Sequence record: MT782071.1 | Direction: 5' to 3' (one strand) | DNA: 64,000 nucleotides | From: Escherichia phage JN02 | Shown here: one piece after another, positions 1 through 64,000 of the stretch | Layout: every line of letters starts with the position of its first letter | How positions within the stretch are numbered: position 1 is the first letter of the stretch | The notes under the pieces: generated by a model | Databases searched by the model: none | What the model was told of the DNA's origin: nothing | What the model saw: only the letters and a program-made list of their open reading frames with translations | Position numbers and translations under genes: made by a program

Positions 1-9
1 AATGTTTCC

Positions 10-2223
10 TTATTTGGCCGCTTCCACGGCCTTCATGAATTTAACGATTTGAGCGACCTGTTCTTTAGAAAGAGTACCACGTCGTCCCATGTATTCTGAC
101 ACAATATGATAATTGGTTTCAAATTCAATAACCATTTTATCATCGTTATCGTAAGCATTATCTTTAAGCTTATCGAAAATTTTAGCACACAATTCTAACT
201 TCCTGTTCAGGTCTGTATTAGTAGCACCTGCGAATCGATTCCATCCCCAGCGATTATTTACTGTTGAGAGTTTTGCAAAATCTTTACTGATTTCTTTGTT
301 CTTAGAGCTAAAATACTTACTAAGGAAGTTGAGCTCTTCATTACGAGTAATATGATTCAAATAAGGCTGTGCTCTACGACTTGGTGATACATACTCATCA
401 TAATCTACTTTATCGATTAGCATAATATAGTCGTTAATTGATTTTTCAAACAAACATTCTACTTCACCAAGTTTACGAACTTTCTTAGCAATCTGTGGGC
501 GAACTACAGTGAACTCTTTAATACCTGACAAATCAGCAATACGGGTCAAGAAACCAGAATCATAGTTCAACCAACCTTTATCTGCGTCAAGACATTCAGC
601 ATTAGAACGATTACGAACTATAGCATAACCTTGGATTTCATCAGCTTCACTCGCCGGAATAAAGAGATCTTCTGATACCCAAACATCGTTTTCGTTCTTA
701 AAGAACCGATGAGCACTCGGGGATTTAGGACGAGGCCCATTAGAACGAGTCTTGACTTCAATCCATGGCTTAACGATTTGTAAAAGCTCTGAAGTCTTGT
801 ACATGTTAATGTTATCGCCATCAAAGATAACTTTAAGGCGTTCCAGAAGTTTCATTGCATTTTCGTCTGTAGGGTCAACGAATAGTACGCTTTTACCAAA
901 ACCGCGTGGAACTTTACCGGTTAATTTAACCTCGTCTTTAGACATTTCAATTGAATTAAGAGCTCGCATTAATGGAACGCGTCCCTTAACGTCGTCAATA
1001 ACAATTTCAACGTTTTTAATGTTAATGCCAATCAGGCTGTTAATTGAAATGGTTGATGATGAGCTACCACTTTCACGAATACGACGAAGACGAGGGGATT
1101 CAACGATATCGTATACGATGCCAAGATTACACCACTCAGGTCCCATTTTAAAACGTTTGTACAACTCAGAATAAGTTAGCTGTTCTTTAGAGTATTTCAG
1201 TGATTCAATATTAGACCCAGCCTTTTCCATGTATTTGCGAGCGGTATAGCCAAGAGAATCAATTTCACGGAACACATGGCGTGGGTATTTACAATCAATC
1301 CATTTCTTAGAATCTTCAGCGAACAATTTAGCATCGATTTCTGCAACGCGTTTATGGATATTTGCTACTGTACGTTTATCAAATGACAGTGCTTCGCGAG
1401 ACGGGGCCACATCTAGTTCACCCATAGGGAATTTAATATAAGCTGTAGTGCATCGCGTCATCATCCATGTTTGTTCTTTAATAACACTTCCGATTGGATA
1501 TACAATACCACCATAAACAGCCATGATATTACCACGTTCACCCCATGGAGCTTCCTTGGCCAAATATACATCGTCAAATTCAGGAAAGTATTTGATATCT
1601 TTAACACCACGAACTTCTGCAATGTCACCTAGAGGACGCATAACATATGCAATTTCAGATGCGAACTTTTCAAAATCTTCTGGGTTAACAGGCACAACTA
1701 CTTCAACGCCGGTCCGGTCATCAGGACCCATCTTATCTACGAAGGTTGGCTTAATCTGTGGACCACTGTCATCTTGGTAGATTACGTAACCACGAACTTC
1801 ACCGTTGTGATAAGACGTAAGGTTAAACGTATCAGTATATGCTAATGGAGCTTTAGAGCCGAGTCCGAATCCACCAATGAAATCGTTACTCGATGTTTTA
1901 GTTGAAGCAAAATATGAGTTATAGATTCCTGGCTCTTCGTCATTACCTCGAATGGTGAAATCACTCATACCAGGACCAAAGTCTCGAACTACAAAACGTG
2001 GGTCTAAACGACCTGGAGCCTGAACAATAAACTTATCAGTGCAACCATTAAGAATTTGTCCATCGATACAGTTTGTGATTAATTCACGTACACAAGCCAA
2101 TTCTTTGTTTGTATAAAGGTCATTAGACAAAATCTTATAAACTTTGCTATTGCCTTGAATAGTAAATGCTGTGCTCTTACCGCCTGAACCAATAATCGTT
2201 TCTTTAGCCGTTTCAATAATCAT
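10..2223 (-). CDS. rIIA: rIIA protein (GHKL-type ATPase N-terminus)
   Basis: 737-aa ORF; N-terminus MIIETAKETIIGSGGKS...ELITNCIDGQ resembles T4 rIIA as recalled; sits at the end of the conserved rIIA-39-dexA-dda block. Confidence 0.85.
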   Translation of the reverse strand: MIIETAKETIIGSGGKSTAFTIQGNSKVYKILSNDLYTNKELACVRELITNCIDGQILNGCTDKFIVQAPGRLDPRFVVRDFGPGMSDFTIRGNDEEPGIYNSYFASTKTSSNDFIGGFGLGSKAPLAYTDTFNLTSYHNGEVRGYVIYQDDSGPQIKPTFVDKMGPDDRTGVEVVVPVNPEDFEKFASEIAYVMRPLGDIAEVRGVKDIKYFPEFDDVYLAKEAPWGERGNIMAVYGGIVYPIGSVIKEQTWMMTRCTTAYIKFPMGELDVAPSREALSFDKRTVANIHKRVAEIDAKLFAEDSKKWIDCKYPRHVFREIDSLGYTARKYMEKAGSNIESLKYSKEQLTYSELYKRFKMGPEWCNLGIVYDIVESPRLRRIRESGSSSSTISINSLIGINIKNVEIVIDDVKGRVPLMRALNSIEMSKDEVKLTGKVPRGFGKSVLFVDPTDENAMKLLERLKVIFDGDNINMYKTSELLQIVKPWIEVKTRSNGPRPKSPSAHRFFKNENDVWVSEDLFIPASEADEIQGYAIVRNRSNAECLDADKGWLNYDSGFLTRIADLSGIKEFTVVRPQIAKKVRKLGEVECLFEKSINDYIMLIDKVDYDEYVSPSRRAQPYLNHITRNEELNFLSKYFSSKNKEISKDFAKLSTVNNRWGWNRFAGATNTDLNRKLELCAKIFDKLKDNAYDNDDKMVIEFETNYHIVSEYMGRRGTLSKEQVAQIVKFMKAVEAAK

Positions 2224-2235
2224 ATTTTTCTCTCA

Positions 2236-2436
2236 TCACAAGTTACGTTTAAAAATTTCTGCTACTTCAAGAAGTTCTTCTTTAGTAGCTGTATCGGTTT
2301 GTATTTTATATCGAATTTCTTTAAAGCGTTCTTTAAAGGACTCTGCTGACTCGATATCAAAAAATCTTTGGATAAGCCGGAATTCCCGGAGCACTGCTTT
2401 ATCAAAAAGTTCCAAGTCCACGTTATATGTTCTCAT
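2236..2436 (-). CDS. hypothetical small protein (rIIA.1 position)
   Basis: 66-aa ORF tightly packed between rIIA and the next gene; no recognisable motif. Confidence 0.35.
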   Translation of the reverse strand: MRTYNVDLELFDKAVLREFRLIQRFFDIESAESFKERFKEIRYKIQTDTATKEELLEVAEIFKRNL

Positions 2437-2528
2437 AATATTCTCTTCAGTAGATTCCTAGGGCACTATTACTAAAGACCATATAATCTATCATCTTGTG
2501 TGTAATAGTGCCTCAGGCTATTCAGGAT

Positions 2529-3629
2529 TTACGCTGTGAAGATTTTATCCCACATCGCAACAACTGCATCTCGATTATACTTCTTCCATACTGCTTCAGC
2601 ACGTTTAACTCGAGCTTCGTACGTGTCAGTGAATTCTAATACAGCTTTTGTGTAAAGCGCAACTACTTCTTTCTTAGGAGTAGAGGAATCAATTTCTACA
2701 CGCACAGTATCTGGGTCGTATTCGAATGTCGCATGAGGATAATCCTTAAAAACTAACTGGATTACAGGGACACCTTTAGAGATGGCTTCAATAGAACTAT
2801 TCTCTACCGTACCTGTGTCAGGACACGTATTAATAAGTGCTTTAGCTGTTTTAAGACGTTCCATGATTTCACTGTGTGGAGCATCAATAATAACAGGATA
2901 TTTAGCTGGTGGTGCCCATTTACTAGGACAGTATCCTACACCATTTTCGCCTAGTGCTTTAATCGCTTCAAGAGCAACATCAGTGCGACGCATTTTAGTG
3001 TCATAACGTTGTGCACTAATAATCAAATCAGTCGCCGGAAGAACTTCAGGTTTTTCAGTCAAACAAATAACCGGATAATCTTCGGCTTCAAACAACGGAT
3101 TTGCTCGCCAATAATCATAATCAATTTTGTCAGTCAGACCTGAAGTCATATAACAATATTTGCGTTCAAATTCACGGAAGGCTTTAGTGGGAGCATAACT
3201 CTTACCACCATTCTTATGAATTTGAATAGTCTGATCCCAAATTTGAACAATGCCACGAGATACCGGTTCAAATGGTGTTGCCATAAAATTCTTATGAACT
3301 TTAGAGAGACCTGCGTCTTTAATTGCCTGAACGGTTAGTTTAGTCGGTTCCATAGTAACAACAAAATCGTATTCATGGATGCCGGCTAGTTCAACAATCT
3401 TACGAGCCATAGTATAACTCATACCTAGACTGAATTTAGTCAGATGTCCAACAGGGTGGTGTGTAACTTTCCAGTCACCAAACATGTCATTATCAAAACC
3501 GATATAATCAATATCAGCACCAATAGAAACTAAATATTTCAACACATTTAAATGTACTGCTTCAAGGCCACCTTGTACACGGTCAGGATTAAATGGGACT
3601 GCGCGAGATGGGATAAACATAACTTTCAT
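2529..3629 (-). CDS. GT-B fold glycosyltransferase (GT4-like), candidate DNA sugar transferase
   Basis: 366 aa; N-terminal MKVMFIPS...GGLE and C-terminal TGTVENSSIEAISKGVPVI resemble GT4 donor-binding motifs; occupies the T4 gene 60/mobA position. Confidence 0.6.
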   Translation of the reverse strand: MKVMFIPSRAVPFNPDRVQGGLEAVHLNVLKYLVSIGADIDYIGFDNDMFGDWKVTHHPVGHLTKFSLGMSYTMARKIVELAGIHEYDFVVTMEPTKLTVQAIKDAGLSKVHKNFMATPFEPVSRGIVQIWDQTIQIHKNGGKSYAPTKAFREFERKYCYMTSGLTDKIDYDYWRANPLFEAEDYPVICLTEKPEVLPATDLIISAQRYDTKMRRTDVALEAIKALGENGVGYCPSKWAPPAKYPVIIDAPHSEIMERLKTAKALINTCPDTGTVENSSIEAISKGVPVIQLVFKDYPHATFEYDPDTVRVEIDSSTPKKEVVALYTKAVLEFTDTYEARVKRAEAVWKKYNRDAVVAMWDKIFTA

Positions 3630-3655
3630 AATTAAGCCTTATTAAAATTAAAATG

Positions 3656-3673
3656 AAGCTCCCAAAGGAGCTT
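3656..3673 (-). terminator. stem-loop overlapping gene 39 stop, followed by U-rich tract on minus strand
   Basis: plus-strand agctcc-caaa-ggagct; minus-strand reads hairpin then TCATTTTAATTTT. Confidence 0.35.
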
Positions 3674-5489
3674 AGGACATCCATTCTTTACGAAGTTCTG
3701 AATCATCACCCAACAACATTTCAAAGAGTTCTTTCCAGTTTTCAGGAAGTTTAACTACGTCGTACACAGGGTTCTGAATCATTTCACGATATTCTGACTT
3801 TTCAAGGGAGCCTAATCCCTTGATGTATCGAATACTATGCTTAGGCAGTGTATCTTTAGCTTCTTCATACTCAGCTACAGTATAAAACCATTTTTGAGTT
3901 TTGCCAATTTGTGCAATAATTACAGGCGTTTTAACAAAGCGAATACGTCCTTGTTCAAACAATTCAGGCCAATTACTAAAGAAAGCAAGCAAAGCCGGGT
4001 AAATACTTCCAAGACCGTCATGATCGGCATCGGTCATAATTGCAATATTACGATAGTTCGTATTCTCTGCCTTTTCACCAAGAATAAGACCTGTGATAGC
4101 ACAGATATCAAAGAGCTCTTTGTTCTTCATCATATCAGCATATGACATACCCCAGCTATTCATCACCTTACCACGTAATGGGAATCCACCGTGTAGTTCA
4201 CGGTCACGAACATCAATGAGATAACCAATTGCAGAATCACCTTCTGTTAAGAATAATGTCGTATCTGCATCTTTACCGCATTGGTTAGCTTTAATGTGCT
4301 TATGAACCTTAGCTTTAGTTGCCTTTTTAGCTGCTTTAGTTTCTGCAGCCTTTTCTGCTGCCAATTTACGAGCTAATGCTGCTTCAACAATAGGCATAAT
4401 CAAGGCTTCGTTTTTAAGAAGGGCCTGAGCAATTTTCTTAGCATCTAATTGGATATGATTACGAATATCACCATACGTTGACGTTAAACGTTCTTTAGTC
4501 TGAGAATCAAAACGCATGTTGCTCATGTCTCTAATAAACATCAACATTGTGAGACATTCTTTAACACGAGCTTTAGTGACTTCAATACCCTTATATTTCT
4601 TTTTAATACCGGGCAAAAGATGTTCGCAGATATCATCCATTACACATTCAACATGATGACCACCATTTTTAGTATGGATGTTATTCACGTAAGTTAAATG
4701 ACGGAAGCCATCTGGTGATGTTGTGAATGCTATAGAGACTTTATCATTTTCTTGAATGATGTTATCTTCACCAAATTGTTTAGCAAATCGTTTAAAATTA
4801 CCATCGACCTTTTTACCATTAAATGTGAACTTGATATCAGGATAAACGACTGCCAATGTTTGAAGTCGGTCTAAAGTAATATCTAAATAAATTTGAGATA
4901 AATTATGCTCTTCAAACGAAGAGAAATCAGGAGTGAAGATTACTTTGGTGCCTTTACCTTTAGATTTCTTAGAAGACCATGATTTGTTTTCCATTCCATT
5001 TGAACAGTTAACAGTGATTTCATTTTCGCCATCTGACGTGATGCCTGTAAACAACGTAGAGAAGATATTAGTTAAACTACTCCCGACGCCGTTCATACCA
5101 CCAGTCTTGCGTTCAGAGTCATCACCAAAGTTACCACCGGCCTTTGGAATAGTCCAGGCTGCCACAGGACCAGGAATTTGTTCACCCGTTTGGTCGGTAA
5201 CTAAACCTTGTGGAATACCACGTCCGTTATCTTCCACCGAAACTTGATTATTTTTAATTTGAACATCAATTTTATTTGCAAACTTAAATGATGTACGAAT
5301 AGCTTCATCAACCGAGTTGTCAATAATCTCATCGATTAATTTAACCAGACCAGGAACATATTCAACTTGTTGATATTTACCAAACAAAAAACGCTCGTGG
5401 GCTTCTTTAGCAGAAGAACCAATATACATACCACTACGTTTCTTAATATGTTCTACATCTGACAATACCTTAATTTCATTTTTAATCAT
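3672..5489 (-). CDS. 39: DNA topoisomerase II large subunit, uninterrupted gp39+gp60 fusion
   Basis: 605 aa; GyrB-like N-terminus (MYIGSS...NSVDEA) and C-terminal Toprim (AIMTDADHDGLGSIYP) that in T4 lies in separate gene 60; continuous reading frame. Confidence 0.9.
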   Translation of the reverse strand: MIKNEIKVLSDVEHIKKRSGMYIGSSAKEAHERFLFGKYQQVEYVPGLVKLIDEIIDNSVDEAIRTSFKFANKIDVQIKNNQVSVEDNGRGIPQGLVTDQTGEQIPGPVAAWTIPKAGGNFGDDSERKTGGMNGVGSSLTNIFSTLFTGITSDGENEITVNCSNGMENKSWSSKKSKGKGTKVIFTPDFSSFEEHNLSQIYLDITLDRLQTLAVVYPDIKFTFNGKKVDGNFKRFAKQFGEDNIIQENDKVSIAFTTSPDGFRHLTYVNNIHTKNGGHHVECVMDDICEHLLPGIKKKYKGIEVTKARVKECLTMLMFIRDMSNMRFDSQTKERLTSTYGDIRNHIQLDAKKIAQALLKNEALIMPIVEAALARKLAAEKAAETKAAKKATKAKVHKHIKANQCGKDADTTLFLTEGDSAIGYLIDVRDRELHGGFPLRGKVMNSWGMSYADMMKNKELFDICAITGLILGEKAENTNYRNIAIMTDADHDGLGSIYPALLAFFSNWPELFEQGRIRFVKTPVIIAQIGKTQKWFYTVAEYEEAKDTLPKHSIRYIKGLGSLEKSEYREMIQNPVYDVVKLPENWKELFEMLLGDDSELRKEWMS

Positions 5490-5503
5490 GTTGTCTCCTC
5501 GTT

Positions 5504-5536
5504 ATGAAGGTATTCTATCATCCGAAATCTAAAGCA
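5504..5536 (-). promoter_or_regulatory. MotA-box middle promoter candidate upstream of gene 39
   Basis: minus strand reads TGCTTTA, 12 nt, TAGAAT about 15 nt before the RBS/ATG of gene 39; matches T4 middle promoter architecture. Confidence 0.45.
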
Positions 5537-5538
5537 AA

Positions 5539-5554
5539 AAGGGCCGAAGCCCTT
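5539..5554 (-). terminator. rho-independent terminator after goF-like gene
   Basis: minus strand: GGGC-TTCG-GCCC stem-loop followed by TTTTTGCTTT; overlaps the stop codon. Confidence 0.5.
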
Positions 5555-5978
5555 ATTTAAATTTAATTTTCTGAAGTGCATCAATTGCAGCCAAACGCCC
5601 TTGTTCACTTTTAACTGTAATGACCACATCGCCTGATACGATCACCGAACCATCAACAAATTCTATAGAGCCTTTTTTGAAATCTACAGCTGTATCCGGT
5701 TCCGGAACTTCTTCAAAGAATTTAAATTCTGCACCATAAAGCAGAATATCACCTTGCATACTATGAATAGTTCGGCCGTAATCGCCTACGGCTTCTACAG
5801 CAATAACCGAAACGCCGTAACCAATCATCTCTTCCACAATAAAATCTTTGGACAATAAAGTAGTATGCAGATTAGTATTAAGACGTTTACCAGTCGTATT
5901 AAGAAGTCTCAAGAAATTATCTTCTTGTCCTTTGATAATACGATATTTCTTACCAACTTCAAAACCTTTAAAAGCCAT
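5553..5978 (-). CDS. goF: GoF-like protein (mRNA metabolism modulator), assigned by position and size
   Basis: 141-aa ORF downstream of gene 39, same length as T4 GoF; sequence identity not verified. Confidence 0.4.
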   Translation of the reverse strand: MAFKGFEVGKKYRIIKGQEDNFLRLLNTTGKRLNTNLHTTLLSKDFIVEEMIGYGVSVIAVEAVGDYGRTIHSMQGDILLYGAEFKFFEEVPEPDTAVDFKKGSIEFVDGSVIVSGDVVITVKSEQGRLAAIDALQKIKFK

Positions 5979-5980
5979 AA

Positions 5981-6160
5981 TTAACCCTTCTTAAGTAAGT
6001 CGTAAAAACCACCGTTCACATGTTTAGGAGCAGAAACCCGACGAGTAGACAGACGATGACATTCAGGGCAAACATCGTTTTCTCGTTCAGAAATCCTTTT
6101 AATTTTTTCATATTCATGACCACAATCTTCAGATTGACATTTATAGTCGTATAACGGCAT
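5981..6160 (-). CDS. FmdB-family zinc-ribbon protein (59 aa), below the ORF-track cutoff
   Basis: translation MPLYDYKCQSEDCGHEYEK...CPECH has CxxxxC and CxxC pairs; AAGGAA RBS 6 nt upstream of ATG. Confidence 0.55.
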   Translation of the reverse strand: MPLYDYKCQSEDCGHEYEKIKRISERENDVCPECHRLSTRRVSAPKHVNGGFYDLLKKG

Positions 6161-6162
6161 TA

Positions 6163-6591
6163 TTATTCCTTAAAATGTGCTTTCAACATTTGATACAAAG
6201 ACCATGCCTGGTCGGTATTTTCGATAGTAATCGTCATCACCGGAAATTCAGACAATTCGTCAAGTTCACCAGAATCTTGCTCTTCAGACGCTTGATACGG
6301 ATTTCCAACTTCGTCAAAGAACTCTGCTTCATTCGTAGAGAGCCAGATAAAGTTTTCATCAAGGATATCACCACCTGTTGCGTATCCAACCGTGCCAGTA
6401 GATGTTAAAATTTTAGTAGGACGTCCGAGATGGTCAACATCTAAAATTTTAAAAGGTTCCATGCCAAGACGTCGTGCATAAATCCCATTATCAGTGTGGT
6501 CTTTAATAAACTCTTCTTGGGCCCGTTTATCTATAAATTGGTACCATGAGTTAACGCGGAATTTATTAGCCATTAGTAAGTTTCCTTCCAA
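6163..6591 (-). CDS. hypothetical protein
   Basis: 142-aa ORF, tightly packed, co-directional. Confidence 0.4.
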
Positions 6592-6845
6592 TAAGTTGTA
6601 CCATTTTCAGTGATTTCACGGAAGATGCCATAGATAGGCATTTCGTCACCGAGTTTTTCGTAAACGTAAACCACTTCGGTGTAGCATAAAAATTCGGTCC
6701 AGTTTTTCTGTACAACAACTAAATCAGGATTAAACAGAACATCTTCAAACTCATCGATGTTTGAATCAGTAGTTACGTTTTTAATGATTTGACGTTTCAT
6801 AATATTCTCCTCTTGTTTTGATAGGTCTATAGTATCATAGACCAT
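6573..6845 (-). CDS. hypothetical protein
   Basis: 90-aa ORF; promoter-like element immediately upstream (6818..6848). Confidence 0.35.
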
Positions 6846-6857
6846 AGTTGTTGTACA

Positions 6858-7382
6858 TCATTTTAGCAAAATAAAATCAACTTGTTCTGCCAATGAACGT
6901 CTAAACATTAATTGACAACTTCCGAGGATGAAATCAGGTGCTTCATAGACCGCGATGTAGTATCCTTTAGCTTTCAAGAGTTCAACATCCACCTGGTCAT
7001 CAAACCATGCATAAACCGCGTCAACACTTTCAAATCCAAAATAGAACCCTTTAGCCCAATCTTCACTCAATTCAAATGTGTGCTCAATTCTATAGTATCT
7101 TAAGATATTTTGTTCAAGGAGTTTGTCTTCATTTACTGTAGGACGATTAGGGACATTATAGTTGTCGCCGTGATGGTAGAAGTTACCTGAGAGTATTCCA
7201 TGCTTATCAAGGAACTCCCATGTTTCTTCAGAGTTGTCGGTGCCCGACCAACCGTACGGCGAACGAGGTTCTTTATTCCAAGAGGTTTCCCAAATTCTGA
7301 CGGCTTTACCGTCTTCGATAGCAATTCCTGGTAATGATTCACGTTGAGTACAAAAACTACGTTCTACGCGGTAAACTAACAT
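6858..7382 (-). CDS. hypothetical protein
   Basis: 174-aa ORF with GGAGAA RBS; early promoter cassette upstream. Confidence 0.4.
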   Translation of the reverse strand: MLVYRVERSFCTQRESLPGIAIEDGKAVRIWETSWNKEPRSPYGWSGTDNSEETWEFLDKHGILSGNFYHHGDNYNVPNRPTVNEDKLLEQNILRYYRIEHTFELSEDWAKGFYFGFESVDAVYAWFDDQVDVELLKAKGYYIAVYEAPDFILGSCQLMFRRSLAEQVDFILLK

Positions 7383-7389
7383 ATTATTC

Positions 7390-7437
7390 TCCTCTGGTTG
7401 ATATGGTTATAATATCAAAACCAGAGGAGAAGTAAAC
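7390..7437 (-). promoter_or_regulatory. early sigma70-type promoter with inverted repeat (PeSL-like cassette)
   Basis: minus strand GTTTAC -35, 17-nt spacer, TATTAT -10; inverted repeat cctctggtt/aaccagagg with proximal arm covering the RBS. Confidence 0.5.
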
Positions 7438-7441
7438 AACT

Positions 7442-7861
7442 TTATGCGAAAGCAGCCGGGCTATATTTTTTAATTTGGAATTCAGGAACTACCATGAACT
7501 GTCCAGCGAAAACGATGTTATAAAGCTTAACACCATCTTCTACCCAACGGTCGCTAATAAATCCAGCGATTTGCTTAGTTTTCCACGGCGTTCCATCAGT
7601 TGCCGCAGCAATAGTGAATTCATGGTCTTTTTCAACAGAAACTGATCTGCATAGTCCCCATTTGAACGCTTTTTCTTCTGGTTCAATGAATTGGCTTGAG
7701 ACGTAGCCAATATTACCATTAGCATCACGAACTTTAACTTGGTTACGGCCAAAAACCGGATCACTCACAGAAAGAACTTCAACCAACTTCCCGGCAACTT
7801 TAGAGCGAGAAGCAACAGATACATATACGTAATCACCTGTAGAGAGATTTACAATATTCAT
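7442..7861 (-). CDS. hypothetical protein, member of tandem paralog triplet
   Basis: 139 aa; shares C-terminal motif DRWVEDGVKLYNIVFAGQFMVV with the two upstream ORFs. Confidence 0.45.
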   Translation of the reverse strand: MNIVNLSTGDYVYVSVASRSKVAGKLVEVLSVSDPVFGRNQVKVRDANGNIGYVSSQFIEPEEKAFKWGLCRSVSVEKDHEFTIAAATDGTPWKTKQIAGFISDRWVEDGVKLYNIVFAGQFMVVPEFQIKKYSPAAFA

Positions 7862-7870
7862 AATAATTCC

Positions 7871-8398
7871 TTAAGCTTTACGAGGAGACACATAGCGAGT
7901 GATTTCAGATTCTTTAACAACTCGGAAGTCACCTAAGAATACGATATTGTATAACTTTTCACCATCTTCAACCCATTGGTCACTAATGAAGCCACACATA
8001 ATATCAGTTTTGCTTGGATATCCGTATTCGTCGATGTAATCAAATTCTTTATCGGTCTGGAATTCAACGCCTTTGCAAAGGGCCCATTTAAACTGTGTAG
8101 TAGGCTCAACGATATCGTTTGAAGCAAATTGGACTCGTATATGTTTTTCAAGGAATTTAGGACTTACGTAAGCATACTGGGCATCTTGTCCGCCAAAACT
8201 AGGAATGATTCGAACTTTAACTTCTTTAATACGTCCCATGCCATTTGTGCGAAGTCCGACAACTTCAACCAGACGACCTGCGGCTTTAGACCGGGATGCA
8301 GTTGATACACGTTTAATTTCACCAATAGTAATCATAATTTTTCTCTCTTTGTTTAAGTTGAATTCATTATACTCCATCCATCCTTGGATGTACAACAT
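7871..8398 (-). CDS. hypothetical protein, member of tandem paralog triplet
   Basis: 175 aa; motif DQWVEDGEKLYNIVFLGDFRVV. Confidence 0.45.
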   Translation of the reverse strand: MLYIQGWMEYNEFNLNKERKIMITIGEIKRVSTASRSKAAGRLVEVVGLRTNGMGRIKEVKVRIIPSFGGQDAQYAYVSPKFLEKHIRVQFASNDIVEPTTQFKWALCKGVEFQTDKEFDYIDEYGYPSKTDIMCGFISDQWVEDGEKLYNIVFLGDFRVVKESEITRYVSPRKA

Positions 8399-8934
8399 TA
8401 ATTTAGAATATTAACTACTGCACTACGTGGAACCACACTAAAGTCACCGGCATGAACAACGTTCAGAAGTTCAACCCCGTCTTCAATCCACTGGTCAGTT
8501 ACCCAGCCACTTACCGGTCCAGCGAATGGTCGACGAATTGAAACTGCTTTACACAACAAGTCTGTAGGCTCAATAGGCTTAATCAGAGTACCGTACATAC
8601 AAGCGATATCCATATCAAAGTGGAGACCATCTTTAACAGGTGCTTCTTCAATCAACAGTTCAAAGTCGGTGCTTGGAAGGGCGGTAGTAGAAATTGTACC
8701 GTATGAATTTTTAATTTCTAAGAATAACCAAGGGCCTTCAACTTGTTTGATGAAGTTAACAATAGTGAAACTATTACCTTGAGTGGCACCTAAAATTTCA
8801 CAAAACTTTTCATAAGCTCGCACTGAAGCACCGTACCAGTTGATTTGTTTTTCGTCTTTCAGGATGTAAGTAGCCGTAGTATTGATATTCATAATGTTTT
8901 CCTGTTTGGTTAAGATAGAAAGATTATACTCCAA
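8398..8934 (-). CDS. hypothetical protein, member of tandem paralog triplet
   Basis: 178 aa; motif DQWIEDGVELLNVVHAGDFSVV. Confidence 0.45.
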   Translation of the reverse strand: MEYNLSILTKQENIMNINTTATYILKDEKQINWYGASVRAYEKFCEILGATQGNSFTIVNFIKQVEGPWLFLEIKNSYGTISTTALPSTDFELLIEEAPVKDGLHFDMDIACMYGTLIKPIEPTDLLCKAVSIRRPFAGPVSGWVTDQWIEDGVELLNVVHAGDFSVVPRSAVVNILN

Positions 8935-8954
8935 CCATCCTTGGTTGTAAACTG
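8908..8954 (-). repeat. 46-bp promoter cassette, copy 1 (near-identical to 50301..50346)
   Basis: gttaagatagaaagattatactccaaccatccttggttgtaaactg; minus strand gives GTTTAC -35, inverted repeat caacca/tggttg, TATAAT -10. Confidence 0.6.
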
Positions 8955-8957
8955 GTT

Positions 8958-9635
8958 TTATCGCTGTTTTACACTTAACGGGTCAGGATTCTCAGGGACA
9001 TCTTCAAGGCCAAGCGCATAACGCTGAGCGTATTTTAACATCAAAATATCTTTAGCACAATCATGAATACTATCATGGGCAACGAATCCTTTTAGCGTAC
9101 CCATCGGTAATGGACACATACTTAATCCTCGTGTCAACGAGTAAGCTTCGATTGCCGTACGAATATCGCGTTGAGCCCAGAATTTAACCGGTTCTAATTT
9201 ATCAGTATCAATCTCGGGTTCAAGAACACCTTCATCACGATAGAGGTCACGAATCAAATCGACCAAGATCGGGAAGTCAAAGCTCATACCACGGCACCAC
9301 ATCTGTGATTTCCATTGGTCAACTTTATTAGCTCGGCAATAATCTAAAAAGATTTTAATACCTTCAAGCGTAGTGACATCGTCTTCAGACGGAGCCAAGT
9401 TTTTACGCGCTTCAGCCGATTGTTCTTTCCACCATTTCATAGTGGATTTAGCGAAAACTCGCTTCCCTTTCTGAGAAGCTAAATTAAATTTAATTCGCTT
9501 ACCTCGTTGAACAAGTTCTTCAAATGATTCAACAACTTCAGGGTCGGAATTATATGCAATAACCGCAAGGTCAATAACAGCCGCTTTTGATGTATTGCCG
9601 AATGTTTCAAAATCTATAATAACATCAGTGCTCAT
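8958..9635 (-). CDS. dexA: exonuclease A (DEDD 3'-5' exonuclease)
   Basis: 225 aa; IIDFETFG...AVIDLAVIA and GFVAHDSIHDCAKDILM match T4 DexA as recalled. Confidence 0.85.
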   Translation of the reverse strand: MSTDVIIDFETFGNTSKAAVIDLAVIAYNSDPEVVESFEELVQRGKRIKFNLASQKGKRVFAKSTMKWWKEQSAEARKNLAPSEDDVTTLEGIKIFLDYCRANKVDQWKSQMWCRGMSFDFPILVDLIRDLYRDEGVLEPEIDTDKLEPVKFWAQRDIRTAIEAYSLTRGLSMCPLPMGTLKGFVAHDSIHDCAKDILMLKYAQRYALGLEDVPENPDPLSVKQR

Positions 9636-9644
9636 AATTTTCTC

Positions 9645-10958
9645 TCAAATAAAATGGACGTCAAACCGACCACGAGTTGTGCCAACATACAATAACTGTT
9701 TAGCTAATTCTGAATCGGCATAATGGATACACGGTGTATAAACAAAGGCCGTGTCAACAGACATACCCTGGGCCTTATGGAAGGTTGATACTGGTAGTGC
9801 CTTCACCTTAGTGAACATACGTTTAGCATCCCAGAATTCGCTCCATGGAGCTTTACCACCTTTATTCCAAAATTTGTATGTTTCTGCGGTCTTAGCCAAA
9901 AACAAATTGAATTTATAAAGCTCTTCTTCAGAAGAAATAACCTTTATATCTTCACGGATGTATTCTTCATCATCCCCGTATGTTTCTACTGTAAGATTCC
10001 AGTATCGTATCATATATTCGCCTGAAACACCACGTGCTTTAACGAATGTAGACGTTTCTACAGCATCTCGAATACGAACGAATTGGCCGTTATTGAAAAG
10101 CATTTCGGTCATATTTTTACCATCTAGCTTATACGTCTTAGTAAATGGCTCCTGTAGAACAATGACTTCGTCTTTAATAAATGGTTTTTCTGTTTCAAGA
10201 AGTTTTCGGCGAATAATTGAATTTAACTTGTCCACTGACTTATTTGTGAATGCCATCATTCGATTTTCGAAAAGGTCTTCAGGAGTTTTAACGACGTTAA
10301 AATAGTTCATCATATACGATTTAAGGTCTGTATATCCATGAACACCATGCCCATCAACTACTTTATCGTAAATCCATTTGCCGTTACGAATATCAGTCGC
10401 AACATCAATAATTGGTGCATTGCTACGTTTAACTTCTGTAAGGTTGCATTGCACGAAGTCTTTGTGTGTGAAGAAAGGACTTAGATACGCAGTTGATTCG
10501 CCTGGGTCTACCGGACGAATCTGGCATCGGTCGCCGATGCCAATTACTGTACACCATTTAGGGATACTAGCTAACATTATTTTAAACAGAGAACGGTCGC
10601 ACATTGATGCTTCATCAAATAACAGTACACGACACAAGGCTAAGTCGGGAACCTTTTTCTGTTCAAACAATACGTTTTCTTCGTATGTAGTTGGGTTGAT
10701 TTTAAGAATGCTATGAATAGTCGATGCTTCTTGACCTGCAAGTTTGCTTAGAACCTTTTTAGCGGCATGTGTAGGGGCTGCTAAAATAATACCTGATTCT
10801 CCAGAAGAAATAAGGGCTTCAACGATGAATCTAGTAAGGGTTGTTTTACCTGTACCAGCAGGCCCATTAATAGTTACGTGATGTTTCTTTTCTTTAATAG
10901 CGTTCATAACAACGTTGAAGGCGTTTTTCTGGCCTTCAGTCAAATCATCAAATGTCAT
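9645..10958 (-). CDS. dda: Dda DNA helicase (SF1B)
   Basis: 437 aa; Walker A GPAGTGKTT, strong resemblance to T4 Dda; syntenic. Confidence 0.9.
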   Translation of the reverse strand: MTFDDLTEGQKNAFNVVMNAIKEKKHHVTINGPAGTGKTTLTRFIVEALISSGESGIILAAPTHAAKKVLSKLAGQEASTIHSILKINPTTYEENVLFEQKKVPDLALCRVLLFDEASMCDRSLFKIMLASIPKWCTVIGIGDRCQIRPVDPGESTAYLSPFFTHKDFVQCNLTEVKRSNAPIIDVATDIRNGKWIYDKVVDGHGVHGYTDLKSYMMNYFNVVKTPEDLFENRMMAFTNKSVDKLNSIIRRKLLETEKPFIKDEVIVLQEPFTKTYKLDGKNMTEMLFNNGQFVRIRDAVETSTFVKARGVSGEYMIRYWNLTVETYGDDEEYIREDIKVISSEEELYKFNLFLAKTAETYKFWNKGGKAPWSEFWDAKRMFTKVKALPVSTFHKAQGMSVDTAFVYTPCIHYADSELAKQLLYVGTTRGRFDVHFI

Positions 10959-11266
10959 CGTAAAGTCCCTGCAATTGGAATACTAACAATACGGCCTGTG
11001 TCCAGGATTCGTTGATATAATTTTTGCGTCTCCGCATCTAGTTTAATGTGTTTCATTTCAAGCTTATTAAACCAGAACTTACGCGGAGTTTCGACCATTC
11101 TTAGAACTCCCATTTTTAAATCTGTTTTATACTGTGTTTTCAAAGTATCAAAAACTTTATCTGCAATATCCTTTCTAAAAAATACTGCAGGACGATGCTC
11201 ATCAAGTGGAACCGGGACAGTAAATCCTTCCATATCTCGATAAACTATTGCATATACATAAACCAT
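10955..11266 (-). CDS. hypothetical protein (dda.1 position)
   Basis: 103-aa ORF with 4-nt overlap to dda. Confidence 0.4.
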   Translation of the reverse strand: MVYVYAIVYRDMEGFTVPVPLDEHRPAVFFRKDIADKVFDTLKTQYKTDLKMGVLRMVETPRKFWFNKLEMKHIKLDAETQKLYQRILDTGRIVSIPIAGTLR

Positions 11267-11268
11267 AA

Positions 11269-12015
11269 TTAACCTTTAATCAGTTGGAATAATGATGCGC
11301 TAAGTGGTAGGCCACGTTTCAATTTTAATTTACCAATGAAACCGATCTTTTCAAAACGTTGCAGACCTTGGATAACTTTATCATATGTATCGAAAAGCGA
11401 TTCAGCGTCAGTTAATTTAGTTTTAGTTTTCCAGTCAGAGCCTTTAAGAAGAACGTTGAGTTTAGTAAGTTCATGGCCTTCTGCTTGATGTGAGCCATTA
11501 ATGCGTGCTTTCAAAGCAACAATTCTAAGTTTAGATTCGTTAGATAAAGGTTGATTTTTCATCATGTTCGCCATATGCTTAACACGATTTTCACGTTTTG
11601 CTCGGATTTTTAAAATAGTACCATAAACCTTTTTAATTTGGGCCCATTTCTTCTCGTCGAGATTAAGTTTCTCTACTTTACGGGCAGAAGGATTAGCGAT
11701 ACGTCTTGCAATGACATCACGTTTCTCAATAAGTTCTTCTAATGTTAAATCAGAACGAGCCGTGTTATATTTTTTCTTAACTGGGATAACATTACCTTTA
11801 ATGTAGCCTATATCATTATTAAAACGTTCTAAGGATAATTTCTCACCTTCAACAGAGTTATTGAAAGATTCACCTGAGTAAGCGCAGACCTTTTGATCAA
11901 GAATGTTTTTAAGGTAATTAAAGTCTAAGTTAAAATCCTTAGAGCGTCTCTTCGCAGAAGCTCTGGTGTGGTCAAGACGACGATTGATTTTGTTAATTTT
12001 ATTATTTGATAACAT
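11269..12015 (-). CDS. srd: Srd-like protein (putative sigma factor decoy), by position and size
   Basis: 248-aa basic protein at the T4 srd position; identity not verified. Confidence 0.45.
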   Translation of the reverse strand: MLSNNKINKINRRLDHTRASAKRRSKDFNLDFNYLKNILDQKVCAYSGESFNNSVEGEKLSLERFNNDIGYIKGNVIPVKKKYNTARSDLTLEELIEKRDVIARRIANPSARKVEKLNLDEKKWAQIKKVYGTILKIRAKRENRVKHMANMMKNQPLSNESKLRIVALKARINGSHQAEGHELTKLNVLLKGSDWKTKTKLTDAESLFDTYDKVIQGLQRFEKIGFIGKLKLKRGLPLSASLFQLIKG

Positions 12016-12167
12016 AATATTTTCCTCTGTCTTACGGACGTTAGGTCATTTAGCTGATGGGTCTATAATATCATGCCCTCAGGTAGTGTACACTCTTTTT
12101 TCGTAAAATGCTTTAATTTTTTATGTGTTATAATGGTTCTGAGTTCCATCCGGTTATTCCAATCCAG

Positions 12168-12776
12168 TCAGTAACTGACAATAGACAGATTCCAGATTGT
12201 ATAACGTCCATCTTGAATAATAGAATCTACACGCAGTGTAGTCCCTATAGGGAGCATAAATTCACATTCGTCAGATATAAGTCTAGCATTAGACCGTCTT
12301 GTCGCTTCAGGGAAAGCTCCATTGAACTCACAAGATGGTGCAGCCAGAATCATATTAAGCATATGTTCACGGAAGTTGAAAGCAAATGGTGCATCTTTGA
12401 CGCAGAACATATTAAATGTTCCATAAAAATTATATGAAGCGAAGTTACGTGCTACACCAAACACCGGACTAAAGCTCATTACTCTGTCAAATTTAATAAT
12501 ACTACTAACGCCTTTATCGTCGAGTGTGGCCATAGTTTTCTTAGAGATTCCACGATACATTGTCTCAGGAACAGAAGACGTCCAATTTCTACGAACGATT
12601 GAACTTAACTCCTGTTGAATACAGTCTGGCTTGTTTTCCATACACTGCCAAAGGATGCTTTGTTCATTATCGTTGAATTGACTATCAATTTCGTACTGCA
12701 ATACATCTTGATATTCGGGGTTTTGAGCACGACGAACCATTTCTTCAATTTCACACTCGTTATACGGCATAAACAT
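12168..12776 (-). CDS. modA: ADP-ribosyltransferase, ModA-like
   Basis: 202 aa; YRGI motif; paralogous to adjacent ORF; T4 modA position. Confidence 0.55.
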   Translation of the reverse strand: MFMPYNECEIEEMVRRAQNPEYQDVLQYEIDSQFNDNEQSILWQCMENKPDCIQQELSSIVRRNWTSSVPETMYRGISKKTMATLDDKGVSSIIKFDRVMSFSPVFGVARNFASYNFYGTFNMFCVKDAPFAFNFREHMLNMILAAPSCEFNGAFPEATRRSNARLISDECEFMLPIGTTLRVDSIIQDGRYTIWNLSIVSY

Positions 12777-12833
12777 TTAGGTTTCTCCTATGGTTGATAA
12801 AAGTATAGTATCATCGTCAGTAGAGTTTGTACA

Positions 12834-13415
12834 CTAAAAATTCAACATTTTCAAATGAATGATTTTGTATAACCGAGATAAAGGGTCATATTCTAAGTCT
12901 TCAATTTCCACAATCTCAAATCTAGAGATACCTGAGACCATGTACTCTTGTTCAGATTCAATCATATCTAGGACATCGATACGAGTTTCTTCCATAACAT
13001 GCTTAGGGTTCTTTCCGGCAAGTACAATGTTAACCATGTTTTGATAGTAATCAAAAATGAATGGAGCATTCCTGAGACTAAGAATAGTGTACGTCTGATA
13101 TTCCCATCTCCCAGAGAATTGACGAGCTGTACTGAAATCAGTTGTGAACGATGTTACTCGTCCAGGAGACCAATGGCATCCAACAGAAAGAAGAGAAAGA
13201 CGTTCTACTTCTTCTGGAGTTACACCGCGGTAGAGTTCTACTGGTACTGTAGAAGTCATATGCTTACGAACAAGATGGTCTAATTCATAGTGGAAATCCG
13301 GGTCTTCCTTAGAATCGGTGCAAGCCCAGAGAATGTTTTGTTCTTGGCGGGTGAATTTGCTATCAATCAGATTTGTTAGGTATTCACGTTCTTGAAGTTC
13401 AGATTGACATGTCAT
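12834..13415 (-). CDS. modB: ADP-ribosyltransferase, ModB-like
   Basis: 193 aa; shares QEQNILWAC and YRGV motifs with the ModA-like ORF. Confidence 0.55.
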   Translation of the reverse strand: MTCQSELQEREYLTNLIDSKFTRQEQNILWACTDSKEDPDFHYELDHLVRKHMTSTVPVELYRGVTPEEVERLSLLSVGCHWSPGRVTSFTTDFSTARQFSGRWEYQTYTILSLRNAPFIFDYYQNMVNIVLAGKNPKHVMEETRIDVLDMIESEQEYMVSGISRFEIVEIEDLEYDPLSRLYKIIHLKMLNF

Positions 13416-13631
13416 GATAGACCTCCATTTAAAGATAAGCCTATCATAACACGAGAGGAGGGAATGTAAACTACTTTTTAAGCTTTCCTACTAAAGGACC
13501 ATCAGGACCTGGTTGTTCTAACATGAATAAGGATGCTTTAAAAAGCAATGTCAACCCTTTCACCATTCGATACCATGTCTCAAAGTCTTTTTCCTTGATT
13601 TCTAGTAAGAATTTCTCTTTAAATTTCTCTT

Positions 13632-13820
13632 TCATTTCCATGGACTCCATGGTGGAGGGTCGTCATAATAAGAGGCAAGGTCTTTCAGGGCTTCAACAGG
13701 TAAACTAAAGCCGTGTCGTTGTATAATACTATCTAGTTCATCAACAAGTTCACTACGATGCACTTTAGGAGCCTCAACTTCAGGCTCATCAAACATACTC
13801 ATCAAGTCCATATTATTCAC
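13632..13820 (-). CDS. hypothetical small protein
   Basis: 62-aa ORF, acidic, co-directional. Confidence 0.3.
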   Translation of the reverse strand: MNNMDLMSMFDEPEVEAPKVHRSELVDELDSIIQRHGFSLPVEALKDLASYYDDPPPWSPWK

Positions 13821-14277
13821 CGAGATAAAAACTAGCAGGTTCAGAGAATGTTTCTAGTGCTACGCCTTTTGTCTTAAAAAATTTCCAAATAGCTCGTTGC
13901 AAATGGGTTAAATCTGCTAATGATGTAATAAAGTATTTTTTGGCAAAATACTTATGGTCTCGCTTTTCAAATAAGTCTAAACGCTTTTCTGGATTCACAT
14001 AAACTGCATTTTCCGTAGATTCATAACCTAAGTCCTTTATGCCTTCTTCAAGACTAAACGGGGAATTTTTAGAATGAGTAATAGCTCCAACTCGCTCTAC
14101 ACGAATTTTATAACCTTTAGGAATCTGCAATTTGCAGAATTCTTCTACGATATATTGCGGATTATTTAGGCTTTTGTTAATGAGAATAGCTATTTCTAGC
14201 GGAGTCTTATCTTCTACTGGTATATGTTTAAACGACTTGGCTTCAAGCAAATACATTTTAAATAACATAGCATCCAT
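13813..14277 (-). CDS. hypothetical protein
   Basis: 154-aa ORF. Confidence 0.4.
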   Translation of the reverse strand: MDAMLFKMYLLEAKSFKHIPVEDKTPLEIAILINKSLNNPQYIVEEFCKLQIPKGYKIRVERVGAITHSKNSPFSLEEGIKDLGYESTENAVYVNPEKRLDLFEKRDHKYFAKKYFITSLADLTHLQRAIWKFFKTKGVALETFSEPASFYLGE

Positions 14278-14483
14278 TATAATTTCCTCGATGGTTCACC
14301 CATATAAAGTTTTACAATACGTTCGCCTTCATCTTCGACGAGCTTCTCTTCATGTTTCTGGAATTCTTTAGCCATATTCTCTTCAAGAACATCCAGCCAA
14401 TCTTCTGGTCCGACACCATCGTCCCAGCTTTTAAACCATTTAACTATCTTGTTCATTCGCAGCTCCCTGAGCTTGAACCACAA
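14277..14483 (-). CDS. hypothetical small protein
   Basis: 68-aa ORF; start/stop overlap with neighbours. Confidence 0.3.
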   Translation of the reverse strand: MWFKLRELRMNKIVKWFKSWDDGVGPEDWLDVLEENMAKEFQKHEEKLVEDEGERIVKLYMGEPSRKL

Positions 14484-14776
14484 TCAGAATAACTTGACCC
14501 GGAATCACCAGGCCAAGACGATACGTATGAATGATTATAACTTGAAGAGCTTGAAGCGTTAACCTGGTTTGGTTTTGGACGAACAACTTCTTCCATCATG
14601 CCGTCACCAATGTATTCCCAACTTTTTTCGTGTGTATCAGGAATAGGCATCATACCTTCGCCTGGTTTAACAGCAAACAACTTCTTCAGCATCGTAAGCA
14701 TTAATTGTTCCTCGAACAAAACGAACACCACCGTCATCCCAACGGATTTCGGCATTAAATTTGACGTCTTCACCAT
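14453..14776 (-). CDS. hypothetical protein with Ser/Gly-rich C-terminal tail
   Basis: 107-aa ORF; overlaps the upstream ORF so the true start is probably an internal Met near 14653. Confidence 0.3.
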   Translation of the reverse strand: MVKTSNLMPKSVGMTVVFVLFEEQLMLTMLKKLFAVKPGEGMMPIPDTHEKSWEYIGDGMMEEVVRPKPNQVNASSSSSYNHSYVSSWPGDSGSSYSDCGSSSGSCE

Positions 14777-14894
14777 CCATCATGAATGAGTGTACGACTA
14801 CATCATCATAATATCCAAGACCATATTTCAACGAAACTTCTTGAGCAATCAAAGCACCTAATGTGTTATTGGGTTTAATCCAACGATTTAACAT
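14667..14894 (-). CDS. hypothetical small protein
   Basis: 75-aa ORF with GAGGAGAA RBS. Confidence 0.35.
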   Translation of the reverse strand: MLNRWIKPNNTLGALIAQEVSLKYGLGYYDDVVVHSFMMDGEDVKFNAEIRWDDGGVRFVRGTINAYDAEEVVCC

Positions 14895-14918
14895 ATTGTT
14901 CTCCTCTTGAGTAAGTAA

Positions 14919-14952
14919 GAATATCTTAACATAGTTTTTAGTGGTTGTAAAC
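14919..14952 (-). promoter_or_regulatory. early promoter candidate
   Basis: minus strand GTTTAC followed by weak -10 (TTAAGA/TAAGAT). Confidence 0.3.
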
Positions 14953-14960
14953 TGTAGAAA

Positions 14961-14986
14961 CGAAAAAAGGAATCCCGAAGGATTCC
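14961..14986 (-). terminator. rho-independent terminator downstream of soc
   Basis: minus strand GGAATCC-TTCG-GGATTCC followed by TTTTTTCG. Confidence 0.6.
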
Positions 14987-14995
14987 TTAAATTAT

Positions 14996-15232
14996 TTAAC
15001 CACTTACTGGTGTAGGGGTAAACATTGCAGCGTTCTTAGTTTTCCAAGTTGCTGCATCAGAAACAACATCAGAATAAGCTGCCTTTTCTGATGGAAAGAT
15101 TTGGTAATGAGAATCTGCAATCCGATGTTCGTTTGAATAAATCTCAAACGGAACAGAAACTTCCATACCTTTAACTTCTTTACCTTCACCCGCAGGATGC
15201 GTAAAGGTTTTGATGTTTACATAACCACCCAT
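14996..15232 (-). CDS. soc: small outer capsid protein Soc
   Basis: 78 aa; GYVNIKTF...HYQIFPSEKAAYS matches T4 Soc as recalled. Confidence 0.85.
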   Translation of the reverse strand: MGGYVNIKTFTHPAGEGKEVKGMEVSVPFEIYSNEHRIADSHYQIFPSEKAAYSDVVSDAATWKTKNAAMFTPTPVSG

Positions 15233-15263
15233 AATTAACTCCTTTGTTGTTTAATTACAGGTG

Positions 15264-15271
15264 TATTTATA
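15264..15271 (-). promoter_or_regulatory. late promoter TATAAATA for soc
   Basis: exact TATAAATA on minus strand about 32 nt upstream of soc ATG, with AAGGAG RBS between. Confidence 0.5.
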
Positions 15272-15277
15272 ACTTAA

Positions 15278-15814
15278 TTAGTAACCATTATCCTGACGTT
15301 CAAAGTTGTGTTGGTTTTTCAAGTAGTAAAGTTTAAAGATTTCTTCTGCTGTAAGACCAAGACCCTGGAACATATTCAGAACGAAATGAAGAATATCAAT
15401 CATCTCGAATTTAATTTCAAGCTGGTCTTCAGGAGACAGTTCATCGATACGACGATTTCGATATTCAGCATGTTGTGCTTTCCATGGCTTCCATACAGAG
15501 CTAGCGGCTTTTTCACCATTGCTCATACCACCAAGTGAAGTCAGCAGTTCACGGAATTCATCATCAATATAATCTTTCTGATTACGCAGCCAATCAACAA
15601 CATCGCCGGCAGTGGCCAATTCATCAGGATGTTTGTTATGTTCAGGCTTGTCATTTGCCAGACGAACCTGTAAAGATTTCTGCATATCAAGCATTACCTG
15701 CAGAGGGTCTTTATCTTCGTGAATCAGAGCATTAAAATAAGCTTCTTCTGCTTTATCAACACCAGAAATAAGTTGTGAACATTCGTTAAAGTGTGCCATT
15801 ATTTTTCCTTTCAA
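15278..15814 (-). CDS. 56: dCTP pyrophosphatase (MazG-like)
   Basis: 178 aa at the T4 gene 56 position between soc and 61; call rests on size and synteny. Confidence 0.75.
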   Translation of the reverse strand: MKGKIMAHFNECSQLISGVDKAEEAYFNALIHEDKDPLQVMLDMQKSLQVRLANDKPEHNKHPDELATAGDVVDWLRNQKDYIDDEFRELLTSLGGMSNGEKAASSVWKPWKAQHAEYRNRRIDELSPEDQLEIKFEMIDILHFVLNMFQGLGLTAEEIFKLYYLKNQHNFERQDNGY

Positions 15815-15887
15815 TTCAGTATAAGAGAGTTAATTCTAACATTAATTTTATAAAGCGTAATAAATAATAGGTAACTAAGGAGATATT

Positions 15888-16085
15888 ATGTTTAAACTTC
15901 CATCGTTAATCAACGCTATTAAAGGCAATAAAAAGAAAACTGCTATCGCTGCAATAGTTGTAGGTGGCATTATTTCATGGAACTTCGGGATTGCACCATT
16001 GTTAGTTGCCCATGGTGTTATAGTTCCTTCTGTTCCATTGGATACTGTAGTTGATTTGGCCTTTGCTATTATAGGGCTTGTTTAA
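15888..16085 (+). CDS. small hydrophobic membrane protein (only plus-strand gene called)
   Basis: 65 aa, AIAAIVVGGIISWNFGIAPLLVAHGVIV; strong RBS AAGGAG 7 nt upstream of ATG; convergent with gene 61. Confidence 0.45.
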   Translation: MFKLPSLINAIKGNKKKTAIAAIVVGGIISWNFGIAPLLVAHGVIVPSVPLDTVVDLAFAIIGLV

Positions 16086-17104
16086 ATCTTCGAATAACGA
16101 GATAATCTCATTTTAGCATGCAACCCACTTGAAATATTCTGTTTCATATATTCTAAAATTTCTTGTGGTGTTGCATTTTCTTTCATTACCATATCATTCA
16201 CATCCTTTGATCTCCATGGAGCTCGGTCCCAGAACATGACACGTTCGCCTGCATCAACTAATCGCTTCATGCGAGCTATAGTATCCGGATGCCTAGGTTC
16301 ATTATCCATTACCCATACCCGACGTTCTTTAAATGGTACCACATCTAAATCTATTGAGCCGCCTGTAATAGCGATTGCATTGGGTATGAATAAACTATCA
16401 ATAGGGCCTTCCATTACCCAGACGTCTCCTTCCTTAACACGTTCAACACCATAAATTTTTGTTGCAGACTCAAACGCTTTAATAGTGATATATTTCTGAG
16501 GAGCATCTTTACGAAGTGCACGTCCTTGGAATGACTCAGCCTTCCCGTCTTTATTAAAAATAGGAATCACTAAACGTGGCTCGGGAATCTCTTTCTTATA
16601 CGTACCAGGTTGAATCTTGTTGACCAATTTAGGCCATTCTAATGTGAACCATAATCTGTTCCATGATTCTTTAGGAATGCATCGAGACTTAACATATTTC
16701 ACAATAGGATGCTCTTCAGGCAGCTTGTCAAGACGAGAACAAGACGGCAAAGAATTTATAGTCTTTTTCTCCGGTTCTGGTTTATGTTCAGGAACCTTTT
16801 CAACCTTTGGTTCCATTCTAGCTTTTTCTTTACGAACTTCCATTAGATATTCGCGGTAAAGCTCTTCATCATACTCTTTTAAGTATCCGGAAATTGTATT
16901 GTGGTATTGACAATTATAGCAATGTACATTACCAGGAGTACCGCCATAATACCATCCGCGAGCTTTCATTGCATCTGTCTGAGAGTCGCCACAAACTGGA
17001 CATCGAAATGTTAATTTAAATGTGCTTGAATTATTGATTTGTCTAAAACGAGGTAGGTGAGAAAACGCACGATAAGCAAATTCATTATCTATCCATTCAG
17101 CCAT
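16082..17104 (-). CDS. 61: DNA primase
   Basis: 340 aa; zinc ribbon CPVCGDS...CYNCQ; size and position as T4 gp61. Confidence 0.85.
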   Translation of the reverse strand: MAEWIDNEFAYRAFSHLPRFRQINNSSTFKLTFRCPVCGDSQTDAMKARGWYYGGTPGNVHCYNCQYHNTISGYLKEYDEELYREYLMEVRKEKARMEPKVEKVPEHKPEPEKKTINSLPSCSRLDKLPEEHPIVKYVKSRCIPKESWNRLWFTLEWPKLVNKIQPGTYKKEIPEPRLVIPIFNKDGKAESFQGRALRKDAPQKYITIKAFESATKIYGVERVKEGDVWVMEGPIDSLFIPNAIAITGGSIDLDVVPFKERRVWVMDNEPRHPDTIARMKRLVDAGERVMFWDRAPWRSKDVNDMVMKENATPQEILEYMKQNISSGLHAKMRLSRYSKI

Positions 17105-17143
17105 AGTATTCTCCAGAGGCCTTAAATTAATAAGGCCATCATA

Positions 17144-17638
17144 TCACAACTTATTAATATTTACTTTAATTCGCTTTCTTTTCTTGGAAGGAATTTGTTC
17201 TGGACCTTTATTTACGACTGCACCTGTAGTTGTTCCTGATGCAATAGCTTGAGGACTGCCGCCTGAATCACCAGCAACCATATCCTCAAATAAAGGGAGT
17301 TCTTTAAATATTTCTTTCTGTTGTTCTTCCGTAATGTTATAGCGTGAAGCTACAGCACTCCAGGCGGACATCATTGAGGCCATTCCATTAAGACCTGGAA
17401 CAGTGCTCATCATTCGCTTCATTGAACGAACTGAAGCATGAAAAGGTGTATACGCCGCTTTCTCTTCGGGAGTAGAAGGACGTTTAAGAACACTTCCACG
17501 TTCATCGATGATTTTGGCTTCGTATGCTTTCCATTCGGTAAAAGGTTTTTGCATTAGTCGAATAAACTTATATGCGTAAACAGAATCTATTGCAGTGTTA
17601 ATAATACCCATAGGTACCTCCTGAGTATATTTAATCAA
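17144..17638 (-). CDS. hypothetical protein (61.1 position)
   Basis: 164-aa ORF with basic C-terminus. Confidence 0.4.
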   Translation of the reverse strand: MIKYTQEVPMGIINTAIDSVYAYKFIRLMQKPFTEWKAYEAKIIDERGSVLKRPSTPEEKAAYTPFHASVRSMKRMMSTVPGLNGMASMMSAWSAVASRYNITEEQQKEIFKELPLFEDMVAGDSGGSPQAIASGTTTGAVVNKGPEQIPSKKRKRIKVNINKL

Positions 17639-17828
17639 TTACAAAGATTGCTTTGTCACCATTTATATCTGTGACTTCATATGTAGTGCCTTCATACTGT
17701 GGAATATTCCAAATTACACCATCATTAGCTTTTACGCTAATATGGCATTGGTGTTTTGAAACAACTTCGTAATCTTCAAAACTTGTAAAAACACTAATTT
17801 TAGAACCAGTGCAAATTGCAGTAGTCAT
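17631..17828 (-). CDS. hypothetical small protein
   Basis: 65-aa ORF. Confidence 0.3.
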   Translation of the reverse strand: MTTAICTGSKISVFTSFEDYEVVSKHQCHISVKANDGVIWNIPQYEGTTYEVTDINGDKAIFVID

Positions 17829-17829
17829 T

Positions 17830-18489
17830 TTAACCTCGATTCATAAATGCATTAAATATTTGATCATCAACAGAAATTTCTAATTCGGCTTCAATTGCTT
17901 CAGCCTTTTCTTCAGGTGGTAATTCGTATCCACACACTACAATTTTTTCATCGATATCAAAATATACAGAAGCAATACGATTAATGTTACTTTCAGTTAA
18001 GTCTAAATCAACATCAACATCTTTTTGACCTATACTTAAAGGATAACTAATACGGGTTATTTTATTATCTTTAACAAAGAGTCCACCAACATACTCTGTA
18101 CTACGTTTGAAGTTTACACGTTTCCGAATTGAAAGATATGATACATCTTTACCGTGAGCTCGGCTCATAGGACATAATGAATAACTAGAATAAGAGATGT
18201 CAAATCCTACACCTTCAATATGAGCCAACGTGTCATGAGTAAACCAATTATAATCATATGCCAAATCCATTATATTGTAATATGTGAAAGGCACAGGATT
18301 AACATCATATGTTGTACCTTTAAAATCTGCCCAGGCAACGATTTCGTTATCTTTAACAATTACAAAAATTACACCAATATGATATCCGTTATTATTTTCG
18401 TTCGGCGTTATATTATAACATTGTGCATTAGGAAATTTACCATATTTAAATGGCGCGTTTTTGTGCATATAATAAATCATATTATTCAC
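17830..18489 (-). CDS. hypothetical protein
   Basis: 219-aa ORF. Confidence 0.4.
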   Translation of the reverse strand: MNNMIYYMHKNAPFKYGKFPNAQCYNITPNENNNGYHIGVIFVIVKDNEIVAWADFKGTTYDVNPVPFTYYNIMDLAYDYNWFTHDTLAHIEGVGFDISYSSYSLCPMSRAHGKDVSYLSIRKRVNFKRSTEYVGGLFVKDNKITRISYPLSIGQKDVDVDLDLTESNINRIASVYFDIDEKIVVCGYELPPEEKAEAIEAELEISVDDQIFNAFMNRG

Positions 18490-18775
18490 CTGTGATTTCG
18501 GTTACGATATCTTTGTTATCGAAATTAGGGTCACAATACAAAACATAATTGTACTGCATGATACCGCCAGACTTAAGTTGTTCAACAACTTTATTAACCA
18601 TATTAGGACGGTCTCGTTTAGTGATGTTCATGATATCAGAGAAGATTTGTTGTTCAACATCTTCTTGATCTGCAGTCATTGACCACTCACAGAGGTCTTT
18701 ATCATAACCTGCCGTAACTGGAGCTGGTGCACATGATACTGCAAGTAAGATTGCTGCCAATGATAACTTTTTCAT
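18482..18775 (-). CDS. sp: Spackle periplasmic protein
   Basis: 97 aa; signal peptide plus GYDKDLCEWSMTADQ...SGGIMQYNYVLYCD matches T4 Sp as recalled. Confidence 0.8.
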   Translation of the reverse strand: MKKLSLAAILLAVSCAPAPVTAGYDKDLCEWSMTADQEDVEQQIFSDIMNITKRDRPNMVNKVVEQLKSGGIMQYNYVLYCDPNFDNKDIVTEITGE

Positions 18776-18800
18776 TTTAACTCCTTAGTTGATTTGATAG

Positions 18801-18834
18801 GACTACTATACTATAGTCCATCTATAATGTAAAC
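18801..18834 (-). promoter_or_regulatory. early promoter with inverted repeat
   Basis: minus strand GTTTAC, 17-nt spacer, TATAGT-like -10; IR ggacta/tagtcc. Confidence 0.4.
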
Positions 18835-18838
18835 AAGT

Positions 18839-19087
18839 TTATTCTTTTTCGCGAATAATAATTACTTGTTGAGGCTGCTGAGCAGATTTCTTTTCGGCAA
18901 CGATAGACCAAATTAAAGTTCCAATCCAACCAACCATCGTCCAGTTAAAGAGTAAAGATACAAAGAAGATTGCTGTTGTGCTTTTTGTTCCACGAATAAG
19001 TGCGATTACCCAAGGCAACATGTAAATGATGATTGAACCAATACCTGCGATTAAAACTGCTACTGAACTAGCTACGAATAATTCCAT
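18839..19087 (-). CDS. small integral membrane protein
   Basis: 82 aa with two hydrophobic helices. Confidence 0.4.
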   Translation of the reverse strand: MELFVASSVAVLIAGIGSIIIYMLPWVIALIRGTKSTTAIFFVSLLFNWTMVGWIGTLIWSIVAEKKSAQQPQQVIIIREKE

Positions 19088-19148
19088 GTTAATTTCCTCT
19101 TGATTTGTTATGTTTATAGTATCTTATTTTAACTTTGGCGTAAACCAA

Positions 19149-19517
19149 TTAATTAAATTTGTTTAAACGTTCAATACACTGGACGTAGTTATTTGCGATT
19201 TGTTTCTGGGTAGGCTTTTTACCAGTTGTTTCAACATAGCGAATGAATGCGATTTCAGTAGCCTGTAGACAATGTTCTTTAACGCGTTGTTCTTTTGACA
19301 TAGCTACAGTATCAGAGTCACGATAACGTTGAGCATGGGCATCAGCTTGAATCATTCGATTACCTACAGTAACCGGGTCTTCCACTTCAACTTTAGGTTG
19401 GTCATACTGTTTAACATTCGGATTGTAAATCAATTGGCCAACGTTATTAGGGATAAAGCCATGGGCACCACATCCGGTTAATCCAAATACTATTGCTAAA
19501 GCGATTAATTTTTTCAT
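19149..19517 (-). CDS. putative lipoprotein
   Basis: 122 aa; signal peptide ending LTGC (lipobox-like). Confidence 0.45.
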   Translation of the reverse strand: MKKLIALAIVFGLTGCGAHGFIPNNVGQLIYNPNVKQYDQPKVEVEDPVTVGNRMIQADAHAQRYRDSDTVAMSKEQRVKEHCLQATEIAFIRYVETTGKKPTQKQIANNYVQCIERLNKFN

Positions 19518-19577
19518 TTCAATTTCCTCTGTAGTTGATAGAAAGATAGTAACACAGTATGCGATGCTTGTAAACAG

Positions 19578-19835
19578 CTATTTTAAACTTTTGCGAAATT
19601 TGCGTTTTTCTTGACGAATCTGTCGTTTAGTCGGACGTACAGCAAATTTAACGAAGTCCACTTTGCCGTGTGGAAACTTTTCAGATGCTTCACAGTCCAT
19701 CATTAGTTCCCATCCTTCTAGAATAAGAGCTTTCCATTGTGTAGTTGATGCAAATTCGTATGTTGATGGTTTAAACACAGTTGAATACATATTATCCTCT
19801 GAAATCAGCTTCAAAAACTTTCTCGTCATTAACAA
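19578..19835 (-). CDS. small basic protein, RPTKRQ-tail family
   Basis: 85 aa; C-terminus AVRPTKRQIRQEKRKFRK shared with ORFs at 47106..47285 and 47710..47907. Confidence 0.4.
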   Translation of the reverse strand: MLMTRKFLKLISEDNMYSTVFKPSTYEFASTTQWKALILEGWELMMDCEASEKFPHGKVDFVKFAVRPTKRQIRQEKRKFRKSLK

Positions 19836-19983
19836 ATGCTTTAACTAATGCTTTGTTCACTTCAGCAAGTTGTACCGTAACCCACTCGATTTCTTCGCGA
19901 TCACCTGATAACATGATATCTTTAGTGAACATCTCACCGCTTTTAAACCAACCGATAAAAGTAACTTTAGTTAATTTGCTCAT
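19792..19983 (-). CDS. dmd: Dmd antitoxin (inhibitor of host RnlA/LsoA toxins)
   Basis: start taken at internal Met of the 70-aa ORF; FIGWFKSGEMFTKDI...AEVNKALVKAF matches T4 Dmd as recalled. Confidence 0.7.
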   Translation of the reverse strand: MSKLTKVTFIGWFKSGEMFTKDIMLSGDREEIEWVTVQLAEVNKALVKAFVNDEKVFEADFRG

Positions 19984-20297
19984 ATTTCCTCGCAAAATGC
20001 CCATTCAGCGTGATAAACTGTAGCACCTTTAGTATTATTCATTTGAACTACGTCTACCGGAGAAATTACTCGATAGAGACGTGGTTCACCTCCATAAGAG
20101 CGTGCTGCTCGTCCTGCATAAATCTTTGCTAAACCGATATCTTCAGTAAAGAATACACGATCCAAGTTTTTCTTACGTCCAGTTTCAGACAGAACTCCTG
20201 TTTCCTCAGGAGGACAAAGCATGTTTTCGATGTTAGCTGAACTACTTGAACCGTGATAAAAAATCTTAAATTCTGCTTTACAATCGATGGTTTTCAT
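19980..20297 (-). CDS. hypothetical protein
   Basis: 105-aa ORF with GGAGAA RBS. Confidence 0.35.
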   Translation of the reverse strand: MKTIDCKAEFKIFYHGSSSSANIENMLCPPEETGVLSETGRKKNLDRVFFTEDIGLAKIYAGRAARSYGGEPRLYRVISPVDVVQMNNTKGATVYHAEWAFCEEI

Positions 20298-20300
20298 TTT

Positions 20301-20352
20301 GTTCTCCAGTAGTTGATAGGTCTATAATAACACAACTACTGGAGAAGTAAAC
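20301..20352 (-). promoter_or_regulatory. early promoter with inverted repeat (PeSL-like)
   Basis: minus strand GTTTAC, 17 nt, TATTAT; IR ctccagtagttg/caactactggag with proximal arm containing the RBS. Confidence 0.5.
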
Positions 20353-20727
20353 TTAAAAACGTAATTTAGATATATCTGCGTTGATTTCGCTTTGGTTTGC
20401 GTCGTATGCAATTAAACGAACCGCTTTAGATGGGTCATTCAATGCATAGAAATGATGGAACATTGCTCGAACGATATCACCATTTACGAGTTCTACCTGG
20501 ATAGGAGAACCTTTTTCGAGTTGGAAATGTTCATAAGCTTTGATGGTTCGCAGATAATCAAGTTTTTGATTTCCGGCTCCAACAATTTGTACGATACGTT
20601 TGCCCATGTTTTCCATACGAGATACAATAGTTTTAGGAGCAAGAATAACGTAGGTTGCCAGCGGAGAAACTACTTCAACAGTTGTGTTTTCGGTGATTGC
20701 AGTAAAAATTGCTTGAGACATATTCAT
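20353..20727 (-). CDS. hypothetical protein
   Basis: 124-aa ORF. Confidence 0.4.
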   Translation of the reverse strand: MNMSQAIFTAITENTTVEVVSPLATYVILAPKTIVSRMENMGKRIVQIVGAGNQKLDYLRTIKAYEHFQLEKGSPIQVELVNGDIVRAMFHHFYALNDPSKAVRLIAYDANQSEINADISKLRF

Positions 20728-20740
20728 AGTGTTTTCCTCT

Positions 20741-20786
20741 TGGTTTGTGTAAGTACATCATATCATGCCTAGAGGAAGATGTAAAC
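20741..20786 (-). promoter_or_regulatory. early promoter
   Basis: minus strand GTTTAC, 18-nt spacer, TATGAT. Confidence 0.45.
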
Positions 20787-20789
20787 CCC

Positions 20790-20815
20790 GAAAGGAGACC
20801 GAAGTCTCCTTTTTA
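20790..20815. terminator. stem-loop just after gene 41 stop
   Basis: ggagac-cgaa-gtctcc; the T-run lies on the plus-strand side, so termination of minus-strand transcripts is uncertain. Confidence 0.3.
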
Positions 20816-22258
20816 TTAAAATTTTAACTCATTGGCTAAGCTATCTAGGTCAGCACGTGTTGCTTTGGCTTTACCTACGCGTTCCGTACGATTCACCTCT
20901 GCCTGACGCATCTGAGCACCTGCGTTTTCATTTACTGTGTTAGGTGTGTTCATGCCTTCTTGCTCAATCTCAATCCATTTCTGGTTGCCTTTACGTACAC
21001 CCATCAGGAATTTATTCCACTTATTCTTATCGCCATATCGTGATTTGATTTGTTTGATAAGTTGTTGTTCAGCTTGTGCAAGTTCTTCGGTTTCAATTAC
21101 GGCCAACATGAAATCTGCCGTTGCTGGTAAACCTGCTGATTCTGCAATATCGCTCATGTTCATATCTGAAGCATCCCATGCTGCACGTCCTACTTGAGCT
21201 GCAGTCCATAGAACTGTTTCAGATTCTACTGCTAATGCACGAAGTTCTTCTGCGATAGCTTTAACTAATGTGTAACTATTTTCAGTGTAAACTCTGATAC
21301 GACAAGACCCACAAATACCTAAGTAATCAACCATGATTACAGATGGCACAAAGTTCTTCTTGAGTTTCAATTCATTAAGCAATGCACGGAATGTATTAGC
21401 ATTAGCTCCACCAGTAGGATACTGTTTAACTACTAAACGTCCTAATGTGGATTTTGAACGCCATTTTTCCATCTTGGCTTTATATTCAGCATAAGATACG
21501 TTACCATCATCAATATCATCAAGTGATACGTCAAGCATGTTTGCATCTATACGCTTAGCGCAAACTTCTTCGGCCATTTCCATGGAAATATAAAGAACAT
21601 TATGACCTGTTTGAAGATAATCTGCAGCAAGTGAACAAAGGCCTAAAGATTTACCGACGTTAACACCGGCCATTAAAACGTTTAGTGTACCTGTTTCTGC
21701 ACCGCCTTTGGTGATTTTATTCAAAATGTTTAATTTGAACGGGACCTTACGTGCTTTATTTAGATAAGAAAGCCAGCGTGCTTCGTAGTCTTCCATCCAA
21801 TCATGTCCAACATAACTATCAAACGAAATTGAAAGTGCTTGACGCATAATATCAGGAATAGCTCCTACATCAGGCATTTTCTTGTTACGTTGTTCTGGAG
21901 GTAGTTCAGCATTAGACTGAATCTCAATGATTTTGGATGTAGCATTATACATCGCTTTTTGCTGGACATATTTCTCAGTTTCTTTAACCAGCCATTCGTG
22001 GTCTTCAGGAGTATCAGCCAATTTTTCAATTAGGTCTGAAGTTCCTTTATATTCAGCTTCAGTTAAAGAACTGTTATCTAAAGCCACCTTTAATGCGTTG
22101 ATAGACGGCATTGCATTATATTCGTTAACGTGGCTCTTTATAATTTTAAAGACGTTTTTTGCCGGTCCACGCTCAAAGTAATCAGAATCCATATAAGGCC
22201 AGACCTTAGAAAAATAAGCCTGGTCATATACTAGATGAGACAAAATAATTTCTACCAC
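20816..22258 (-). CDS. 41: replicative DNA helicase (DnaB-like)
   Basis: 480 aa; Walker A GVNVGKS; size and position as T4 gp41. Confidence 0.9.
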   Translation of the reverse strand: MVEIILSHLVYDQAYFSKVWPYMDSDYFERGPAKNVFKIIKSHVNEYNAMPSINALKVALDNSSLTEAEYKGTSDLIEKLADTPEDHEWLVKETEKYVQQKAMYNATSKIIEIQSNAELPPEQRNKKMPDVGAIPDIMRQALSISFDSYVGHDWMEDYEARWLSYLNKARKVPFKLNILNKITKGGAETGTLNVLMAGVNVGKSLGLCSLAADYLQTGHNVLYISMEMAEEVCAKRIDANMLDVSLDDIDDGNVSYAEYKAKMEKWRSKSTLGRLVVKQYPTGGANANTFRALLNELKLKKNFVPSVIMVDYLGICGSCRIRVYTENSYTLVKAIAEELRALAVESETVLWTAAQVGRAAWDASDMNMSDIAESAGLPATADFMLAVIETEELAQAEQQLIKQIKSRYGDKNKWNKFLMGVRKGNQKWIEIEQEGMNTPNTVNENAGAQMRQAEVNRTERVGKAKATRADLDSLANELKF

Positions 22259-22267
22259 GATAACTCC

Positions 22268-22630
22268 TTAAAAGAATTTAAATTTTTTCTTGGTCCGTTC
22301 ATTAAAAGCTTGTTGTACTTGCATTGTAACACATTTTTCAACATGTGGTGCAAGTTCTGCTTTTCTGTCCTGGTCAAGAACTGCAAAGTCCATTACGATT
22401 TTACCATCAACCCAGTCTAGTTTTGTAATATAGACTATATGATGAGAACCATCTTCAAGCGTAATCAGAATCTCTTGAATGACATTTTCCATTGCTGAAC
22501 GGACAATTTTAAGAGATTCATTAAACACTCGTTCTTTGCGAATGTCTTCCCCTTCCGAAGAAGGGGATTCATCAACGATTTCTAGATTTAAATCATCGAG
22601 ATTATTCATCGAAATCTTCCATTTCGTCAA
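22268..22630 (-). CDS. 40: gp40-like protein, by synteny
   Basis: 120-aa ORF between uvsX and 41; N-terminus overlaps uvsX so the start is probably internal. Confidence 0.4.
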   Translation of the reverse strand: MTKWKISMNNLDDLNLEIVDESPSSEGEDIRKERVFNESLKIVRSAMENVIQEILITLEDGSHHIVYITKLDWVDGKIVMDFAVLDQDRKAELAPHVEKCVTMQVQQAFNERTKKKFKFF

Positions 22631-23774
22631 GGTCGTTTTCTATATCTGCTGCAGACGGAGCATCAGAAGTTTTAACCGGAACTTTAGTTGTTGCTTTGCA
22701 ATTAATAAGGTCGTTAACAGCGTCATCAACTTCTTTAATAGAAGAGATAGCACCTAGCTTATATTTAGTTTCAATTGCATCTCGGAAAGGTTTGTGTTTA
22801 AACAATGGTCCCCAGAATTCTACACAATCGGTAGCTTTAGCACGCCATGATTTTTCTTCACGAATCATTTCACCTGTTTCTTCGTCAAGGAATTCACGAG
22901 CATACCAACCGGCTTTAGGCTTAACTACAAAACCAATTTCAGTTGCCATTTCTAACAAGCCACTGAATGGGTCAATACCGCCATCAAAATTAACCGTGAT
23001 TGGGAAAGTAGATTTCTCTTTAACTGTACGAGATTTTTCTGCTTTCAACGTGAAGTCATAACCGGTCAATTCTGTACCTTCTTTAACCTGACGTTTAGAG
23101 ATAAAGAATACAGTGTTAGCAGAGTAAAGAATACCTGTACCACCACCCATAATCTCTTTAGGATATAGACCGCCGATTTCCATTGCTGTATGGTTGATTG
23201 CAACACATGGAATATCTTTAATAGTCAGATAAGGAGTCACAATGCGGAACAGAGATTTAAGTGCCTTAGCACGAGACATATCACCTACAACTTTCTCGTT
23301 CAACGCATCTTCGGTTTCTTTCTTAGATGCAGTATTACCGATTGAATCGATAAAGATAATAACTTTATCACCGCGTTCAATCGCGTCAAGCTGATTAGTC
23401 ATATCAACTTTAAGTTGTTCGACAGATTGAATCGGAGTATGAACTACACGGTCCAAATCAACACCCATTGAACGAAAATAAGATTCTGAAGCACCAAATT
23501 CTGAATCATAGAACAAACAAATTGCATCTTTATATTTCTTCATATATGCTGCAACCATGGTCAGTCCAAACAACGTTTTAAAGTGTTTAGAAGGAGCAGC
23601 AAAAATAGTTAAGCCTGATTGCAACCCGGCATTCAGTGCACCACCTAATGCAATATTCAACATCGGAATACGAGTAGGGACTTCATCACGATTATTAAAC
23701 AGCTTAGACTTAGTCAAGTCTGCAGTCATTTTAGAAGTAGAAGCTTTAATCAGACGAGATTTTAAATCAGACAT
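22602..23774 (-). CDS. uvsX: UvsX recombinase (RecA family)
   Basis: 390 aa; RecA-like core, acidic C-terminal tail; position as T4. Confidence 0.9.
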   Translation of the reverse strand: MSDLKSRLIKASTSKMTADLTKSKLFNNRDEVPTRIPMLNIALGGALNAGLQSGLTIFAAPSKHFKTLFGLTMVAAYMKKYKDAICLFYDSEFGASESYFRSMGVDLDRVVHTPIQSVEQLKVDMTNQLDAIERGDKVIIFIDSIGNTASKKETEDALNEKVVGDMSRAKALKSLFRIVTPYLTIKDIPCVAINHTAMEIGGLYPKEIMGGGTGILYSANTVFFISKRQVKEGTELTGYDFTLKAEKSRTVKEKSTFPITVNFDGGIDPFSGLLEMATEIGFVVKPKAGWYAREFLDEETGEMIREEKSWRAKATDCVEFWGPLFKHKPFRDAIETKYKLGAISSIKEVDDAVNDLINCKATTKVPVKTSDAPSAADIENDLDEMEDFDE

Positions 23775-23873
23775 TGTATTTTTCCATAGGCATCATTATA
23801 TTTTACTCATGTTTAAAAGATAAGACGATTATATACTAAGGGTTATACAGCGTTTAAAACTTTAAACAGGCTC

Positions 23874-24422
23874 TTAACGAGCCCATTTGATAATTTCTGT
23901 AATCAAATTATTACGTTCGCTTGCATTAAATCCTATAACTTTGTTAGCACCATCATGATTAAGTAATTGATATGTTTGGATTTTGTTATGAATTGCAAAC
24001 TCTTCAAAATATGAAATGACTGTATTAAAACCGAATGAAGACAAAGTAATAAGGTCGTCTTCAAAACTTTCAGTCATTTCGTTACGTGTTAAAATAATTG
24101 TGAACACATCATGGGTTTGGCAAAGACGAACATAATCCTGTTCATAAACGTCAAGAACAGAGTCCGCATCTTGTCGAATACGTCCATAAACCCAGTTACT
24201 AATATATCCACGGTCTAACAGATAAATCTTAGTAGGGTCTAAATAATTCAACATCGTTTCGAAACAGCCAACTTCATTTCGAGACTTAACATCGAAACGT
24301 CCATCAACCGTTCGTTTAGGGAAATCAATCTTTACATATCTTTCACTAATTTCCATTATGTCATTAATGAAAGTTGTTTTACCAGCATTATCTGGGCCAT
24401 CTACTAAAATAATTTTAGCCAT
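23874..24422 (-). CDS. P-loop kinase, thymidylate-kinase-like
   Basis: 182 aa; Walker A GPDNAGKTT at N-terminus and LLDRGYIS resembling the TMPK DR(Y) motif; occupies part of the T4 beta-gt locus. Confidence 0.5.
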   Translation of the reverse strand: MAKIILVDGPDNAGKTTFINDIMEISERYVKIDFPKRTVDGRFDVKSRNEVGCFETMLNYLDPTKIYLLDRGYISNWVYGRIRQDADSVLDVYEQDYVRLCQTHDVFTIILTRNEMTESFEDDLITLSSFGFNTVISYFEEFAIHNKIQTYQLLNHDGANKVIGFNASERNNLITEIIKWAR

Positions 24423-24423
24423 T

Positions 24424-25323
24424 TTATTCCTCGATTACGACATCTTCGTATTTAGGTATATTATACGGTGAAGAAATTAAAGCATTAAAGTAGATGAACT
24501 CGCCAAGACCTGGATGGAATACTTCTTCAGGATTTTCGAAATATTGAATCTTCGGCCGTCCTTTAAGAATTTGATAGTACTCAGTTTTAGTTGGTTTAAA
24601 AATTCGAATCAGCGCTTCTTCAGGATACTTATTTCTATCGAAGCTATTATTTGGATCGGTTACATAAAGCGGTTGACCTAATTGAATTGCACATTCAACC
24701 ACTTGTTCAAAACGATAGCACGGGTCACTAATTCGAAATGGATGAAAAATACCATCTAGATGAATAGGAGCCAAATCACCTACAAGACGCTGCATAATGG
24801 AAGGACGTATAACTTTCTGGGTTACGATAATCTTATTACCATCTGCACCTGCGTTAACCAGCACTTCCTTTTGACGTTCATTCAACACAGTAGTTTGAAG
24901 TGAACGATTAACCGACAACATATCAGTTTTTAAGAATTCGTCAATATAAAAACGTGGTTTATTAGGGTCTGCAGTGATATTGAAATTGAATTCTACGTCA
25001 AAAGTGCCGTCATATCCAGTGATATCTGTGATTAGAAAATCACAATCATAATAATCAATTAATGAATCAACCACAAATTCATTTTCAGACCAGAAATATT
25101 TACGAGTGTTATACGCGTTATCTTTATACCATAATGGAACAAACTTAAATTCTGGGAAAAGACGTTCACATTCTTTAATATCAGATGCATTACGTGGATA
25201 TGTAATCACATCACCCGGATTAGCACGGTGCAAATGAAGTTGGAAGTTGCCATCCTTAAGGATAGCATACTCTCCAGTTTCATAAGACCGCATACTCAAG
25301 ATAGGTACGCGGAAAATAGCCAT
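24424..25323 (-). CDS. hypothetical protein at beta-gt locus (candidate DNA-modifying transferase)
   Basis: 299 aa, no motif I recognise; immediately downstream of gene 42 where T4 has beta-glucosyltransferase. Confidence 0.35.
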   Translation of the reverse strand: MAIFRVPILSMRSYETGEYAILKDGNFQLHLHRANPGDVITYPRNASDIKECERLFPEFKFVPLWYKDNAYNTRKYFWSENEFVVDSLIDYYDCDFLITDITGYDGTFDVEFNFNITADPNKPRFYIDEFLKTDMLSVNRSLQTTVLNERQKEVLVNAGADGNKIIVTQKVIRPSIMQRLVGDLAPIHLDGIFHPFRISDPCYRFEQVVECAIQLGQPLYVTDPNNSFDRNKYPEEALIRIFKPTKTEYYQILKGRPKIQYFENPEEVFHPGLGEFIYFNALISSPYNIPKYEDVVIEE

Positions 25324-26039
25324 TAGTCAAGGAATCCTTTAACATAATCAAAATCACGTTCAAACACATGGGCACTTACCATGGTATGAGTATAATCACC
25401 AACTTCTACACCACATTCGTTAGCGATATAATGAAGTAATTTTCCTTGGAGATAAAAATCCAACTGCATAACAACAGCACAGTTCTGAGAACGCATATGA
25501 CAGTGGGTATAAAGCTTACCATCGCGAATATAATAAGTCGCCGAGTCAGTACATGGATATTCAAGCGTTTCGTCCGAATCAAGCAAAGCCTGATCAGAAC
25601 TTTCTAGAATTTGGAACACAACTCTTCGAGAGTTAGGTTTATCTTTAAGTTCTTTTAGAAGAGCTGGTAATTGGGCCGCAATGCGAGGACCATAGAAAGT
25701 GTTGAAGTTCGCCGGCAAAACATCTGATTTTGGTTTAGAAATAAATTTAGCAACGTTAGGATATGCCTTAAAGGCTTCTTCTGCATCAGTTCCGCCAGAA
25801 ATCATAAATTTCCAGAAATCTTCAGCATATTCATAAGAGATGCGGTTAATACGTGGGTCGGTCATTTTGAATGATGATGGAGTGTCAACAACTACTGTCA
25901 TAGACCCAATTTCATTACAACGTCCAATACGAGAATCAGTTACGAATTCCGGGTTTTCTAAAATCTCACGATTGACTGCTTTAAATGCGGATTGAAAATC
26001 TGCGGCTTTAATATATTTCATTGTGTTATGTTTTCCCAT
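25323..26039 (-). CDS. 42: dCMP hydroxymethylase (thymidylate synthase family)
   Basis: 238 aa; YPCTDSATYYIRDGK...MRSQN aligns with the T4 gp42 catalytic-Cys region as recalled. Confidence 0.8.
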   Translation of the reverse strand: MGKHNTMKYIKAADFQSAFKAVNREILENPEFVTDSRIGRCNEIGSMTVVVDTPSSFKMTDPRINRISYEYAEDFWKFMISGGTDAEEAFKAYPNVAKFISKPKSDVLPANFNTFYGPRIAAQLPALLKELKDKPNSRRVVFQILESSDQALLDSDETLEYPCTDSATYYIRDGKLYTHCHMRSQNCAVVMQLDFYLQGKLLHYIANECGVEVGDYTHTMVSAHVFERDFDYVKGFLD

Positions 26040-26080
26040 GTTTACCTCAATACAGTTATTATATACTCAATTCATAAAGC

Positions 26081-26320
26081 TTATTTGAATTTCTTAGCGA
26101 TGTTGATATAACGTAGAGCTTCGGCATCAATACTTCCAAGGACACTATGAAGGAATGCGTCGGCATAGTATTCTAGTTGAACAGGTTCTTTAATCGCTTT
26201 AGCCGCTTTAGTTTCAAACAGGCCCATAAGGGCCTTTTTAAGAATTTGTTCGTTAGTGTTCAGTTTAATAGTCAAAATCTCTTCGTTAAGTTTATAATTA
26301 AAACTTTTTCTAGAAATCAT
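26081..26320 (-). CDS. hypothetical small protein
   Basis: 79 aa; not hydrophobic, so not an Imm homolog. Confidence 0.35.
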   Translation of the reverse strand: MISRKSFNYKLNEEILTIKLNTNEQILKKALMGLFETKAAKAIKEPVQLEYYADAFLHSVLGSIDAEALRYINIAKKFK

Positions 26321-27477
26321 TCCGGGTACCTCAAAGCGTCATCAGAGTTAGTTATATCAATAATAGATATGGAGTTTTCTGCTAACCCGTTTTTAGATAA
26401 TTGACGTTTATAATACCTTTCACAATATGTACACGTTGACCCACAGATTTCATTAGCACAATCGAAATCTGGATGTCTGAACCACCTTTTTTCTAAAAAA
26501 CCATCCAACAAAGAGGTTTCAATATTTACCGTATGTGAAAACTCAGTCTCATTTTCAAGAGTGAAAATAGTCTCTAAAGGCTTCCACAATTCCAACAAAT
26601 TACCTTCAAACTTTTCAGAAGCGTATGCTTCAAGAACTTTCAAAATGTAGTCGGTGCTACCTGTACGTCCTGAAACTTTGAATTGAGTGATACCAATATC
26701 ATTATAAAGTTTCAAATCTTGTGGACGAACAAAACGAGTTCTCAACCAGTTAAATGGGTCTGTATCACGAGCTTTAATACAGTGCTGCATAGGATATCCA
26801 TTTAAGGATTTAGCATCATCAGCTGTAACATCAGTACTATGGAAAATATAGCAAGAGTCACGATAGCTACAATGTGTTGTATACCCTTTACCAGCATTAG
26901 AACAGAACTCATTTACAAGAACTTCAAATATTATATTGTTCTTATTGCAAAACTCTGCTGCACGCTTCAGGAAAGAAACTGAACGGTTCTTATGAATTCC
27001 ACAGCAGACCTTTTTGATATTATACTGGTCATGTAAGTATTTGATTTGAGTTACAGCATCGACATGTAAAATTGTTGAAACTTCAATCTCAATGTCTTTA
27101 TTGACTTCACGAACAATTTCCATAACAACAGGGTTAGCGATAGTAATACGCCATACGCCTATTGACCAAAGATACTGAACATAGTCCTGAATAGCTTTCT
27201 TCTTCCACTCAACTAGTTCTCTTTTTGAACCAGGATTTATCGTGTTGAGTGTATAGTTAAAGCAAATACCTAATTCGTTACAACGTTTAACGTAATCTTC
27301 TAACATCTTTTTGTCAACGTCAGGAAGCCTAAAATCAGGTCTGGCTGCTACAAAAGCCATTTCTCTTGTAGAGCCATATACTTCGTTTATCAAGCTATTA
27401 GGATAAGTTTTATTGAGCTCTACGATTTTATCAAGAAGAGCTAAATCAAAATTCGTTCCGATTTTAAAAGTATTCAT
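26317..27477 (-). CDS. Cys-rich hypothetical protein in sugar cassette
   Basis: 386 aa with clustered Cys (KVCCGIH, EFCSNAG...HCSYRDSC, C-terminal CANEICGSTCTYC); no confident family. Confidence 0.35.
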   Translation of the reverse strand: MNTFKIGTNFDLALLDKIVELNKTYPNSLINEVYGSTREMAFVAARPDFRLPDVDKKMLEDYVKRCNELGICFNYTLNTINPGSKRELVEWKKKAIQDYVQYLWSIGVWRITIANPVVMEIVREVNKDIEIEVSTILHVDAVTQIKYLHDQYNIKKVCCGIHKNRSVSFLKRAAEFCNKNNIIFEVLVNEFCSNAGKGYTTHCSYRDSCYIFHSTDVTADDAKSLNGYPMQHCIKARDTDPFNWLRTRFVRPQDLKLYNDIGITQFKVSGRTGSTDYILKVLEAYASEKFEGNLLELWKPLETIFTLENETEFSHTVNIETSLLDGFLEKRWFRHPDFDCANEICGSTCTYCERYYKRQLSKNGLAENSISIIDITNSDDALRYPE

Positions 27478-27532
27478 TTTTTTGCATCTCGCGTTAATTG
27501 TGCGATGGTTTTTGCAGGTCTTACTTAAATTA

Positions 27533-27934
27533 TTATAGATTCGGTTTATATGATTTAAATGTTTCGAATTCGCCTTTATTCATAAGAGCTTTGAATTCGT
27601 CAGGACGCATAGCTTTGTCGTCGATAATCCAATCATATACTGGTTTATGTGTTAGCAAATTATGGTACTTCAAGCCAATGTTTGCCAAGTTCTGAATAAG
27701 ACTTGGGAGAATGTCAATTGCTATACGACCAGGACCTACTGACTTCATACCGCGAGCAGTGTAAAGCGTTATGGTATGCCCTGCATCATACAGGGCATTA
27801 ATGGCAGATACCATTTCGACGTCTGGTTTGAAGTTCACGTAATCACGATTGTTATTCCACTCTGTTATACAATCATCGACATCAAAACAAAGATTAAGCA
27901 TGTTTTCTACACGGTGCATTAGATTCGTTCCCAT
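27533..27934 (-). CDS. HAD-superfamily phosphatase (small)
   Basis: 133 aa; motif I FDVDDCIT, T/S motif TLYTAR, Lys HKP, motif IV IIDDK; start probably at an internal Met. Confidence 0.6.
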   Translation of the reverse strand: MGTNLMHRVENMLNLCFDVDDCITEWNNNRDYVNFKPDVEMVSAINALYDAGHTITLYTARGMKSVGPGRIAIDILPSLIQNLANIGLKYHNLLTHKPVYDWIIDDKAMRPDEFKALMNKGEFETFKSYKPNL

Positions 27935-29604
27935 TGATGAGTGATATCGCCACCGATTGGACGATAGGAAACACCAGTTTCTTTATCAGTTAGTACCCAT
28001 TTACCAGGATTTTTTGTAATCAGAGTAGCCGTTACAGGTTCTGCTACGTCATAACTAATAGAGCCGTCTTGAAGTACACGGCCCATGTTACGTAATTGCT
28101 TAGTCAGAAGTTCCATACCTTTATAATATGCGGCTACCGCTTTAAGTGGATTATTCTTGAAATAACCACCTAATGCAATCCAGATAATTGCTACAGCCAA
28201 ATGATGATACTCGTTAAATGAACTCATCTTTCCATATTTGTAAATTAATGGATTGATGTTAATAGTCACATTACAAGTTGTTTCGTCAATAGTAAACTGT
28301 CCCCAGGTCGGATTAGCGTTGAATTCATCATAACCTGAAACAGCATAAAGCACTTTAGCTTCATCGTACAATTTTGGCCCGTAAATCTTGGTTTCACCAA
28401 AATATCCACGAGGGTCGATAAACTTGACTTCGCCGTTATCAGTAATCATAGTATTACTGAAGTTCGGGTCACCATGAATAACAGAGTACTGTCCCTGAGA
28501 ACGGTTATGATAACGAATAAGGTGTTCTAAAGCTTGTTTCAACATTGGCTTCAGACGCCCAATCTTAGTGTAGTTCACATGTGTGATTTTACCAAATGAA
28601 TCAATCAATGGTTGAATACTTTCACAACGATCAATAACTTTCGTATAGAATTCTTTAGTGAAATCACGACGAACAGTTTCAGGACTTACAAAATAAGTGT
28701 CTGTGCTGAATTTCAGTGCATCTAAAATTGCATCAACAATTTGCGGACGAGCAAGACTCGATTTGGATTTAATATATTCAAATGCCGGCTTACCTTTAAT
28801 GCGTTCCATTTCAAAGTTATTTTCATTAACAGAAACTAACTGAGGAACTGAATCTGATTTCACTTTAAGATACCATGAAATCTCATCTTTCTGAAGAGCT
28901 CGGCCCTGTTCGGTTAATGCGAATTTAGTTACAGTTTCTTCACCAATTTCAACTGCATTAAAACTACGATTAAGTTCACGAACTTCATGAGCTTTTTCAA
29001 GTTTAGGCATATCACCTAAATCAATTAGATTCATAAGCTCTGATTTATTGAATGCGCCGCTGTAAAGGAATTCTACGAAATCACGTCCTTTGCAGTATTC
29101 ATGAATTTCCTCATCAGTAGAACCCATATAGAATTCCCAGTCTTTGAACTGATAAATTCCTACAACATTACCACCTGTTGAACCTACGTTAGTGATATTT
29201 TCACCGTCGAAATTATATCGACATTCGTCACCCTTAACATAGATTGCGTTAACATTCCAAGACCATGAACCAAAATCAGGAATAATATCACACCAGTTAA
29301 CAATTACATTATGGCCGTCTAAATCTTTATGTAATTTAGCAAGAGCATAAGCAGAACCATACGCTTCATCAACTGTACGAATAGTCACATTGAACCCTTC
29401 TTGCTCACAATAAGCTCGAACAGTTTCAGCAAATTTTGAATGAACTACTACAATAATTTCATCTGCGCCAAGGTCAGAATAAATTGTATACAAATTGCTC
29501 AGAATAGTGTCTTGTTTATAGTTAACAAGCACCTTAGGAATATGATGCGTTATTGGATACAAACGAGTTGCCAGTCCAGCACCAAGAATAACAGCTTTTT
29601 TCAT
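27919..29604 (-). CDS. bifunctional sugar-1-phosphate nucleotidyltransferase / anomeric sugar kinase
   Basis: 561 aa; N-terminal AVILGAGLATRL (G-x-G-T-R nucleotidyltransferase motif); C-terminal VIHGDPNFSNTMI...FIDP (APH/choline-kinase-type catalytic loop). Confidence 0.65.
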   Translation of the reverse strand: MKKAVILGAGLATRLYPITHHIPKVLVNYKQDTILSNLYTIYSDLGADEIIVVVHSKFAETVRAYCEQEGFNVTIRTVDEAYGSAYALAKLHKDLDGHNVIVNWCDIIPDFGSWSWNVNAIYVKGDECRYNFDGENITNVGSTGGNVVGIYQFKDWEFYMGSTDEEIHEYCKGRDFVEFLYSGAFNKSELMNLIDLGDMPKLEKAHEVRELNRSFNAVEIGEETVTKFALTEQGRALQKDEISWYLKVKSDSVPQLVSVNENNFEMERIKGKPAFEYIKSKSSLARPQIVDAILDALKFSTDTYFVSPETVRRDFTKEFYTKVIDRCESIQPLIDSFGKITHVNYTKIGRLKPMLKQALEHLIRYHNRSQGQYSVIHGDPNFSNTMITDNGEVKFIDPRGYFGETKIYGPKLYDEAKVLYAVSGYDEFNANPTWGQFTIDETTCNVTININPLIYKYGKMSSFNEYHHLAVAIIWIALGGYFKNNPLKAVAAYYKGMELLTKQLRNMGRVLQDGSISYDVAEPVTATLITKNPGKWVLTDKETGVSYRPIGGDITHQWERI

Positions 29605-29645
29605 GTTGTGGTCCTCATTGGTAAGTAGGAGTATTGTACACTATT

Positions 29646-29789
29646 CTAGTTAAAGCATTCATACTTTGCTTGTAGTCCAATCATAATCCATCCGATTATG
29701 AGAGTCGGAATCATTACTGGAGCCGTTAAGCTCCAGTAGATAGTCATGACAAGCATCAATAGTAAAAGTCCTATTGTTATTGCTTTCAT
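29646..29789 (-). CDS. small hydrophobic peptide (47 aa), below the ORF-track cutoff
   Basis: MKAITIGLLLLMLVMTIYWSLTAPVMIPTLIIGWIMIGLQ...; ATG overlaps the upstream stop (TAATG). Confidence 0.35.
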   Translation of the reverse strand: MKAITIGLLLLMLVMTIYWSLTAPVMIPTLIIGWIMIGLQAKYECFN

Positions 29790-30421
29790 TATTCGCCTCG
29801 TAACATGGCACCTAGTGCACCACCAGGGTGGAACTTAAGGAAGTCATTAGAGGTAAATCCACGTTCAGACGAAAGGTTGATAGCGAACGTATCGATAAGC
29901 GCTAACAACAATGTAGTAGACATTGTCGGAGCTAAAGAGTTCTCGTCAACTTCTACCGCGATGCCTGTACAGAAAGAGTAATCAAAAAGGGCTTCATTTT
30001 CTTGCGGAATGTCAGGGTTACAATGTAACAGAATCTGTTTAACCTGAGGACGAATCATACGAAGATGTTTAGCAACACCTATCATTTCTTCGGTCTTACC
30101 AGAACGACTAATATGAATCAACACATCATTAGGCGCAATGAATCCTGCATCGCCGTGAGAATAATGCCCGGTGTTCAAGTACATACTCGGGATACCGAGT
30201 GAAGCAAATGTCTCAGAAGCTTTAGTTGCAATATTAGCATTCTTACCAACACCTGTAATAATTACTCGGCTTTCATAATTGCTAAGTCCTGGGCGTCGAA
30301 GAGTTTCTAGAATAGCATTATAACGAGCAGGGTTTTGACTAATTACTTTGGCCATAGCGGCCAAAGAAGAAGCTTGTTTTACGATTGCGTCAATAGCGAT
30401 AGTAATAGGAGTAGTTTTCAT
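29789..30421 (-). CDS. SIS-domain sugar-phosphate isomerase, arabinose-5-phosphate isomerase-like
   Basis: 210 aa; VIITGVGKNANIATKAS, HGDAGFI, ISRSGKTEE and APTMSTT...FLKFHPGGALG match KdsD/GutQ/KpsF SIS signatures. Confidence 0.7.
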   Translation of the reverse strand: MKTTPITIAIDAIVKQASSLAAMAKVISQNPARYNAILETLRRPGLSNYESRVIITGVGKNANIATKASETFASLGIPSMYLNTGHYSHGDAGFIAPNDVLIHISRSGKTEEMIGVAKHLRMIRPQVKQILLHCNPDIPQENEALFDYSFCTGIAVEVDENSLAPTMSTTLLLALIDTFAINLSSERGFTSNDFLKFHPGGALGAMLRGE

Positions 30422-30461
30422 ATTTCTCTCATTTAATTAGTTTACCGTCCATGGTATTATA

Positions 30462-33173
30462 TCAAAAATCGAACATATCGAACAGAGATGCTTTCTTCTC
30501 GTAATCGAGTTTCGCTGCTGATGTGAATCCTTCAAGTGGTTTAATAAATGTCTTCTCAAGGAGAACAGTGTAGTCCATCCAATGAAGTACGTCGTCTTTA
30601 ATTAAATCTGTGATTTCAGTACCAGAAGGCCATGCGATACATTTATCACCGAATGGGTTTCCTTCACGTAAAGGCAGAACATATACTTTTTCACCTTCTA
30701 CAACTTGTGGAGCATCAATATTACCTTTGATAGCCCGGTTATACGTCAGAATTCCACGAATATGGAACGGACATTTAGGACCAGGGAATCCACCTACATC
30801 ATATTTATCAATGTTATTCGCAGAAGATACTGACGCGATGCTAATATAATTCAATTGACGGAATTCTTTTTCAAACTCTTTAAAATATTCTTGTAATGAT
30901 TCTTCACCTTCTTGAAGCATACGACGAATACATTCTTTAAGAGCTTTCTGTACTGCTTTAGGAGTCGAAGATTTCTGCGTTTCGAGACCCATGATTTTAA
31001 GCTTAGGTTCAGCGTAACGAGTACCTTCCATATCCCACACGTTTAATGCATAACGTTTCTTACCAGTCCAGAATCCACCAATACCTTTAGAACCGAGCGG
31101 AGGACCAGCGATAGCTTCTCGGTCCATGAACATTAAGTGTTGTTTATTGTTCATGTATTCACACATTTCACGGAAACCTCTATCAATAGCTGGTTCCATA
31201 CGTTCACGTGCAAACTTATCTAAGAAGTCTACCCAATGGTTGGTATCACGGAATTTAGATTCACCAACCTTATCGATAATTTTATCAGCAGATACGTAAA
31301 TAGAGTCTGTATCACCATAAAGAACGAAAGCTTCTCCTTCTGTACCACAAACTTCATTCAGATATTCATTAACTTTACGTTCAATCCACTGTAAAGCCAT
31401 TTGACCAAATGTTGTGATTGCAGTAGCATTACGCAAATCATAATAACGGAACCATACGTTACCAAGTGCACCATAAAGCGAGTTGATAAGCAATTTACGG
31501 TTAATTTGTGCAGTCATACCTGCAACTTCAGTACGTTGAGCTCTGAACAACATTTCATTAAGAGATTTAGCAGACAACTTTTTAATCTTTTCTTTAATCT
31601 CGTCAGTGAAGTCGAAACGATAATCAACATCTAATGGTTCGTCAACAGAAAGATTAGGATTATGCAATGCCTCTTTAATTATTTCACCGTTACGTTGAGC
31701 TGCAAGCATATAACCTTTATGTTCTTTACGTTGATTAAAGACCTTAGTGATTTCAGTTGGAACTACACCGTCACGGTCTTTATAATACATCATGCCGTTA
31801 GGAGAGCAACTGTACACATCTGAAGGACGTTCAGCAACAGCGTTAATATAATCATGCAGTGGAGCTACTTTAAACGTTCCTGCTATTGTTTCTGGGCTAA
31901 TATTCACTTGGCGAATAATACTTGGATACAGAGATGTGAGGTCGAAGCTCATCACATATTTGTATCGATTTGGGATAGGTTCCTTAACAAAAGCACCAGG
32001 ATAAGGTTGAACCGGGTGAGAACGACCTTGTGGAATCACCTTGTTTTGCTCTTTAAGGCTATTAAAAATAATAGCATCCCATGTTTTAATTGGGCTAAAC
32101 ACAGATTGAATCTGTATCTTAGCATAATAACCCATGTCCAAGCTCAAGTTAATGAACTGACGTTTACCATCAATTTGTAATACACGATACACGTCGATAA
32201 TGTTATAAGAAATATATCGTTGGTGATTGCTTTCACGAAGCTTAGAAATAGGGCCGTCATATTTCAGTTTACCGACGTTCAATTCAAATTCTGAAATGTA
32301 ATCCAGAGAATACGACGGTTGATTAGTAAAAGAGAATTTTTTGTAAAGGTCAATGTAATCAAGAACAGAGATACCGAACAATGTAATGATTTCACGAGAA
32401 CCATACATGTTTTCGATAACTTTAACACGAGTTTTACGATGTGGTGATAAACGTTTCGCAGTAGATTCGCCAAAAATATTCTTGATTCGGTTATACACAT
32501 ATGGAATATCAAATGACTCAACGTTCCATCCGGTTAAAATGACAGGAGTTTTCTGTTGCCAGAAGTTGAGATATTCCATCAACAATTCTTTTTCGTTATC
32601 GAACGGCATATAAATGATTTTATCGATAATTTCGGATGGAACTTCATCACCACCTTGTTCTTGAAGCTTAGCCGCAATTTCGATAGACCATTCTTCCACA
32701 TTACCGTATGGAGAATTCAAAAGGTCAAATACGTAGAACCTGTCGTCAATTGAGTCATAATGGGTGATAGCATCAATTGGATGTTTTGCTTGTGACGGCT
32801 CAGGGAACCCATCCGGAGATGTTACTTCGATGTCGAAGTTAGCCACACGAATTTTTGTATGGTCGTATTTGATTTCATAGTTATAAGTGTCAGACAAATA
32901 CGCCAATTTGAAATCGTCCATGCCAAGTGCTTCAAGTCCGATATCTTCCATGCGTTTAATCCATTGGGAGGCATCACGCATATTGGCGAACAACTTACGA
33001 GTACACGGCTTACCGTAGATATCGAAATATTTCGTAGCCTGACTTTCTGGACAATGAGCAAACAGTGATGGTTTATATTCTACTTCACGAGTACGTTCAC
33101 GGCCATTAGAATCGATGTAACGTTCAAAAATTGAATCACCAATCTGTTCAACCGTTAAGTAAAATTCTTTCAT
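30462..33173 (-). CDS. 43: DNA polymerase (family B) with 3'-5' exonuclease
   Basis: 903 aa; matches the RB69 gp43 sequence as recalled (MKEFYLTVEQIGDSIFERYID...), with Asp at both exonuclease positions; YGDTDS motif. Confidence 0.97.
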   Translation of the reverse strand: MKEFYLTVEQIGDSIFERYIDSNGRERTREVEYKPSLFAHCPESQATKYFDIYGKPCTRKLFANMRDASQWIKRMEDIGLEALGMDDFKLAYLSDTYNYEIKYDHTKIRVANFDIEVTSPDGFPEPSQAKHPIDAITHYDSIDDRFYVFDLLNSPYGNVEEWSIEIAAKLQEQGGDEVPSEIIDKIIYMPFDNEKELLMEYLNFWQQKTPVILTGWNVESFDIPYVYNRIKNIFGESTAKRLSPHRKTRVKVIENMYGSREIITLFGISVLDYIDLYKKFSFTNQPSYSLDYISEFELNVGKLKYDGPISKLRESNHQRYISYNIIDVYRVLQIDGKRQFINLSLDMGYYAKIQIQSVFSPIKTWDAIIFNSLKEQNKVIPQGRSHPVQPYPGAFVKEPIPNRYKYVMSFDLTSLYPSIIRQVNISPETIAGTFKVAPLHDYINAVAERPSDVYSCSPNGMMYYKDRDGVVPTEITKVFNQRKEHKGYMLAAQRNGEIIKEALHNPNLSVDEPLDVDYRFDFTDEIKEKIKKLSAKSLNEMLFRAQRTEVAGMTAQINRKLLINSLYGALGNVWFRYYDLRNATAITTFGQMALQWIERKVNEYLNEVCGTEGEAFVLYGDTDSIYVSADKIIDKVGESKFRDTNHWVDFLDKFARERMEPAIDRGFREMCEYMNNKQHLMFMDREAIAGPPLGSKGIGGFWTGKKRYALNVWDMEGTRYAEPKLKIMGLETQKSSTPKAVQKALKECIRRMLQEGEESLQEYFKEFEKEFRQLNYISIASVSSANNIDKYDVGGFPGPKCPFHIRGILTYNRAIKGNIDAPQVVEGEKVYVLPLREGNPFGDKCIAWPSGTEITDLIKDDVLHWMDYTVLLEKTFIKPLEGFTSAAKLDYEKKASLFDMFDF

Positions 33174-33233
33174 TTAATTTCCTTTAGACGAGTTATTGTC
33201 TTTTGTTTGTTGATGAACTTATTATACTCCAAA

Positions 33234-33249
33234 TGGGACCGAAGTCCCA
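33234..33249 (-). promoter_or_regulatory. RNA hairpin in gene 43 leader (candidate translational operator)
   Basis: tgggac-cgaa-gtccca between regA stop and gene 43 start; T4 gp43 is known to autoregulate via a leader hairpin. Confidence 0.35.
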
Positions 33250-33254
33250 TTGCT

Positions 33255-33632
33255 TTAATTACCAATTGTATATTTTGCTTTCAAAGTCCAGTCATCTTTC
33301 TGTTTAAAAGAGATAACACGGAAGTTATTAGTAAGGCCAAACAGATCTTCACGAGCAGAGTCTTCAATAACAATCAATCCCCAGTCTTCAAGCAACTGAG
33401 CAATCGAATCACGTCGCTGATAGTCTTCACCATCAATATCAACCTGACGTCCGTCCATACGCAGCATTTCTTTAAAGTGGACGATATAGTACTTACCTTG
33501 CTTTTGGAGGATATGACAAGACTGGTAAAGGACTTTATCCTTGTTATTAGCGATGCCCATACGGGTCAAAGTCTCTTTGACTTTCAGAAAATCTTCAGGG
33601 TTCTTCAATTTAATTTCAATCATTTTTACCAT
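33255..33632 (-). CDS. regA: RegA translational repressor
   Basis: [30 protein letters not shown]...[13 protein letters not shown] matches T4 RegA; true start likely the internal MIEIKL (about 33623). Confidence 0.9.
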
Positions 33633-34189
33633 TCCAATGCTAATTTTTTAAATTGTTTTTGTTCTTTCACATTTTTTGTAACTTCTTTGAGAAACTCATC
33701 AGTGACCATGGCCTTCAGTTCTTTAAGGACTATTGGCAACTTGTTATTTTTTTCAAGGAGCCGCTTATACTCAGTAGCATCATTCATGTTGATTGTGTAA
33801 TGTTTCATCAACAGTTTGATAACTAGTAACTCTGAAGTGTCTTCGACTAGTTTAGCCCATTTAGAGAATCGACGACCACGCGGAATTGCCGCCATCATAT
33901 AGTTGAAGTGCGCTTCATCACTTAATTCAGAACCGACTAAGTTCATCATGTAAACAGCTGGCATACATTCTGGGAACTGGGATAATGAGTTCTCAACCAT
34001 AAATTTTGAGTAGTCGACCTGAGCAATTGACATAGGTTTCTTTTCATTAATAGCATTAATGATTTTAAAGAATTCATTCTCAGGTTTTTCTTTAAACATA
34101 TCAGCACATTTTTGAATCGCATCAGCGTCATTAGACTTCCATGCAATTTGGTGCTCGTTAAGCTGGACGTCATCATCGAATAAGTTCAT
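33626..34189 (-). CDS. 62: clamp loader small subunit
   Basis: 187 aa; [11 protein letters not shown]...[21 protein letters not shown] matches T4 gp62 as recalled. Confidence 0.9.
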
Positions 34190-34190
34190 A

Positions 34191-35153
34191 TTATTTCCAA
34201 GTCAATTCGCAGGTCAGTTGAAGAAGCATATACATAACATGTAATTCAATATTACTTGCTAATCCATGAAACTTATTGTTTTCGCCTGCAATTTCATAAA
34301 GCGAAATAATACTTTTACCAGGTGCAACTTGGTCATAACATTCAGAAACTAATTTATCGATGAACCATGAATAATCTGCGGCATATTTTGGAGCTAATGC
34401 ACGAAGCTGTTTGATATCTTTGTTCTTCATTGCTTCGATAACATCAGAGACTGTGCCACGGTCATTAGTTACGATAGACAAAATACCAGCATCAAGAACA
34501 CCTTTAGACGAGTACTGGTCTAATTGACCAATTGTGCGACGAAAGTCCGGGAAGTTCTTTTTAACCAGAGCTGCAACAACTTTCATATCAGCGATTTCGA
34601 TATTTTCATTCTTACAGATTTCAACCATACGATGAATCATTTTCTTCATCATCGAGATTTTATCTTCTTCGGTTGGACGTCCGAATTCGATAACTCGACA
34701 ACGACTACGTAATGGTTCAATAATTCCATCGATGTTGTTAGCAGTAATAACAATAGAGCAGTTACTAGAGAATTCTTCCATAAACGTACGAAGGTGACGT
34801 TGTGATTCGGCGAGGCCACTACGGTCAAATTCATCAATAACAATAACTTTAGGCTTACCTTCCATTGAGACTGAACGAGCGAATGCGGTTAACGGTCCCC
34901 GCACAAAATCAATCTTACAATCAGAACCGTTGACGAACATCATTTCGGCATTGATATCATTACATAATGCTTTTGCTACGGTTGTTTTACCTGTACCAGG
35001 AGAAGGAGAGTGCAAAATAATATGAGGAAGTTTTCCTTTAGATACTAAAGACTTGAATGTTTCATGGTCATACGCAGGCAGAATACATTCGTCAATGGAA
35101 GAAGGACGATATTTCTGTTCTAGAATGTGTTCTTTGGAATTGATAGTAATCAT
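34191..35153 (-). CDS. 44: clamp loader large subunit (AAA+)
   Basis: 320 aa; Walker [11 protein letters not shown], Walker B VIVIDEFD. Confidence 0.9.
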
Positions 35154-35228
35154 GTAATTTTCCTCATTATCATTAAACTGGAGGATTTCTCCTCCATAAT
35201 CGTATCACAATAAACGTAAAGCTTTGAC

Positions 35229-35930
35229 TTAGAAGTCGTGAGTAGAATCGGCTTCCATCGCAATAACATAACTTACTTGAGAGCTTTCAAACTTGGCTGC
35301 AACTTTATCACCAGCTCCCCACAACATTACTTTATAGTTACCTGGCTGGATTTTCATATTAGCCATATTGATTACGAAGTTAAAATTGTTAGAACCATCA
35401 TAATCGGTAAGAGTCAAAGAATACTTAGGACGAGTTAATCCAGAATCTTCAACTTTATTGTAGCCATTGATAACAATTTTACCATCTTTATTTGTAATAG
35501 CAATTGTATCAATTTGAAGACCACGTGAAACTCGAAGCAATTGTTGAAGGTCTTCAGCTTTAATTTCAGTAATCACGGAAGCCACTGGGAATTGAATTGG
35601 CTTATTAGGAAAAACAATGGTGCTCTTGTCAGCGGCAGGCCAATAAACTGTGGAACGTGTATCTGCAATTTTAATATTGCCATCGGTGTGCATTGAAATT
35701 TCAGCATCATCAGACACTAGACTCAAAATGCTTAAGAAGCTATTCAAATCATAAAGTGCTACGTCAAAATCAATTTCATCAGAGATATTTGCTTCCGCAT
35801 AAGTGGTGCCATTAACTGCACGAGTCATAATAAATTTACCTTGACTCAGCAGAATGCCGGAGTTAATAGAGGCAAAGTTTTTCAGAATAGCGATAGTATC
35901 TTTAGACAGTTTCATTTTATTTCCTTTCAA
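35229..35930 (-). CDS. 45: sliding clamp
   Basis: about 228 aa from the likely start MKLSKDTIAIL (about 35915); position and size as T4 gp45. Confidence 0.85.
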   Translation of the reverse strand: MKGNKMKLSKDTIAILKNFASINSGILLSQGKFIMTRAVNGTTYAEANISDEIDFDVALYDLNSFLSILSLVSDDAEISMHTDGNIKIADTRSTVYWPAADKSTIVFPNKPIQFPVASVITEIKAEDLQQLLRVSRGLQIDTIAITNKDGKIVINGYNKVEDSGLTRPKYSLTLTDYDGSNNFNFVINMANMKIQPGNYKVMLWGAGDKVAAKFESSQVSYVIAMEADSTHDF

Positions 35931-35957
35931 GACAATTCAAAGTTTATAACAAATTTA

Positions 35958-36374
35958 TTATGCAGCAACCATCTGCTTTTTAATAGCTTCAGGCAGTGAT
36001 TCAATATATTCTGGAATTTTAGAAGCAACAATTTCGCCAGCTGCAATTAGTTGTTCGTCGGCATCAACACAGTAGAGATCTTCCAGACGCTCAGAACCAT
36101 CTTTATCAAGAACGATTTTTCCGCCGGCTTCAATAGAATCTTTATAGTGCTTACGCATCAGATGAATCCACATATCAGATACATCGTTATCAATAAAACC
36201 ATAAATCATAAAACGAGTTTCTTGTGGCAAAGATTGGAGTTTTTTAGCACTTACATCATCACAATGCAGGACCCATGCTTTACGAACACGATTATGGTTA
36301 TGTGGGTTAGCGTCAGTACGGATAGAAGTAACTTTCAGATCAGCAGCAGTGAAACCTTTAGCAGTAGTAAACAT
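35958..36374 (-). CDS. rpbA: RNA polymerase-binding protein RpbA-like, by synteny
   Basis: 138-aa ORF between 45 and 46. Confidence 0.45.
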   Translation of the reverse strand: MFTTAKGFTAADLKVTSIRTDANPHNHNRVRKAWVLHCDDVSAKKLQSLPQETRFMIYGFIDNDVSDMWIHLMRKHYKDSIEAGGKIVLDKDGSERLEDLYCVDADEQLIAAGEIVASKIPEYIESLPEAIKKQMVAA

Positions 36375-36386
36375 ATTATTTCTCTC

Positions 36387-36587
36387 TTATTCGTAGAAGT
36401 CGGTAACTGTCCATGCGGAATTGCGATTAGACATTATTCTATTATACTCATCTTTAAAAGCAGATTTGAGCATTTGTTCAGTAACAATATGTTCTTCACC
36501 TGAAAACGTATTGGTCAAAACATATTTTTTAATTTCAGGGACAACGAGAAGATGTTGACCGGTTGAATACTCCATGATGTTCTCCAT
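36387..36587 (-). CDS. hypothetical small protein
   Basis: 66-aa ORF. Confidence 0.3.
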   Translation of the reverse strand: MENIMEYSTGQHLLVVPEIKKYVLTNTFSGEEHIVTEQMLKSAFKDEYNRIMSNRNSAWTVTDFYE

Positions 36588-36629
36588 TTAATTTGATGTG
36601 GTCATTATAACCACATCATGTTAAAGCGT

Positions 36630-38318
36630 TTATGAAACAGTCATTACCGTAAATCGTCCAACTTTGCTCATCTGAAGATGTTGTCCATAACGTTGAGGGT
36701 CATGGTCTCGATGAGAGATAATAAACACATTAGTATTTTGTAAACTTCCAAGAATGGTATCTATAGCCTTAACAGCCTCAGAATCAACAGCGCCATCAAA
36801 AACCTCATCAAGAATCAGAGTGTTGATTTTAACGCCAGAGACCTTTTCAGCAATATCTCGCCATGTAAACAACAATGCGATATCGATACGCGCTTTTTCG
36901 CCTTGACTAAATGAAGCATAACTAAAATCTTCACGACCACGTGATTTTATAGATTCATTGAATTCTTCGTCAATAGAAAACACGTAATCGGCTTCCATGA
37001 TTTTAAGATAATGGTTAATCTGCTTGTTGAACAGAGGCACATATTTTTTAATGATAGCACCTTTAATACCAGAATCTTTTAACATATCTGTGATAATACC
37101 ACGATGGTATTTTTCAAGAACGATATCCGATTTTGTTTTAATGATTTTATCAAGTTCTTTTTGAAGCAAAGCTATCTCATCGGCATGGTCGATAAATTCC
37201 GCCGAGGCTTGTTCTATTGCAGCTTTAACTTTCTTAGCTTTATCAATAGTGGCAATCATTGCTTGTTTCTTGGTACGAATATCAGATGCAAGGTCCTGTT
37301 TAGTCTTAACATTAGCTCTATATTCGTCCACTAGGACACTCAGATTATCTCTGTGACATGTAAGTTGCTCGAATGAGTGATTACATTCGTGAAGCTTATT
37401 GGTAATCTTAGAGACAATAGGATCACCCTGGTGCAACTGTGATGCACAAGTAGGACATGTACCACCATCATGATACATCTTAATAACTTTGTTATATGAG
37501 TCAATTTTAGATTTAATCAAGAATGCTTCTTGTCCGATCTTGTTGAACGCCTCAGTAGGGTCTTCATCAAGAACGATATTAAGTAGTCGCTCATTAGCTT
37601 CTTCGATTTCTGCTTTTAATGAACGAGCTTCTTTGGCTAGGTCGTCATACATATTCTGTAGACGCGCTACATTATCACCAGATAATTTCTTTTGACGTTC
37701 GATATTCTCGTTATAAATCTTAATTTGTTGGATAACACCATCTTTCTTGGCATCGAGAACTTGTCCCTGGGAATTAAGTTCTCTAACTTGAGACTTATTG
37801 ATTTTATCCATTTCAGCGAGTGTGCCGACTTCTAAAAGGTCTTCGACAAGTTTTCTACGAGCAGGGGTGCTAAGAGCCATGAAAGGGGTATACCCTGCCG
37901 TCCCAAGCACAACGATTTGTTTAAAAGACGCGTATGACATTCCGATGCTACGTTCAAATTCTTCTTGGAAGTCACGACTGCTGGCAGATTCATCAAGACG
38001 AACACCGTCAACGGAGATTTCGAAAATATTGGGCTTTTGGCCACGTTTAATGAAGTATTTTTTACCATCGAATTCCATCCAAAGCTCAACTAAGAGCTCT
38101 TTCTTGTTCGTGCTATTAATGATTTGCCCTTTCTTAACATCACGAAATGGTTTACCGAAAAGTCCGAAAGTAATGGCTTCTAACATCGTAGATTTACCAC
38201 CACCATTTTTACCAGTGATTAATGTCTTTTGGACTTTATCTAATTGGATGTCAATAGGATTCCCACCTACCGACATGATGTTTTGATAACGAACACGATT
38301 TAATTTAAATGATTTCAT
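36630..38318 (-). CDS. 46: recombination endonuclease subunit (Rad50/SbcC-like ATPase)
   Basis: 562 aa; Walker A GKNGGGKST, coiled-coil middle, CPTC zinc hook, C-terminal LILDEVFD. Confidence 0.9.
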   Translation of the reverse strand: MKSFKLNRVRYQNIMSVGGNPIDIQLDKVQKTLITGKNGGGKSTMLEAITFGLFGKPFRDVKKGQIINSTNKKELLVELWMEFDGKKYFIKRGQKPNIFEISVDGVRLDESASSRDFQEEFERSIGMSYASFKQIVVLGTAGYTPFMALSTPARRKLVEDLLEVGTLAEMDKINKSQVRELNSQGQVLDAKKDGVIQQIKIYNENIERQKKLSGDNVARLQNMYDDLAKEARSLKAEIEEANERLLNIVLDEDPTEAFNKIGQEAFLIKSKIDSYNKVIKMYHDGGTCPTCASQLHQGDPIVSKITNKLHECNHSFEQLTCHRDNLSVLVDEYRANVKTKQDLASDIRTKKQAMIATIDKAKKVKAAIEQASAEFIDHADEIALLQKELDKIIKTKSDIVLEKYHRGIITDMLKDSGIKGAIIKKYVPLFNKQINHYLKIMEADYVFSIDEEFNESIKSRGREDFSYASFSQGEKARIDIALLFTWRDIAEKVSGVKINTLILDEVFDGAVDSEAVKAIDTILGSLQNTNVFIISHRDHDPQRYGQHLQMSKVGRFTVMTVS

Positions 38319-38569
38319 ATGTATTCTCTTCGAATGAAGTCCTCTACATATTTTAACATGTCATCTCTATCAGCAAAATATTCATCTAGTTCTGCATACA
38401 TAACAACACCTGGTGCGTACTCACAGGTAACATACATTGTTCCAAAGAAACGAGGAGTTGATTCCTCGTAATTCTCAGTCCATTCAACGATACCAATATA
38501 ACCGTCGCCAATACTAAATTCATGACGATGGATTTCATAGTCAGTCTTCGTCATTATACGCATCCTCAA
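38315..38569 (-). CDS. hypothetical protein
   Basis: 84-aa ORF. Confidence 0.35.
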   Translation of the reverse strand: MRMRIMTKTDYEIHRHEFSIGDGYIGIVEWTENYEESTPRFFGTMYVTCEYAPGVVMYAELDEYFADRDDMLKYVEDFIRREYI

Positions 38570-38798
38570 TACACGCTTCAGCCATTTTAAGAATAGAGCC
38601 AGGAGTATCGTTGTCCATTATATTAAAGCTAAATTCAATGGCCCAGTCGGTGCAGACATGAACTGCTTTAACTTCATTGCCTTCAACGCGTAATGGCTCA
38701 ATCCAATACTTGATAGTGTTCTCGAATCCATCATCATCTTTAACGTCCATTTCAACTTCAAGCCTGAGTCCAGCATTGTTAAATTCATCTAAAGTCAT
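38541..38798 (-). CDS. hypothetical acidic protein
   Basis: 85-aa ORF. Confidence 0.35.
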   Translation of the reverse strand: MTLDEFNNAGLRLEVEMDVKDDDGFENTIKYWIEPLRVEGNEVKAVHVCTDWAIEFSFNIMDNDTPGSILKMAEACIEDAYNDED

Positions 38799-39814
38799 TG
38801 TGTTGCCTCAATATAAAGTTCGTTGGAATATTTGACCAGCGCTTCTCTGTCTTCGTCTGAGATATCTGGAATCGCATCAATATATTCTTTAATGATATCT
38901 TGAAGTGATTTAATCTCGATTTCCTGGTCGTCATCAGATTCAACACTGTTATCAACTTTAGAAACCATACGAAGAGAGTGAACTACTTTTTCAAGTTCAG
39001 ATTCAAACTTAGTCAACTCTGAATCAATTTCTGATACTATAACACGTACGGCTAGATTAGTATAATCAGAATAATTGATTTTGCCTTTAAACGGATAAGT
39101 GATTCGTCGATGCCATGTTGTTTCATTAGGAATAAATTCCATACGTTCAACATCAGTGTCAAATACCCAGAATCCTCGAGGGTCGTTCTCATCACCTGCA
39201 GTAAGGGTCCATGGTGTCCCAATATATTTGACGTTAGCAGCTTCAGAGATTGTGTGGAAGTGGCCGGACCAGACTTGTTTATAGGTCTTTAAGAAATCAG
39301 GTTCAAGCCCATGAGACTTCATTCCTTTATAGAAATAAAAGCCATTCAGTTCCCAGTGCCCAACACAATACGCGGCGGAAGAAGTCTTGATGTGCTCTAA
39401 GATTTCACCTGTATTTTCTTCACACATCCATGGAACGATATCAATCAGACATCCGTCAAAATCTACAGTAGTTGGATGCTCGTAAATAGTAAAGTTTTCA
39501 AATTGAGTTAACAATTCAGAAACAGTGTTAGGTGTTATTGTATTCTTAAACGCCATGTCATGGTTTCCTATCGTGACATGAACGTGAATGCCTGCTTTAG
39601 AAATCATATCAACGATTTCACGATTGAATTCCATTGTACGATGTGTTATTGCTTTACGGACGTCAAACCAATCACCGTACTGAATCCAAGTTTTAATCCC
39701 ATGTTTCTTAGAGTATTCAATTGCTTGACGAATACCATCACGTTGAATATCTTGAACCCATGGGTCGTCTTGTTTGACTCCGATGTGGAAGTCGCCTAAG
39801 TGCAAAATTTTCAT
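38795..39814 (-). CDS. 47: recombination nuclease subunit (Mre11/SbcD-like phosphoesterase)
   Basis: 339 aa; MKILHLGDFHIG and GNHD metallophosphatase motifs. Confidence 0.9.
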   Translation of the reverse strand: MKILHLGDFHIGVKQDDPWVQDIQRDGIRQAIEYSKKHGIKTWIQYGDWFDVRKAITHRTMEFNREIVDMISKAGIHVHVTIGNHDMAFKNTITPNTVSELLTQFENFTIYEHPTTVDFDGCLIDIVPWMCEENTGEILEHIKTSSAAYCVGHWELNGFYFYKGMKSHGLEPDFLKTYKQVWSGHFHTISEAANVKYIGTPWTLTAGDENDPRGFWVFDTDVERMEFIPNETTWHRRITYPFKGKINYSDYTNLAVRVIVSEIDSELTKFESELEKVVHSLRMVSKVDNSVESDDDQEIEIKSLQDIIKEYIDAIPDISDEDREALVKYSNELYIEATQ

Positions 39815-39828
39815 ATTATTTCCTCATT

Positions 39829-39861
39829 AGTTAATTCATTCTATCATCCGTTTATAAAGCA
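39829..39861 (-). promoter_or_regulatory. MotA-box middle promoter candidate for gene 47
   Basis: minus strand TGCTTTA, 11 nt, TAGAAT; same CGGATGATAGAAT core as the element upstream of gene 39. Confidence 0.45.
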
Positions 39862-39888
39862 AAAAAAAAAGGAACTCCGAAGAGTTCC
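39861..39888 (-). terminator. rho-independent terminator
   Basis: minus strand GGAACTC-TTCG-GAGTTCC followed by a T10 run. Confidence 0.65.
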
Positions 39889-40100
39889 TATCCACATAGT
39901 ACGCCGTACAGAGGCTCATTTGAACTTTTAAATCGAATGGGCTTGTATGTAATAGTTCCTTCGGCTTTAGCTTTATCATAAGACTCTTTAAAACGTCTCA
40001 TTCTTTCTGCTTTGCCTTTACGGATTTTATCGAAATTTTCAGAAGTCGGGATGTTCGTCATGCATAAGCACCTCTCAGAAAATACCTAAATCGATTTCTC

Positions 40101-40322
40101 TCATCGTTTCCACCATTTCTTAACTTGAAATGAATCAACCCACACGAGTTGTTTTGGGTCTGCCTTTACAATAGGCGGACAAATTTCTGTAATAGAACCG
40201 TCATGATATTCCTTTTCAGAAATTTTAACACAAAGAGGACCTCCCAATTTAAGGGTGAACCCTGCGTTCAGATTAAGACGTTTAAACTTTGTTTGAACTA
40301 GCGCCATTAATGATGTCCTCAA
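40101..40322 (-). CDS. hypothetical small protein (alpha-gt locus)
   Basis: 73-aa ORF. Confidence 0.3.
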   Translation of the reverse strand: MRTSLMALVQTKFKRLNLNAGFTLKLGGPLCVKISEKEYHDGSITEICPPIVKADPKQLVWVDSFQVKKWWKR

Positions 40323-40605
40323 TAGCCTGACGAGTAGTAATCCACTGGATTTTAATTAACTTGTCATTATATGGTTGTCGTAGAATATCCCGAGATTTCT
40401 TAATAGCATATTCGTAAGCTTCGAAGTTATTTTGAATTGCTGCTTCTTGAGCATGAGCATAAAGACGGTTTAGTTCAAAACGATTCTTTTTAAGAATCTT
40501 TTCGGATTTTTTACGTGCTTCAGCTTCATTTTTCTTTTGGATTTCTTGTAGCATTTTAGCTACTGCATCTTCTGCTTCTTTATTTTCAATAATCTCGGTA
40601 GTCAT
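40282..40605 (-). CDS. hypothetical protein (alpha-gt locus)
   Basis: 107-aa ORF, coiled-coil-like. Confidence 0.35.
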   Translation of the reverse strand: MTTEIIENKEAEDAVAKMLQEIQKKNEAEARKKSEKILKKNRFELNRLYAHAQEAAIQNNFEAYEYAIKKSRDILRQPYNDKLIKIQWITTRQAIEDIINGASSNKV

Positions 40606-40606
40606 A

Positions 40607-40900
40607 TTATCTCATTAAATTAAAATAAAAACGTCCATCCTCTTCAATACAGAACTCGTACTCAACTGGAGTCCCGTTTATCGAAAATGACACGTCATGT
40701 GGGTTCAAAGGGTCGATGTCAAAATTAATTTTAAATTCACGACCCAACAGTTTTACCAAATAAGGGATTGCTTCGTCAAAAGGTTCTTCTAAGTAGTTAG
40801 AGATGTCAATTGTCATCCTCATATAAAAAATCCAAACTAGGTGAATCGCTAACAACTTCCTTCTTTTCAGCCCCAGGAGCTTTATAAGCGGATTCTTCAT
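40607..40900 (-). CDS. hypothetical small protein
   Basis: 97-aa ORF; N-terminus overlaps gene 55 so the start is probably internal (about 40820). Confidence 0.3.
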
Positions 40901-41363
40901 AATGCGTCATTTTATCGTAGATGTCTTGAATAAACGTTTCATCTACCAACGCTACCATATCATCGTCATGACTGTCGTAGACATTATGAACGAAGTAACT
41001 ATATTTCTTTGCAACTTCCTTACGTTCTTTTTTGATACGTTGGACAAAAGCATTAAAACAAGCTCGAGTTATGTATGCATGTGGGTTATTGTACTTAGTT
41101 TCGTCGAAATTATGAAGTCCCTTAATAGAGGCTTCAATCCCATCTGCAATCATCTCCTGCTTCCAAGACTGGGTATATCCTGAAAAGTTGAAACGTTTGG
41201 ACAGGCCTTCGGCGATAAGCATAATTGCTAAACCGATGGTATCATTCTGACGAATAATTTTGTTTGGGTCTTTATTATTTAAGAGCTCCTTTTTCCACTC
41301 GATTATAGCGGCGAGAAGCTCTTTATTATTCACATAGTTATTTTTAGGTTTTTGTTCAGTCAT
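40806..41363 (-). CDS. 55: late transcription sigma factor
   Basis: 185 aa; [16 protein letters not shown]...[38 protein letters not shown] matches T4 gp55 as recalled. Confidence 0.92.
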
Positions 41364-41399
41364 AAGTACCTCTTAGCTCAATTCATAGGTCTATTATAT

Positions 41400-41428
41400 C
41401 ATAATATTTAGAGACCTATCTTAAAGCA
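41400..41428 (-). promoter_or_regulatory. MotA-box middle promoter candidate for gene 55, embedded in inverted repeat
   Basis: minus strand TGCTTTA followed 12 nt later by an A/T-rich -10; IR aggtct/agacct. Confidence 0.35.
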
Positions 41429-41435
41429 CGAGATA

Positions 41436-41705
41436 CTATCGGAGCAAACAATAAGCCTGAAACACTTTTTCCATTAAACGTTTGAACTCATGGATATCGA
41501 TATAAAGCTCAGTAAGTCCGGCATTATAAAGAAAATCTAAAAAGTTCTCATGTGTTTCGTTATAGTCGCCTTCGTTTAATTGAGATACATGAGTTTCCCA
41601 AAAACCAACACCTTTAACGAATGGAAAATACGTGACTTTCATGTATTCGTCAACATAAAATTCGCCCAGCTTTTCTTCAGTTATACTGATTCGAGTTAAT
41701 TTCAT
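41436..41705 (-). CDS. hypothetical protein
   Basis: 89-aa ORF. Confidence 0.35.
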   Translation of the reverse strand: MKLTRISITEEKLGEFYVDEYMKVTYFPFVKGVGFWETHVSQLNEGDYNETHENFLDFLYNAGLTELYIDIHEFKRLMEKVFQAYCLLR

Positions 41706-41929
41706 TCTAGTTCCTTTGCTGCTTCAAGAGCAGCATCCAACGAATCAAATTGGTCAACGAAATCGATATTCAACGCATCGTCAGCCGTAGTATATAGCCA
41801 CCATTGTTTGAATTCATATTCTAGGATAAATCCAAGCCCTTCAATCTGAGAAAGACCTAGACTATTTGTACCAACTTCGTAACCAGCTAGACGCAGGTCA
41901 TTAATCAAAGTTTCTGTTAATATGCTCAT
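41702..41929 (-). CDS. hypothetical acidic protein
   Basis: 75-aa ORF. Confidence 0.35.
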   Translation of the reverse strand: MSILTETLINDLRLAGYEVGTNSLGLSQIEGLGFILEYEFKQWWLYTTADDALNIDFVDQFDSLDAALEAAKELE

Positions 41930-42258
41930 TTTACCGCCTTAACAATTTTCAGGTCAACGAATTTTTTCTTACGTTGATTTTTCATACGACGGATAGTCTT
42001 TTCAGAGATTTCATGTTTCTGATAAGCTTTAGATTCAACACCAAATGCAGCAACGTCAAATTCAGAAAGAATATATTGTACTAGAATTTCACGAATAGAA
42101 TTACGTCCAATTTTCTGGTCGTGTTTTTGCATGATTTCATAAAGACGGAATTCCCACGCGTCAAGGACTTGAGGAGTAACAATATTGCCGGATTCCAGAA
42201 GAGCAGCAACTTTATCGAAAGCGAAAGAATTAACTACGTTTTTGATTTTAGTAGACAT
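41926..42258 (-). CDS. hypothetical protein
   Basis: 110-aa ORF. Confidence 0.35.
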   Translation of the reverse strand: MSTKIKNVVNSFAFDKVAALLESGNIVTPQVLDAWEFRLYEIMQKHDQKIGRNSIREILVQYILSEFDVAAFGVESKAYQKHEISEKTIRRMKNQRKKKFVDLKIVKAVK

Positions 42259-42324
42259 ATTATTTTCCTCGGTTATTTTATTATCCGATGAGAGAATTAT
42301 ACTCTGCTCTCAAGAGTTTGTATA

Positions 42325-42564
42325 CTATTTTTTAAGCATGAAAAGTAAGTAATTTGTATCACGTGGAGTAATATCAACACCCATATCAAAGATGCCTTTA
42401 TAGATTGGGTATTTGTTTTCGGTTGTATCGAAGCTGAAACTATTTCCATCACAACTAACAGTAATAGCATCTGTTAAAATGTCATACTCAATCCTAACAA
42501 TTGAATCCCCAATTTTAACGTCGAGGTGTTTTTTGAATTTGATAAAATCTAATTCTTGGGCCAT
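42325..42564 (-). CDS. hypothetical protein
   Basis: 79-aa ORF. Confidence 0.35.
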   Translation of the reverse strand: MAQELDFIKFKKHLDVKIGDSIVRIEYDILTDAITVSCDGNSFSFDTTENKYPIYKGIFDMGVDITPRDTNYLLFMLKK

Positions 42565-42619
42565 GATATTTTCCTCAAGTTGATAGGAAGATAATATGTC
42601 TTCCTATCGTTGTACATTA

Positions 42620-42832
42620 TTAACCGAACTTTTTAGCGCCTTTCCAGCCTTCGTACATAGCTGCGCAAGTCAATAGCACAGCATGTTGACATTCTTTGTA
42701 TTTGTAAATCCAGAACCAACGTAAAAAGTCTTCGTCCTCAACACCGTTGAGTTTCATATTGGCAAAGAATTCGGCACGTTCTTCACGAAGTTGCCATGAC
42801 ACAATATTTTCAGGATTCATTTTGTGTTCCAC
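42620..42832 (-). CDS. hypothetical protein
   Basis: 70-aa ORF. Confidence 0.3.
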   Translation of the reverse strand: MEHKMNPENIVSWQLREERAEFFANMKLNGVEDEDFLRWFWIYKYKECQHAVLLTCAAMYEGWKGAKKFG

Positions 42833-43044
42833 GCCCCATTTTCATCGATGAACTTAATCCAGTCATTTACAGACCATTTAGTTGTATCACCCTTTGGATT
42901 AACATTTAAAGTATATAATCCCTGCTTAAAAAGCATTCGTTTGATATTCATAATTTCCTCAACTGTAACGATAACATTCGTTAGCTTTACGTTTGGCTTC
43001 AGTATGAGAAGTATTATAATCATAATCTTCTTTACTGTAAACAT
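42817..43044 (-). CDS. hypothetical protein
   Basis: 75-aa ORF. Confidence 0.3.
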   Translation of the reverse strand: MFTVKKIMIIILLILKPNVKLTNVIVTVEEIMNIKRMLFKQGLYTLNVNPKGDTTKWSVNDWIKFIDENGAWNTK

Positions 43045-43279
43045 CTTTTTTCAACTTACGAACTTCTTTGCGGAGTTGTCGATTCATTTCGTTCTTGACT
43101 TCAGAATCAACGCCTTTCATACGTTTCCACTTATCAGAGCGGAATATGTTTTCAACCATGTCTTTGTGGCTAACACCGTCAGGAGCTTTACGTTTACCAA
43201 AATAGTCGTAATCACGAACTTTCAAATCTTTACGACGATACGTTTTACCCATAAGTACCTCAGAGGTTGATTGATACAA
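42959..43279 (-). CDS. hypothetical basic protein
   Basis: 106-aa ORF, Lys/Arg-rich. Confidence 0.3.
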   Translation of the reverse strand: MYQSTSEVLMGKTYRRKDLKVRDYDYFGKRKAPDGVSHKDMVENIFRSDKWKRMKGVDSEVKNEMNRQLRKEVRKLKKDVYSKEDYDYNTSHTEAKRKANECYRYS

Positions 43280-43628
43280 TGCGTTTGATAAAATTCACTT
43301 CACTTACTGAAAGGTCTTTAAGACCGATTGATTCTAAACGCTGAGTAAGCGTCAACATTGGGATATAGTCCCAATGTGTTTTAGACGTTTGGTAAGTACG
43401 GACGCCATTAGCAATTTCAACGTTCAAATCGGAAATGGTAATGAATATCAGACGTTCGTTGTTTACATTAAGAGTTAGAACAACTTTCTTTGAATCTAAA
43501 CTAATCATTTTGTTTTCCTCTATAGTAGATGGTTTAATCTTAACACATCTATTGAGGATGTAAACTGTTTTATGAAAATATTTTCGATTTGAGAGGGGCA
43601 CAAGGAGATAGTGAAGTGAAGATTCCAA
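43260..43628 (-). CDS. hypothetical protein
   Basis: 122-aa ORF. Confidence 0.35.
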   Translation of the reverse strand: MESSLHYLLVPLSNRKYFHKTVYILNRCVKIKPSTIEENKMISLDSKKVVLTLNVNNERLIFITISDLNVEIANGVRTYQTSKTHWDYIPMLTLTQRLESIGLKDLSVSEVNFIKRIVSINL

Positions 43629-43673
43629 TGGATTATATTAGAAATGAGATAAAGAAGACCAGGCGGCACCTGG

Positions 43674-43982
43674 TCAATCTTCTATGATATCAGAGTCATA
43701 TCCTAATGAAATCAAGGACTTTTTAAACTCTGCAATATTCTTTTGTTTCTTATCATTTAAAAATATGACAGGATAACGAATATTAAGTGAAGTGAATCCT
43801 GCACGTTTAGCAAGAGATACGATTAAAGGACGGTCATATTCAATCTTACCATTATTAGTGAGGACTTTATAAAATGTATAAGGAGCATTGAGCTCCTTTA
43901 AAAGTTTTGTAACAGTATAACATCCTGGACAACGTCCTACTTCTTCAGGGATGCCATAGATTTCAATCTTGTTGTGTTCCAC
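43674..43982 (-). CDS. nrdH: glutaredoxin-like protein NrdH
   Basis: 102 aa; CPGC active-site motif near N-terminus; upstream of nrdG/nrdD. Confidence 0.7.
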   Translation of the reverse strand: MEHNKIEIYGIPEEVGRCPGCYTVTKLLKELNAPYTFYKVLTNNGKIEYDRPLIVSLAKRAGFTSLNIRYPVIFLNDKKQKNIAEFKKSLISLGYDSDIIED

Positions 43983-43984
43983 AA

Positions 43985-44221
43985 TTATTCCTTGCCAAGA
44001 ACAGAATTCAGTTTATTAGTAATTTTGTCCAAACGTTCATTGAATTCGTTGGAGGATAAACCCTTTTCCGGAGAAATTAAACTAATCACGAAAAATACAA
44101 CAGTAAAAGGAATAAGGAAAATAGCTCCAACTGCCATAAACAAAAAGAACGTTACAGTTGTAAGAAAATCAGCTAAACCTTTACGAAATTTATACATATT
44201 TACCCTTAATTGATTAACCAA
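43985..44221 (-). CDS. small membrane protein
   Basis: 78 aa with two hydrophobic segments. Confidence 0.35.
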   Translation of the reverse strand: MVNQLRVNMYKFRKGLADFLTTVTFFLFMAVGAIFLIPFTVVFFVISLISPEKGLSSNEFNERLDKITNKLNSVLGKE

Positions 44222-44311
44222 ACATTGATAAACACTAAACTATATTGGGAATAAAATTCTGGACCAAAATGAAAAATCATATCATTTATAGTATCCATAA
44301 TGTAATTCAAT

Positions 44312-44782
44312 TTAATCATGTTTCCACACCCCATCGGTATTTGACCAAAGTCGCTGATTATCTGATCCTCGCCACAGTTTTTTGGTCGGAAGATTTTTCT
44401 CATACTTCCCATCAATAATAACATCAACATATTTAAGCATTTCTAGTTGTTTAATATCTTCAAATTTATATCCTGTCCACAACCAAATGCTTTTATTGGG
44501 ATAAAGATTTTTTACTGTTTGAACAATGCAATGAACAACATCTCGGTTATCAGGATAGAGCGGGTCTCCTCCAGTTATAGTTAATCCTTCTATATAATCA
44601 TTATTCAAACATTCAATTAATTGTTCCAGTGTTTCACCAGTGAATGGAACGCCATTTCTAGCGTTCCATGTTGATTTATTATAACACCCTTCGCATTTAT
44701 GCAAACAACCTGTAACGAAAAGAACGACCCTGCATCCAGGGCCATTCACAAAATCGCAAGGATAAAATCTATCATAATTCAT
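44312..44782 (-). CDS. nrdG: anaerobic ribonucleotide reductase activating protein (radical SAM)
   Basis: 156 aa; CLHKCEGC cluster motif. Confidence 0.85.
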   Translation of the reverse strand: MNYDRFYPCDFVNGPGCRVVLFVTGCLHKCEGCYNKSTWNARNGVPFTGETLEQLIECLNNDYIEGLTITGGDPLYPDNRDVVHCIVQTVKNLYPNKSIWLWTGYKFEDIKQLEMLKYVDVIIDGKYEKNLPTKKLWRGSDNQRLWSNTDGVWKHD

Positions 44783-46596
44783 TGGTGTTTAACCCTATGC
44801 ATGATTTCTTTATTTTTGCCGAGATTAAATCCGCGTTCGTTCGGATTTCCCAAATAACCACAAGTTCTTCTTATTGTGTTCATCTTTTTAGGATCAGTTT
44901 CTCCACAAATAGAACAAACAAATCCATTTTCGGTAGGAGTCATTTCATGGGTACTTCCACACGTAAAACATTTATCTACTGGCATATTAACACCAAAATA
45001 ATCTAAATGTTGTGCAGCATAATCCCATACAGCCTCAAGACCTTTTAAGTTATTTTTCATATCAGGAAGTTCAACATAAGAAATGTGTCCACCTGTCGCA
45101 ATGAAATGATATGGGGCTTCGCGAGAAATCTTTTCAAACGGAGTAATATTTTCTTCTACTGAAACATGGAAACTATTAGTGTACCAGCCTTTATCAGTAA
45201 CATCCTTTACACTTCCATATTTTTCGGTATCAAGTTTACAGAAGCGATAACAAAGGTTTTCAGCGGGAGTAGAATACAAGCTAAAAGCAAAACCAGTTCT
45301 TTCAGTCCACTGCTTAAGACGAGCATTCATTTTAGTCAAAATTTCCTGTCCAATATCACGACCGACAAGAATATTCAATTCGTGAATTCCAATGTATCCC
45401 AAAGACACTGAACTTCTGCCGTTTTTAAATAACTCAATTATATCGTCATCAGGTTTAAGACGAACCCCGAATGCACCTTCTTGGTAAAGAATAGGAGCAA
45501 CAGTTGCTTTAACACCCTTTAAAGAACTAATTCTACACATCAAGGCTTCAAAACACAAATCCATTCGTTCATTGAACAATTCGGCAAATTTCTGTTCATT
45601 GAATTGTGTTCCAATATAAGAATCTAACGCAATACGAGGAAGATTCAGTGTTACAACGCCAAGATTATTACGTCCATCAAGAATTTCATTACCAGTCGAA
45701 TCTTTCCATACGCTCAAGAAACTACGGCAACCCATTGGAGAAACAGGAATAGATGAACCGGTGATAACTTTATTATTCTTAACTGAAATAATATCAGGAT
45801 ACATCCTTTTGCTTGCACACTCTAGAGCAAGCTGCTTAATATCGTAGTTCGGGTCGTCTTTATAAAGATTGACACCCTCTTCAACGAACATAACAAGTTT
45901 AGGGAAAATAGGAGTTATTCCATCACGACCAAGGCCTTTAATTCGGTTTTTAAGAATTGCCTTCTGAATAATTCGTTCAGTCCAGTCAGTTCCAGTACCA
46001 AATGTAATTGTTACAAAAGGCGTTTGTCCGTTTGAACTAAAGAGAGTATTTACTTCATATTCATAAGCTTGGAATGCGTCATAGACATCTTTTTCTGTTT
46101 TAGATTGGGCATAATTCAACGCATCAGCGATTTGCCATTTTTCTGCATCCTCAATATGTTTTGCATAGGTGCGTTTAACATAAGGAGAAAGTACTTTATC
46201 TACATTAGCAAAAGTCGTTCCGCCGTACTGATGTGAAGCAACCTGCGCAGTAATTTGTGCCATAATTGCAGTAGCAACGCCAATCGATTTAGGCGTTTCA
46301 ATTTGAGCATTACCTAGCTTAAATCCTTTTTCAAGCATTCCTTTTAAATCTACTAAACAACAATTAGTAAATGGAAGAGCAGGGGAATAATCAATATCGT
46401 GGAAATGGATAATTCCGCTTTCATGTGCTTTCATAATAAAAGACGGGACCATATTTTTGGCAATGTGCTTAGACACAATACCAGCCATAAGGTCCCGTTG
46501 AGTTGGAAAAACACGAGAATCTTTATTAGCATTCTCGTTCAAAAGATCTTTATTAGTTTTATGAATTAATCCTTCAATTTCTTTTTCAATTTTCAT
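44779..46596 (-). CDS. nrdD: anaerobic ribonucleoside-triphosphate reductase (glycyl radical enzyme)
   Basis: 605 aa, uninterrupted; C-terminal Zn ribbon CFTCGS...CSICG and glycyl radical motif RRTCGYLG. Confidence 0.92.
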   Translation of the reverse strand: MKIEKEIEGLIHKTNKDLLNENANKDSRVFPTQRDLMAGIVSKHIAKNMVPSFIMKAHESGIIHFHDIDYSPALPFTNCCLVDLKGMLEKGFKLGNAQIETPKSIGVATAIMAQITAQVASHQYGGTTFANVDKVLSPYVKRTYAKHIEDAEKWQIADALNYAQSKTEKDVYDAFQAYEYEVNTLFSSNGQTPFVTITFGTGTDWTERIIQKAILKNRIKGLGRDGITPIFPKLVMFVEEGVNLYKDDPNYDIKQLALECASKRMYPDIISVKNNKVITGSSIPVSPMGCRSFLSVWKDSTGNEILDGRNNLGVVTLNLPRIALDSYIGTQFNEQKFAELFNERMDLCFEALMCRISSLKGVKATVAPILYQEGAFGVRLKPDDDIIELFKNGRSSVSLGYIGIHELNILVGRDIGQEILTKMNARLKQWTERTGFAFSLYSTPAENLCYRFCKLDTEKYGSVKDVTDKGWYTNSFHVSVEENITPFEKISREAPYHFIATGGHISYVELPDMKNNLKGLEAVWDYAAQHLDYFGVNMPVDKCFTCGSTHEMTPTENGFVCSICGETDPKKMNTIRRTCGYLGNPNERGFNLGKNKEIMHRVKHQ

Positions 46597-47066
46597 TTTA
46601 AACTCTTTCTAAGCTGCTTTTTGAATGAAGCTATTAATTGTGTTTTGGTATCAGATTCATTATATTCAAATCCTCTTTGAAGCATCTCGGCCATCATTTC
46701 CTCTTTACCTAGTCTTGAGAACTCTTTAGTTTTGTCTGGAACAAAATTAGGATGGATATTATTATCAGAATAATCTTGTTTCAAATAAGCAAGAAGAGCT
46801 TCAAGCCATTCGAGGTAGTCGACATCACGTCCTTTAAGACCGGAACGGTTGAACTTATGCTTCATTTGACCTTCTGCTGCATTGCACAGATTACAGAGTA
46901 ACCCACGAACTCTACCTGCTTTTGGCCCGTTTAATTCGTGGTCGTGGTCAAGATGGTTACCTTGAACATCAGGGTCTAATTCACGGTGGCAAATAGGACA
47001 CTTACCGTTCTGTGCATCATAAAATTTTTGTTTTTCTTCTTTATATTTTGCGCCTGATAATAACAT
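46593..47066 (-). CDS. 49: endonuclease VII (Holliday junction resolvase)
   Basis: 157 aa; CPICHRELDP...HLDHDHELNGPKAGRVRGLLCNLCN matches T4 endo VII as recalled. Confidence 0.93.
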   Translation of the reverse strand: MLLSGAKYKEEKQKFYDAQNGKCPICHRELDPDVQGNHLDHDHELNGPKAGRVRGLLCNLCNAAEGQMKHKFNRSGLKGRDVDYLEWLEALLAYLKQDYSDNNIHPNFVPDKTKEFSRLGKEEMMAEMLQRGFEYNESDTKTQLIASFKKQLRKSLK

Positions 47067-47095
47067 GATAAACCCTTACCTTAAATAGATAAGGG

Positions 47096-47103
47096 TATTT
47101 ATA
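47096..47103 (-). promoter_or_regulatory. late promoter TATAAATA upstream of gene 49
   Basis: exact TATAAATA on minus strand about 30 nt before gene 49 ATG. Confidence 0.45.
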
Positions 47104-47105
47104 AT

Positions 47106-47285
47106 TTAGTAAACGTTATAAAAGTCTCGATGAAAACGTTTATATTGACGAATCATTCTTTTAGTAGGACGTGTTACCGAAATGATTGAAGTCCTCATGT
47201 TCGGATTGTTTGGAGCACCAATTATAACAAATTTCCAAGATTTTTGACCGTTTGTTCTTTCGCCAAAAAATAATGCAGTTTTCAT
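47106..47285 (-). CDS. small basic protein, RPTKR-tail family (59 aa), below the ORF-track cutoff
   Basis: MKTALFFGERTNGQKSWKFVIIGAPNNPNMRTSIISVTRPTKRMIRQYKRFHRDFYNVY; same C-terminal motif as 19578..19835 and 47710..47907. Confidence 0.4.
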   Translation of the reverse strand: MKTALFFGERTNGQKSWKFVIIGAPNNPNMRTSIISVTRPTKRMIRQYKRFHRDFYNVY

Positions 47286-47294
47286 AATAAGCCC

Positions 47295-47846
47295 TTAACT
47301 TAAACGTCTTTCTAAATATTCAATGTATTCCGCTGCGGCTTGCATCAGATTACCTTCATAACCGTCATTATTTTCTTGGGCGGCTAATTTAGCTAAAGCA
47401 TAAGAAATACGTTCACCTTCGAATTCGCCAAGTCCACTGCCACAAACTACTTGGTCAATTTCTTCGAGTTCATCTATTGAATGGGATTCCCAGAAGCACC
47501 AAAGAGAAGTATCACGGTCATAGATGCAAAGTTTCTCACCTGTGTTCAACATCACTTCGATAATGCCATGGTCGCCATAACCATCTTCGGTAGTAGTACC
47601 AATTACCTTGACGATTGTTCCTTTCTTTAATTCAGGAAACTTGTCTTGTAGTTCTTCGTCTTCTTTAACAATCTTGAACCATTTACCGCGAGTTTCAGAA
47701 ATATTCATATCAATATCCTCTATAAAAGTTACGATGAGAACGTTTAGCTTTGCGAAGCTGACGTTTAGTAGGACGAACTGTAAATGGTTGTCCAGAGAAA
47801 AAATTCGGATCGGTTTTAATAAGCAAATACCAATCATGTTTGCCAT
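47295..47846 (-). CDS. hypothetical acidic protein
   Basis: likely real start at the internal MNISETRG (about 47708) with GAGGA RBS; the N-terminal 46 codons of the ORF look non-coding. Confidence 0.4.
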   Translation of the reverse strand: MANMIGICLLKPIRIFSLDNHLQFVLLNVSFAKLNVLIVTFIEDIDMNISETRGKWFKIVKEDEELQDKFPELKKGTIVKVIGTTTEDGYGDHGIIEVMLNTGEKLCIYDRDTSLWCFWESHSIDELEEIDQVVCGSGLGEFEGERISYALAKLAAQENNDGYEGNLMQAAAEYIEYLERRLS

Positions 47847-47907
47847 TTTTTAATAAACGGTACAATAATTTAACTTGCATAATAATCTCTTCCCATTTCC
47901 ATATCAA
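47710..47907 (-). CDS. small basic protein, RPTKRQ-tail family
   Basis: 65 aa; C-terminus TVRPTKRQLRKAKRSHRNF. Confidence 0.4.
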   Translation of the reverse strand: MIWKWEEIIMQVKLLYRLLKNGKHDWYLLIKTDPNFFSGQPFTVRPTKRQLRKAKRSHRNFYRGY

Positions 47908-48008
47908 TTAATTCATTTATTGAAGGCTCATCATAACATGTTTCTTCGTCGTTGTAAACTGTTTCGACGTCTGGCTCGACTGTCTCCCAGCGCGCCAAAT
48001 ACCACGGT

Positions 48009-48365
48009 TTAACCCCGGAGTTTATTGAGCTCTTCATAATCAATCCAGGATTCTAGCCCTGAAGGCAGGTCACATTCAATGTTCCACAGAAGCTCTTCAA
48101 TGGCTTGCAGGCGATTATATTCTTCAACGGTAATGGTAACCATTGGTGCAACCGGTTCTGCCTTTTTAACCATCATATCGTTCATCAGGACGTAAAGGTC
48201 ATCACGAACGACAGTGTCGTTCCAACCCCATGATTTGGCTTCGTAAGCTAATGATGAAGGGAGCACATTTAAAACTTCAATAATAGTTGGAGCATCAGGA
48301 CCAAGTTCATTGGCACAAACTTCGTATACATCTTGGAAATCTTTAAGATTTAATGAATATGTCAT
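48009..48365 (-). CDS. hypothetical acidic protein
   Basis: 118-aa ORF. Confidence 0.35.
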   Translation of the reverse strand: MTYSLNLKDFQDVYEVCANELGPDAPTIIEVLNVLPSSLAYEAKSWGWNDTVVRDDLYVLMNDMMVKKAEPVAPMVTITVEEYNRLQAIEELLWNIECDLPSGLESWIDYEELNKLRG

Positions 48366-48643
48366 TTAAAATATTCTCGTAGTTGGTCAAATCCACCAAT
48401 ATGACTTCCATCAGGAGCAAACACTTGAGGCATAGTCAATCCGACTTGTGATTCACGTCCAAGCTTAACCAGAAGCTCAGCAATTTTCTCATCATCGAAC
48501 ACACCTTTTTCTGGCATAACATTAATGAATTCGAATGGCTGTTTCTTAACAGTCAGCAATCGTTTCGCATTATCACAATAAATGCATTTATGAATAGTAG
48601 AGTCATACCCGTACACTTTAAACATTATTTTTCCTTTCATCAA
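48362..48643 (-). CDS. nrdC: glutaredoxin/thioredoxin NrdC
   Basis: MFKVYGYDSTIHKCIYCDNAKRLL...GGFDQLREYFK matches T4 NrdC as recalled; start probably at MFKVYGY. Confidence 0.88.
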   Translation of the reverse strand: MMKGKIMFKVYGYDSTIHKCIYCDNAKRLLTVKKQPFEFINVMPEKGVFDDEKIAELLVKLGRESQVGLTMPQVFAPDGSHIGGFDQLREYFK

Positions 48644-49031
48644 TTAAATATGCAACGCCAAATACAATACATGTAATAAAACCTGTGATACAGATAGAAA
48701 CCAACAACACTGTACCAAAGAACCAAATCAAGTTATCTTTAGTAGTTTGTTTGATATCCATCTCACGAATTTCTATAGCTATCGTATCACCTTTATTCAG
48801 AAGCGTATAAAATGATGGAGATACACGCCTGTCAAAAACTCGTCCTTGCTCATCTTTATAGACTGCAATAAATTCTAATTTAGAATATTTTCCTGTAGAT
48901 TGGCCTGAGATTAATTCCACTACCTCCACAGGAATTACTTTAGTTTCCATGTAAGTATTCTGGCTGTTCCAAATGAATGGAATAATAGCAAAAACTAAAG
49001 CTGCGATAAAACAACGAAGGCTATATCTCAT
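48618..49031 (-). CDS. membrane protein
   Basis: 137 aa; N- and C-terminal hydrophobic helices. Confidence 0.4.
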   Translation of the reverse strand: MRYSLRCFIAALVFAIIPFIWNSQNTYMETKVIPVEVVELISGQSTGKYSKLEFIAVYKDEQGRVFDRRVSPSFYTLLNKGDTIAIEIREMDIKQTTKDNLIWFFGTVLLVSICITGFITCIVFGVAYLIDERKNNV

Positions 49032-49336
49032 TATAATGTTCTCTCAAATTTGTGGAAGCATTTACGGCATTTCAATTTCAAGTTATCAGTAGTCCAGTTA
49101 ACCAGTTGGACTTGGATAGTTCCACATTCCGGGCATGGATGTTTTGCTGCCGATTTGGCAGCATTTTCACGTCGTTCAACCATTTTCATGATTTCGTTCC
49201 ATACCGGAGGAACGAACTCTTCTTCACCGTGGATTTTATCTCGCTGAACAAATTCAATCTTTGAACTATCGTCAATAAACTTAACCAAGCCATGATTAGT
49301 GCTCATATCAATATCCTCTAAAAGACGTAGTTTCAT
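49031..49336 (-). CDS. zinc-ribbon protein
   Basis: 101 aa; CPECG...CRKC. Confidence 0.4.
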   Translation of the reverse strand: MKLRLLEDIDMSTNHGLVKFIDDSSKIEFVQRDKIHGEEEFVPPVWNEIMKMVERRENAAKSAAKHPCPECGTIQVQLVNWTTDNLKLKCRKCFHKFERTL

Positions 49337-50286
49337 TATAACACCTCAATGGCATTTCGTAAACCATCCGCTTTTGCATTCAGAGCTTTTAATGATTTAG
49401 TTTGTTCTGCAATCTGGGCTTCGACTTCTTTCAGACGAGATTTGAGATATTCGCGTTCTTCTCTTAAGTTATCAACTTTTTCTACTTTAGGTTCTTTAAT
49501 AGACTTAGGTTTATACGTATTAGGGTTCTTCAGCTTAATTTTAATACGAGAACTGAATAACATTGAACCGTTATCTTCGGTTTCGTCATACATTTCTACT
49601 ACGTCCATGATTTTTAACATCATACGAAGTTTATAAGACAGCGAACGAACGGTTTTGTTGTGCTTATTAATTTCTTCGGCTTTCATTGTACCGAGATTAC
49701 GTGAGTAGTAATAAGGAACCTGGATATCAATTGACAATGATGCGTTACCATTGCCAGTTGGTTTGAATACTGCAGTAACCCAATCCTTAACATGAACCGT
49801 ATTTGTACGGTCATCGCCGCCTGTGAATAATTTACGTGAATGTTTAAAAAGCATATTCACTTGGTTATTGAATTCACACGCAAATTTATCAGCAAATTTA
49901 GTTTCAGGAATGGTAGATAACCAATCAGCTAAATGAGTCTTTTTAACATCGTTAATAATAGTAAATTCAACCAAATCAGTTTTAGATGTCACAGATTTAA
50001 TAAAGCTTGGCTTCATAAAGTTTTTAATGTTATCACGAGCCACAGTAGAAGATAATAAACGAGAACGTTTAAACCATTGAAGCAGCGTCCCTAATGAATG
50101 AGAATACGCATTCTGAGTATCTTTACAGATATGATTTTCTTGACCTGTGTATGTACCAAAATCTCTAAGAATACCACTTACTACATTTCGGTGTGGAACA
50201 TCAAATCCTAATGAACCGGAAGCACGTTGGGCATGAACGTTAGCGATAAGACCTGCAAAATAATCAATGTAATGTGAACGTGTCAT
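49336..50286 (-). CDS. hypothetical protein with C-terminal coiled coil
   Basis: 316 aa; C-terminal heptad-rich segment LREEREYLKSRLKEVEAQIAEQTKSLKAL. Confidence 0.4.
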   Translation of the reverse strand: MTRSHYIDYFAGLIANVHAQRASGSLGFDVPHRNVVSGILRDFGTYTGQENHICKDTQNAYSHSLGTLLQWFKRSRLLSSTVARDNIKNFMKPSFIKSVTSKTDLVEFTIINDVKKTHLADWLSTIPETKFADKFACEFNNQVNMLFKHSRKLFTGGDDRTNTVHVKDWVTAVFKPTGNGNASLSIDIQVPYYYSRNLGTMKAEEINKHNKTVRSLSYKLRMMLKIMDVVEMYDETEDNGSMLFSSRIKIKLKNPNTYKPKSIKEPKVEKVDNLREEREYLKSRLKEVEAQIAEQTKSLKALNAKADGLRNAIEVL

Positions 50287-50300
50287 AATATTTTCCTCTC

Positions 50301-50346
50301 GTTAAGATAGAAAGATTATACTCCAACCATCCTTGGTTGTAAACTG
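50301..50346 (-). repeat. 46-bp promoter cassette, copy 2 (near-identical to 8908..8954)
   Basis: same 46-mer gttaagatagaaagattatactccaaccatccttggttgtaaactg; early promoter with inverted repeat. Confidence 0.6.
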
Positions 50347-50348
50347 AT

Positions 50349-51284
50349 TTATGGTTTTAATGCATTCATTGCGTTAAAAAGTTTAGAGTACTGCAACTGG
50401 AGCTTGGTAACTACTTGTTGAGCATCACGAAGCTTAGCTTGTGCTTTGTCAAGTTCAACAGACAGTTGGTCCATAGTGGCCTTGATTTGATTATAATAGT
50501 AATCTTCGGCAGGAAGAAGACCGTTAGAGATTTCCAGTTTAGTCGACGGTGAAGTGTATATAGATGGAGCAGTAAAATATGCACCTAGAACTTCAGCATT
50601 GCCAATTGGGGTTGCAGTAATTGACGCTTCGAAATTTGCATTTTCCTTTTTAAGATTTTGATAGTATTCAGAGTCTTTGTGCCACCATGGCGCAGGAACC
50701 TTTTTACCAATAGATACACGGGCCTGGATAGCGATATGGCCCTTATTCTTGATAGGGTTGATAATATTAAGCTCACGAGAATAAATTGCTTTAATCTGGT
50801 GAATATTATCACCTAACACTTCCAACGCTTGGTGGAATACACGAGCAACGTTATCATTCTTAGGTTTATACGTAAGAGTGAACTCGTTCTCACTGATAAC
50901 CATGATTTCTAACTTATCGTAAGTATATTTCAAATGTTTCATGTTAATTGCTTGAGGACGAATACGAGAAGCAATGGCCATCAGATTGTTAAGGTTATTC
51001 CGGAACTGCTTAGCGAAATATTGTCCTTCACCGCCAATACAAAAATTACGAAGTTTCTGTTTGGCTAATAAACGGCTGAACTCACCATTTTTAATGAACT
51101 CTTTAACGGGTGTGTTAGTAACGCATTCAAATTGAGTAAACTTACGAGAAGTAATCCCATAATATGAACAGATTTCCTCAATCTCTTCAGGAGTCTTTAC
51201 AGGCATACGGATAGGATTAGGACCTGGAGTATATGCGTTCGAGGTAAATTCTTTGATAAGTTCTCTACGTGTAATAAAAGCCAT
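50349..51284 (-). CDS. hypothetical protein with C-terminal coiled coil
   Basis: 311 aa; C-terminal MDQLSVELDKAQAKLRDAQQVVTKLQLQ. Confidence 0.4.
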   Translation of the reverse strand: MAFITRRELIKEFTSNAYTPGPNPIRMPVKTPEEIEEICSYYGITSRKFTQFECVTNTPVKEFIKNGEFSRLLAKQKLRNFCIGGEGQYFAKQFRNNLNNLMAIASRIRPQAINMKHLKYTYDKLEIMVISENEFTLTYKPKNDNVARVFHQALEVLGDNIHQIKAIYSRELNIINPIKNKGHIAIQARVSIGKKVPAPWWHKDSEYYQNLKKENANFEASITATPIGNAEVLGAYFTAPSIYTSPSTKLEISNGLLPAEDYYYNQIKATMDQLSVELDKAQAKLRDAQQVVTKLQLQYSKLFNAMNALKP

Positions 51285-51310
51285 TTTATATTCCTCATGT
51301 TGAAAAATTT

Positions 51311-51340
51311 ATTATACTCCAACCATCCTTGGTTGTACAT
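51311..51340 (-). promoter_or_regulatory. early promoter with inverted repeat (variant of the 46-bp cassette)
   Basis: attatactccaaccatccttggttgtaca; minus-strand -35 GTTGTACA-like, -10 TATAAT. Confidence 0.45.
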
Positions 51341-52335
51341 CATTCCTTAAGAAGTTTTACTACCTGAATAAGATTAGCTCGTTCTGTTTTATTTTTACTG
51401 TTTAAGCCTGCTAATCGTGAGATTTCATCGTCAGTCTGTTGAATAGTTACATTAAGTTCGTTAATCAAAGCTTCAAAGTATTTGATTTGCTCAGCATGTT
51501 TTGATTCAAATTTCTGAACCGGAATAACGTCTTGGTTCAGTTCATCAATAAGGTCTTTAAGAGCATCTTCTTGGTTGATATCATATTCAACTTCTTTTAT
51601 TTCTTCAACGAGCTCGTCTTTATATCTAACGTCTTTTAGTCCTGGAGCTGGTCCTGAAATCTCTTCTTTAAGAGTACAAACATATACATTACGGTATCTA
51701 ATGCCGTCTCGCTTGATATCAACTTCGTCAATAAATCCACAATGTTTAAGTCCAGAGCCGATTATGTCAAAATATCCTTGACGTTGTCCTTCAAACGTTA
51801 CACGAACTACTAAGACAGTTTTGCCACCAACCTTTTGAAGCTCACATTTATAAAAGTCTGTTGAACCTGAATAACGTGGATGAGTTTTAAAGTTCATCTG
51901 ACGATCTAGGCCCATTTGTAAGCGTGCTGATACGGCCATAAAACGTGTTTGGTTCTCGTTAAGATGAGCAACAATCCGTTTCAAAGGCATTTTACCCTGT
52001 TCACGACCGAACAAATCAGTACGTCCTAGATTACGCAGGATGTTGTTAGAGTTAATCATCGACAGAACGTTAAGTTTATTCAGCGCGCTGAAGATTCCAT
52101 CGGCCATTGATTTTCCGTAACCTTTACACGCTTTAATAAGCGCTCGCGGTAGATTAGTATAGATTTCAGACGGCATATGAAAATCAAATTTACTAGTCAA
52201 TAATTGATGAACTTGGATAGCAATTTGCTCATAATTAAGTGCTCTGCGATCGTTATGGTCTTTAAACCACACTTTAATCTGTGAAGCACATAAACCGTTA
52301 ATTTCATGTTTTACCGCATCAGATGTAATGCTCAT
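51340..52335 (-). CDS. hypothetical protein with C-terminal coiled coil
   Basis: 331 aa; C-terminal IKYFEALINELNVTIQQTDDEISRLAGL. Confidence 0.4.
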   Translation of the reverse strand: MSITSDAVKHEINGLCASQIKVWFKDHNDRRALNYEQIAIQVHQLLTSKFDFHMPSEIYTNLPRALIKACKGYGKSMADGIFSALNKLNVLSMINSNNILRNLGRTDLFGREQGKMPLKRIVAHLNENQTRFMAVSARLQMGLDRQMNFKTHPRYSGSTDFYKCELQKVGGKTVLVVRVTFEGQRQGYFDIIGSGLKHCGFIDEVDIKRDGIRYRNVYVCTLKEEISGPAPGLKDVRYKDELVEEIKEVEYDINQEDALKDLIDELNQDVIPVQKFESKHAEQIKYFEALINELNVTIQQTDDEISRLAGLNSKNKTERANLIQVVKLLKE

Positions 52336-52397
52336 AACTATTTCCTCAGATTGAATTGGAACTCAGAACCATTATAACCCGTCCTTGGGTAAAGCGT

Positions 52398-52925
52398 TTA
52401 TGCGTGAACCGTCTTTAAACGTTCTTCAAATTTCCGAAGAGTACTAATACGTTCTGCTTTCTGTTTTGTATAGTTTGCAATACGTTCTGAAGTGAGAGCG
52501 TATCGTTCATTTACTGTTTCTTTCATGAAGTCAGGGATTTCACGAGAAGCTTTAATTTCATCAAACTTATCGAGTACTGCCTGGTCTTCAGCGATTAAAT
52601 TTTCGTACATCTCGATATCTTTCTTGATAAACTCGATATCTTCCTGGGTTACTTTGGATAAACGAGATGCTTTATCCTTTTTGTACTGCTCGTTAGTTTC
52701 ACGAGACCAGAATAATGTACGTTTTTTGTTAGTGTTTTTGTAGACTTCCACAATTCCAACTGAATCGATGATAACAATCCAATTCCAACGAGATTTGAAA
52801 ATCTGACCTCCGTCCACGGTAATCTCGTTACCATAAGCAACGTCATTAAAGAACTTGCTTTGTGCTTCAGATTTAAATTTACCGTCGTTATAATTTACCA
52901 GGTTGAAAATATCTTTAGCGTTCAT
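52398..52925 (-). CDS. hypothetical protein
   Basis: 175-aa ORF with GGAGGT RBS. Confidence 0.4.
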   Translation of the reverse strand: MNAKDIFNLVNYNDGKFKSEAQSKFFNDVAYGNEITVDGGQIFKSRWNWIVIIDSVGIVEVYKNTNKKRTLFWSRETNEQYKKDKASRLSKVTQEDIEFIKKDIEMYENLIAEDQAVLDKFDEIKASREIPDFMKETVNERYALTSERIANYTKQKAERISTLRKFEERLKTVHA

Positions 52926-52930
52926 GTTTT

Positions 52931-52981
52931 ACCTCCAGTAGTTGATAGGTCTATAATAACATAACCATAGACCTTGTAAAC
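52931..52981 (-). promoter_or_regulatory. early promoter with inverted repeat around -10
   Basis: minus strand GTTTAC, spacer, TATTAT; IR aggtctat/atagacct. Confidence 0.45.
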
Positions 52982-52983
52982 AA

Positions 52984-53271
52984 CTAAAAGAAACTTTTTT
53001 CGGTATTTTTTCCACTGAACCAAACCGACTTCGGGACTTTCTGTAATTTTTCGGATTTAAGTTTCTCTTCCTGTTCTTTCTTATATGCATCCTTGTCGTA
53101 CTGGAACAACTCTAGGGCATTCTTTTGCAGACGGTCTAAGGTAATTAAGGCTTTAGTTTTTCCTTTCAAGGAAGAGTCCTGGCGAACCTCCTCGCTATAT
53201 TGCATCGTAGAACTAACCATACGATGAGCATACAGTTCAACTGCGGCTTTAATTTTTTGCATAAAATCCAT
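52984..53271 (-). CDS. hypothetical protein
   Basis: 95-aa ORF. Confidence 0.35.
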   Translation of the reverse strand: MDFMQKIKAAVELYAHRMVSSTMQYSEEVRQDSSLKGKTKALITLDRLQKNALELFQYDKDAYKKEQEEKLKSEKLQKVPKSVWFSGKNTEKSFF

Positions 53272-53409
53272 AACATATCCTCTTTGATTTGTACACCATT
53301 ATTTTTAAATATTTCTATGCCCTCAGTAGGTTCCTGGTGTCCTTCTTTGAGGTAAGCCATATGATTATTCATCTTTATGGCTTTTGTTACCTCAGAACTT
53401 CCTATAAGC

Positions 53410-54411
53410 TTATTTCAGTAAAGTTACTTCAGAGATTTCCTCCCAACCATCTTTATCAGTTGAAATAAAATCTGCTACATAAAGAGCCGTACGTAATGAT
53501 ACGTTGCGAAGACGAGATACGTTAGCCTTCATCCAGGACAATGCTTTATACGTTTCTGCATCTGTCAGACCACGTTTCTGCATCATGTCAGTAGATAATA
53601 TTACATCTTCAACTCGAACCATAATCTCTTCATTAGAGTGTACTCCAAGGTCGAGATACACTGAACGAGATACTAAAGCTTGAAGGTGTGGAGCAAGCTT
53701 CGAACCGCGTTCTAACTCTTTATCGATATCAACGTTTGTAATGAAAACGATAGTACCTTCAAACTCAAATTCTTTATCAATACCCTTATCATCGAGATAA
53801 GATGACGCAGTGCTCCAACAAACTTTGCGTTTATCTCCGGTATCTAATGCTGCTTTAAGAAGGTTCAAGATGTCCATATCTGAGAATACGTCAACGTCGT
53901 CGATTAAGAGAACGCTATCTGCATCACGGTTGAGCCAAAGTTGTTCGTAAAGGCCAATACCAGAGATTTTACCATTAATGCTTTTGTATTTGATGAAACC
54001 ATTATCGTTAGCATTATTAAGTGCTTTATCCAGAGAATACGTCTTACCAATACCAGCTGCACCTGAAATAATGAGTGAACGAATTTTGCCATCGATAATG
54101 CCATTCGTCATCATGTTCATTACTTTAAAGCGTTTGTTGATACGAGTTTTCATATCTTCAGTGCTTTCAACAACTGCAACTGGTGATGTCTCAACTCCTT
54201 CCATTACGATGTCTGATTTGAAGACCCATACTCCACGTTCAGAACCATCAATCATAACGAAAATTTTACCATCACCTAAGTGGGAACATTCAGGATTAAG
54301 CTTTGCCGGGAACCAGGTCTTTGTAGCAACATAAGAACCAGAGATTTCGTTATTACGATAGATACCTTTTTTGATTTGAACGTTGAACATTTTATTCTCC
54401 AATTTACTCAT
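53410..54411 (-). CDS. P-loop ATPase (AAA-like)
   Basis: 333 aa; Walker A GAAGIGKTY, Walker B VLLIDDVD. Confidence 0.5.
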   Translation of the reverse strand: MSKLENKMFNVQIKKGIYRNNEISGSYVATKTWFPAKLNPECSHLGDGKIFVMIDGSERGVWVFKSDIVMEGVETSPVAVVESTEDMKTRINKRFKVMNMMTNGIIDGKIRSLIISGAAGIGKTYSLDKALNNANDNGFIKYKSINGKISGIGLYEQLWLNRDADSVLLIDDVDVFSDMDILNLLKAALDTGDKRKVCWSTASSYLDDKGIDKEFEFEGTIVFITNVDIDKELERGSKLAPHLQALVSRSVYLDLGVHSNEEIMVRVEDVILSTDMMQKRGLTDAETYKALSWMKANVSRLRNVSLRTALYVADFISTDKDGWEEISEVTLLK

Positions 54412-54508
54412 TTCGTTTCGATAGGTCTATAATAACATATCCTAAAAGCATGTACACTACTTTTTAAAAATATTTTAACCCCCTAAAGGGACCCGAAGGT
54501 CCCCATAT

Positions 54509-54775
54509 TTACTTATCGCACTTAGCAACATAATTAGGCATATCACAGAATACGGAGCGAGTAACTACTCGTCCCTTTGACCATGCTTCAGTTGCTTGTC
54601 CAGCCGTGCTATTAATATAGCTTGATTTAATGTTCTCAATACCCTGAGAATGTGATGCATTTACAGAACCATTAGAAGGTCCAGAAGACTGGTTACCACC
54701 AGCTCCTGCACCCGTGGTAGCACCAACAGAGAATGCCATCATTACTGCGAATAAACCAATTACTAATTTTTTCAT
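54509..54775 (-). CDS. secreted/periplasmic small protein
   Basis: 88 aa with N-terminal signal peptide MKKLVIGLFAVMMAFSVGA. Confidence 0.4.
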   Translation of the reverse strand: MKKLVIGLFAVMMAFSVGATTGAGAGGNQSSGPSNGSVNASHSQGIENIKSSYINSTAGQATEAWSKGRVVTRSVFCDMPNYVAKCDK

Positions 54776-54806
54776 ATTTACCTCAAGTTAAGGGTTATTT
54801 ATCTAC

Positions 54807-55796
54807 TTATTTATAGTAAGAATTATGATTTTCGAGATAGACTTGTTCAAGGAAGTCATCCCAGAAACTCATATCTACTTTTTGTTGCATACCGTTCTTG
54901 GCAGCTTGTTCTGACGCATGTTCAACTTGGTCAACGATATCTTCTAGGAATTCTTGTACAGTTTTAAACGTATGTTTACCAAGCTTAACATCAAGAATAA
55001 ATGGAGCATCCTGAAGTGGGTAAACCAGGTCGCCTGTTTTGTAAATTTCTAATAATTGAAGTCCACCACGACATGCATGACTCAATGCTTTCCAGTCAAT
55101 ACCTTCATTAGCTTCTGCCTTACGAGCACGTTCGCCATAGTTCTCTTCTAGTTTAACAAGGATGGCATTGAACTCTTTATTGGTTAACGTGTCTTGGAAT
55201 TTACGGTCCAACAGATTATAGAATGTTTGCTTACCTGTTTTCTCGTTTTCGGTTTCAACCCATGAAGCAAATTCACCTACAGGCAGAACATTCTTCATAT
55301 GTGATAAACGAATTACTGCACCATTATCAAAGTATTGTCCCCATTCATTAGAACGTTTAAGGGCTTGACGAAGAATAGCCAGTCGAGAACCCTTGACACC
55401 ATATTTAGAAGCTTGCTTACGGACATACCCTAAATAAGATTTCATGTTAGTGGTATAGAAGCGAGACCTGTTATCTTGAATATACTTCCATACATCAGGC
55501 AAATCAGATTTAACTACTAGACTTTGTGGAGTGTGAAGCATATCTAATGCGACTGTTTCACCATCTGCAGCTAGTTTAAAGAAATATTTGAGACTATACA
55601 ACTCATGGTCAACGTCGTCTTTTGTGTTCTTAGAAGACGTGTTATTCGTGTTCTTGCTCATATGTTCTTTAACGTTACCGGTCAAGATATCACGAGCATG
55701 AGGGACGTAAATTTCTTTAAAATCGACGTCCGATTCAGGAGTAGACGTTCCATAAAGGTGACTACCAAAGTAGCCTTTCATAATTGTTTTCATCAT
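54807..55796 (-). CDS. predicted nucleotidyltransferase (Pol-beta superfamily)
   Basis: 329 aa; N-terminal GSHLYGTSTPESDVDF resembles the hG[GS]...D-x-D nucleotidyltransferase motif. Confidence 0.45.
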   Translation of the reverse strand: MMKTIMKGYFGSHLYGTSTPESDVDFKEIYVPHARDILTGNVKEHMSKNTNNTSSKNTKDDVDHELYSLKYFFKLAADGETVALDMLHTPQSLVVKSDLPDVWKYIQDNRSRFYTTNMKSYLGYVRKQASKYGVKGSRLAILRQALKRSNEWGQYFDNGAVIRLSHMKNVLPVGEFASWVETENEKTGKQTFYNLLDRKFQDTLTNKEFNAILVKLEENYGERARKAEANEGIDWKALSHACRGGLQLLEIYKTGDLVYPLQDAPFILDVKLGKHTFKTVQEFLEDIVDQVEHASEQAAKNGMQQKVDMSFWDDFLEQVYLENHNSYYK

Positions 55797-56266
55797 TTAG
55801 CCTTATATTCAAGAGTAGGACAGATTTTTTCTTTACGAGCTTTAAGGTATTCACCTATTAATGATTTCTTACGTTCAATAGGCTCAAGTCCATTTTTAAT
55901 TCGTTCTTGGTTTTGTGCAATGAGCTCAATTTCTTTATAATATTTTCTGTCGTTATATTTGTCTAACAACCAAGACGGGCCAATTACCAACCCGGTAGCA
56001 ATAAAAGCCATGACTGCTACCATTAAAATGCCTACGCCAATTGAGGCCGGAACTAATGTCCATAGACTGCTAAAAACAAAGAATCTAGTTAAAAATTCCT
56101 GGCCAATGATTACGACTGCTGCTAAAATAGCAAATCCAATAATTGAAACAGCCAATACTGGGATTAACGTTTTCCAAAAATAAGCACACAACGTTTTCGG
56201 ACGATTCCATGTACTATTGAACATGGCATAAATTTTAAAGTGCCAAGAGTTTTCATTGATAATCAT
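55793..56266 (-). CDS. integral membrane protein
   Basis: 157 aa; multiple hydrophobic helices. Confidence 0.4.
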   Translation of the reverse strand: MIINENSWHFKIYAMFNSTWNRPKTLCAYFWKTLIPVLAVSIIGFAILAAVVIIGQEFLTRFFVFSSLWTLVPASIGVGILMVAVMAFIATGLVIGPSWLLDKYNDRKYYKEIELIAQNQERIKNGLEPIERKKSLIGEYLKARKEKICPTLEYKAK

Positions 56267-56275
56267 AATAATTCC

Positions 56276-56818
56276 TTATTTCAAAGTCGGGATAATAGAA
56301 TCAAGATAAGCTTTAAGAGCAACTGCTTCATTTTTGTCTAATGTAATGATATGTTGACGAAGGTCGTCAATTTGGCGAATAACTACGACATCACCGTCTT
56401 CATAAGAAGGATTAACTCCCAGGACTGTTGTATAATCAGGGCGGTCCTGATTTGTAATAAAAGCATTACGGCATTTAGCCCATTGAAGTTTGGCCTTTTT
56501 GGCTGTTTCAGATTCCATGAATTCTTTCACTTTAGCGACGAATGTTTTCCAATTATTAATAGAAAAACATTCGTCTTCAGTTTCGATATTAACCCCACTA
56601 TAAAGTCCGTGATAAAAACGAACTTGAAGGTCTTCATTAATGTTAATTACAGATGCATGGCCGGGTGGATTGAGTTTCAAAATCTTGTCCAGTTCCATAG
56701 GAAGAATAGTGACCGCATCATCTTCTTGTGTCAGAACATACACATGGCCACGTTTTTCGATACATAAATCACCAAACAACTCGGTCGTTTCAATTACAGT
56801 TTTCATATTATTCACCAA
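56276..56818 (-). CDS. hypothetical protein
   Basis: 180-aa ORF; likely start at the internal MKTVIE Met. Confidence 0.4.
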   Translation of the reverse strand: MVNNMKTVIETTELFGDLCIEKRGHVYVLTQEDDAVTILPMELDKILKLNPPGHASVININEDLQVRFYHGLYSGVNIETEDECFSINNWKTFVAKVKEFMESETAKKAKLQWAKCRNAFITNQDRPDYTTVLGVNPSYEDGDVVVIRQIDDLRQHIITLDKNEAVALKAYLDSIIPTLK

Positions 56819-56987
56819 TTAAAGTTTCGACAAAATTCACCAAAGCATTCTGGCAAGCATCAACCTGATTTTCATAAAAGTCTACGTTATCATTTACCGC
56901 ATGATAAGCTACATCATTCAAATCTGAATCGGCTTCACGTAAGTCATGGATAAGGTCCATCAATTTATTAGCTTGTTCACGGGTCAT
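56808..56987 (-). CDS. hypothetical acidic small protein (about 58 aa), below the ORF-track cutoff
   Basis: MTREQANKLMDLIHDLREADSDLNDVAYHAVNDNVDFYENQVDACQNALVNFVETLIGE. Confidence 0.3.
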   Translation of the reverse strand: MTREQANKLMDLIHDLREADSDLNDVAYHAVNDNVDFYENQVDACQNALVNFVETLIGE

Positions 56988-57151
56988 TTTACCATACTCG
57001 TTTCAATAAGATTCACTATGCCGTTTACCATGTTATAAGTAAACATCGGATAATTGTATTGTACTACAACATAAGCGATAAGCAAAAGTTTCATTTTGTT
57101 CTCCATTTGTTTTGGTAGGATTACTATATCATAGACCTACCAAGACGTAAA

Positions 57152-57442
57152 CTACCGATTGTGTTTTAAAATGCTATAAAGAGCTTCTACTTGGCTTGCA
57201 TCCAGGTAAATAACATCATCATCTTGCTCAATGGAAATCCCACCAGTATTACCTGCAACAAAATTACATTCGCATACTTCAACTGGGCGGTATACGTCAC
57301 CAACTGGATGCTCAGGTTCCAGAACAATCACACCATTTTCAAAATTACCACTTGGGTCATACAACATTACAGTTTCCTCGCTAACCATGAAAAGAATAAA
57401 CCAATTAAAACAGGCCCTATAGCCATTGTTAACCAAGCCCAA
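57152..57442 (-). CDS. hypothetical protein
   Basis: 96-aa ORF. Confidence 0.35.
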   Translation of the reverse strand: MGLVNNGYRACFNWFILFMVSEETVMLYDPSGNFENGVIVLEPEHPVGDVYRPVEVCECNFVAGNTGGISIEQDDDVIYLDASQVEALYSILKHNR

Positions 57443-57458
57443 GGTTCAAGATAGTAAA

Positions 57459-57650
57459 TCATCTCATGCTCCTGTGCCAACAGTTTCTTGGTTCACGTTT
57501 AAAAATTTCATCACGCATTGATTGACAACCAACACAAAACATCACTACCATATCATCTTCAGCGCTTTCAGGTAAAAGTTCAAGTACACCGTCTTCAGAT
57601 TTTCCAGTATAATCGTAAAGCATAATATCCTCACATAATCTCGTTAACAT
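57459..57650 (-). CDS. hypothetical Cys-containing small protein
   Basis: 63-aa ORF. Confidence 0.3.
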   Translation of the reverse strand: MLTRLCEDIMLYDYTGKSEDGVLELLPESAEDDMVVMFCVGCQSMRDEIFKREPRNCWHRSMR

Positions 57651-57849
57651 ACATTTGCAATTCGGTGTGGGCTTCGGCCATCTTTTTCATAGCTCTGTTA
57701 ATGTCGATGTCTCCATCTTCGCAACCATGAGCATTTTCCCAATCAGACACCGCATTAGCGTACTCTTCAATCAAAAACATCAACTTAGAAATCTTTTCTT
57801 TACGTGTCATAACGTTCTCCTCTAGTAAGTAAAGACTACTATAACACAA
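57631..57849 (-). CDS. hypothetical small protein
   Basis: likely start at the internal MTRKEK (57810) with GAGGAGAA RBS, since the promoter cassette 57811..57866 overlaps the annotated N-terminus. Confidence 0.35.
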   Translation of the reverse strand: MCYSSLYLLEENVMTRKEKISKLMFLIEEYANAVSDWENAHGCEDGDIDINRAMKKMAEAHTELQMYVNEIM

Positions 57850-57875
57850 CCTGAGGAGAAGTAAACTGCTAAATG

Positions 57876-57905
57876 CAAAAAAGCCCCAACCGTAAGGAAG
57901 GGGCT
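57876..57905 (-). terminator. rho-independent terminator downstream of rI
   Basis: minus strand AGCCCC...GGGGCT stem followed by TTTTTTGCATTT. Confidence 0.55.
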
Positions 57906-57911
57906 AGTAAA

Positions 57912-58214
57912 TTAGATAGATGTAGGCTCTAATTTTATTTTCATGAACTCGGCAAATTGTCTGGCAGTTTTTATGCCTTGTTCATGACATTCAAATGCAT
58001 CGTCACAGGGGCTATTTTTGTAATGCTTTGCCATATACTTATAGAATTTTTCAGAATTCTCGACATTTTGAATTTCAAACAAAGTATATACGTTTTTAAT
58101 CCCTGATTCCATAAAGTTATCAAAATATGGGTCGGTGTACGCAGTACCAACGTTAGGAGTTGTTGCTGCAAAAAACCCCAGCATCGCCATGACAGCTATC
58201 GCTCTTAAGGCCAT
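57912..58214 (-). CDS. rI: lysis inhibition regulator RI (antiholin)
   Basis: 100 aa; signal-anchor then DPYFDNFMESGIKNVYTLFE...PCDDAFEC matches T4 RI as recalled. Confidence 0.8.
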   Translation of the reverse strand: MALRAIAVMAMLGFFAATTPNVGTAYTDPYFDNFMESGIKNVYTLFEIQNVENSEKFYKYMAKHYKNSPCDDAFECHEQGIKTARQFAEFMKIKLEPTSI

Positions 58215-58226
58215 ATAGGCCTCCTG

Positions 58227-58439
58227 TTAATTTTGGCCAGTATTTATTTTTCGCCTTTGGACGGCCTTAACATCTGTGAGGTATTTTTCCAGCTTGCGCT
58301 TGCGTGTATAATCAGCTTTAGAACCAGTTTGACGGATATCCTCGTTTAAATGAGAAATAGAATGTCCTAATTCTCTTCGGATTTCATCCAATTGGGTTAC
58401 AGTAAGATTACGAAGTTGTCTTTCGTTTAATTGCTGCAT
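58227..58439 (-). CDS. hypothetical protein (rI.1 position)
   Basis: 70-aa ORF. Confidence 0.35.
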
Positions 58440-58466
58440 ATATACCTCTTGGTTAGATATTAGTAT

Positions 58467-59048
58467 TTATAACAACCCTGTCAAATCATTCCAATGCTTC
58501 CGGCATAATGACACGTATCTATCGGTATCACCAATTTCAATTTGACTGCCATCTGTAATTGGAAGTCCGTCTTCCGTGACTCTAGCTACCATTGTGGCCT
58601 TTTTACCACAATGACAGACACCTTTAAGTTCAACAAGCTTATCGGCAATAGCCATTAATGCTTGAGAACCTTCAAATAGATTACCTTTAAAATCTGTTCG
58701 TAGTCCATATGCCATTACCGGCACATTGTATACGTCAACAATACGACTAAGTTGATACACCTTTTCAGTAGTTAAGAACTGAGCTTCGTCAACAAATACA
58801 CAATGAATATCCTTTTGTGCCGCAGCCCATTTATAGAATTCAAAGATATCCATGTCTTTTGTAATTATATTGGCGTCCTGACGAATACCAATACGAGAGA
58901 CTATTTCACCTTTTGAATCGCGAGTATCAATAGCCGGTTTAAGAACTAATACACCCATGCCACGTTCTTTATAGTTATGTGCGGCAGTAAGTAATGAAGC
59001 AGACTTACCAGCGTTCATAGCGGCATATGTAAAAATTAAACTAGCCAT
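58467..59048 (-). CDS. tk: thymidine kinase
   Basis: 193 aa; P-loop AAMNAGKS, C-terminal zinc ribbon CHCGKKAT...CRKHW. Confidence 0.9.
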   Translation of the reverse strand: MASLIFTYAAMNAGKSASLLTAAHNYKERGMGVLVLKPAIDTRDSKGEIVSRIGIRQDANIITKDMDIFEFYKWAAAQKDIHCVFVDEAQFLTTEKVYQLSRIVDVYNVPVMAYGLRTDFKGNLFEGSQALMAIADKLVELKGVCHCGKKATMVARVTEDGLPITDGSQIEIGDTDRYVSLCRKHWNDLTGLL

Positions 59049-59057
59049 AAGAGTCCC

Positions 59058-59240
59058 TTATAGTGAATTCACGTAGTCAATGAGTTCTTGTTCTTTCCTG
59101 TCAAATGATTCCATCAATGCTTGATATTCTTCATCTGTTAAAGGAGCATATTCATCGTACGCATTGGTGGCTGCTTGCTCATCCAATAGGTCATGAATAA
59201 GTTCAAACAGTTTAGCTTTCTCTTCTTTAGTTAATTTCAT
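59058..59240 (-). CDS. hypothetical acidic small protein
   Basis: 60-aa ORF. Confidence 0.3.
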   Translation of the reverse strand: MKLTKEEKAKLFELIHDLLDEQAATNAYDEYAPLTDEEYQALMESFDRKEQELIDYVNSL

Positions 59241-59464
59241 TTAGGTTCACCTTCTTTAACGAAATCTGGGTAAGGGTAAAATCCTGAGTAAAACCCTTCA
59301 CCTTTATGATTGCTACAACCTTTGTTCGAACAGTAACACCAATAATCAAAATCACAAGCCATTTCGTCATTGCATAAAGCAAAAACTACAGGCCATTCGC
59401 ATTTTTCGCATTTAGCACCTGTAAGAATTTTTGTTTGACTCATAGCCATGTCACCTTTAAGCAA
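59237..59464 (-). CDS. Cys-rich small protein
   Basis: 75 aa; CEKCEWP...CYCSNKGC. Confidence 0.35.
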   Translation of the reverse strand: MLKGDMAMSQTKILTGAKCEKCEWPVVFALCNDEMACDFDYWCYCSNKGCSNHKGEGFYSGFYPYPDFVKEGEPK

Positions 59465-59667
59465 TATTCTTCTACATGTTGTTTACGGCCTTTCTTATCA
59501 ATAAAGGTATATTCAACGAATGTTCCGATGTAGTCTTTATCTACATCATGTGGACTATTAATTGGACATTTGGTACGACAAATGCGTTCCCATTGACGAA
59601 TAATTACTGCCTTATTCTTTGGGTCATATGGATGTGGATAATGTATATTCATAATAATGGTTCCCAA
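59440..59667 (-). CDS. hypothetical small protein
   Basis: 75-aa ORF. Confidence 0.3.
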   Translation of the reverse strand: MGTIIMNIHYPHPYDPKNKAVIIRQWERICRTKCPINSPHDVDKDYIGTFVEYTFIDKKGRKQHVEEYCLKVTWL

Positions 59668-60146
59668 TCAACAATCACAATTTCTAGTTTAGTGGAATAC
59701 GTATCTAAAATCTCTTCGATGACATCCCAGTTTCCACCACCAATACCTGCACCAATTCTTGGCATATAAATTACAGGCTTTGTTATCTTATTCTTTCCGA
59801 ATTCATTTAATTCTATTATACAATTCATTAAAGCAGAGTACTCAAAATTAGGTCCCGGCTCAAACTGCGTATAAAGATTAAAGCAATAAGCTTTATGGGT
59901 CTTAAAATATTTTTCATAAACCGAATAAGTCCCGAGTTTAGACTCGTCTCCGAATTCGGTTTGAAGTTTATCAGCTTCCAGAATTTTTGGATAAGCCTTT
60001 GCTAATTGTCCTGCCACACCGGCGCCCATTGTATGAAAACAATTACACCCATGAGCGATATTATTACCTTTAGAAAACAGGGCGACAATATCGCCCTTGA
60101 TATAGTTTTTAATCACTTGCTGCAAGTCCTCTATTATAAGAGTCAA
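59649..60146 (-). CDS. macro-domain protein (ADP-ribose binding/processing)
   Basis: 165 aa; NIAHGCNCFHTMGAGVAGQL resembles the macro-domain glycine-rich ADP-ribose-binding loop. Confidence 0.5.
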   Translation of the reverse strand: MTLIIEDLQQVIKNYIKGDIVALFSKGNNIAHGCNCFHTMGAGVAGQLAKAYPKILEADKLQTEFGDESKLGTYSVYEKYFKTHKAYCFNLYTQFEPGPNFEYSALMNCIIELNEFGKNKITKPVIYMPRIGAGIGGGNWDVIEEILDTYSTKLEIVIVDWEPLL

Positions 60147-60456
60147 CTAGACGGTCCACCATAGAATTGCATGCTGCCTTATCTTTAGGTTCCGCCACCG
60201 AGCATTCTAATATTTGCCATTTTTTATAGTATCTTTTAATTAAGGTAGACGCCTTGAACCTACTAGACGCCCCATCTTTTTCTCCGTCTTTATACGCATA
60301 TAACAATTTTTGTGAAAAATCTACTTTACACTCTTGACTTTGACCACAATAATCAGACGCCGTTCTGTTTGTATACTCCGTTATATCAGTGTATGTAGTA
60401 TTAGCAAGAGCGTTAAATGAAACCAAGCCAACTATTAAAGCCAACATTTTGGTCAT
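60109..60456 (-). CDS. secreted small protein
   Basis: 115 aa; signal peptide MTKMLALIVGLVSFNALA, several Cys. Confidence 0.4.
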   Translation of the reverse strand: MTKMLALIVGLVSFNALANTTYTDITEYTNRTASDYCGQSQECKVDFSQKLLYAYKDGEKDGASSRFKASTLIKRYYKKWQILECSVAEPKDKAACNSMVDRLVDSYNRGLAASD

Positions 60457-60995
60457 TCTTTTATTTCCAGTAGTTTATTTGATTTAAGGTAATTGGCCTT
60501 TTCTAGGACTTCAGAAGCATATTTACTTCCAGCACTTGTCTTCCATCCCGCATTATATGAGGATATAGCTTTTCTTATATCCCCATTATGTATATTTAAC
60601 CAATAAGAAAATTCGATATAAGCCCATCTAGCTGAATTAGACCGCTTAGATAGCATTTTCTTAATTTGGGCATCAGTCATATTATAACCAAGCTGGTTAA
60701 TTCGTGCCCTCATTGTTGGTAGATAATTTTGGAACATTCCATACGCATGGTGACCTTTCTTATCTTTAAGATTAATACCGGCAGATGATTCCTGCCATAG
60801 TATTGCGGCCATTATGTACCCAAGTCCTTTCTTATGCATATTTTCATGCGTTTTAAATTTTCCGTCCTTAGAAAACTGTTCCCCAAACTGATAAGCATAA
60901 TTCAAGTTATCGAGTTGGACATTACTAAAAGTATGCTCGGAGCTATGTGCTGATAATGAAAGAGCAAATAGACCAGCGAGTAGTGCTTTTCTCAT
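60453..60995 (-). CDS. periplasmic lytic transglycosylase-like protein (SLT domain)
   Basis: 180 aa; signal peptide; ILWQESS...YGMFQ resembles the SLT catalytic-Glu motif. Confidence 0.5.
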   Translation of the reverse strand: MRKALLAGLFALSLSAHSSEHTFSNVQLDNLNYAYQFGEQFSKDGKFKTHENMHKKGLGYIMAAILWQESSAGINLKDKKGHHAYGMFQNYLPTMRARINQLGYNMTDAQIKKMLSKRSNSARWAYIEFSYWLNIHNGDIRKAISSYNAGWKTSAGSKYASEVLEKANYLKSNKLLEIKE

Positions 60996-61003
60996 GTTTA
61001 CCT

Positions 61004-61462
61004 CTAGATTTTAATCACTGCTTTAGAAGCTTTTCCTGGTAGTCGTTTACTGTTAATAATAGCCATTCTGCATTGAAGAGTCTTCATTTTGAATGCTGGA
61101 TTTTCGCGACAGACTGTGAGTCCTAACCAAAGATTTCCATCAGTTATTTCTAAACGGCCTGGGCGATATTCGACGCCTTCGACAAAATCTTCATCAACAT
61201 CTGGACGTGCCGGCATTGATAAAAATTCTGCAACTTCTTTAACATGATTTTTTACTTTACGAAATAATTCAAAAACGTAGTTCTCATCTATTTCTCTCTG
61301 GATGGCACGATCTAAGAGATGTTGAGAATACTTGATATGAAAGCCTGGTAGTCCAAGAGACTTTGCAGCATCTTTTATACCGGCATTTATTTTGCGGAAC
61401 TCCGTTTCAAAGATTCGACGGAGTTTATTACGGCGGATAAAAACGTCTGAATTGATAGTCAT
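61004..61462 (-). CDS. regB: RegB site-specific endoribonuclease
   Basis: 152 aa; size and position as T4 RegB. Confidence 0.75.
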   Translation of the reverse strand: MTINSDVFIRRNKLRRIFETEFRKINAGIKDAAKSLGLPGFHIKYSQHLLDRAIQREIDENYVFELFRKVKNHVKEVAEFLSMPARPDVDEDFVEGVEYRPGRLEITDGNLWLGLTVCRENPAFKMKTLQCRMAIINSKRLPGKASKAVIKI

Positions 61463-61470
61463 TTTGATTT

Positions 61471-61519
61471 CTCCTCTAGTTGACAGGTCTATAGTAACAC
61501 AACTAGAGGAGAAGTAAAC
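61471..61519 (-). promoter_or_regulatory. early promoter with inverted repeat (PeSL-like) upstream of regB
   Basis: minus strand GTTTAC, spacer, TACTAT; IR ctcctctagttg/caactagaggag, proximal arm contains the RBS. Confidence 0.5.
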
Positions 61520-61860
61520 TACTCTTTGAAAGGAATTAACTTTTTAACTGCTTTAGATACTTCGTCACGAACCTGGTGGAAGTTCTTGAGCTGTTCAAGG
61601 CGTTGTTCGTAATACGCAATCTCATCTTCTTCAAGACAATCGTCAGCGTCTTCTTTCAGATATGCCTTGTACTCATTAAAGAGGGCCCATAGGCGATTCT
61701 CAAAGTCATCAAGGCTTTGAATTTTCTTGTGCTTCGGAACAAGGCCAAAAGGATTGCTTTCAGTTATGCGTCGAGATGCTTCATAATGAGTTCCAAAGCC
61801 TGATAGGATTTGAGCCATTAGTATTTTTCCTCTGGTTGAAATACCGCACGACAAGCCCAC
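61519..61860 (-). CDS. hypothetical protein
   Basis: 113-aa ORF. Confidence 0.35.
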
Positions 61861-62231
61861 ATACTAGCTTCCTTTAGGCGTTCTTTAGCACAGTTCAATT
61901 GGGACAAAGCCATCAGAGCTTCAGGAGTATTTGCTGATAATGCTTCTTCTGCCAGGGCGTCTAGAATAAGTCCTAAACGAACTTCAGCATCTTTAATAGC
62001 GTTCACTTTACCGATTTTATCATCGGTATGCGGCTTGTAGCCTTTGATGTCTTCAATCGACATAAGGAATTTCCTCATCGGTGGCAAGGTCATATTCGAC
62101 CAATTGGATAGGCTCATTAATACCATATCCGCGTACAGTGATATCAGTTGACGGATATTTTCCAGTAATATCACCCGTTCTAAATGCTTCAATGAATGAT
62201 TGCTCGCCTGAGCAACTAAACCAGGCGGCAA
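61818..62231 (-). CDS. hypothetical protein
   Basis: 137-aa ORF overlaps the upstream gene; probable true start at the internal MSIEDIKG (about 62063). Confidence 0.35.
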
Positions 62232-62277
62232 AACATTTTAAAACATCTTCAGACCCTTCTATAATCAATTTAGCCAT
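62053..62277 (-). CDS. hypothetical acidic protein
   Basis: 74-aa ORF. Confidence 0.35.
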   Translation of the reverse strand: MAKLIIEGSEDVLKCFAAWFSCSGEQSFIEAFRTGDITGKYPSTDITVRGYGINEPIQLVEYDLATDEEIPYVD

Positions 62278-62639
62278 TATAGACTCTCAGTAAAGGTACG
62301 AGCGATAACGTCGCGTTGCTGTTCCGGAGTCAGAGAGTTAAAGCGAACTGCATAACCGGATACACGGATGGTCAGCTGCGGATATTTTTCTGGATGCTTA
62401 ACTGCATCTTCCAGAGTTTCGCGACGCAGAACGTTAACGTTCAGGTGTTGACCGCCTTCAATTTTAACTTTAGGTTGATGTTCAATTTCAATTTCACGGG
62501 CATTCAAACCGTAGAAAATTTCTGGGTCTACAATAGCGTCTTCTTTAAAAGTCTTAGAGACAATAATCCGGGCTTGAGTACCGTCTTCAAAATAAATAGT
62601 GCCTTTATGTGCACCTTCAAGAATTTGATATACTTTCAT
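62277..62639 (-). CDS. glycyl-radical cofactor protein (GrcA/YfiD-like)
   Basis: 120 aa; C-terminal [25 protein letters not shown] is the pyruvate formate-lyase type glycyl radical signature. Confidence 0.6.
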
Positions 62640-62645
62640 ATAACC

Positions 62646-63002
62646 TCAATTAGAAAATAAATTTATCCAAGTTTTTTCTTTAATCAAAAATGGGTCGGAA
62701 TTAAACGCCATTAAACTTTGAGTGATTAATCCCTTAAATGGCCCATCAATAAATTCCATTTTGAAATGCGGAATACTAGTCATTAACCGTGTATTAGGAG
62801 CAGTACAAAGAACATGCTGCCCTGCGAACGGACCTTTAGTCAAACGATATCGTTTAGGTTTAAAATGGTAGATCTCGTAATTTTCTACAAGAGCCCTTTT
62901 ATTGCATACTGGGCTGTTATAACAATACTCAAAAACTTCAATAGTGGTCATCATTGCATTCCAATCACAAAAAATTGAGGACGAGCAATACCGCCGATGC
63001 AA
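62646..63002 (-). CDS. hypothetical protein
   Basis: 118-aa ORF; probable start at the internal MMTTIEV. Confidence 0.3.
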   Translation of the reverse strand: MHRRYCSSSIFCDWNAMMTTIEVFEYCYNSPVCNKRALVENYEIYHFKPKRYRLTKGPFAGQHVLCTAPNTRLMTSIPHFKMEFIDGPFKGLITQSLMAFNSDPFLIKEKTWINLFSN

Positions 63003-63526
63003 TATTTGCTTTTGCAGCAGTACTGTACTGATTTAATATGGACATTGTAAATCTTATCCATATCAGGAGCTTTAATAGGCTCGTCAATTATATACAGAAT
63101 ACGAGAAAGCGTTAATCCACGGAATTTAGAACCTTCATTGCCAATAAAACTACGGACAGAATCAGTAAATAAACGGAATCGAATATCGTCGCTAGAATAA
63201 CGTGAAAATTCTTTTTCAATGTTGCCAGCAGAAATTTTAGCATAAGCTGAAGTATTAGAAAGAACAATAACTGTTCCACCGTCATACAGCCAATTAGCAG
63301 CAAAGTTAGTCACAGCAATTGATTTACCTGATTGTCTGCCACCGTCTAAACGAAGTGTACAGTACTGCTTGAGTACGTCTTCAAATGGTGGGACATAACC
63401 GTTCTTACAAATTTCTTCTACTCTAGCATCAGAATGGTGTGTAAAAGCATTCATCAGGGATAGATAAGGTCCGGTTAAAAATGTTCTCATATTATTTCTC
63501 TTAAGGTTTGGGCCATTCCGTGGCAC
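62951..63526 (-). CDS. hypothetical protein
   Basis: 191-aa ORF; probable start at the internal MRTFLTGP (about 63490). Confidence 0.35.
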   Translation of the reverse strand: MPRNGPNLKRNNMRTFLTGPYLSLMNAFTHHSDARVEEICKNGYVPPFEDVLKQYCTLRLDGGRQSGKSIAVTNFAANWLYDGGTVIVLSNTSAYAKISAGNIEKEFSRYSSDDIRFRLFTDSVRSFIGNEGSKFRGLTLSRILYIIDEPIKAPDMDKIYNVHIKSVQYCCKSKYCIGGIARPQFFVIGMQ

Positions 63527-63662
63527 ATGTTATGTCCTTCGACTCGCTATGTAAACCCATTACCGCATTGCGCTCGACCTTATTACAGGTTGGAAAAGGT
63601 ACATCACTCAGAGGACTCGACGTTCATGAGGAGAGGTTGCGTTTCCCTTTATTAGGCAAGAA

Positions 63663-63992
63663 TTATACTCTAGGCTTTTGAGCTTGTTTGGTATTGGATT
63701 CCCATGCGGCTTTGGTAATTTTGTTAGCGGCATAACCAAAGGCATTAGATAGAACACCTTTAGAGTTGAATACATCCAATCCAATAAGTACACCGGCTGT
63801 GTTAAATTTAGGAGCAAAGTACGCATTAGTTTTAGAAAGAGCTTTTTTCAATTCAGGGTCTTGAACCAAGCCATCAAAAATGCCTTTACTATTTACTTTA
63901 TATGTTACTTTGGGATTTTTACCTTCTTCGATAGCAGCTTTCTGTTCCGCAGATAATGTAACTTCAGTGATAAACTCTTGATATGTTTTCAT
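63663..63992 (-). CDS. internal head protein with capsid-targeting N-terminus
   Basis: 109 aa; N-terminus MKTYQEFITE resembles the T4 internal-protein targeting sequence; Lys/Ala-rich. Confidence 0.55.
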   Translation of the reverse strand: MKTYQEFITEVTLSAEQKAAIEEGKNPKVTYKVNSKGIFDGLVQDPELKKALSKTNAYFAPKFNTAGVLIGLDVFNSKGVLSNAFGYAANKITKAAWESNTKQAQKPRV

Positions 63993-64000
63993 TTTGTTCC

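Follow-up and report, generated by a model that had tools for sequence, protein, structure and literature searches.

Between the homologues of genes 42 and 43, the window (the whole stretch of 64,000 nucleotides analyzed from Escherichia phage JN02) carries a co-directional cassette, which raises the question of what its enzymes make and what its 386-aa protein contributes. The cassette is the already-published RB69-like UDP-arabinose cluster for the decoration of 5-hydroxycytosine (5hoC) in DNA. The initial annotation allowed that the enzymes might be uncharacterized; in fact, the arabinose module was flagged in 2018 (Thomas 2018, PMC6024577) and its biochemistry has been studied since (Lee 2026, PMC13326640). 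The 386-aa protein is the only part of the cassette without an explanation in the accessible literature. Mahler 2025 and He 2026 have reportedly also published on the arabinosyl-5hoC pathway.

Layout and conservation of the cassette

The genome belongs to Mosigvirus (RB69-like), and the cassette contains six co-directional, closely packed ORFs on the minus strand, all present exactly at the positions given. These ORFs and the related genes of the window are:

30462..33173, minus strand: gp43 DNA polymerase, 903 aa, upstream boundary of the cassette, syntenic with RB69 polymerase RB69p056
29789..30421, minus strand: 210-aa ORF, predicted SIS-domain arabinose-5-phosphate isomerase
29646..29789, minus strand: 47-aa ORF, hydrophobic membrane peptide
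27919..29604, minus strand: 561-aa ORF, AfhE-like bifunctional kinase/nucleotidyltransferase
27533..27934, minus strand: 133-aa ORF, AfhF-like HAD phosphatase
26317..27477, minus strand: 386-aa ORF, U32-family protein, predicted Fe-S
26081..26320, minus strand: 79-aa ORF, helical protein, within the interval of the initial annotation and undescribed there
25323..26039, minus strand: thymidylate synthase (TS) homologue, "gene 42" of the initial annotation, putative 5-hydroxy-dCMP synthase
24424..25323, minus strand: GT1, predicted arabinosyltransferase 1, RB69 gp46:47 homologue
23874..24422, minus strand: thymidylate-kinase-like nucleotide kinase, RB69 gp45 homologue
15281..15799, minus strand: dCTPase (gp56 homologue), RB69 gp28 homologue
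2532..3629, minus strand: arabinosyltransferase 2, RB69 ORF003c/gp3 homologue, in the same window outside the initially annotated interval

From gp43 to the nucleotide kinase, in gene order, the gaps and overlaps are 40, -1, 41, -16, 55, -4, 41, -1, and 1 nt. The 210-aa and 47-aa ORFs share a TAATG junction with a one-nucleotide overlap, as in the translational coupling that had been claimed for this pair, and the 386-aa and 79-aa ORFs overlap by ATGA, likewise as in translational coupling. The block is kept at an identity of at least 95% in about 150 phage records, therefore the arrangement is not due to chance. Its proteins show 97-99% identity to their RB69 counterparts, with the exception of the 79-aa ORF (89.9%), and the genes and their order are those of the arabinosyl-5hoC pathway (RB69, HY126 Afh genes, DLP3, Bas46/47, and LC53), without material difference from RB69. 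The 561-aa and 299-aa genes are intact in the window and both split in the RB69 reference record, which Lee et al. put down to sequencing error (PMC13326640).

The 47-aa peptide belongs to phrog_3610 (unknown function; E 4.5e-27) and is kept in LC53, TG1, JS10, and RB69 (ORF054c); searches of the loci of Acj61 and 92A1 did not reveal it. It shows only 20-23% identity to Imm proteins and is probably outside the cassette chemistry. The 79-aa protein, of phrog_8601 (unknown function), is the least conserved of the block and truncated in some relatives, and its AF2 model is poor (pLDDT 63). It was rejected as an AroQ chorismate mutase: no Pfam match was obtained even at E 10, hhalign against phage chorismate mutases gave a probability of 0.6%, and both Yersinia TG1 and Serratia 92A1 carry its gene next to a separate one for chorismate mutase.

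UDP-arabinose synthesis and the acceptor base

The 210-aa protein matches Pfam SIS (E 2.6e-10) and the NCBIfam models kpsF (E 4.8e-32), KdsD (E 1.3e-30), and GutQ (E 1.1e-22), with KpsF/KdsD/GutQ values of 1e-23 to 5e-32 overall. It covers only positions 2-153 of the 268 of the kpsF-type profile and scores 111.6 bits, where the curated NCBIfam cutoff is 203.7. It lacks the C-terminal tandem CBS domains and is a SIS-only relative. Sequence identity to RB69 gp55 is 98.6%, and an isomerase role was proposed from structural matches in PMC13326640; the protein is a predicted arabinose-5-phosphate isomerase which would make arabinose-5-P from ribulose-5-P.

The N-terminus of the 561-aa protein shows an NTP_transferase domain (E 8.5e-10, residues 3-99), GAGLATRL near its start and a match to NCBIfam MurU (E 1.7e-5); a Foldseek match to 4y7t (MurU-like) is given for the nucleotidyltransferase in PMC13326640. 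The C-terminus is APH/choline-kinase-like, with HGDPNFSN at 377 (an HGDxxxxN catalytic loop) and DPRG at 397, and residues 344-409 show weak Fructosamin_kin, EcKL, and RIO1 matches, all below cutoffs. The two parts of RB69 gp52:53, which Lee et al. equate with HY126 AfhE (PMC13326640), show 98.6 and 99.4% identity to it. The 133-aa protein matches the EcbF/BcbF capsule-biosynthesis HAD phosphatase model TIGR01689 (E 4.3e-13; 49 bits, below the cutoff of 162), has HAD motif I (DxD) in FDVDD at 17-21 and is 99.2% identical to RB69 gp51. PMC13326640 gives both a GmhB-type Foldseek match for this phosphatase and its role, removal of the 5-phosphate from arabinose-1,5-bisphosphate. The initial annotation was right in naming the SIS, nucleotidyltransferase plus kinase and HAD phosphatase families. 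No cassette protein reaches the curated NCBIfam cutoffs of the ADP-heptose-pathway families.

According to work cited in section 27 of PMC13326640, HY126 AfhE phosphorylates arabinose-5-P at C1 to the 1,5-bisphosphate, AfhF then strips the 5-phosphate and AfhE next makes UDP-arabinofuranose; AfhE and AfhF are reported to be sufficient from arabinose-5-P onward. In the window, the SIS isomerase would form arabinose-5-P from ribulose-5-P, the kinase at the C-terminus of the 561-aa enzyme would phosphorylate C1, the 133-aa phosphatase would take off the 5-phosphate and the N-terminal nucleotidyltransferase would produce UDP-arabinofuranose, from which the glycosyltransferases at 24424..25323 and 2532..3629 would move arabinose to 5hoC in DNA.

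The modified base, determined by NMR and MS, is 5hoC with ether-linked arabinose, and RB69 gp48, which binds flavin, was shown by 18O2 labelling to make 5-hydroxy-dCMP with O2 (PMC13326640). The adjacent TS homologue (Thymidylat_synt, E 5.5e-15) is 98.3% identical to gp48, with 4 substitutions. When the sequences are aligned from the catalytic Cys without gaps (the gapped MAFFT register differed), its E160/C163/N186/D194 correspond to the published 5-hydroxy-dCMP synthase signature L143E/C146/D169N/N177D (E. coli ThyA numbering), and the signature segment is that of gp48 except for A167V, which falls outside the signature. It is also 99.2% identical to the TS homologue of AlbertHofmann/Bas47, a phage reported to carry arabinosylated 5hoC (PMC13326640). 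This O2-using, flavin-binding enzyme would provide 5-hydroxy-dCMP, from which the 5hoC acceptor would derive. GT1 has no Pfam match and is 97.2 and 99.1% identical to the two parts of gp46:47 of RB69; Table 1 of PMC13326640 gives gp46:47 a GT-B fold and the transfer of the first arabinose, and GT1 is predicted to put this first arabinose on 5hoC in DNA. The same table contains the gp45-type nucleotide kinase (97.8% identity to RB69 gp45; weak dTMP-kinase P-loop match) and the dCTPase (97.7% to RB69 gp28 by tblastn), which would provide dCMP and prevent dCTP without modification from entering the nucleotide pool. Arabinosyltransferase 2, whose role is given in PMC6024577 and PMC13326640, is 98.6% identical to RB69 ORF003c/gp3 over 366 aa (tblastn).

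Taken together, the profile matches, the 97-99% identity to RB69, the published chemistry, the signature residues and the presence of a second glycosyltransferase and a dCTPase in the window make it very probable that the known UDP-arabinose/arabinosyl-5hoC pathway operates here; work on other phages has demonstrated the 5hoC base as well as the activities of the TS homologue, AfhE and AfhF. The initial annotation was right about the purpose, from ribulose-5-P through arabinose-5-P to an NDP-arabinose for phage DNA, and in stating that RB69 DNA is arabinosylated, the base being arabinosyl-5hoC (PMC13326640). It had, however, placed dephosphorylation of arabinose-5-P before C1 phosphorylation, as in AmgK/MurU salvage, and given the NDP-pentose to hydroxymethylcytosine (hmC) made by a gp42-type dCMP hydroxymethylase. 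The enzyme families agree with this scheme, Table 1 of PMC13326640 continues to give its order of steps, and arabinosyl-hmC was described in the 2018 paper (PMC6024577). Nevertheless, the HY126 order cited in PMC13326640 is kinase, phosphatase and then pyrophosphorylase, the published base structure, an ether link to hydroxylated rather than hydroxymethylated cytosine, already contradicts the hmC acceptor, as does 18O2-labelled hydroxylation by gp48 (both from that source), and the TS homologue of the window has the D169N signature, so that the scheme is extremely unlikely.

The likeness to AmgK/MurU itself holds for the enzyme pair, an anomeric kinase of APH type and a minimal uridylyltransferase resembling MurU, and fails for the salvage: AmgK and MurU are two separate proteins acting on a free sugar, whereas the cassette enzyme is fused, uses a sugar 5-phosphate and requires a phosphatase step. 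The pathway follows the logic of ADP-heptose synthesis, which uses GmhA (SIS isomerase), HldE (bifunctional kinase/nucleotidyltransferase), and GmhB (HAD phosphatase). Both go from a SIS isomerase through anomeric phosphorylation to a bisphosphate, a HAD phosphatase and a kinase-fused nucleotidyltransferase; they differ in sugar and nucleotide (heptose and ADP against pentose and UDP) and in the kinase, ribokinase-like in HldE and APH/choline-kinase-like in the cassette. The T4 system of gp42 and the alpha- and beta-glucosyltransferases shares the genome position between gp43 and uvsX, a ThyA-family enzyme modifying dCMP and post-replicative addition of sugars. In contrast, T4 gp42 performs folate-dependent hydroxymethylation instead of flavin/O2 hydroxylation, the sugar is held by a hydroxymethyl bridge instead of an ether link, and in the phage studied here the sugar donor, too, has to be synthesized by phage enzymes.

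The 386-aa U32 protein

The initial annotation described this protein as Cys-rich and left its role blank. Ten Cys are kept across 121 homologues down to 48% identity, and Pfam gives the family: Peptidase_U32 (PF01136; E 7e-11, 42.2 bits against a gathering cutoff of 22.4). The AF2 model (pLDDT 92.8) has as its top solved match 5d88, a U32 protein (E 7e-7). Residues C192/C209, invariant in the 121 homologues, align with UbiU C169/C176, RlhA C169/C176, and TrhP C170/C177. Also invariant, C345/C349/C352 align with RlhA C580/C611/C614, in an alignment that crosses long gaps and could be fortuitous; the C-terminal spacing is CX4CX3CX2C in the phage protein versus CX7CX30CX2C in RlhA. RlhA cannot form ho5C without C169/C176/C580/C611, and in UbiU C176 is one of the ligands of the 4Fe-4S cluster.

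By profile comparison, the closest E. coli paralogue is RlhA (E 1.6e-5 over 205 columns), followed by TrhP (2e-3), UbiU (7e-3), and UbiV (0.16). Against the curated equivalogs UbiU, TrhP, and RlhA, the sole match is UbiU (E 8.9e-4), whose 18.5 bits are far below the cutoff of 440; the protein represents a separate subfamily and not an orthologue of any of the three. With RlhA (ho5C2501), TrhP (ho5U34), and UbiU-UbiV it shares the U32 domain, the motif Cys pair and a genetic tie to prephenate supply, and with RlhA possibly a C-terminal Cys cluster. It differs from them in being shorter, in six more conserved Cys and in lying among DNA-precursor and DNA-glycosyltransferase genes, with a deoxynucleotide or DNA as predicted substrate. 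To our knowledge, known U32 hydroxylases act on RNA or quinone precursors and none on mononucleotides or DNA.

In LC53, Entb_45, TG1, and 92A1, a genuine chorismate mutase lies between the U32 gene and the TS homologue, and a U32-adjacent chorismate mutase is found in about 60 phage records in all. These enzymes match CM_2 (E 1e-9 to 1e-11), retain the catalytic R11/R28/K39/E52/S84, and occur along with U32, not with the TS homologue. No chorismate mutase was found in this window or in the Mosigvirus lineage, so the prephenate link is indirect for this window. A metagenomic locus shows the order GT1-API-AfhE-U32-DAHP synthase (L017), and five further contigs, from unrelated metagenomic phages of PolIII-alpha type, have a GT1 homologue (hhalign 98.9%, E 1.8e-17) whose gene runs into the start of U32. 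Within the 4-8 kb of fetched flank, none of the nine distant loci showed a ThyA-type hydroxylase.

Among the 345 phage records carrying the TS-type hydroxylase, 221 have U32, and none of the 57 Acinetobacter records does, nor does the Acj61 locus. Acinetobacter is a strict aerobe. The E. coli Dhakaviruses (JS10) have the pathway and lack both U32 and chorismate mutase, therefore not every phage of enteric hosts needs U32, and the host distribution is statistically weak because it spans few independent clades. Between genera, U32 keeps an identity of at least 80%, more than any other protein of the block; AfhE falls to 42-72%.

These data suggest, with a probability slightly better than even, that the 386-aa protein is an O2-independent, prephenate-dependent C5 hydroxylase supplying the 5-hydroxy-pyrimidine acceptor. 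Possibly with the coupled 79-aa protein, it would be a [4Fe-4S] enzyme of the RlhA/TrhP/UbiU-V type that needs no O2 to hydroxylate pyrimidine C5, with prephenate as the oxygen donor. This phage would rely on host PheA/TyrA for its prephenate, whereas most other genera would obtain it through a chorismate mutase of their own. We infer all of this role, including the substrate (dCMP or DNA), from the U32 fold, the conserved and RlhA-aligned Cys, the proximity to RlhA, the chorismate mutase and DAHP synthase linkage, the GT1 coupling without a nearby ThyA-type hydroxylase, the absence from Acinetobacter records, the highest cross-genus conservation in the block, and the O2 requirement of the known hydroxylase in phages that infect gut bacteria.

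Alternative roles of the U32 protein and biological meaning

The published pathway could also cover everything, with U32 as an accessory redox enzyme on a sugar or heterocycle or as a dispensable passenger. Its RB69 counterpart gp50 is labelled "sugar or heterocycle reductase" in Table 1 of PMC13326640, DLP3, Acj61, and JS10 carry the cassette without U32 (DLP3 according to the same source), and AfhE plus AfhF reportedly suffice from arabinose-5-P. However, phages that lack U32 make the same product, which speaks against a part in sugar synthesis or transfer, and the top conservation in the block together with ten conserved Cys would not be expected of a passenger. The chorismate mutase, the DAHP synthase and the GT1 coupling in loci with no TS-type hydroxylase nearby would also be left unexplained; we regard this explanation as unlikely. 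Alternatively, U32 could imitate host RlhA/TrhP and hydroxylate host or phage RNA (23S rRNA C2501 or tRNA U34), tuning translation in infection. RlhA being the closest paralogue, the common Cys architecture and the RNA substrates known for the RlhA/TrhP branch are in its favor, but the gene always lies among DNA-precursor, replication and DNA-glycosyltransferase genes and shows translational coupling to a GT1 homologue at five of the distant loci, and the protein has 386 aa versus 653 in RlhA, most of whose residues 260-560 have no counterpart in the alignment, which makes an RNA hydroxylase quite improbable. A true collagenase-type peptidase, the name given in most GenBank records ("peptidase" or "collagenase-like protease") and in phrog_5757 ("peptidase"), has hardly any likelihood: such names merely carry over what the family is called, characterized E. 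coli members are implicated in hydroxylation, and conserved Cys, a nucleotide-metabolism context and a prephenate-gene link have no rationale for a protease.

The explanation by two modules, the known arabinose pathway joined to an O2-independent U32 hydroxylase, is as a whole modestly favored. Within the accessible literature, whose scope excludes He 2026 and Mahler 2025, no proposal of an O2-independent prephenate route for a phage U32 was found. If true, enteric phages would have both an aerobic and an anaerobic route to the acceptor base, in a design mirroring the E. coli TrhO/TrhP and UbiIHF/UbiUV pairs, and the phage could produce its modified base without air.

Gene content and conservation of the locus

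The window represents the left end of a Mosigvirus genome (RB69-like T-even phage). The polymerase (903 aa, 30462..33173) and the block below it show at least 95% identity to about 150 phage records, GADS24 being the best-matching phage to the polymerase and cassette block (98.4%). Between 26081 and 30421, all six ORFs are present and lie on the minus strand, the last within the interval of the initial annotation and the other five also described there: a 210-aa isomerase, a 47-aa peptide, a 561-aa bifunctional enzyme (AfhE-like), a 133-aa phosphatase (AfhF-like), a 386-aa U32 protein and a 79-aa ORF. The spacing is compact, with gaps of no more than 55 nt and three overlaps, among them TAATG, where the isomerase meets the 47-aa peptide, and ATGA, where the 386-aa ORF meets the 79-aa ORF. 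A scan for sigma-70 promoters and terminators showed no enrichment (24 found against 27.3 expected), and the T4 late promoter TATAAATA was not found within the cassette.

Features of the window named in the text
2532..3629: second arabinosyltransferase
15281..15799: dCTPase
24424..25323, minus strand: arabinosyltransferase 1 (GT1), 299 aa
25323..26039, minus strand: thymidylate-synthase (TS) homologue, counterpart of RB69 gp48
26081..26320, minus strand: 79-aa ORF
27533..27934, minus strand: HAD phosphatase, 133 aa
27919..29604, minus strand: bifunctional enzyme, 561 aa
29646..29789, minus strand: 47-aa membrane peptide

The window proteins are 97-99% identical to RB69 gp45-gp55, with the exception of the 79-aa ORF (89.9%). 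This helical, fast-evolving product is the least conserved of the block and its AF2 model reaches a pLDDT of only 63. It is shortened to 49-58 aa in several relatives, and an invariant YYxDAFxHS motif is kept out to Yersinia and Serratia phages. A diverged chorismate mutase was considered for this ORF and rejected: there is no CM_2 match, hhalign gives 0.6%, and in phages TG1 and 92A1 it adjoins a separate chorismate mutase. The 47-aa peptide belongs to a conserved family listed without function (phrog_3610), and a relationship to Imm was discarded at an identity of only 20-23%. Dhakavirus JS10 also has a member of this membrane peptide family (5322-5432 of locus L013), located upstream of the gene in the isomerase position and beside the true Imm gene; therefore, the position of the peptide relative to the isomerase varies between genera.

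In the RB69 reference record, the bifunctional enzyme is split into ORF053c/052c and the first glycosyltransferase into ORF047c/046c (L014, 1716-3402 and 5999-6899), and their window counterparts are single intact ORFs. These agree with Lee et al. (PMC13326640), who attribute the RB69 splits to sequencing errors.

The arabinose and 5-hydroxycytosine module

Profile searches bore out the enzyme families first assigned: the isomerase is of the SIS/KpsF type, the 561-aa protein combines an NTP_transferase domain with a kinase-like C-terminus bearing HGDPNFSN, and the 133-aa protein is a small HAD phosphatase bearing FDVDD. ADP-heptose synthesis employs a SIS isomerase, a bifunctional kinase/nucleotidyltransferase and a HAD bisphosphate phosphatase. 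The logic of the cassette is closer to this heptose pathway than to the AmgK/MurU salvage originally invoked, and a GmhB-type structural match reported in PMC13326640 backs the comparison. In RefSeq records and PHROGs (phrog_1238), the HAD phosphatase is named 'phosphoheptose isomerase', which looks like a propagated misannotation, since the sequence shows the DxD motif of phosphatases and falls in a family of capsule-biosynthesis phosphatases. The fused kinase/nucleotidyltransferase has distant homologues (H145-H149, about 27-29% identity) in the jumbo Vibrio phages D482, D491s and D527, the cyanophage S-SRM01 of Synechococcus and the Chryseobacterium phage MA9V-2; their occurrence suggests that other phage NDP-sugar pathways are built on this fusion.

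The genes lying between the polymerase and uvsX were put forward as a UDP-arabinose module in 2018 (PMC6024577), and this annotation is already carried by the BASEL phage AlbertHofmann. The proposed purpose, supply of an NDP-pentose for DNA decoration, matches the RB69/HY126 pathway recounted in PMC13326640, and the enzymes have a published characterisation. Two elements of the original scheme are contradicted. The order of steps, with dephosphorylation first, differs from that of phage HY126, in which, according to He et al. 2026 as cited in PMC13326640, the bifunctional AfhE phosphorylates arabinose-5-P at C1, AfhF takes off the 5-phosphate and AfhE then forms UDP-arabinofuranose. The acceptor was taken to be hydroxymethylcytosine; however, the modified base of RB69 DNA is 5-hydroxycytosine bearing one or several arabinoses in ether linkage, and RB69 gp48 synthesizes 5-hydroxy-dCMP with bound flavin and oxygen from O2 (Lee et al., NAR 2026, PMC13326640). 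The TS homologue of the window keeps the diagnostic residues E160/C163/N186/D194, equivalent to L143E/C146/D169N/N177D. The MAFFT register at ThyA residues 168-177 was at odds with the published signature and was set aside; an ungapped register anchored on the catalytic cysteine reproduces it.

We consider it very probable that the published account holds for the sugar module. The sugar-nucleotide cassette is already described, JN02 adding a further Mosigvirus genome to those known to contain it, and the interest of the locus rests entirely on the U32 protein.

The U32 protein and its relation to RlhA

The 386-aa protein matches Peptidase_U32 over the Pfam threshold. AF2 models it with confidence (pLDDT 92.8); the best solved match of the model, 5d88, is the only U32 structure. 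A direct search of its sequence against PDB chains gave no matches, and Foldseek against BFVD retrieved nothing beyond generic TIM barrels and the orthologues from Mosigvirus. No curated equivalog cutoff was reached in the profile search; therefore, the protein represents a separate subfamily. Among the E. coli U32-family hydroxylation proteins, RlhA is the best match of the phage family profile (E 1.6e-5, 205 columns), followed by TrhP (2e-3), UbiU (7e-3) and UbiV (0.16). In 121 homologues with identities as low as 48%, ten cysteine positions are kept: C192 and C209 line up with motif cysteines of UbiU, RlhA and TrhP, and C345 and C349, more tentatively and across long gaps, with RlhA C580 and C611. 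These four RlhA residues are essential for 5-hydroxycytidine formation (PMC5727448), and C176 of UbiU has been demonstrated to ligate Fe-S (PMC10990095). For the Escherichia phage OLB35, BFVD splits the U32 product into entries of 269 and 108 aa (A0A3G3MCS7 and A0A3G3MCT7), probably as a result of a frameshift or a sequencing error in that record.

Neither making nor transferring the sugar can require the U32 protein: in the Acinetobacter phages DLP3 and Acj61 and the E. coli Dhakavirus JS10, the isomerase, AfhE, the phosphatase, the TS homologue and the transferases are present while U32 is missing. We lean somewhat towards U32 being an O2-independent hydroxylase for DNA modification. Its RB69 equivalent, gp50, is labelled 'sugar or heterocycle reductase' in a table of Lee et al. 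(PMC13326640) and is not discussed there; the discussion of that work cites the RlhA/TrhP hydroxylation pathways without noting that gp50 shares their family. The literature searched, which did not extend to Mahler et al. 2025 or He et al. 2026, ties neither U32 nor chorismate mutase to phages of this kind and contains nothing relevant on the other Afh gene names.

Distribution of U32 and its gene neighborhoods

The TS-type hydroxylase was found in 345 phage records, 221 of which also contain U32, including all Klebsiella, Proteus and Yersinia records and 136 of the 176 from Escherichia. U32 is absent among the 57 Acinetobacter phage records, and the named hosts of U32-bearing phages are all facultative anaerobes. 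Between genera, U32 keeps at least 80% identity, while AfhE falls to 42-72%. This distribution and conservation, which involve few independent clades, fit an anaerobic back-up for the O2-requiring enzyme, with the Dhakaviruses as a clear exception.

Serratia phages LC53 and 92A1, Enterobacter phage Entb_45 and Yersinia phage TG1 show a small gene between U32 and the TS homologue, which encodes a genuine AroQ chorismate mutase (CM_2 E 8e-9 to 1.7e-11, above threshold) with R11, R28, K39, E52 and S84 invariant in relation to the E. coli PheA and TyrA domains. Chorismate mutase is present in 61 phage records, roughly all of the 68 U32-carrying records outside Mosigvirus, and is missing where U32 is missing; the JN02 window does not encode one. 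Its presence beside U32 points to a link with prephenate supply. On L017, a metagenomic contig from an unrelated phage, U32 is directly followed by a gene (8145-8891) for DAHP synthase, the shikimate pathway entry enzyme, which matches that family at E 2.6e-70 and KDO8P synthase at only 2.9e-17. To our knowledge, DAHP synthase has not been described as a phage auxiliary gene.

Nine U32 relatives (48-58% identity) on long metagenomic contigs are all located in replication or nucleotide-metabolism modules, with neighbors that include dCMP deaminase, thymidylate-kinase-like genes, dUTPase, UDG, DNA polymerase III alpha, primase and RecA. In five of these loci, the stop of the preceding ORF overlaps the U32 start and its product is a GT1 homologue (hhalign 98.9%, E 1.8e-17), which ties U32 to the enzyme that would use the acceptor base; the order in L017 is GT1, isomerase, AfhE, U32 and DAHP synthase. 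No ThyA-type hydroxylase was found in any of the nine within 4-8 kb of flank on either side, and the simplest reading of these gene arrangements is that U32 would supply the hydroxyl group in these phages.

A radical-SAM protein recurs within a few kb of U32 in PolIII-alpha-type phage contigs; in three of the four loci it also bears a SPASM domain.

Radical-SAM genes near U32 in metagenomic contigs
L005, 1-249: radical-SAM protein
L006, 12160-13185: radical-SAM protein
L022, 4980-6011: radical-SAM protein, directly upstream of the GT1-U32 pair
L023, 4972-6000: radical-SAM protein, directly upstream of the GT1-U32 pair

This recurrence would fit oxygen-sensitive chemistry in these phages. An 86-kb metagenomic contig (L006 7185-15428, and L007) contains a pair of U32 paralogues, of which the second weakly resembles TrhP, as well as NT5C, an NMN transporter, a deoxynucleoside kinase, a radical-SAM/SPASM protein and a nucleoside deoxyribosyltransferase-like gene, which may form a different nucleoside-modification system.

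The question is how a gut phage synthesizes 5-hydroxycytosine without oxygen, the known hydroxylase being O2-consuming. In a fuller proposal, which we regard as evenly balanced between right and wrong, U32 would be the first prephenate-dependent, O2-independent hydroxylase of DNA hypermodification, providing enteric phages with an anaerobic 5-hydroxycytosine route parallel to the TS homologue, which depends on O2 and flavin, and acting, in a distinct group of PolIII-alpha-type phages, as the sole hydroxylase, in direct coupling with the 5-hydroxycytosine glycosyltransferase. If true, it would account for U32 being the most conserved gene of the block, and would correct the 'peptidase' annotation on many of the roughly 220 phage records with the gene. 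Furthermore, prephenate-driven hydroxylation would reach from RNA and quinones to DNA precursors, and oxygen-dependent differences in restriction evasion would be predicted between phage genera, which would be relevant to gut phage therapy.

What the first reader, a model, noticed from the sequence alone, without database searches (positions are those of the whole stretch)
39815..40805. Alpha-glucosyltransferase absent between genes 47 and 55
T4 encodes alpha-gt immediately downstream of gene 47. Here that interval holds only a terminator and three small unknown ORFs (73, 107, 97 aa). With beta-gt also missing, the phage very likely does not glucosylate its DNA in the T4 manner.
Basis: partly seen in the sequence, partly recalled or inferred. 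Interest (0 to 1): 0.4.

Follow-up and report, generated by a model that had tools for sequence, protein, structure and literature searches.

The report
Empty alpha-glucosyltransferase slot, RB69-like phage
This is an RB69-like (Mosigvirus) T-even phage that lacks the T4 glucosyltransferase genes because it decorates its DNA with arabinose on 5-hydroxycytosine instead, which is already published for this group.

Summary
No alpha-glucosyltransferase (a-gt) lies between gene 47 (38795-39814, -) and gene 55 (40806-41363, -). No a-gt, b-gt or T2-type ba-gt homolog is detectable in the 64-kb window or in the complete genome of the closest relative, phage GADS24 (98-99% nt identity).

The interval holds four conserved small genes, not three unknown ORFs: homologs of T4 a-gt.2, a-gt.3, a-gt.4 and a-gt.5 (57, 68, 107 and 71 aa). 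It also holds an intrinsic terminator and a MotA-box middle-promoter-like site in front of gene 47. Compared with T4, exactly 47.1, a-gt and mobB are missing.

The window is a Mosigvirus, collinear with RB69. Thomas et al. 2018 reported that RB69 has no a-gt, b-gt or ba-gt. Lee et al. 2026 showed that RB69 DNA carries mono- and di-arabosylated 5-hydroxycytosine, not glucosyl-hmC.

The replacement pathway is in the window, with proteins 90-99% identical to their RB69 counterparts:
- 23874-30421 (-): a thymidylate-synthase-type 5hodCMP synthase, a GT-B transferase, and UDP-arabinose synthesis genes
- 2529-3629 (-): a second transferase

Low interest; already known.

The parts
38795..39814 (-). 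Gene 47 (SbcD/Mre11-like recombination nuclease subunit), the lower boundary of the interval
   Evidence: 339 aa; 76% identical to T4 gp47 and 100% to RB69 gp47. Pfam Metallophos.
39838..39860 (-). T4-type middle-promoter-like site: MotA box GCTTTA, 11 nt, then TAGAAT, about 24 nt upstream of the gene 47 ATG
   Evidence: Pattern match. The window has 22 such sites against 3.0 expected from shuffles. The same motif stands at both T4 junctions that flank a-gt and mobB. Function is inferred, not shown.
39860..39889 (-). Intrinsic-terminator-like hairpin: 8-bp stem and UUCG loop at 39870-39889, then T10 at 39860-39869. It starts inside the a-gt.2 stop codon.
   Evidence: Terminator scan. RNA fold -13.2 kcal/mol, z = -2.7. 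Conserved in RB69 and at the T4 a-gt.2 junction. Annotated as a terminator in several Mosigvirus records.
   Evidence: 76% identical to T4 a-gt.2 and 95% to RB69 a-gt.2. Pfam PF17588, E 4.5e-28.
   Evidence: 69% identical to T4 a-gt.3 and 98.5% to RB69 a-gt.3. Annotated as 68 aa in relatives. No Pfam family.
40282..40605 (-). a-gt.4 homolog (107 aa, DUF2654)
   Evidence: 58% identical to T4 a-gt.4 and 99% to RB69 a-gt.4. Pfam PF10849, E 1.6e-27.
40607..40822 (-). a-gt.5 homolog (71 aa, DUF5491). It overlaps the 3' end of gene 55 by 17 nt, as in T4.
   Evidence: 47% identical to T4 a-gt.5 from its first residue. Pfam PF17595, E 5.8e-13. Annotated as 69-71 aa in relatives.
40806..41363 (-). Gene 55 (late sigma factor), the upper boundary of the interval
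   Evidence: 91% identical to T4 gp55 and 99.5% to RB69 gp55.
25323..26039 (-). Thymidylate-synthase-family enzyme in the gene 42 position; predicted 5-hydroxy-dCMP synthase (RB69 gp48 equivalent)
   Evidence: 24% identical to T4 gp42, with the catalytic Cys and the dCMP-specifying Asp (T4 D179) aligned. 98% identical to RB69 gp48 and to PDB 9IQC/9IR2/9IQU. Pfam Thymidylat_synt. Enzyme activity was shown for RB69 gp48 in PMC13326640.
24424..25323 (-). 299-aa GT-B-fold glycosyltransferase directly downstream of the TS homolog, in the position b-gt holds in T4. It is the candidate first arabinosyltransferase (RB69 gp46:47).
   Evidence: One intact ORF, 97-99% identical to RB69 ORFs 46 and 47. 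AlphaFold2 pLDDT 95.4. Foldseek best hits are GT-B glycosyltransferases and UDP-GlcNAc 2-epimerases, E down to 3e-7. No sequence or profile match to T4 a-gt or b-gt.
23874..24422 (-). P-loop nucleotide kinase (RB69 gp45 equivalent)
   Evidence: 98% identical to RB69 gp45, which is annotated thymidylate kinase. No Pfam hit.
26317..27477 (-). Peptidase-U32-family protein (RB69 gp50 equivalent); its role in the pathway is unresolved
   Evidence: Pfam PF01136, E 7e-11. 99% identical to RB69 gp50.
27533..27934 (-). Small HAD-like sugar phosphatase (RB69 gp51 equivalent)
   Evidence: 99% identical to RB69 gp51. The function rests on the homologous HY126 AfhF, as summarised in PMC13326640.
27919..29604 (-). 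561-aa bifunctional nucleotidyltransferase plus sugar kinase (RB69 gp52:53 equivalent); makes UDP-arabinose
   Evidence: Pfam NTP_transferase at the N terminus and weak kinase-family hits at residues 308-409. A single ORF, 99% identical to RB69 ORFs 53 and 52.
29789..30421 (-). SIS-domain arabinose-5-phosphate isomerase (RB69 gp55 equivalent)
   Evidence: Pfam SIS, E 2.6e-10. 98.6% identical to RB69p055.
2529..3629 (-). 366-aa GT4-like glycosyltransferase (RB69 ORF003c/gp3 equivalent); candidate second arabinosyltransferase
   Evidence: 98.6% identical to RB69 gp3. Near-identical to PDB 9IQZ/9IR0, 'Glycosyltransferase subfamily 4-like...', E 1.8e-249. No blastp similarity to a-gt, b-gt or ba-gt.
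15278..15799 (-). Gene 56 dCTPase/dUTPase, which supplies dCMP and excludes dCTP
   Evidence: 97.7% identical to RB69 gp56. A MotA-box site lies upstream at 15833-15856.

Best explanation
The window comes from a Mosigvirus, an RB69-like T-even phage. The conserved backbone 55 - a-gt.5 - a-gt.4 - a-gt.3 - a-gt.2 - [slot] - 47 - 46 has an empty slot. In T4 that slot holds mobB, a-gt and 47.1. In the Klebsiella phage Mineola it holds a-gt alone.

Here a-gt.2 is followed directly by an intrinsic terminator and a MotA-type middle promoter that restarts transcription into genes 47 and 46.

The phage needs no glucosyltransferase because its cytosine modification chemistry is different:
1. gp56 supplies dCMP.
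2. A flavin-dependent thymidylate-synthase homolog (25323-26039) hydroxylates dCMP to 5-hydroxy-dCMP.
3. Kinases raise this to the triphosphate, and it is incorporated in place of dC.
4. A phage-encoded route converts ribulose-5-P to UDP-arabinose: arabinose-5-P isomerase 29789-30421, bifunctional kinase/uridylyltransferase 27919-29604, HAD phosphatase 27533-27934.
5. Two GT-B transferases (24424-25323 and 2529-3629) add one or two arabinoses to the 5-hydroxyl.

What is shown here: gene content, synteny, sequence identities, the fold of the 299-aa protein, and the absence of a-gt, b-gt and ba-gt. The chemistry is inferred by transfer from RB69 and HY126 at 97-99% protein identity (gp49, an 79-aa protein of unknown function, is 90%). 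The terminator and promoter function is also inferred.
For: Identity of the phage:
- Megablast places the interval and a 25-kb stretch in Mosigvirus genomes at 97-99% identity.
- The taxonomy lines of the matching records read Mosigvirus.
- Gene order is collinear with RB69.

The empty slot:
- T4 order: 47, 47.1, a-gt, mobB, a-gt.2-a-gt.5, 55.
- Window order: 47, a-gt.2-a-gt.5, 55.
- Mineola order: 55, a-gt.5-a-gt.2, a-gt, terminator, 47.
- No a-gt, b-gt or ba-gt in the window or in the complete GADS24 genome.

The replacement pathway:
- All RB69 arabinosylation-cluster proteins are present at 97-99% identity, except the 79-aa gp49 at 90%.
- Pfam finds a TS domain, U32, NTP_transferase with a kinase region, and SIS.
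- PDB 9IQC and 9IQZ are near-identical to the TS homolog and the gp3 homolog.
- The 299-aa protein models as a GT-B fold.
- The catalytic Cys and the dCMP-specifying Asp are conserved against T4 gp42.

Regulatory signals: terminator and MotA-box site.

Literature:
- PMC6024577: RB69 has no a-gt, b-gt or ba-gt, and its DNA contains arabinose.
- PMC13326640: RB69 DNA carries mono- and di-arabinosyl-5-hydroxycytosine, gp48 is a 5hodCMP synthase, and the cluster spans gp45-55 plus gp3.
- bioRxiv 10.64898/2025.12.19.695335: the E. coli phage Bas46 has 5-arabinose-arabinose-hydroxy-cytosine.
Against: - Only 64 kb of roughly 168 kb of this phage is visible. The absence of a-gt and b-gt from the rest rests on a 98-99% identical relative, not on this genome.
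- No chemistry was measured for this isolate.
- Which transferase adds the first arabinose has not been shown biochemically, even for RB69. Lee et al. saw no activity of single transferases on 5hoC DNA.
- The role of the U32 protein is unknown.
- Promoter and terminator are consensus matches only.
Confidence: 0.93

Rival explanations
1. The glucosyltransferase genes have moved to another part of the genome, outside the 64-kb window, and the phage still glucosylates hmC.
For: About 105 kb of this phage is not in the window. T-even genomes are mosaics with movable cassettes, and a-gt is adjacent to the homing endonuclease mobB in T4.
Against: - The complete genome of GADS24 (98-99% identical) has no a-gt, b-gt or ba-gt by tblastn, phmmer or HMM.
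- There is no canonical gene 42 to make hmC. The only relative is the 24%-identical 5hodCMP synthase.
- The a-gt tblastn hits in the phage collection fall into bands at 90% identity or more (Tequatrovirus-type) and about 66% (Klebsiella phages). No Mosigvirus appears among the 40 rows shown.
- Thomas et al. 2018 found none in RB69.
Confidence: 0.02
2. The missing a-gt is a recent deletion or an assembly artefact in this isolate, and the DNA is left as non-glycosylated hmC, as in T4 a-gt- b-gt- mutants.
For: The junction is clean. a-gt.2 is followed at once by a terminator and promoter module that also occurs on both sides of the T4 a-gt/mobB cassette, a configuration that could support deletion by recombination.
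Against: - The same arrangement occurs in at least 145 independent phage records, including RB69, so it is a lineage trait.
- An intact alternative glycosylation pathway is present.
- No hmC synthase is present.
Confidence: 0.02
3. One or more of the small a-gt.2-a-gt.5 proteins is itself a new DNA-modifying or accessory factor that substitutes for a-gt.
For: All four have unknown function (DUF5486, DUF2654, DUF5491, and no family for a-gt.3) and are named after a-gt.
Against: - They are 57-107 aa, too small for a nucleotide-sugar transferase.
- They are conserved next to a-gt in T4 and Mineola and without it here, so their presence does not depend on a-gt or on the type of sugar.
- The names are positional only.
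Confidence: 0.02

Closest known systems
Escherichia phage RB69 and other Mosigvirus phages (HY126, Bas46, APCEc01, GADS24): arabinosylated 5-hydroxycytosine DNA
   Same: - Same gene order from rIIA onward.
- Same empty slot: 47, a-gt.2-a-gt.5, 55.
- All modification genes are present at 97-99% protein identity, gp49 at 90%.
- The TS homolog and the gp3 homolog are near-identical to solved structures 9IQC and 9IQZ.
   Different: - The nucleotide sequence is 97-99% identical to the nearest records but identical to none, so this is another isolate.
- The two RB69 reference genes that are split (46/47 and 52/53) are single ORFs here.
Phage T4 (Tequatrovirus): glucosyl-hmC made by gp42, a-gt and b-gt
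   Same: - Shared replication and recombination backbone: uvsX, 43, 45, 46, 47, 55, 56.
- a-gt.2-a-gt.5 are conserved at 47-76% identity.
- The overall logic is the same: a TS-family enzyme makes a C5-oxygenated dCMP, dCTP is excluded by gp56, and sugars are added by GT-B transferases.
- A transferase gene lies immediately downstream of the TS-family gene.
   Different: - 47.1, a-gt, mobB, segA and b-gt are absent.
- The TS homolog is only 24% identical to gp42 and makes 5-hydroxy- rather than 5-hydroxymethyl-dCMP (PMC13326640).
- The sugar is arabinose from a phage-encoded UDP-arabinose pathway, not host UDP-glucose.
- imm and imm.1 lie elsewhere, at 18839-19517.
Klebsiella phage Mineola (Jiaodavirus): the a-gt slot filled without a homing endonuclease
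   Same: Identical backbone: 55, a-gt.5, a-gt.4, a-gt.3, a-gt.2, slot, terminator, 47, 46.
   Different: The slot holds an a-gt that is 66% identical to the T4 enzyme. In the window the slot is empty.

Membership tests
T4 DNA alpha-glucosyltransferase (AGT) | Detectable sequence homology to T4 a-gt (400 aa) | tested here: not met
   - tblastn against the window: best E 2.6.
- tblastn against the full GADS24 genome: no hit at E<=1.
- phmmer and a T4+Mineola HMM against all ORFs: below 8 bits.
- Pfam scan of both transferase candidates at E<=1 returned no family at all, so no AGT family match.
T4 DNA alpha-glucosyltransferase (AGT) | A gene located between a-gt.2 and gene 47 | tested here: not met
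   Only 73 nt separate the a-gt.2 stop codon from the gene 47 start codon, and they are filled by a hairpin, T10 and a promoter-like motif.
T4 DNA beta-glucosyltransferase / T2-T6 beta-alpha-glucosyltransferase | Detectable sequence homology to T4 b-gt or T2-type ba-gt | tested here: not met
   - tblastn of b-gt: best E 1.8 in the window, and no hit at E<=1 in GADS24.
- ba-gt from RB27: best E 3.3 in the window and 0.83 in GADS24.
- phmmer gave noise only.
T4 DNA beta-glucosyltransferase / T2-T6 beta-alpha-glucosyltransferase | A GT-B transferase gene immediately downstream of the TS-family gene (the gene 42 position) | tested here: met
   The 299-aa ORF 24424-25323 abuts the TS homolog 25323-26039 and models as a GT-B fold. 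The position and fold match, but there is no sequence or profile similarity to b-gt. It is therefore an analog or a very remote relative, not a family member.
T4 gp42 dCMP hydroxymethylase | Close homology to gp42, with the catalytic Cys148 and the dCMP-specifying Asp179 | tested here: inconclusive
   The Cys and Asp are conserved, but identity is only 24%. The protein is 98% identical to RB69 gp48 and PDB 9IQC. That enzyme was shown to make 5hodCMP rather than 5hmdCMP (PMC13326640). It belongs to the same superfamily but has a different product.
Mosigvirus/RB69 arabosyl-5-hydroxycytosine system | 5hodCMP synthase (RB69 gp48 type) | tested here: met
   98.3% identical over 238 aa. PDB 9IQC, E 6e-161.
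Mosigvirus/RB69 arabosyl-5-hydroxycytosine system | UDP-arabinose synthesis genes: arabinose-5-P isomerase, bifunctional kinase/nucleotidyltransferase, HAD phosphatase | tested here: met
   98.6-99.4% identical to RB69 gp55, gp52/53 and gp51. Pfam SIS and NTP_transferase, plus weak kinase-family hits.
Mosigvirus/RB69 arabosyl-5-hydroxycytosine system | Two GT-B arabinosyltransferase candidates (gp46:47 and gp3) | tested here: met
   97-99% identical to the RB69 proteins. GT-B fold by model and Foldseek for the 299-aa protein. PDB 9IQZ matches the gp3 homolog. Sugar specificity was not tested.
Mosigvirus/RB69 arabosyl-5-hydroxycytosine system | Virion DNA in which dC is replaced by mono- or di-arabinosyl-5hodC | not testable with these tools
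   This needs LC-MS or NMR of nucleosides. It has been shown for RB69 (PMC13326640) and stated for Bas46.
T4-type MotA-dependent middle promoter | MotA box (a/t)(a/t)(a/t)TGCTTtA, then 11-13 nt, then a TAnnnT -10 element | tested here: met
   TTTTGCTTTA, 11 nt, TAGAAT at 39838-39860 (-). The pattern is enriched: 22 sites against 3.0 expected. The consensus is quoted from general knowledge of T4 transcription.
T4-type MotA-dependent middle promoter | MotA activator encoded by the phage, and transcription start mapped | not testable with these tools
   motA is not in the window. GADS24 annotates a MotA-like activator at 100623-101255. No transcript data are available.

The most novel reading that the evidence does not exclude
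The a-gt slot may be a cassette site whose joints are a reusable module: a UUCG hairpin, a T-run and a MotA-box middle promoter.

T4 carries this module on both sides of the mobB and a-gt block. This phage, and RB69, carry it once at the same place. Gain, loss or exchange of DNA-glycosylation genes among T-even phages could therefore proceed by recombination between such modules, possibly helped by the adjacent homing endonuclease.

A corollary follows. a-gt.2-a-gt.5 are conserved whether the DNA carries glucosyl-hmC or arabosyl-5hoC, so despite their names they have nothing to do with glycosylation.
Probability: 0.25. Interest if true: 0.3.

Novelty: already known. Interest (0 to 1): 0.1.

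Why it matters
The sugar and the base used to modify phage DNA decide which host nucleases and CRISPR systems can attack it, and which enzymes can be used to handle the DNA in the laboratory. Recognising this window as a Mosigvirus with the arabinosyl-5-hydroxycytosine pathway predicts resistance to most restriction enzymes. It also predicts insensitivity to defences that depend on glucosyl-hmC. None of this is new: the absence of a-gt and b-gt from RB69-type phages was published in 2018 and the replacement chemistry in 2026. The value here is correct annotation. The interval holds four conserved T4-like genes plus transcription signals, and the modification genes lie elsewhere in the same window.

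Tried and rejected
- **Sequence searches for the glucosyltransferases.** T4 a-gt, b-gt, 47.1, mobB, segA and RB27 ba-gt were run against the window and against the full GADS24 genome by tblastn, phmmer and a small HMM. Only noise came back, apart from an unrelated segA-like homing endonuclease in GADS24 at 17380-17853.\n- **Pfam scan of the two transferase candidates at E<=1.** No family was found.\n- **Profile of 52 homologs of the 299-aa protein against all PDB sequences.** The only hit was a spurious E 0.3 match to a sulfhydrogenase. The fold had to be obtained by structure prediction and Foldseek instead.\n- **Homolog search for the gp3-like protein.** Only 6 clusters were found, too few to be worth a profile. 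The match to PDB 9IQZ made a profile unnecessary.\n- **Coding or RNA features on the + strand of the interval.** Only ORFs of 43 and 50 aa are present. There are no Rfam matches and no tRNAs.\n- **Small a-gt.N proteins replacing a-gt.** Considered and rejected. They co-occur with a-gt in T4 and Mineola.\n- **Direction of the event (loss in Mosigvirus or gain in Tequatrovirus and Jiaodavirus).** Not resolved. It needs a phylogeny across Tevenvirinae.
Full report
**What is at the coordinates**

All genes in this part of the window are on the minus strand. The interval 39815-40805 lies exactly between the start codon of gene 47 and the stop codon of gene 55.
- Gene 47: 38795-39814, 339 aa, 76% identical to T4 gp47.
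- Gene 55: 40806-41363, 185 aa, 91% identical to T4 gp55.

In T4 the order on this strand is 55, a-gt.5, a-gt.4, a-gt.3, a-gt.2, mobB, a-gt, 47.1, 47, 46. In the window it is 55, a-gt.5, a-gt.4, a-gt.3, a-gt.2, 47, 46. The T4 genes 47.1, a-gt and mobB are missing, and nothing else is.

There are in fact four genes, and all have T4 homologs.

| Gene | Coordinates (-) | Length | Identity to T4 | Pfam |
|---|---|---|---|---|
| a-gt.2 | 39888-40061 | 57 aa | 76% | DUF5486 |
| a-gt.3 | 40101-40307 | 68 aa | 69% | none |
| a-gt.4 | 40282-40605 | 107 aa | 58% | DUF2654 |
| a-gt.5 | 40607-40822 | 71 aa | 47% | DUF5491 |

The same four genes are annotated in Mosigvirus records and in RB69. The 73-aa and 97-aa figures are the longest possible ORFs for a-gt.3 and a-gt.5. 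The homology-supported starts give 68 and 71 aa. The 71-aa start gives the same 17-nt overlap with gene 55 as in T4.

**The 73-nt gap between a-gt.2 and gene 47**

The minus strand reads TAG GAACTC TTCG GAGTTCC T10 GCTTTA TAAACGGATGA TAGAAT ... ATG.
- The hairpin plus T-run is a terminator-like site. It folds at -13.2 kcal/mol, z = -2.7 against shuffles.
- The following GCTTTA, 11 nt, TAGAAT fits the T4 middle-promoter consensus of MotA box plus -10. That consensus is general knowledge of T4 transcription.
- The pattern occurs 22 times in the window against 3.0 expected. Sites lie in front of gene 56, the thymidylate-synthase homolog and the 561-aa sugar-activation gene.

T4 has the same hairpin and GCTTTA promoter module twice. 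One copy follows a-gt.2, before mobB. The other follows a-gt, before 47.1 and 47. The window and RB69 have it once.

In the Klebsiella phage Mineola (Jiaodavirus) the backbone is the same. There the slot holds a-gt alone, followed by an annotated terminator.

The locus is therefore a conserved backbone with a slot that is either filled or empty. Whether the slot was emptied in Mosigvirus or filled in the other genera was not resolved.

**Is a-gt or b-gt anywhere else?**

- tblastn of T4 a-gt and b-gt against the whole window gave nothing better than E 1.8.
- The T2-type beta-alpha transferase, taken from RB27, gave nothing either.
- The window matches the complete genome of Escherichia phage GADS24 along its whole length at 98.0-99.2% nt identity. 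I fetched all 168,896 bases of that genome. The same queries gave no a-gt or b-gt hit at E<=1, and the best ba-gt hit was E 0.83.
- phmmer, and a small a-gt HMM built from T4 and Mineola, were run with filters off against all 992 ORFs of at least 60 aa from both sequences. Only scores below 8 bits came back.
- In the phage collection, a-gt is found in 657 records. These fall into a band at 90% identity or more (T4-type phages of Escherichia, Shigella and Yersinia), a band at about 66% (Klebsiella phages), and a few weaker hits.
- The a-gt-less arrangement of the window is shared by at least 145 records.

**What the phage is, and what replaces glucosylation**

The best DNA matches are all Mosigvirus. 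The window is collinear with RB69 from rIIA onward.

Between uvsX (22602-23774) and DNA polymerase (30462-33173), T4 has segA, b-gt, 42, imm and imm.1. The window instead has this cluster:

| Coordinates (-) | Product |
|---|---|
| 23874-24422 | P-loop kinase |
| 24424-25323 | 299-aa protein |
| 25323-26039 | thymidylate-synthase-family protein |
| 26081-26320 | 79-aa protein |
| 26317-27477 | U32-family protein |
| 27533-27934 | small phosphatase-like protein |
| 27919-29604 | 561-aa nucleotidyltransferase plus kinase |
| 29789-30421 | SIS-domain isomerase |

Every protein is 97-99% identical to its RB69 counterpart among gp45-gp55, except the 79-aa gp49 equivalent at 90%. The RB69 ORF003c/gp3 homolog lies at 2529-3629, at 98.6% identity.

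The thymidylate-synthase homolog:
- It is only 24% identical to T4 dCMP hydroxymethylase.
- It keeps the catalytic cysteine and the aspartate that specifies dCMP, T4 D179.
- It is 98% identical to the solved structures 9IQC, 9IR2 and 9IQU.

The gp3 homolog is near-identical to 9IQZ and 9IR0, a GT4-like glycosyltransferase.

The 299-aa protein:
- It has no Pfam, PDB-sequence or PDB-profile match.
- An AlphaFold2 model built on 52 homologs is confident, with pLDDT 95.4 and pTM 0.89.
- Foldseek places the model among GT-B glycosyltransferases and UDP-GlcNAc 2-epimerases, with E down to 3e-7. The hits include MshA (3c4q) and sucrose-phosphate synthase (6kih). These are the same hits Lee et al. report for RB69 gp46:47.
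- T4 a-gt and b-gt are not among the top 50 matches.

A GT-B transferase gene therefore sits immediately downstream of the TS-family gene, as b-gt does in T4. It is not a detectable b-gt homolog.

**Published knowledge**

- Thomas et al. 2018 (PMC6024577) reported that BlastP from T4 a-gt, T4 b-gt and T2 ba-gt finds no homolog in RB69. They found arabinose in RB69 DNA and proposed ORF003c as a GT-B arabinosyltransferase.
- Lee et al. 2026 (PMC13326640) revised the structure of the modification. RB69 DNA carries mono- and di-arabinosylated 5-hydroxycytosine. RB69 gp48 makes 5-hydroxy-dCMP from dCMP using O2 and a flavin. The region gp45-gp55 plus gp3 encodes the pathway. The RB69 reference splits of genes 46/47 and 52/53 are sequencing errors. 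In the window both are single ORFs, which agrees.
- The same paper cites work on phage HY126 for the enzymology of UDP-arabinose synthesis and for the crystal structure of the hydroxylase. HY126 is 97.6% identical to the window over 25 kb.
- A 2025 preprint states that the E. coli phage Bas46 has 5-arabinose-arabinose-hydroxy-cytosine.

**Mechanism, with the status of each step**

Shown here: the slot is empty, no a-gt, b-gt or ba-gt is detectable, the full RB69-type gene set is present and intact, and the 299-aa protein has a GT-B fold.

Transferred from experiments on near-identical proteins:
1. gp56 supplies dCMP.
2. The TS homolog hydroxylates C5.
3. Kinases give 5hodCTP, which the polymerase incorporates.
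4. The isomerase, the bifunctional kinase/uridylyltransferase and the phosphatase make UDP-arabinose from ribulose-5-phosphate.

Inferred:
- The 299-aa enzyme adds the first arabinose and the gp3 homolog adds the second.
- Transcripts from the gene 55 region stop at the hairpin after a-gt.2, and a MotA-dependent promoter restarts transcription into genes 47 and 46.

**Verdict**

Both are already in the literature for this genus. The only mildly original point is the repeated hairpin and promoter module at the edges of the T4 a-gt/mobB block and at the single junction here. This hints at cassette exchange at that site. It also implies that the a-gt.2-a-gt.5 genes are independent of the glycosylation chemistry. 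Interest is low.

Noticed in passing
window 24424-25323 (-) and 27919-29604 (-): The RB69 reference genome splits each of these genes into two ORFs (46/47 and 52/53). In this window each is one uninterrupted ORF, of 299 aa and 561 aa. This agrees with the statement of Lee et al. 2026 that the RB69 splits are sequencing errors.
   Followed up: yes
window 26317-27477 (-): A peptidase-U32-family protein (Pfam E 7e-11) sits inside the arabinosylation cluster. Its role is unresolved in the literature; Lee et al. list it only as a possible 'sugar or heterocycle reductase'. From general knowledge, some U32-family proteins are involved in forming 5-hydroxy-pyrimidines in RNA, so a link to 5-hydroxycytosine may be worth testing.
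   Followed up: no
window 15833-15856, 26058-26080, 29633-29656, 36604-36627, 39838-39860 (all -): MotA-box plus -10 motifs (GCTTTA, 11-13 nt, TAnnnT) occur 22 times in the window against 3.0 expected. Several lie just upstream of gene 56, the 5hodCMP synthase gene, the UDP-arabinose gene and gene 47. This suggests the modification genes are middle-transcribed.
   Followed up: partly
window 18839-19517 (-): imm and imm.1 lie between sp and 61.4/dmd here, as in RB69. In T4 they lie between genes 42 and 43. The T4 position is taken by the arabinose-pathway genes.
   Followed up: partly
window 29649-29756 (-): A 36-aa ORF equivalent to RB69 gp54 (97% identical). The RB69 record annotates gp54 as 'similar to T4 42-imm intercistronic region'. 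It may be a remnant of a T4-like 42-imm arrangement next to the arabinose-5-phosphate isomerase gene.
   Followed up: no
window 43505-43508, 54415-54438 and 57193-57534, against GADS24 (L007/L008): There are three small indel differences from the closest relative. GADS24 has about 176 bp and about 255 bp extra at the first two sites. At the third site the window has about 340 bp where GADS24 has about 70 bp. The content of these segments was not examined.
   Followed up: no
L005 (GADS24) 17380-17853: A homing endonuclease related to T4 segA (37% identity, E 4e-18) lies between the head-completion and DNA-end-protector genes of GADS24, outside the part of the genome that matches the window. There is no segA or mobB relative in the window itself.
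   Followed up: no
whole window: No tRNA genes (ARAGORN) and no Rfam family at gathering threshold were found anywhere in the 64 kb.
   Followed up: yes

Follow-up and report, generated by a model that had tools for sequence, protein, structure and literature searches.

Short TifA-family paralogs flanking the pin gene of an RB69-like T-even phage

TifA and three small proteins with an RPTKR tail

The closest described system is TifA (ToxN inhibitory factor A), the product of T4 gene 61.4, which Srikant, Guegler and Laub renamed tifA and which inhibits the type III toxin ToxN, an endoribonuclease (PMC9391042). T4 escapes the type III toxIN system through an approximately tenfold amplification of dmd-tifA, a co-transcribed two-gene early operon that its discoverers termed a possible "anti-TA island" (PMC9391042); according to that report, ToxN is inhibited by the T2, T4, T6 and RB69 homologs alike, the RB69 protein being the most potent. 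Guegler et al. found both ToxN and RNA as partners of TifA and modeled it as a three-stranded N-terminal sheet followed by a C-terminal helix, which is capped by a Pro-Thr (PT) pair and lined with basic residues (PMC10853763). A protruding loop of ~20 residues contacts ToxN and is predicted to occlude its active site, and residue 41 of this loop tunes inhibition (PMC10853763). In the RB69 protein, the P53A/T54A and K55A/R56A/R59A substitutions abolish RNA co-purification as well as ToxN inhibition, and the corresponding T4 variants no longer co-immunoprecipitate ToxN; RNA binding is required for the TifA-ToxN interaction, the complex is enriched for 16S rRNA, and the in vitro affinity of TifA is similar for RNA, ssDNA, and dsDNA (PMC10853763). 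According to the published model, ToxN would be trapped on abundant RNA (16S rRNA), leaving phage transcripts uncut. TifA homologs of other clusters neutralized none of the ToxN and TenpN toxins tested (PMC10853763); therefore, the family already holds members with other specificities.

The stretch of phage DNA analyzed here (the window, 64 kb) belongs with the RB69-like T-even phages (genus Mosigvirus), to which two of its regions are 97 to 98.5% identical. An initial annotation had described three small ORFs with a shared RPTKR tail; all three (ORFs A, B, and C; Table 1) exist and end at the stop codons that it gave, on the minus strand, which it had missed. A plus-strand reading of the same intervals gives translations riddled with stops and was rejected. 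The extent given for ORF B was kept, whereas the distal ends assigned to ORFs A and C (19835 and 47907) are upstream TTG codons, and translation of both likely begins at an ATG further in. From the likeliest ATG starts, the products run to ...FAVRPTKRQIRQEKRKFRKSLK (ORF A), ...VTRPTKRMIRQYKRFHRDFYNVY (ORF B), and ...TVRPTKRQLRKAKRSHRNFYRGY (ORF C). Translated in all six frames, the window contains the exact RPTKR string three times, always within these ORFs, as compared with a mean of 0.025 and a maximum of 1 in 200 composition-preserving shuffles.

Table 1. Positions of the three tail-bearing ORFs, their neighbors, and the microhomology in the window
Feature	Position	Strand	Length	Remarks
tifA / ORF A (RB69 gene 61.4)	19578..19790	minus	70 aa	100% to RB69 gp61.4 by tblastn; DUF7279; PHROG 2375
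dmd (anti-RnlA/LsoA antitoxin)	19792..19983	minus		directly upstream of tifA; Pfam Dmd, E 8.9e-22
ORF B (= RB69ORF087c)	47106..47285	minus	59 aa	short TifA paralog between pin and gene 49
ACTTTTATA in ORF B tail	47117..47125	minus	9 nt	one half of the microhomology; blastn of L020 against the window
pin	47295..47708	minus	137 aa	PinA inhibitor of host Lon protease; Inhibitor_I24, PHROG 2167, RB69 annotation
ORF C	47710..47880	minus	56 aa	short TifA paralog directly upstream of pin
ACTTTTATA in ORF C tail	47721..47729	minus	9 nt	second copy of the microhomology; spacing to the ORF B copy 604 bp
Gene 49.1 homolog	47870..48037	minus	55 aa	upstream neighbor of ORF C; RB69 annotation, blastp mapping across loci

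ORF A is TifA itself, an early protein of ~8 kDa. Counting residues along it gives H41, P53, T54, K55, R56, and R59, exactly the positions of the published mutants (PMC10853763), with the PT cap and basic helix spanning R52 to K70 and H41 lying in the ToxN-contact loop. The RPTKR tail is the published RNA-binding element of TifA. The nucleic-acid-binding role suggested for the tail in the initial annotation has thus been demonstrated experimentally for ORF A, given its identity to the RB69 protein whose motif mutants lose RNA (PMC10853763); that annotation had not recognized that this family already has a name and a partial characterization.

The idea of a dispersed paralogous family is borne out, as each of the proteins has a match to Pfam DUF7279 (PF23945), scoring 72.1 (A), 53.8 (B), and 54.5 bits (C) against a gathering cut-off of 24.5, with E-values of 3.5e-20, 1.8e-14, and 1.1e-14, respectively. 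A purpose-built family HMM recovers them at E-values from 1e-21 to 1e-29. Among PHROGs, ORF A falls in phrog_2375 (E 1.4e-29), while ORFs B and C fall in phrog_3272 (E 2e-30 and 1.3e-26), with weaker cross-hits between the two groups. B and C align over their full length (36% identity, E 4e-11), and BLAST aligns A with B (E 5e-5) and A with C (E 7e-7) over the tail only; among family members, the N-terminal sheet region aligns too, and the Pfam matches are therefore not compositional artefacts. We are all but certain that A, B, and C are paralogs belonging to one small phage-specific family, that of TifA and DUF7279. The family HMM found no fourth member in the 64-kb window or in RB69 at 64 to 80 kb and 114 to 167.5 kb; the RB69 interval between these, 80 to 114 kb, holds late structural genes.

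Searched exhaustively with a profile, a set of 1.84 billion representative proteins yielded only 29 clusters at E ≤ 0.001, which serve as the census of the family; smaller word-indexed protein searches, which gave 5 matches with B alone and 20 with a six-sequence profile, were used for alignments. Loci were retrieved from viral contigs with a PinA query (6) and with the family profile (12), a sample sufficient to show gene context but thin for Mosigvirus. The full-length relatives carry [RK]-P-T-K-[RK]-x-[ILM]-R-x-x-[KR]-[KR]; the first eight positions of this pattern recur in every full-length relative retrieved, with occasional single substitutions, and the lack of the motif in related phages that would have contradicted the initial annotation is therefore not observed. 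In most of these relatives, the second strand also contains a conserved Trp. ORF C gave full-length single-piece tblastn matches (query residues 1 to 56) in the Mosigvirus records listed. Neither NCBIfam nor PADLOC gave a match, and literature searches for DUF7279, PF23945, and RB69ORF087c/089c found no mention of them.

Sequence, predicted fold, and selection of ORFs B and C

ORFs B and C resemble TifA in matching the family HMM and in having the three-stranded sheet, the PT helix cap, and the basic K/R/R residues, and all three genes are small minus-strand genes of the early region of T-even phages. The five residues validated in TifA are kept in both (P40, T41, K42, R43, and R46 in B; P37, T38, K39, R40, and R43 in C). 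The P, K, R, and R of the motif are invariant across A, B, C, and the five tested TifA homologs, and the T is present in all three window proteins. Both proteins are strongly basic, with net charges of +10 (B) and +12 (C) and a pI above 11. They differ from RB69 TifA in being 11 to 14 residues shorter and in their C-terminal ends, which read ...HR-x-FY-x-x-Y as opposed to the ...FRKSLK of TifA.

From a 21-sequence alignment, AlphaFold (AF2) modeled B with strands at residues 2-9, 15-22, and 31-36 and a helix at 42-58 (pLDDT 87.7), and C with strands at 2-9, 15-24, and 27-33 and a helix at 39-55 (pLDDT 87.3). In each model, the helix begins right after the PT cap. These models match the TifA fold as it is described in words in the literature. 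The main difference lies in the loop between strands 2 and 3, which has 8 residues in B (23-30) and 2 in C (25-26) in the models, compared with ~20 in TifA, so that B and C lack the ToxN-contact segment with residue 41 that A retains, with H41. The homologs studied by Guegler et al. (EcS1, vB_EcoM_005, VR7, JS98, PM2, and CB4) have the family assignment and the PT-basic motif in common with B and C and, like them, have an N-terminal part and a loop that are diverged from those of T-even TifA; however, at 73 to 98 aa they keep a long loop, and B and C form a still shorter class, of which that panel contains no representative. The ~20-residue loop is a feature of the ToxN-inhibiting TifA proteins and not of the Pfam family as a whole. 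Foldseek searches with the B and C models gave no match in the PDB at E ≤ 0.001 and, in BFVD, only uncharacterized small proteins of other T4-like phages (for example, Merlin, S16, and PTK), so that no relative of known function outside the family came to light.

Short exposed helices rich in Arg and Lys also give RNA affinity to the arginine-rich-motif peptides (lambda N, HIV Rev/Tat). The likeness of the TifA-family helix to these peptides is one of analogy, with no sequence relationship; unlike them, it packs on a small beta-sheet, and the binding reported for it to date shows no sequence specificity.

By codon comparison, both ORFs are under purifying selection, with dN/dS values of 0.13 to 0.32 for B (Mosigvirus, Tequatrovirus, and Dhakavirus-like loci) and 0.10 to 0.37 for C (Mosigvirus-type genomes). 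The same tail residues are written with different codons in the three ORFs (CCG/CCT, CGA/AGA/CGT); therefore, the similarity is kept at the protein level. On these grounds, B and C are very probably translated, functional genes. The RB69 annotation lists B as RB69ORF087c and C only as a 38-aa fragment, ORF089c, and we found no paper mentioning either ORF.

Gene order and recombination around pin

The claim that two of the ORFs flank a single gene was confirmed: that gene is pin, whose product matches Inhibitor_I24 over its full length (E 1.6e-48, profile positions 2 to 136 of 136) and is 97% identical to RB69 Pin. The local order is nrdC, a 118-aa ORF, 49.1, C, pin, B, gene 49 (endonuclease VII), and nrdD; the gene 49.1 homolog has no Pfam match. 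Around ORF A, the order is dmd, A, a DUF5481 lipoprotein-like ORF, and imm. Thus, only ORF A adjoins dmd, as tifA does elsewhere, and B and C are set around pin instead. The genes are tightly packed and have Shine-Dalgarno-like sequences: the end of 49.1 and the start of C have 11 nt in common, the pin ATG follows the C stop at a distance of 1 nt, 9 nt separate the pin stop from the start of B, and the tifA ATG (19790) lies 1 nt past the dmd stop (19792). Promoter and terminator scans yielded counts not above those of shuffles; TTTACA-17-TATGAT at 47958-47930 is, with scan counts no higher than in shuffles, a candidate promoter only.

The arrangement of the window, 49.1-C-pin-B-49, recurs in RB69, with C frameshifted, and in the IMG/VR contig L003/L009, with B frameshifted, and the Logan contig L021 has the same order with a 275-aa ORF between B and 49. 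NicPhage has C-pin-49, RB33-type Tequatroviruses have pin-B-49, T4 has pin-49, and JS98/VR-type loci have B-49 with no recognizable pin. B is accordingly missing from NicPhage and T4, and C is confined to Mosigvirus-type genomes. The frameshift in the RB69 reference is a +1 change (A7, compared with A6 in other relatives and in the window, where the run is at 47846-47851) that truncates ORF C, and ORF B of one metagenomic contig likewise carries a +1 frameshift (T7, compared with T6); since frameshifted copies of both occur, either gene can be lost.

In the phiE142-like contig L020, pin is gone and a single C/B chimera remains. Its blastn alignment to the window passes from the tail of C into that of B at the 9-nt sequence ACTTTTATA, which amounts to a 604-bp deletion, and the resulting chimeric protein (P0006) ends ...RNFYNVY. 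The last ~15 residues of the 161-aa PinA proteins in T4 (…MIQQYKRLHQMFYNT) and RB33 (…MIRQYKRLHQMFYNT) are near-identical to the B-type gene end (…MIRQYKRLHRMFYNT) in both DNA and protein, and RB33 has a duplicated 21-nt junction sequence. T4 PinA, an otherwise unrelated Lon inhibitor (Inhibitor_I24), carries what by sequence is a captured B-type tail, in which the RPTK cap is missing; the window PinA is without this basic tail. Genome comparison shows pin to be bracketed by direct repeats, namely the conserved 3' ends of B and C, which serve as recombination sites.

Possible roles of the short paralogs

The residue conservation and charge of B and C suggest that they would bind RNA through a basic helix of the TifA type, and we consider RNA binding by both proteins probable. 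With the ToxN-specificity loop lost, ToxN inhibition in the manner of TifA would be improbable, and we infer that they have a target other than that of TifA, or none. They may act on other host factors, most plausibly other defense RNases, and would in that case make up, with the Lon inhibitor PinA, a second small counter-defense cluster comparable to dmd-tifA. Counter-defense is our best guess because the neighboring genes are counter-defense genes, pin blocking Lon and dmd-tifA forming the "anti-TA island"; that B and C are counter-defense proteins with non-ToxN targets is, even so, a reading we put forward tentatively.

Alternatively, B and C could be additional ToxN inhibitors, that is, diverged tifA copies fixed so as to raise dose, the natural counterpart of the laboratory tifA amplifications selected by plasmid-borne toxIN. 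In its favor, T4 escapes through the approximately tenfold amplification of dmd-tifA (PMC9391042), and RNA binding, probably retained in both proteins, is needed for the ToxN interaction (PMC10853763). RB69, which has the extra paralogs, is far less toxIN-sensitive than T2, T4, and T6, and the accessible text of the report describes no RB69 tifA deletion, so that a contribution of the paralogs is possible there (PMC9391042); however, in the same text, RB69 TifA supplied in trans is by itself enough to account for the greater resistance. RB33-type Tequatroviruses have B-type genes too, and close relatives of these phages appear to stay toxIN-sensitive. A non-ToxN target is likelier than a dose effect because only 8 (B) and 2 (C) residues are left of the specificity segment, the one with residue 41 and a predicted role in blocking the active site, and because the homologs of other clusters failed against every ToxN and TenpN tested (PMC10853763). 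We therefore regard the dose explanation as quite unlikely. Also unlikely, though deserving some weight, is that B and C are housekeeping or regulatory proteins that bind RNA or other nucleic acids (acting, for example, on rRNA, ribosomes, or the stability of phage or host mRNA) and are unrelated to defense. By their AF2 models, they are little more than a sheet and a basic helix, and the indifference of TifA to RNA, ssDNA, or dsDNA and its recovery of 16S rRNA imply that the affinity of the shared helix is generic (PMC10853763). Against such a role, B and C are patchily present among close relatives, which is typical of accessory or host-range genes and not of core regulators, and they adjoin pin and have a counter-defense factor, TifA, as their characterized paralog.

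It is very improbable that the two ORFs are non-functional stretches of repeated DNA (scars of recombination or borders of cassettes) in which one frame has remained open by chance. Their tails do act in recombination, as in the pin deletion of L020 and the B tail fused to T4 PinA, and frameshifted copies exist, but per-site synonymous changes far exceed non-synonymous ones across three genera, codon choice differs among the three tails where their residues agree, both N-terminal halves show conservation and a confident AF2 fold, and an identity of only 36% between B and C is not that of a recent DNA duplication. Hardly credible is the view of the basic tail as a targeting signal to the virion or a cellular location, a targeting peptide having been the other option named in the initial annotation. 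A short, charged, conserved terminal peptide has a superficial likeness to a sorting signal, and known T4 capsid-targeting sequences, by contrast, are N-terminal and cleaved by the prohead protease. TifA is an early cytoplasmic anti-toxin, and when its helical tail is mutated, both RNA binding and function are lost in uninfected cells, which contain no virions (PMC10853763); virion targeting is left unsupported.

Taken as a whole, the locus is best explained, in our judgment with good likelihood, by TifA-family paralogs of which B and C would bind RNA and probably have targets other than ToxN. A more speculative extension, which is possible but which we hold with considerable doubt, assigns to B and to C a host defense RNase of its own (not ToxN), which each would trap on cellular RNA, and makes the two proteins and PinA a second anti-toxin island; with their tails as direct repeats, pin would be a cassette open to gain, loss, or fusion by recombination, and the tail of T4 PinA would be a captured RNA-binding helix, possibly tethering PinA to RNA.

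The family, and one member (TifA) in detail, is already known; what appears to be unreported so far is that RB69-type phages have two loop-less TifA paralogs bracketing pin, the ends of which mediate pin loss and fusion. With respect to B and C the finding is incremental and introduces no new principle. TifA is among the very few phage proteins known to neutralize toxin-antitoxin defense by tethering a toxin to RNA, and three diverged copies in one genome, two of them loop-less with the RNA-binding helix, are candidates for new counter-defense specificities. The loss of the loop in B and C also offers a natural test of which elements of the fold determine target choice. Finally, the short conserved gene ends that drive loss of the pin cassette and fusion of the PinA tail provide a concrete T-even example of the same microhomology-driven process that operates in the laboratory evolution of tifA.

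Rearrangements around pin

The pin gene is missing from a phiE142-like phage (L020 2974-3171), in which a single chimeric gene, joining the body of ORF C to the end of ORF B (...RNFYNVY), bridges 49.1 and gene 49. The crossover lies at the 9-nt sequence ACTTTTATA, common to the tails of these two short TifA paralogs (window 47721-47729 in C, 47117-47125 in B), and the deletion amounts to 604 bp relative to the window. The tail of the B-type paralog also appears on PinA itself: T4-type PinA (161 aa; T4 pin, L024 598-1083) ends in ...SFSDRMIQQYKRLHQMFYNT, and its last 15 residues are near-identical to the B-type tail in both protein and DNA. RB33 (L002 961-1677) carries both a tailed pin and a B gene that is intact, and ACTCAAAATTCTTTTTCTGAC is duplicated at their junction; T4 retains the fused PinA tail only, without a B gene, and PinA of the window is without the T4-type tail. 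In JS98/VR-type loci (L010-L019, about 2550-2990), a B-type gene precedes gene 49, and BLAST of the ~400 nt upstream of it, at the expected pin position, gave no PinA match.

Features neighboring the tifA-like genes
Feature	Location	Strand	Remarks
10-bp hairpin, ACCCUUAUCU/AGGUAAGGGU	window 47072-47096	minus	-12.9 kcal/mol, z -3.0
275-aa ORF	L021 3280-4107		insertion between ORF B and gene 49, one Logan contig
105-aa ORF	window 19980-20297	minus	just upstream of dmd-tifA
124-aa ORF	window 20353-20727	minus	just upstream of dmd-tifA

Homopolymer runs in the short paralogs

The A-run of ORF C (window 47846-47851, minus) is A6 in the window, in the IMG/VR Mosigvirus contig (L003/L009) and in the phiE142-like phage (L020), versus A7 in the RB69 reference (L001 about 2846-2852); the run is shorter and interrupted at two further loci (L021 and L022). 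The extra nucleotide shifts the N-terminal frame of ORF C in RB69, so that the annotation of that phage holds only the 38-aa ORF089c. This state could represent a true pseudogene, a site prone to slippage, or an error in the original sequencing from years ago. ORF B has a T-run near its start (T6 at window 47265-47270, minus), which is T7 in the IMG/VR contig (L009 about 3005-3012), six codons into the gene, breaking the frame. Thus, each short paralog has a 5'-proximal homopolymer run that is one nucleotide longer in some genome.

Neighboring elements and distant relatives

The hairpin is located downstream of the ORF B stop, ahead of the gene 49 ATG, and spans a Shine-Dalgarno-like AAGG; the T4 sequence is identical here, and this element corresponds to the hairpin already known to prevent translation of gene 49 from early transcripts. 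The ORF inserted in the Logan contig has no Pfam match, and its GNPPY motif is suggestive of an N6-adenine DNA methyltransferase. Neither ORF upstream of dmd-tifA has a Pfam match; since the TifA authors proposed that this region may form an anti-toxin island, both are candidates for further counter-defense genes.

The AlphaFold models of ORFs B and C match, in BFVD, A0A0K1LNJ9 and A0A0K1LN61 of Citrobacter phage Merlin and M1HDH2 of Salmonella phage S16, with TM scores reaching 0.85-0.91 and sequence identities of only 16-36%. These are small, uncharacterized proteins of more distant T4-like phages, and two of them occur in Merlin. These matches suggest that short TifA-like genes in multiple copies are more widespread than sequence searches reveal.
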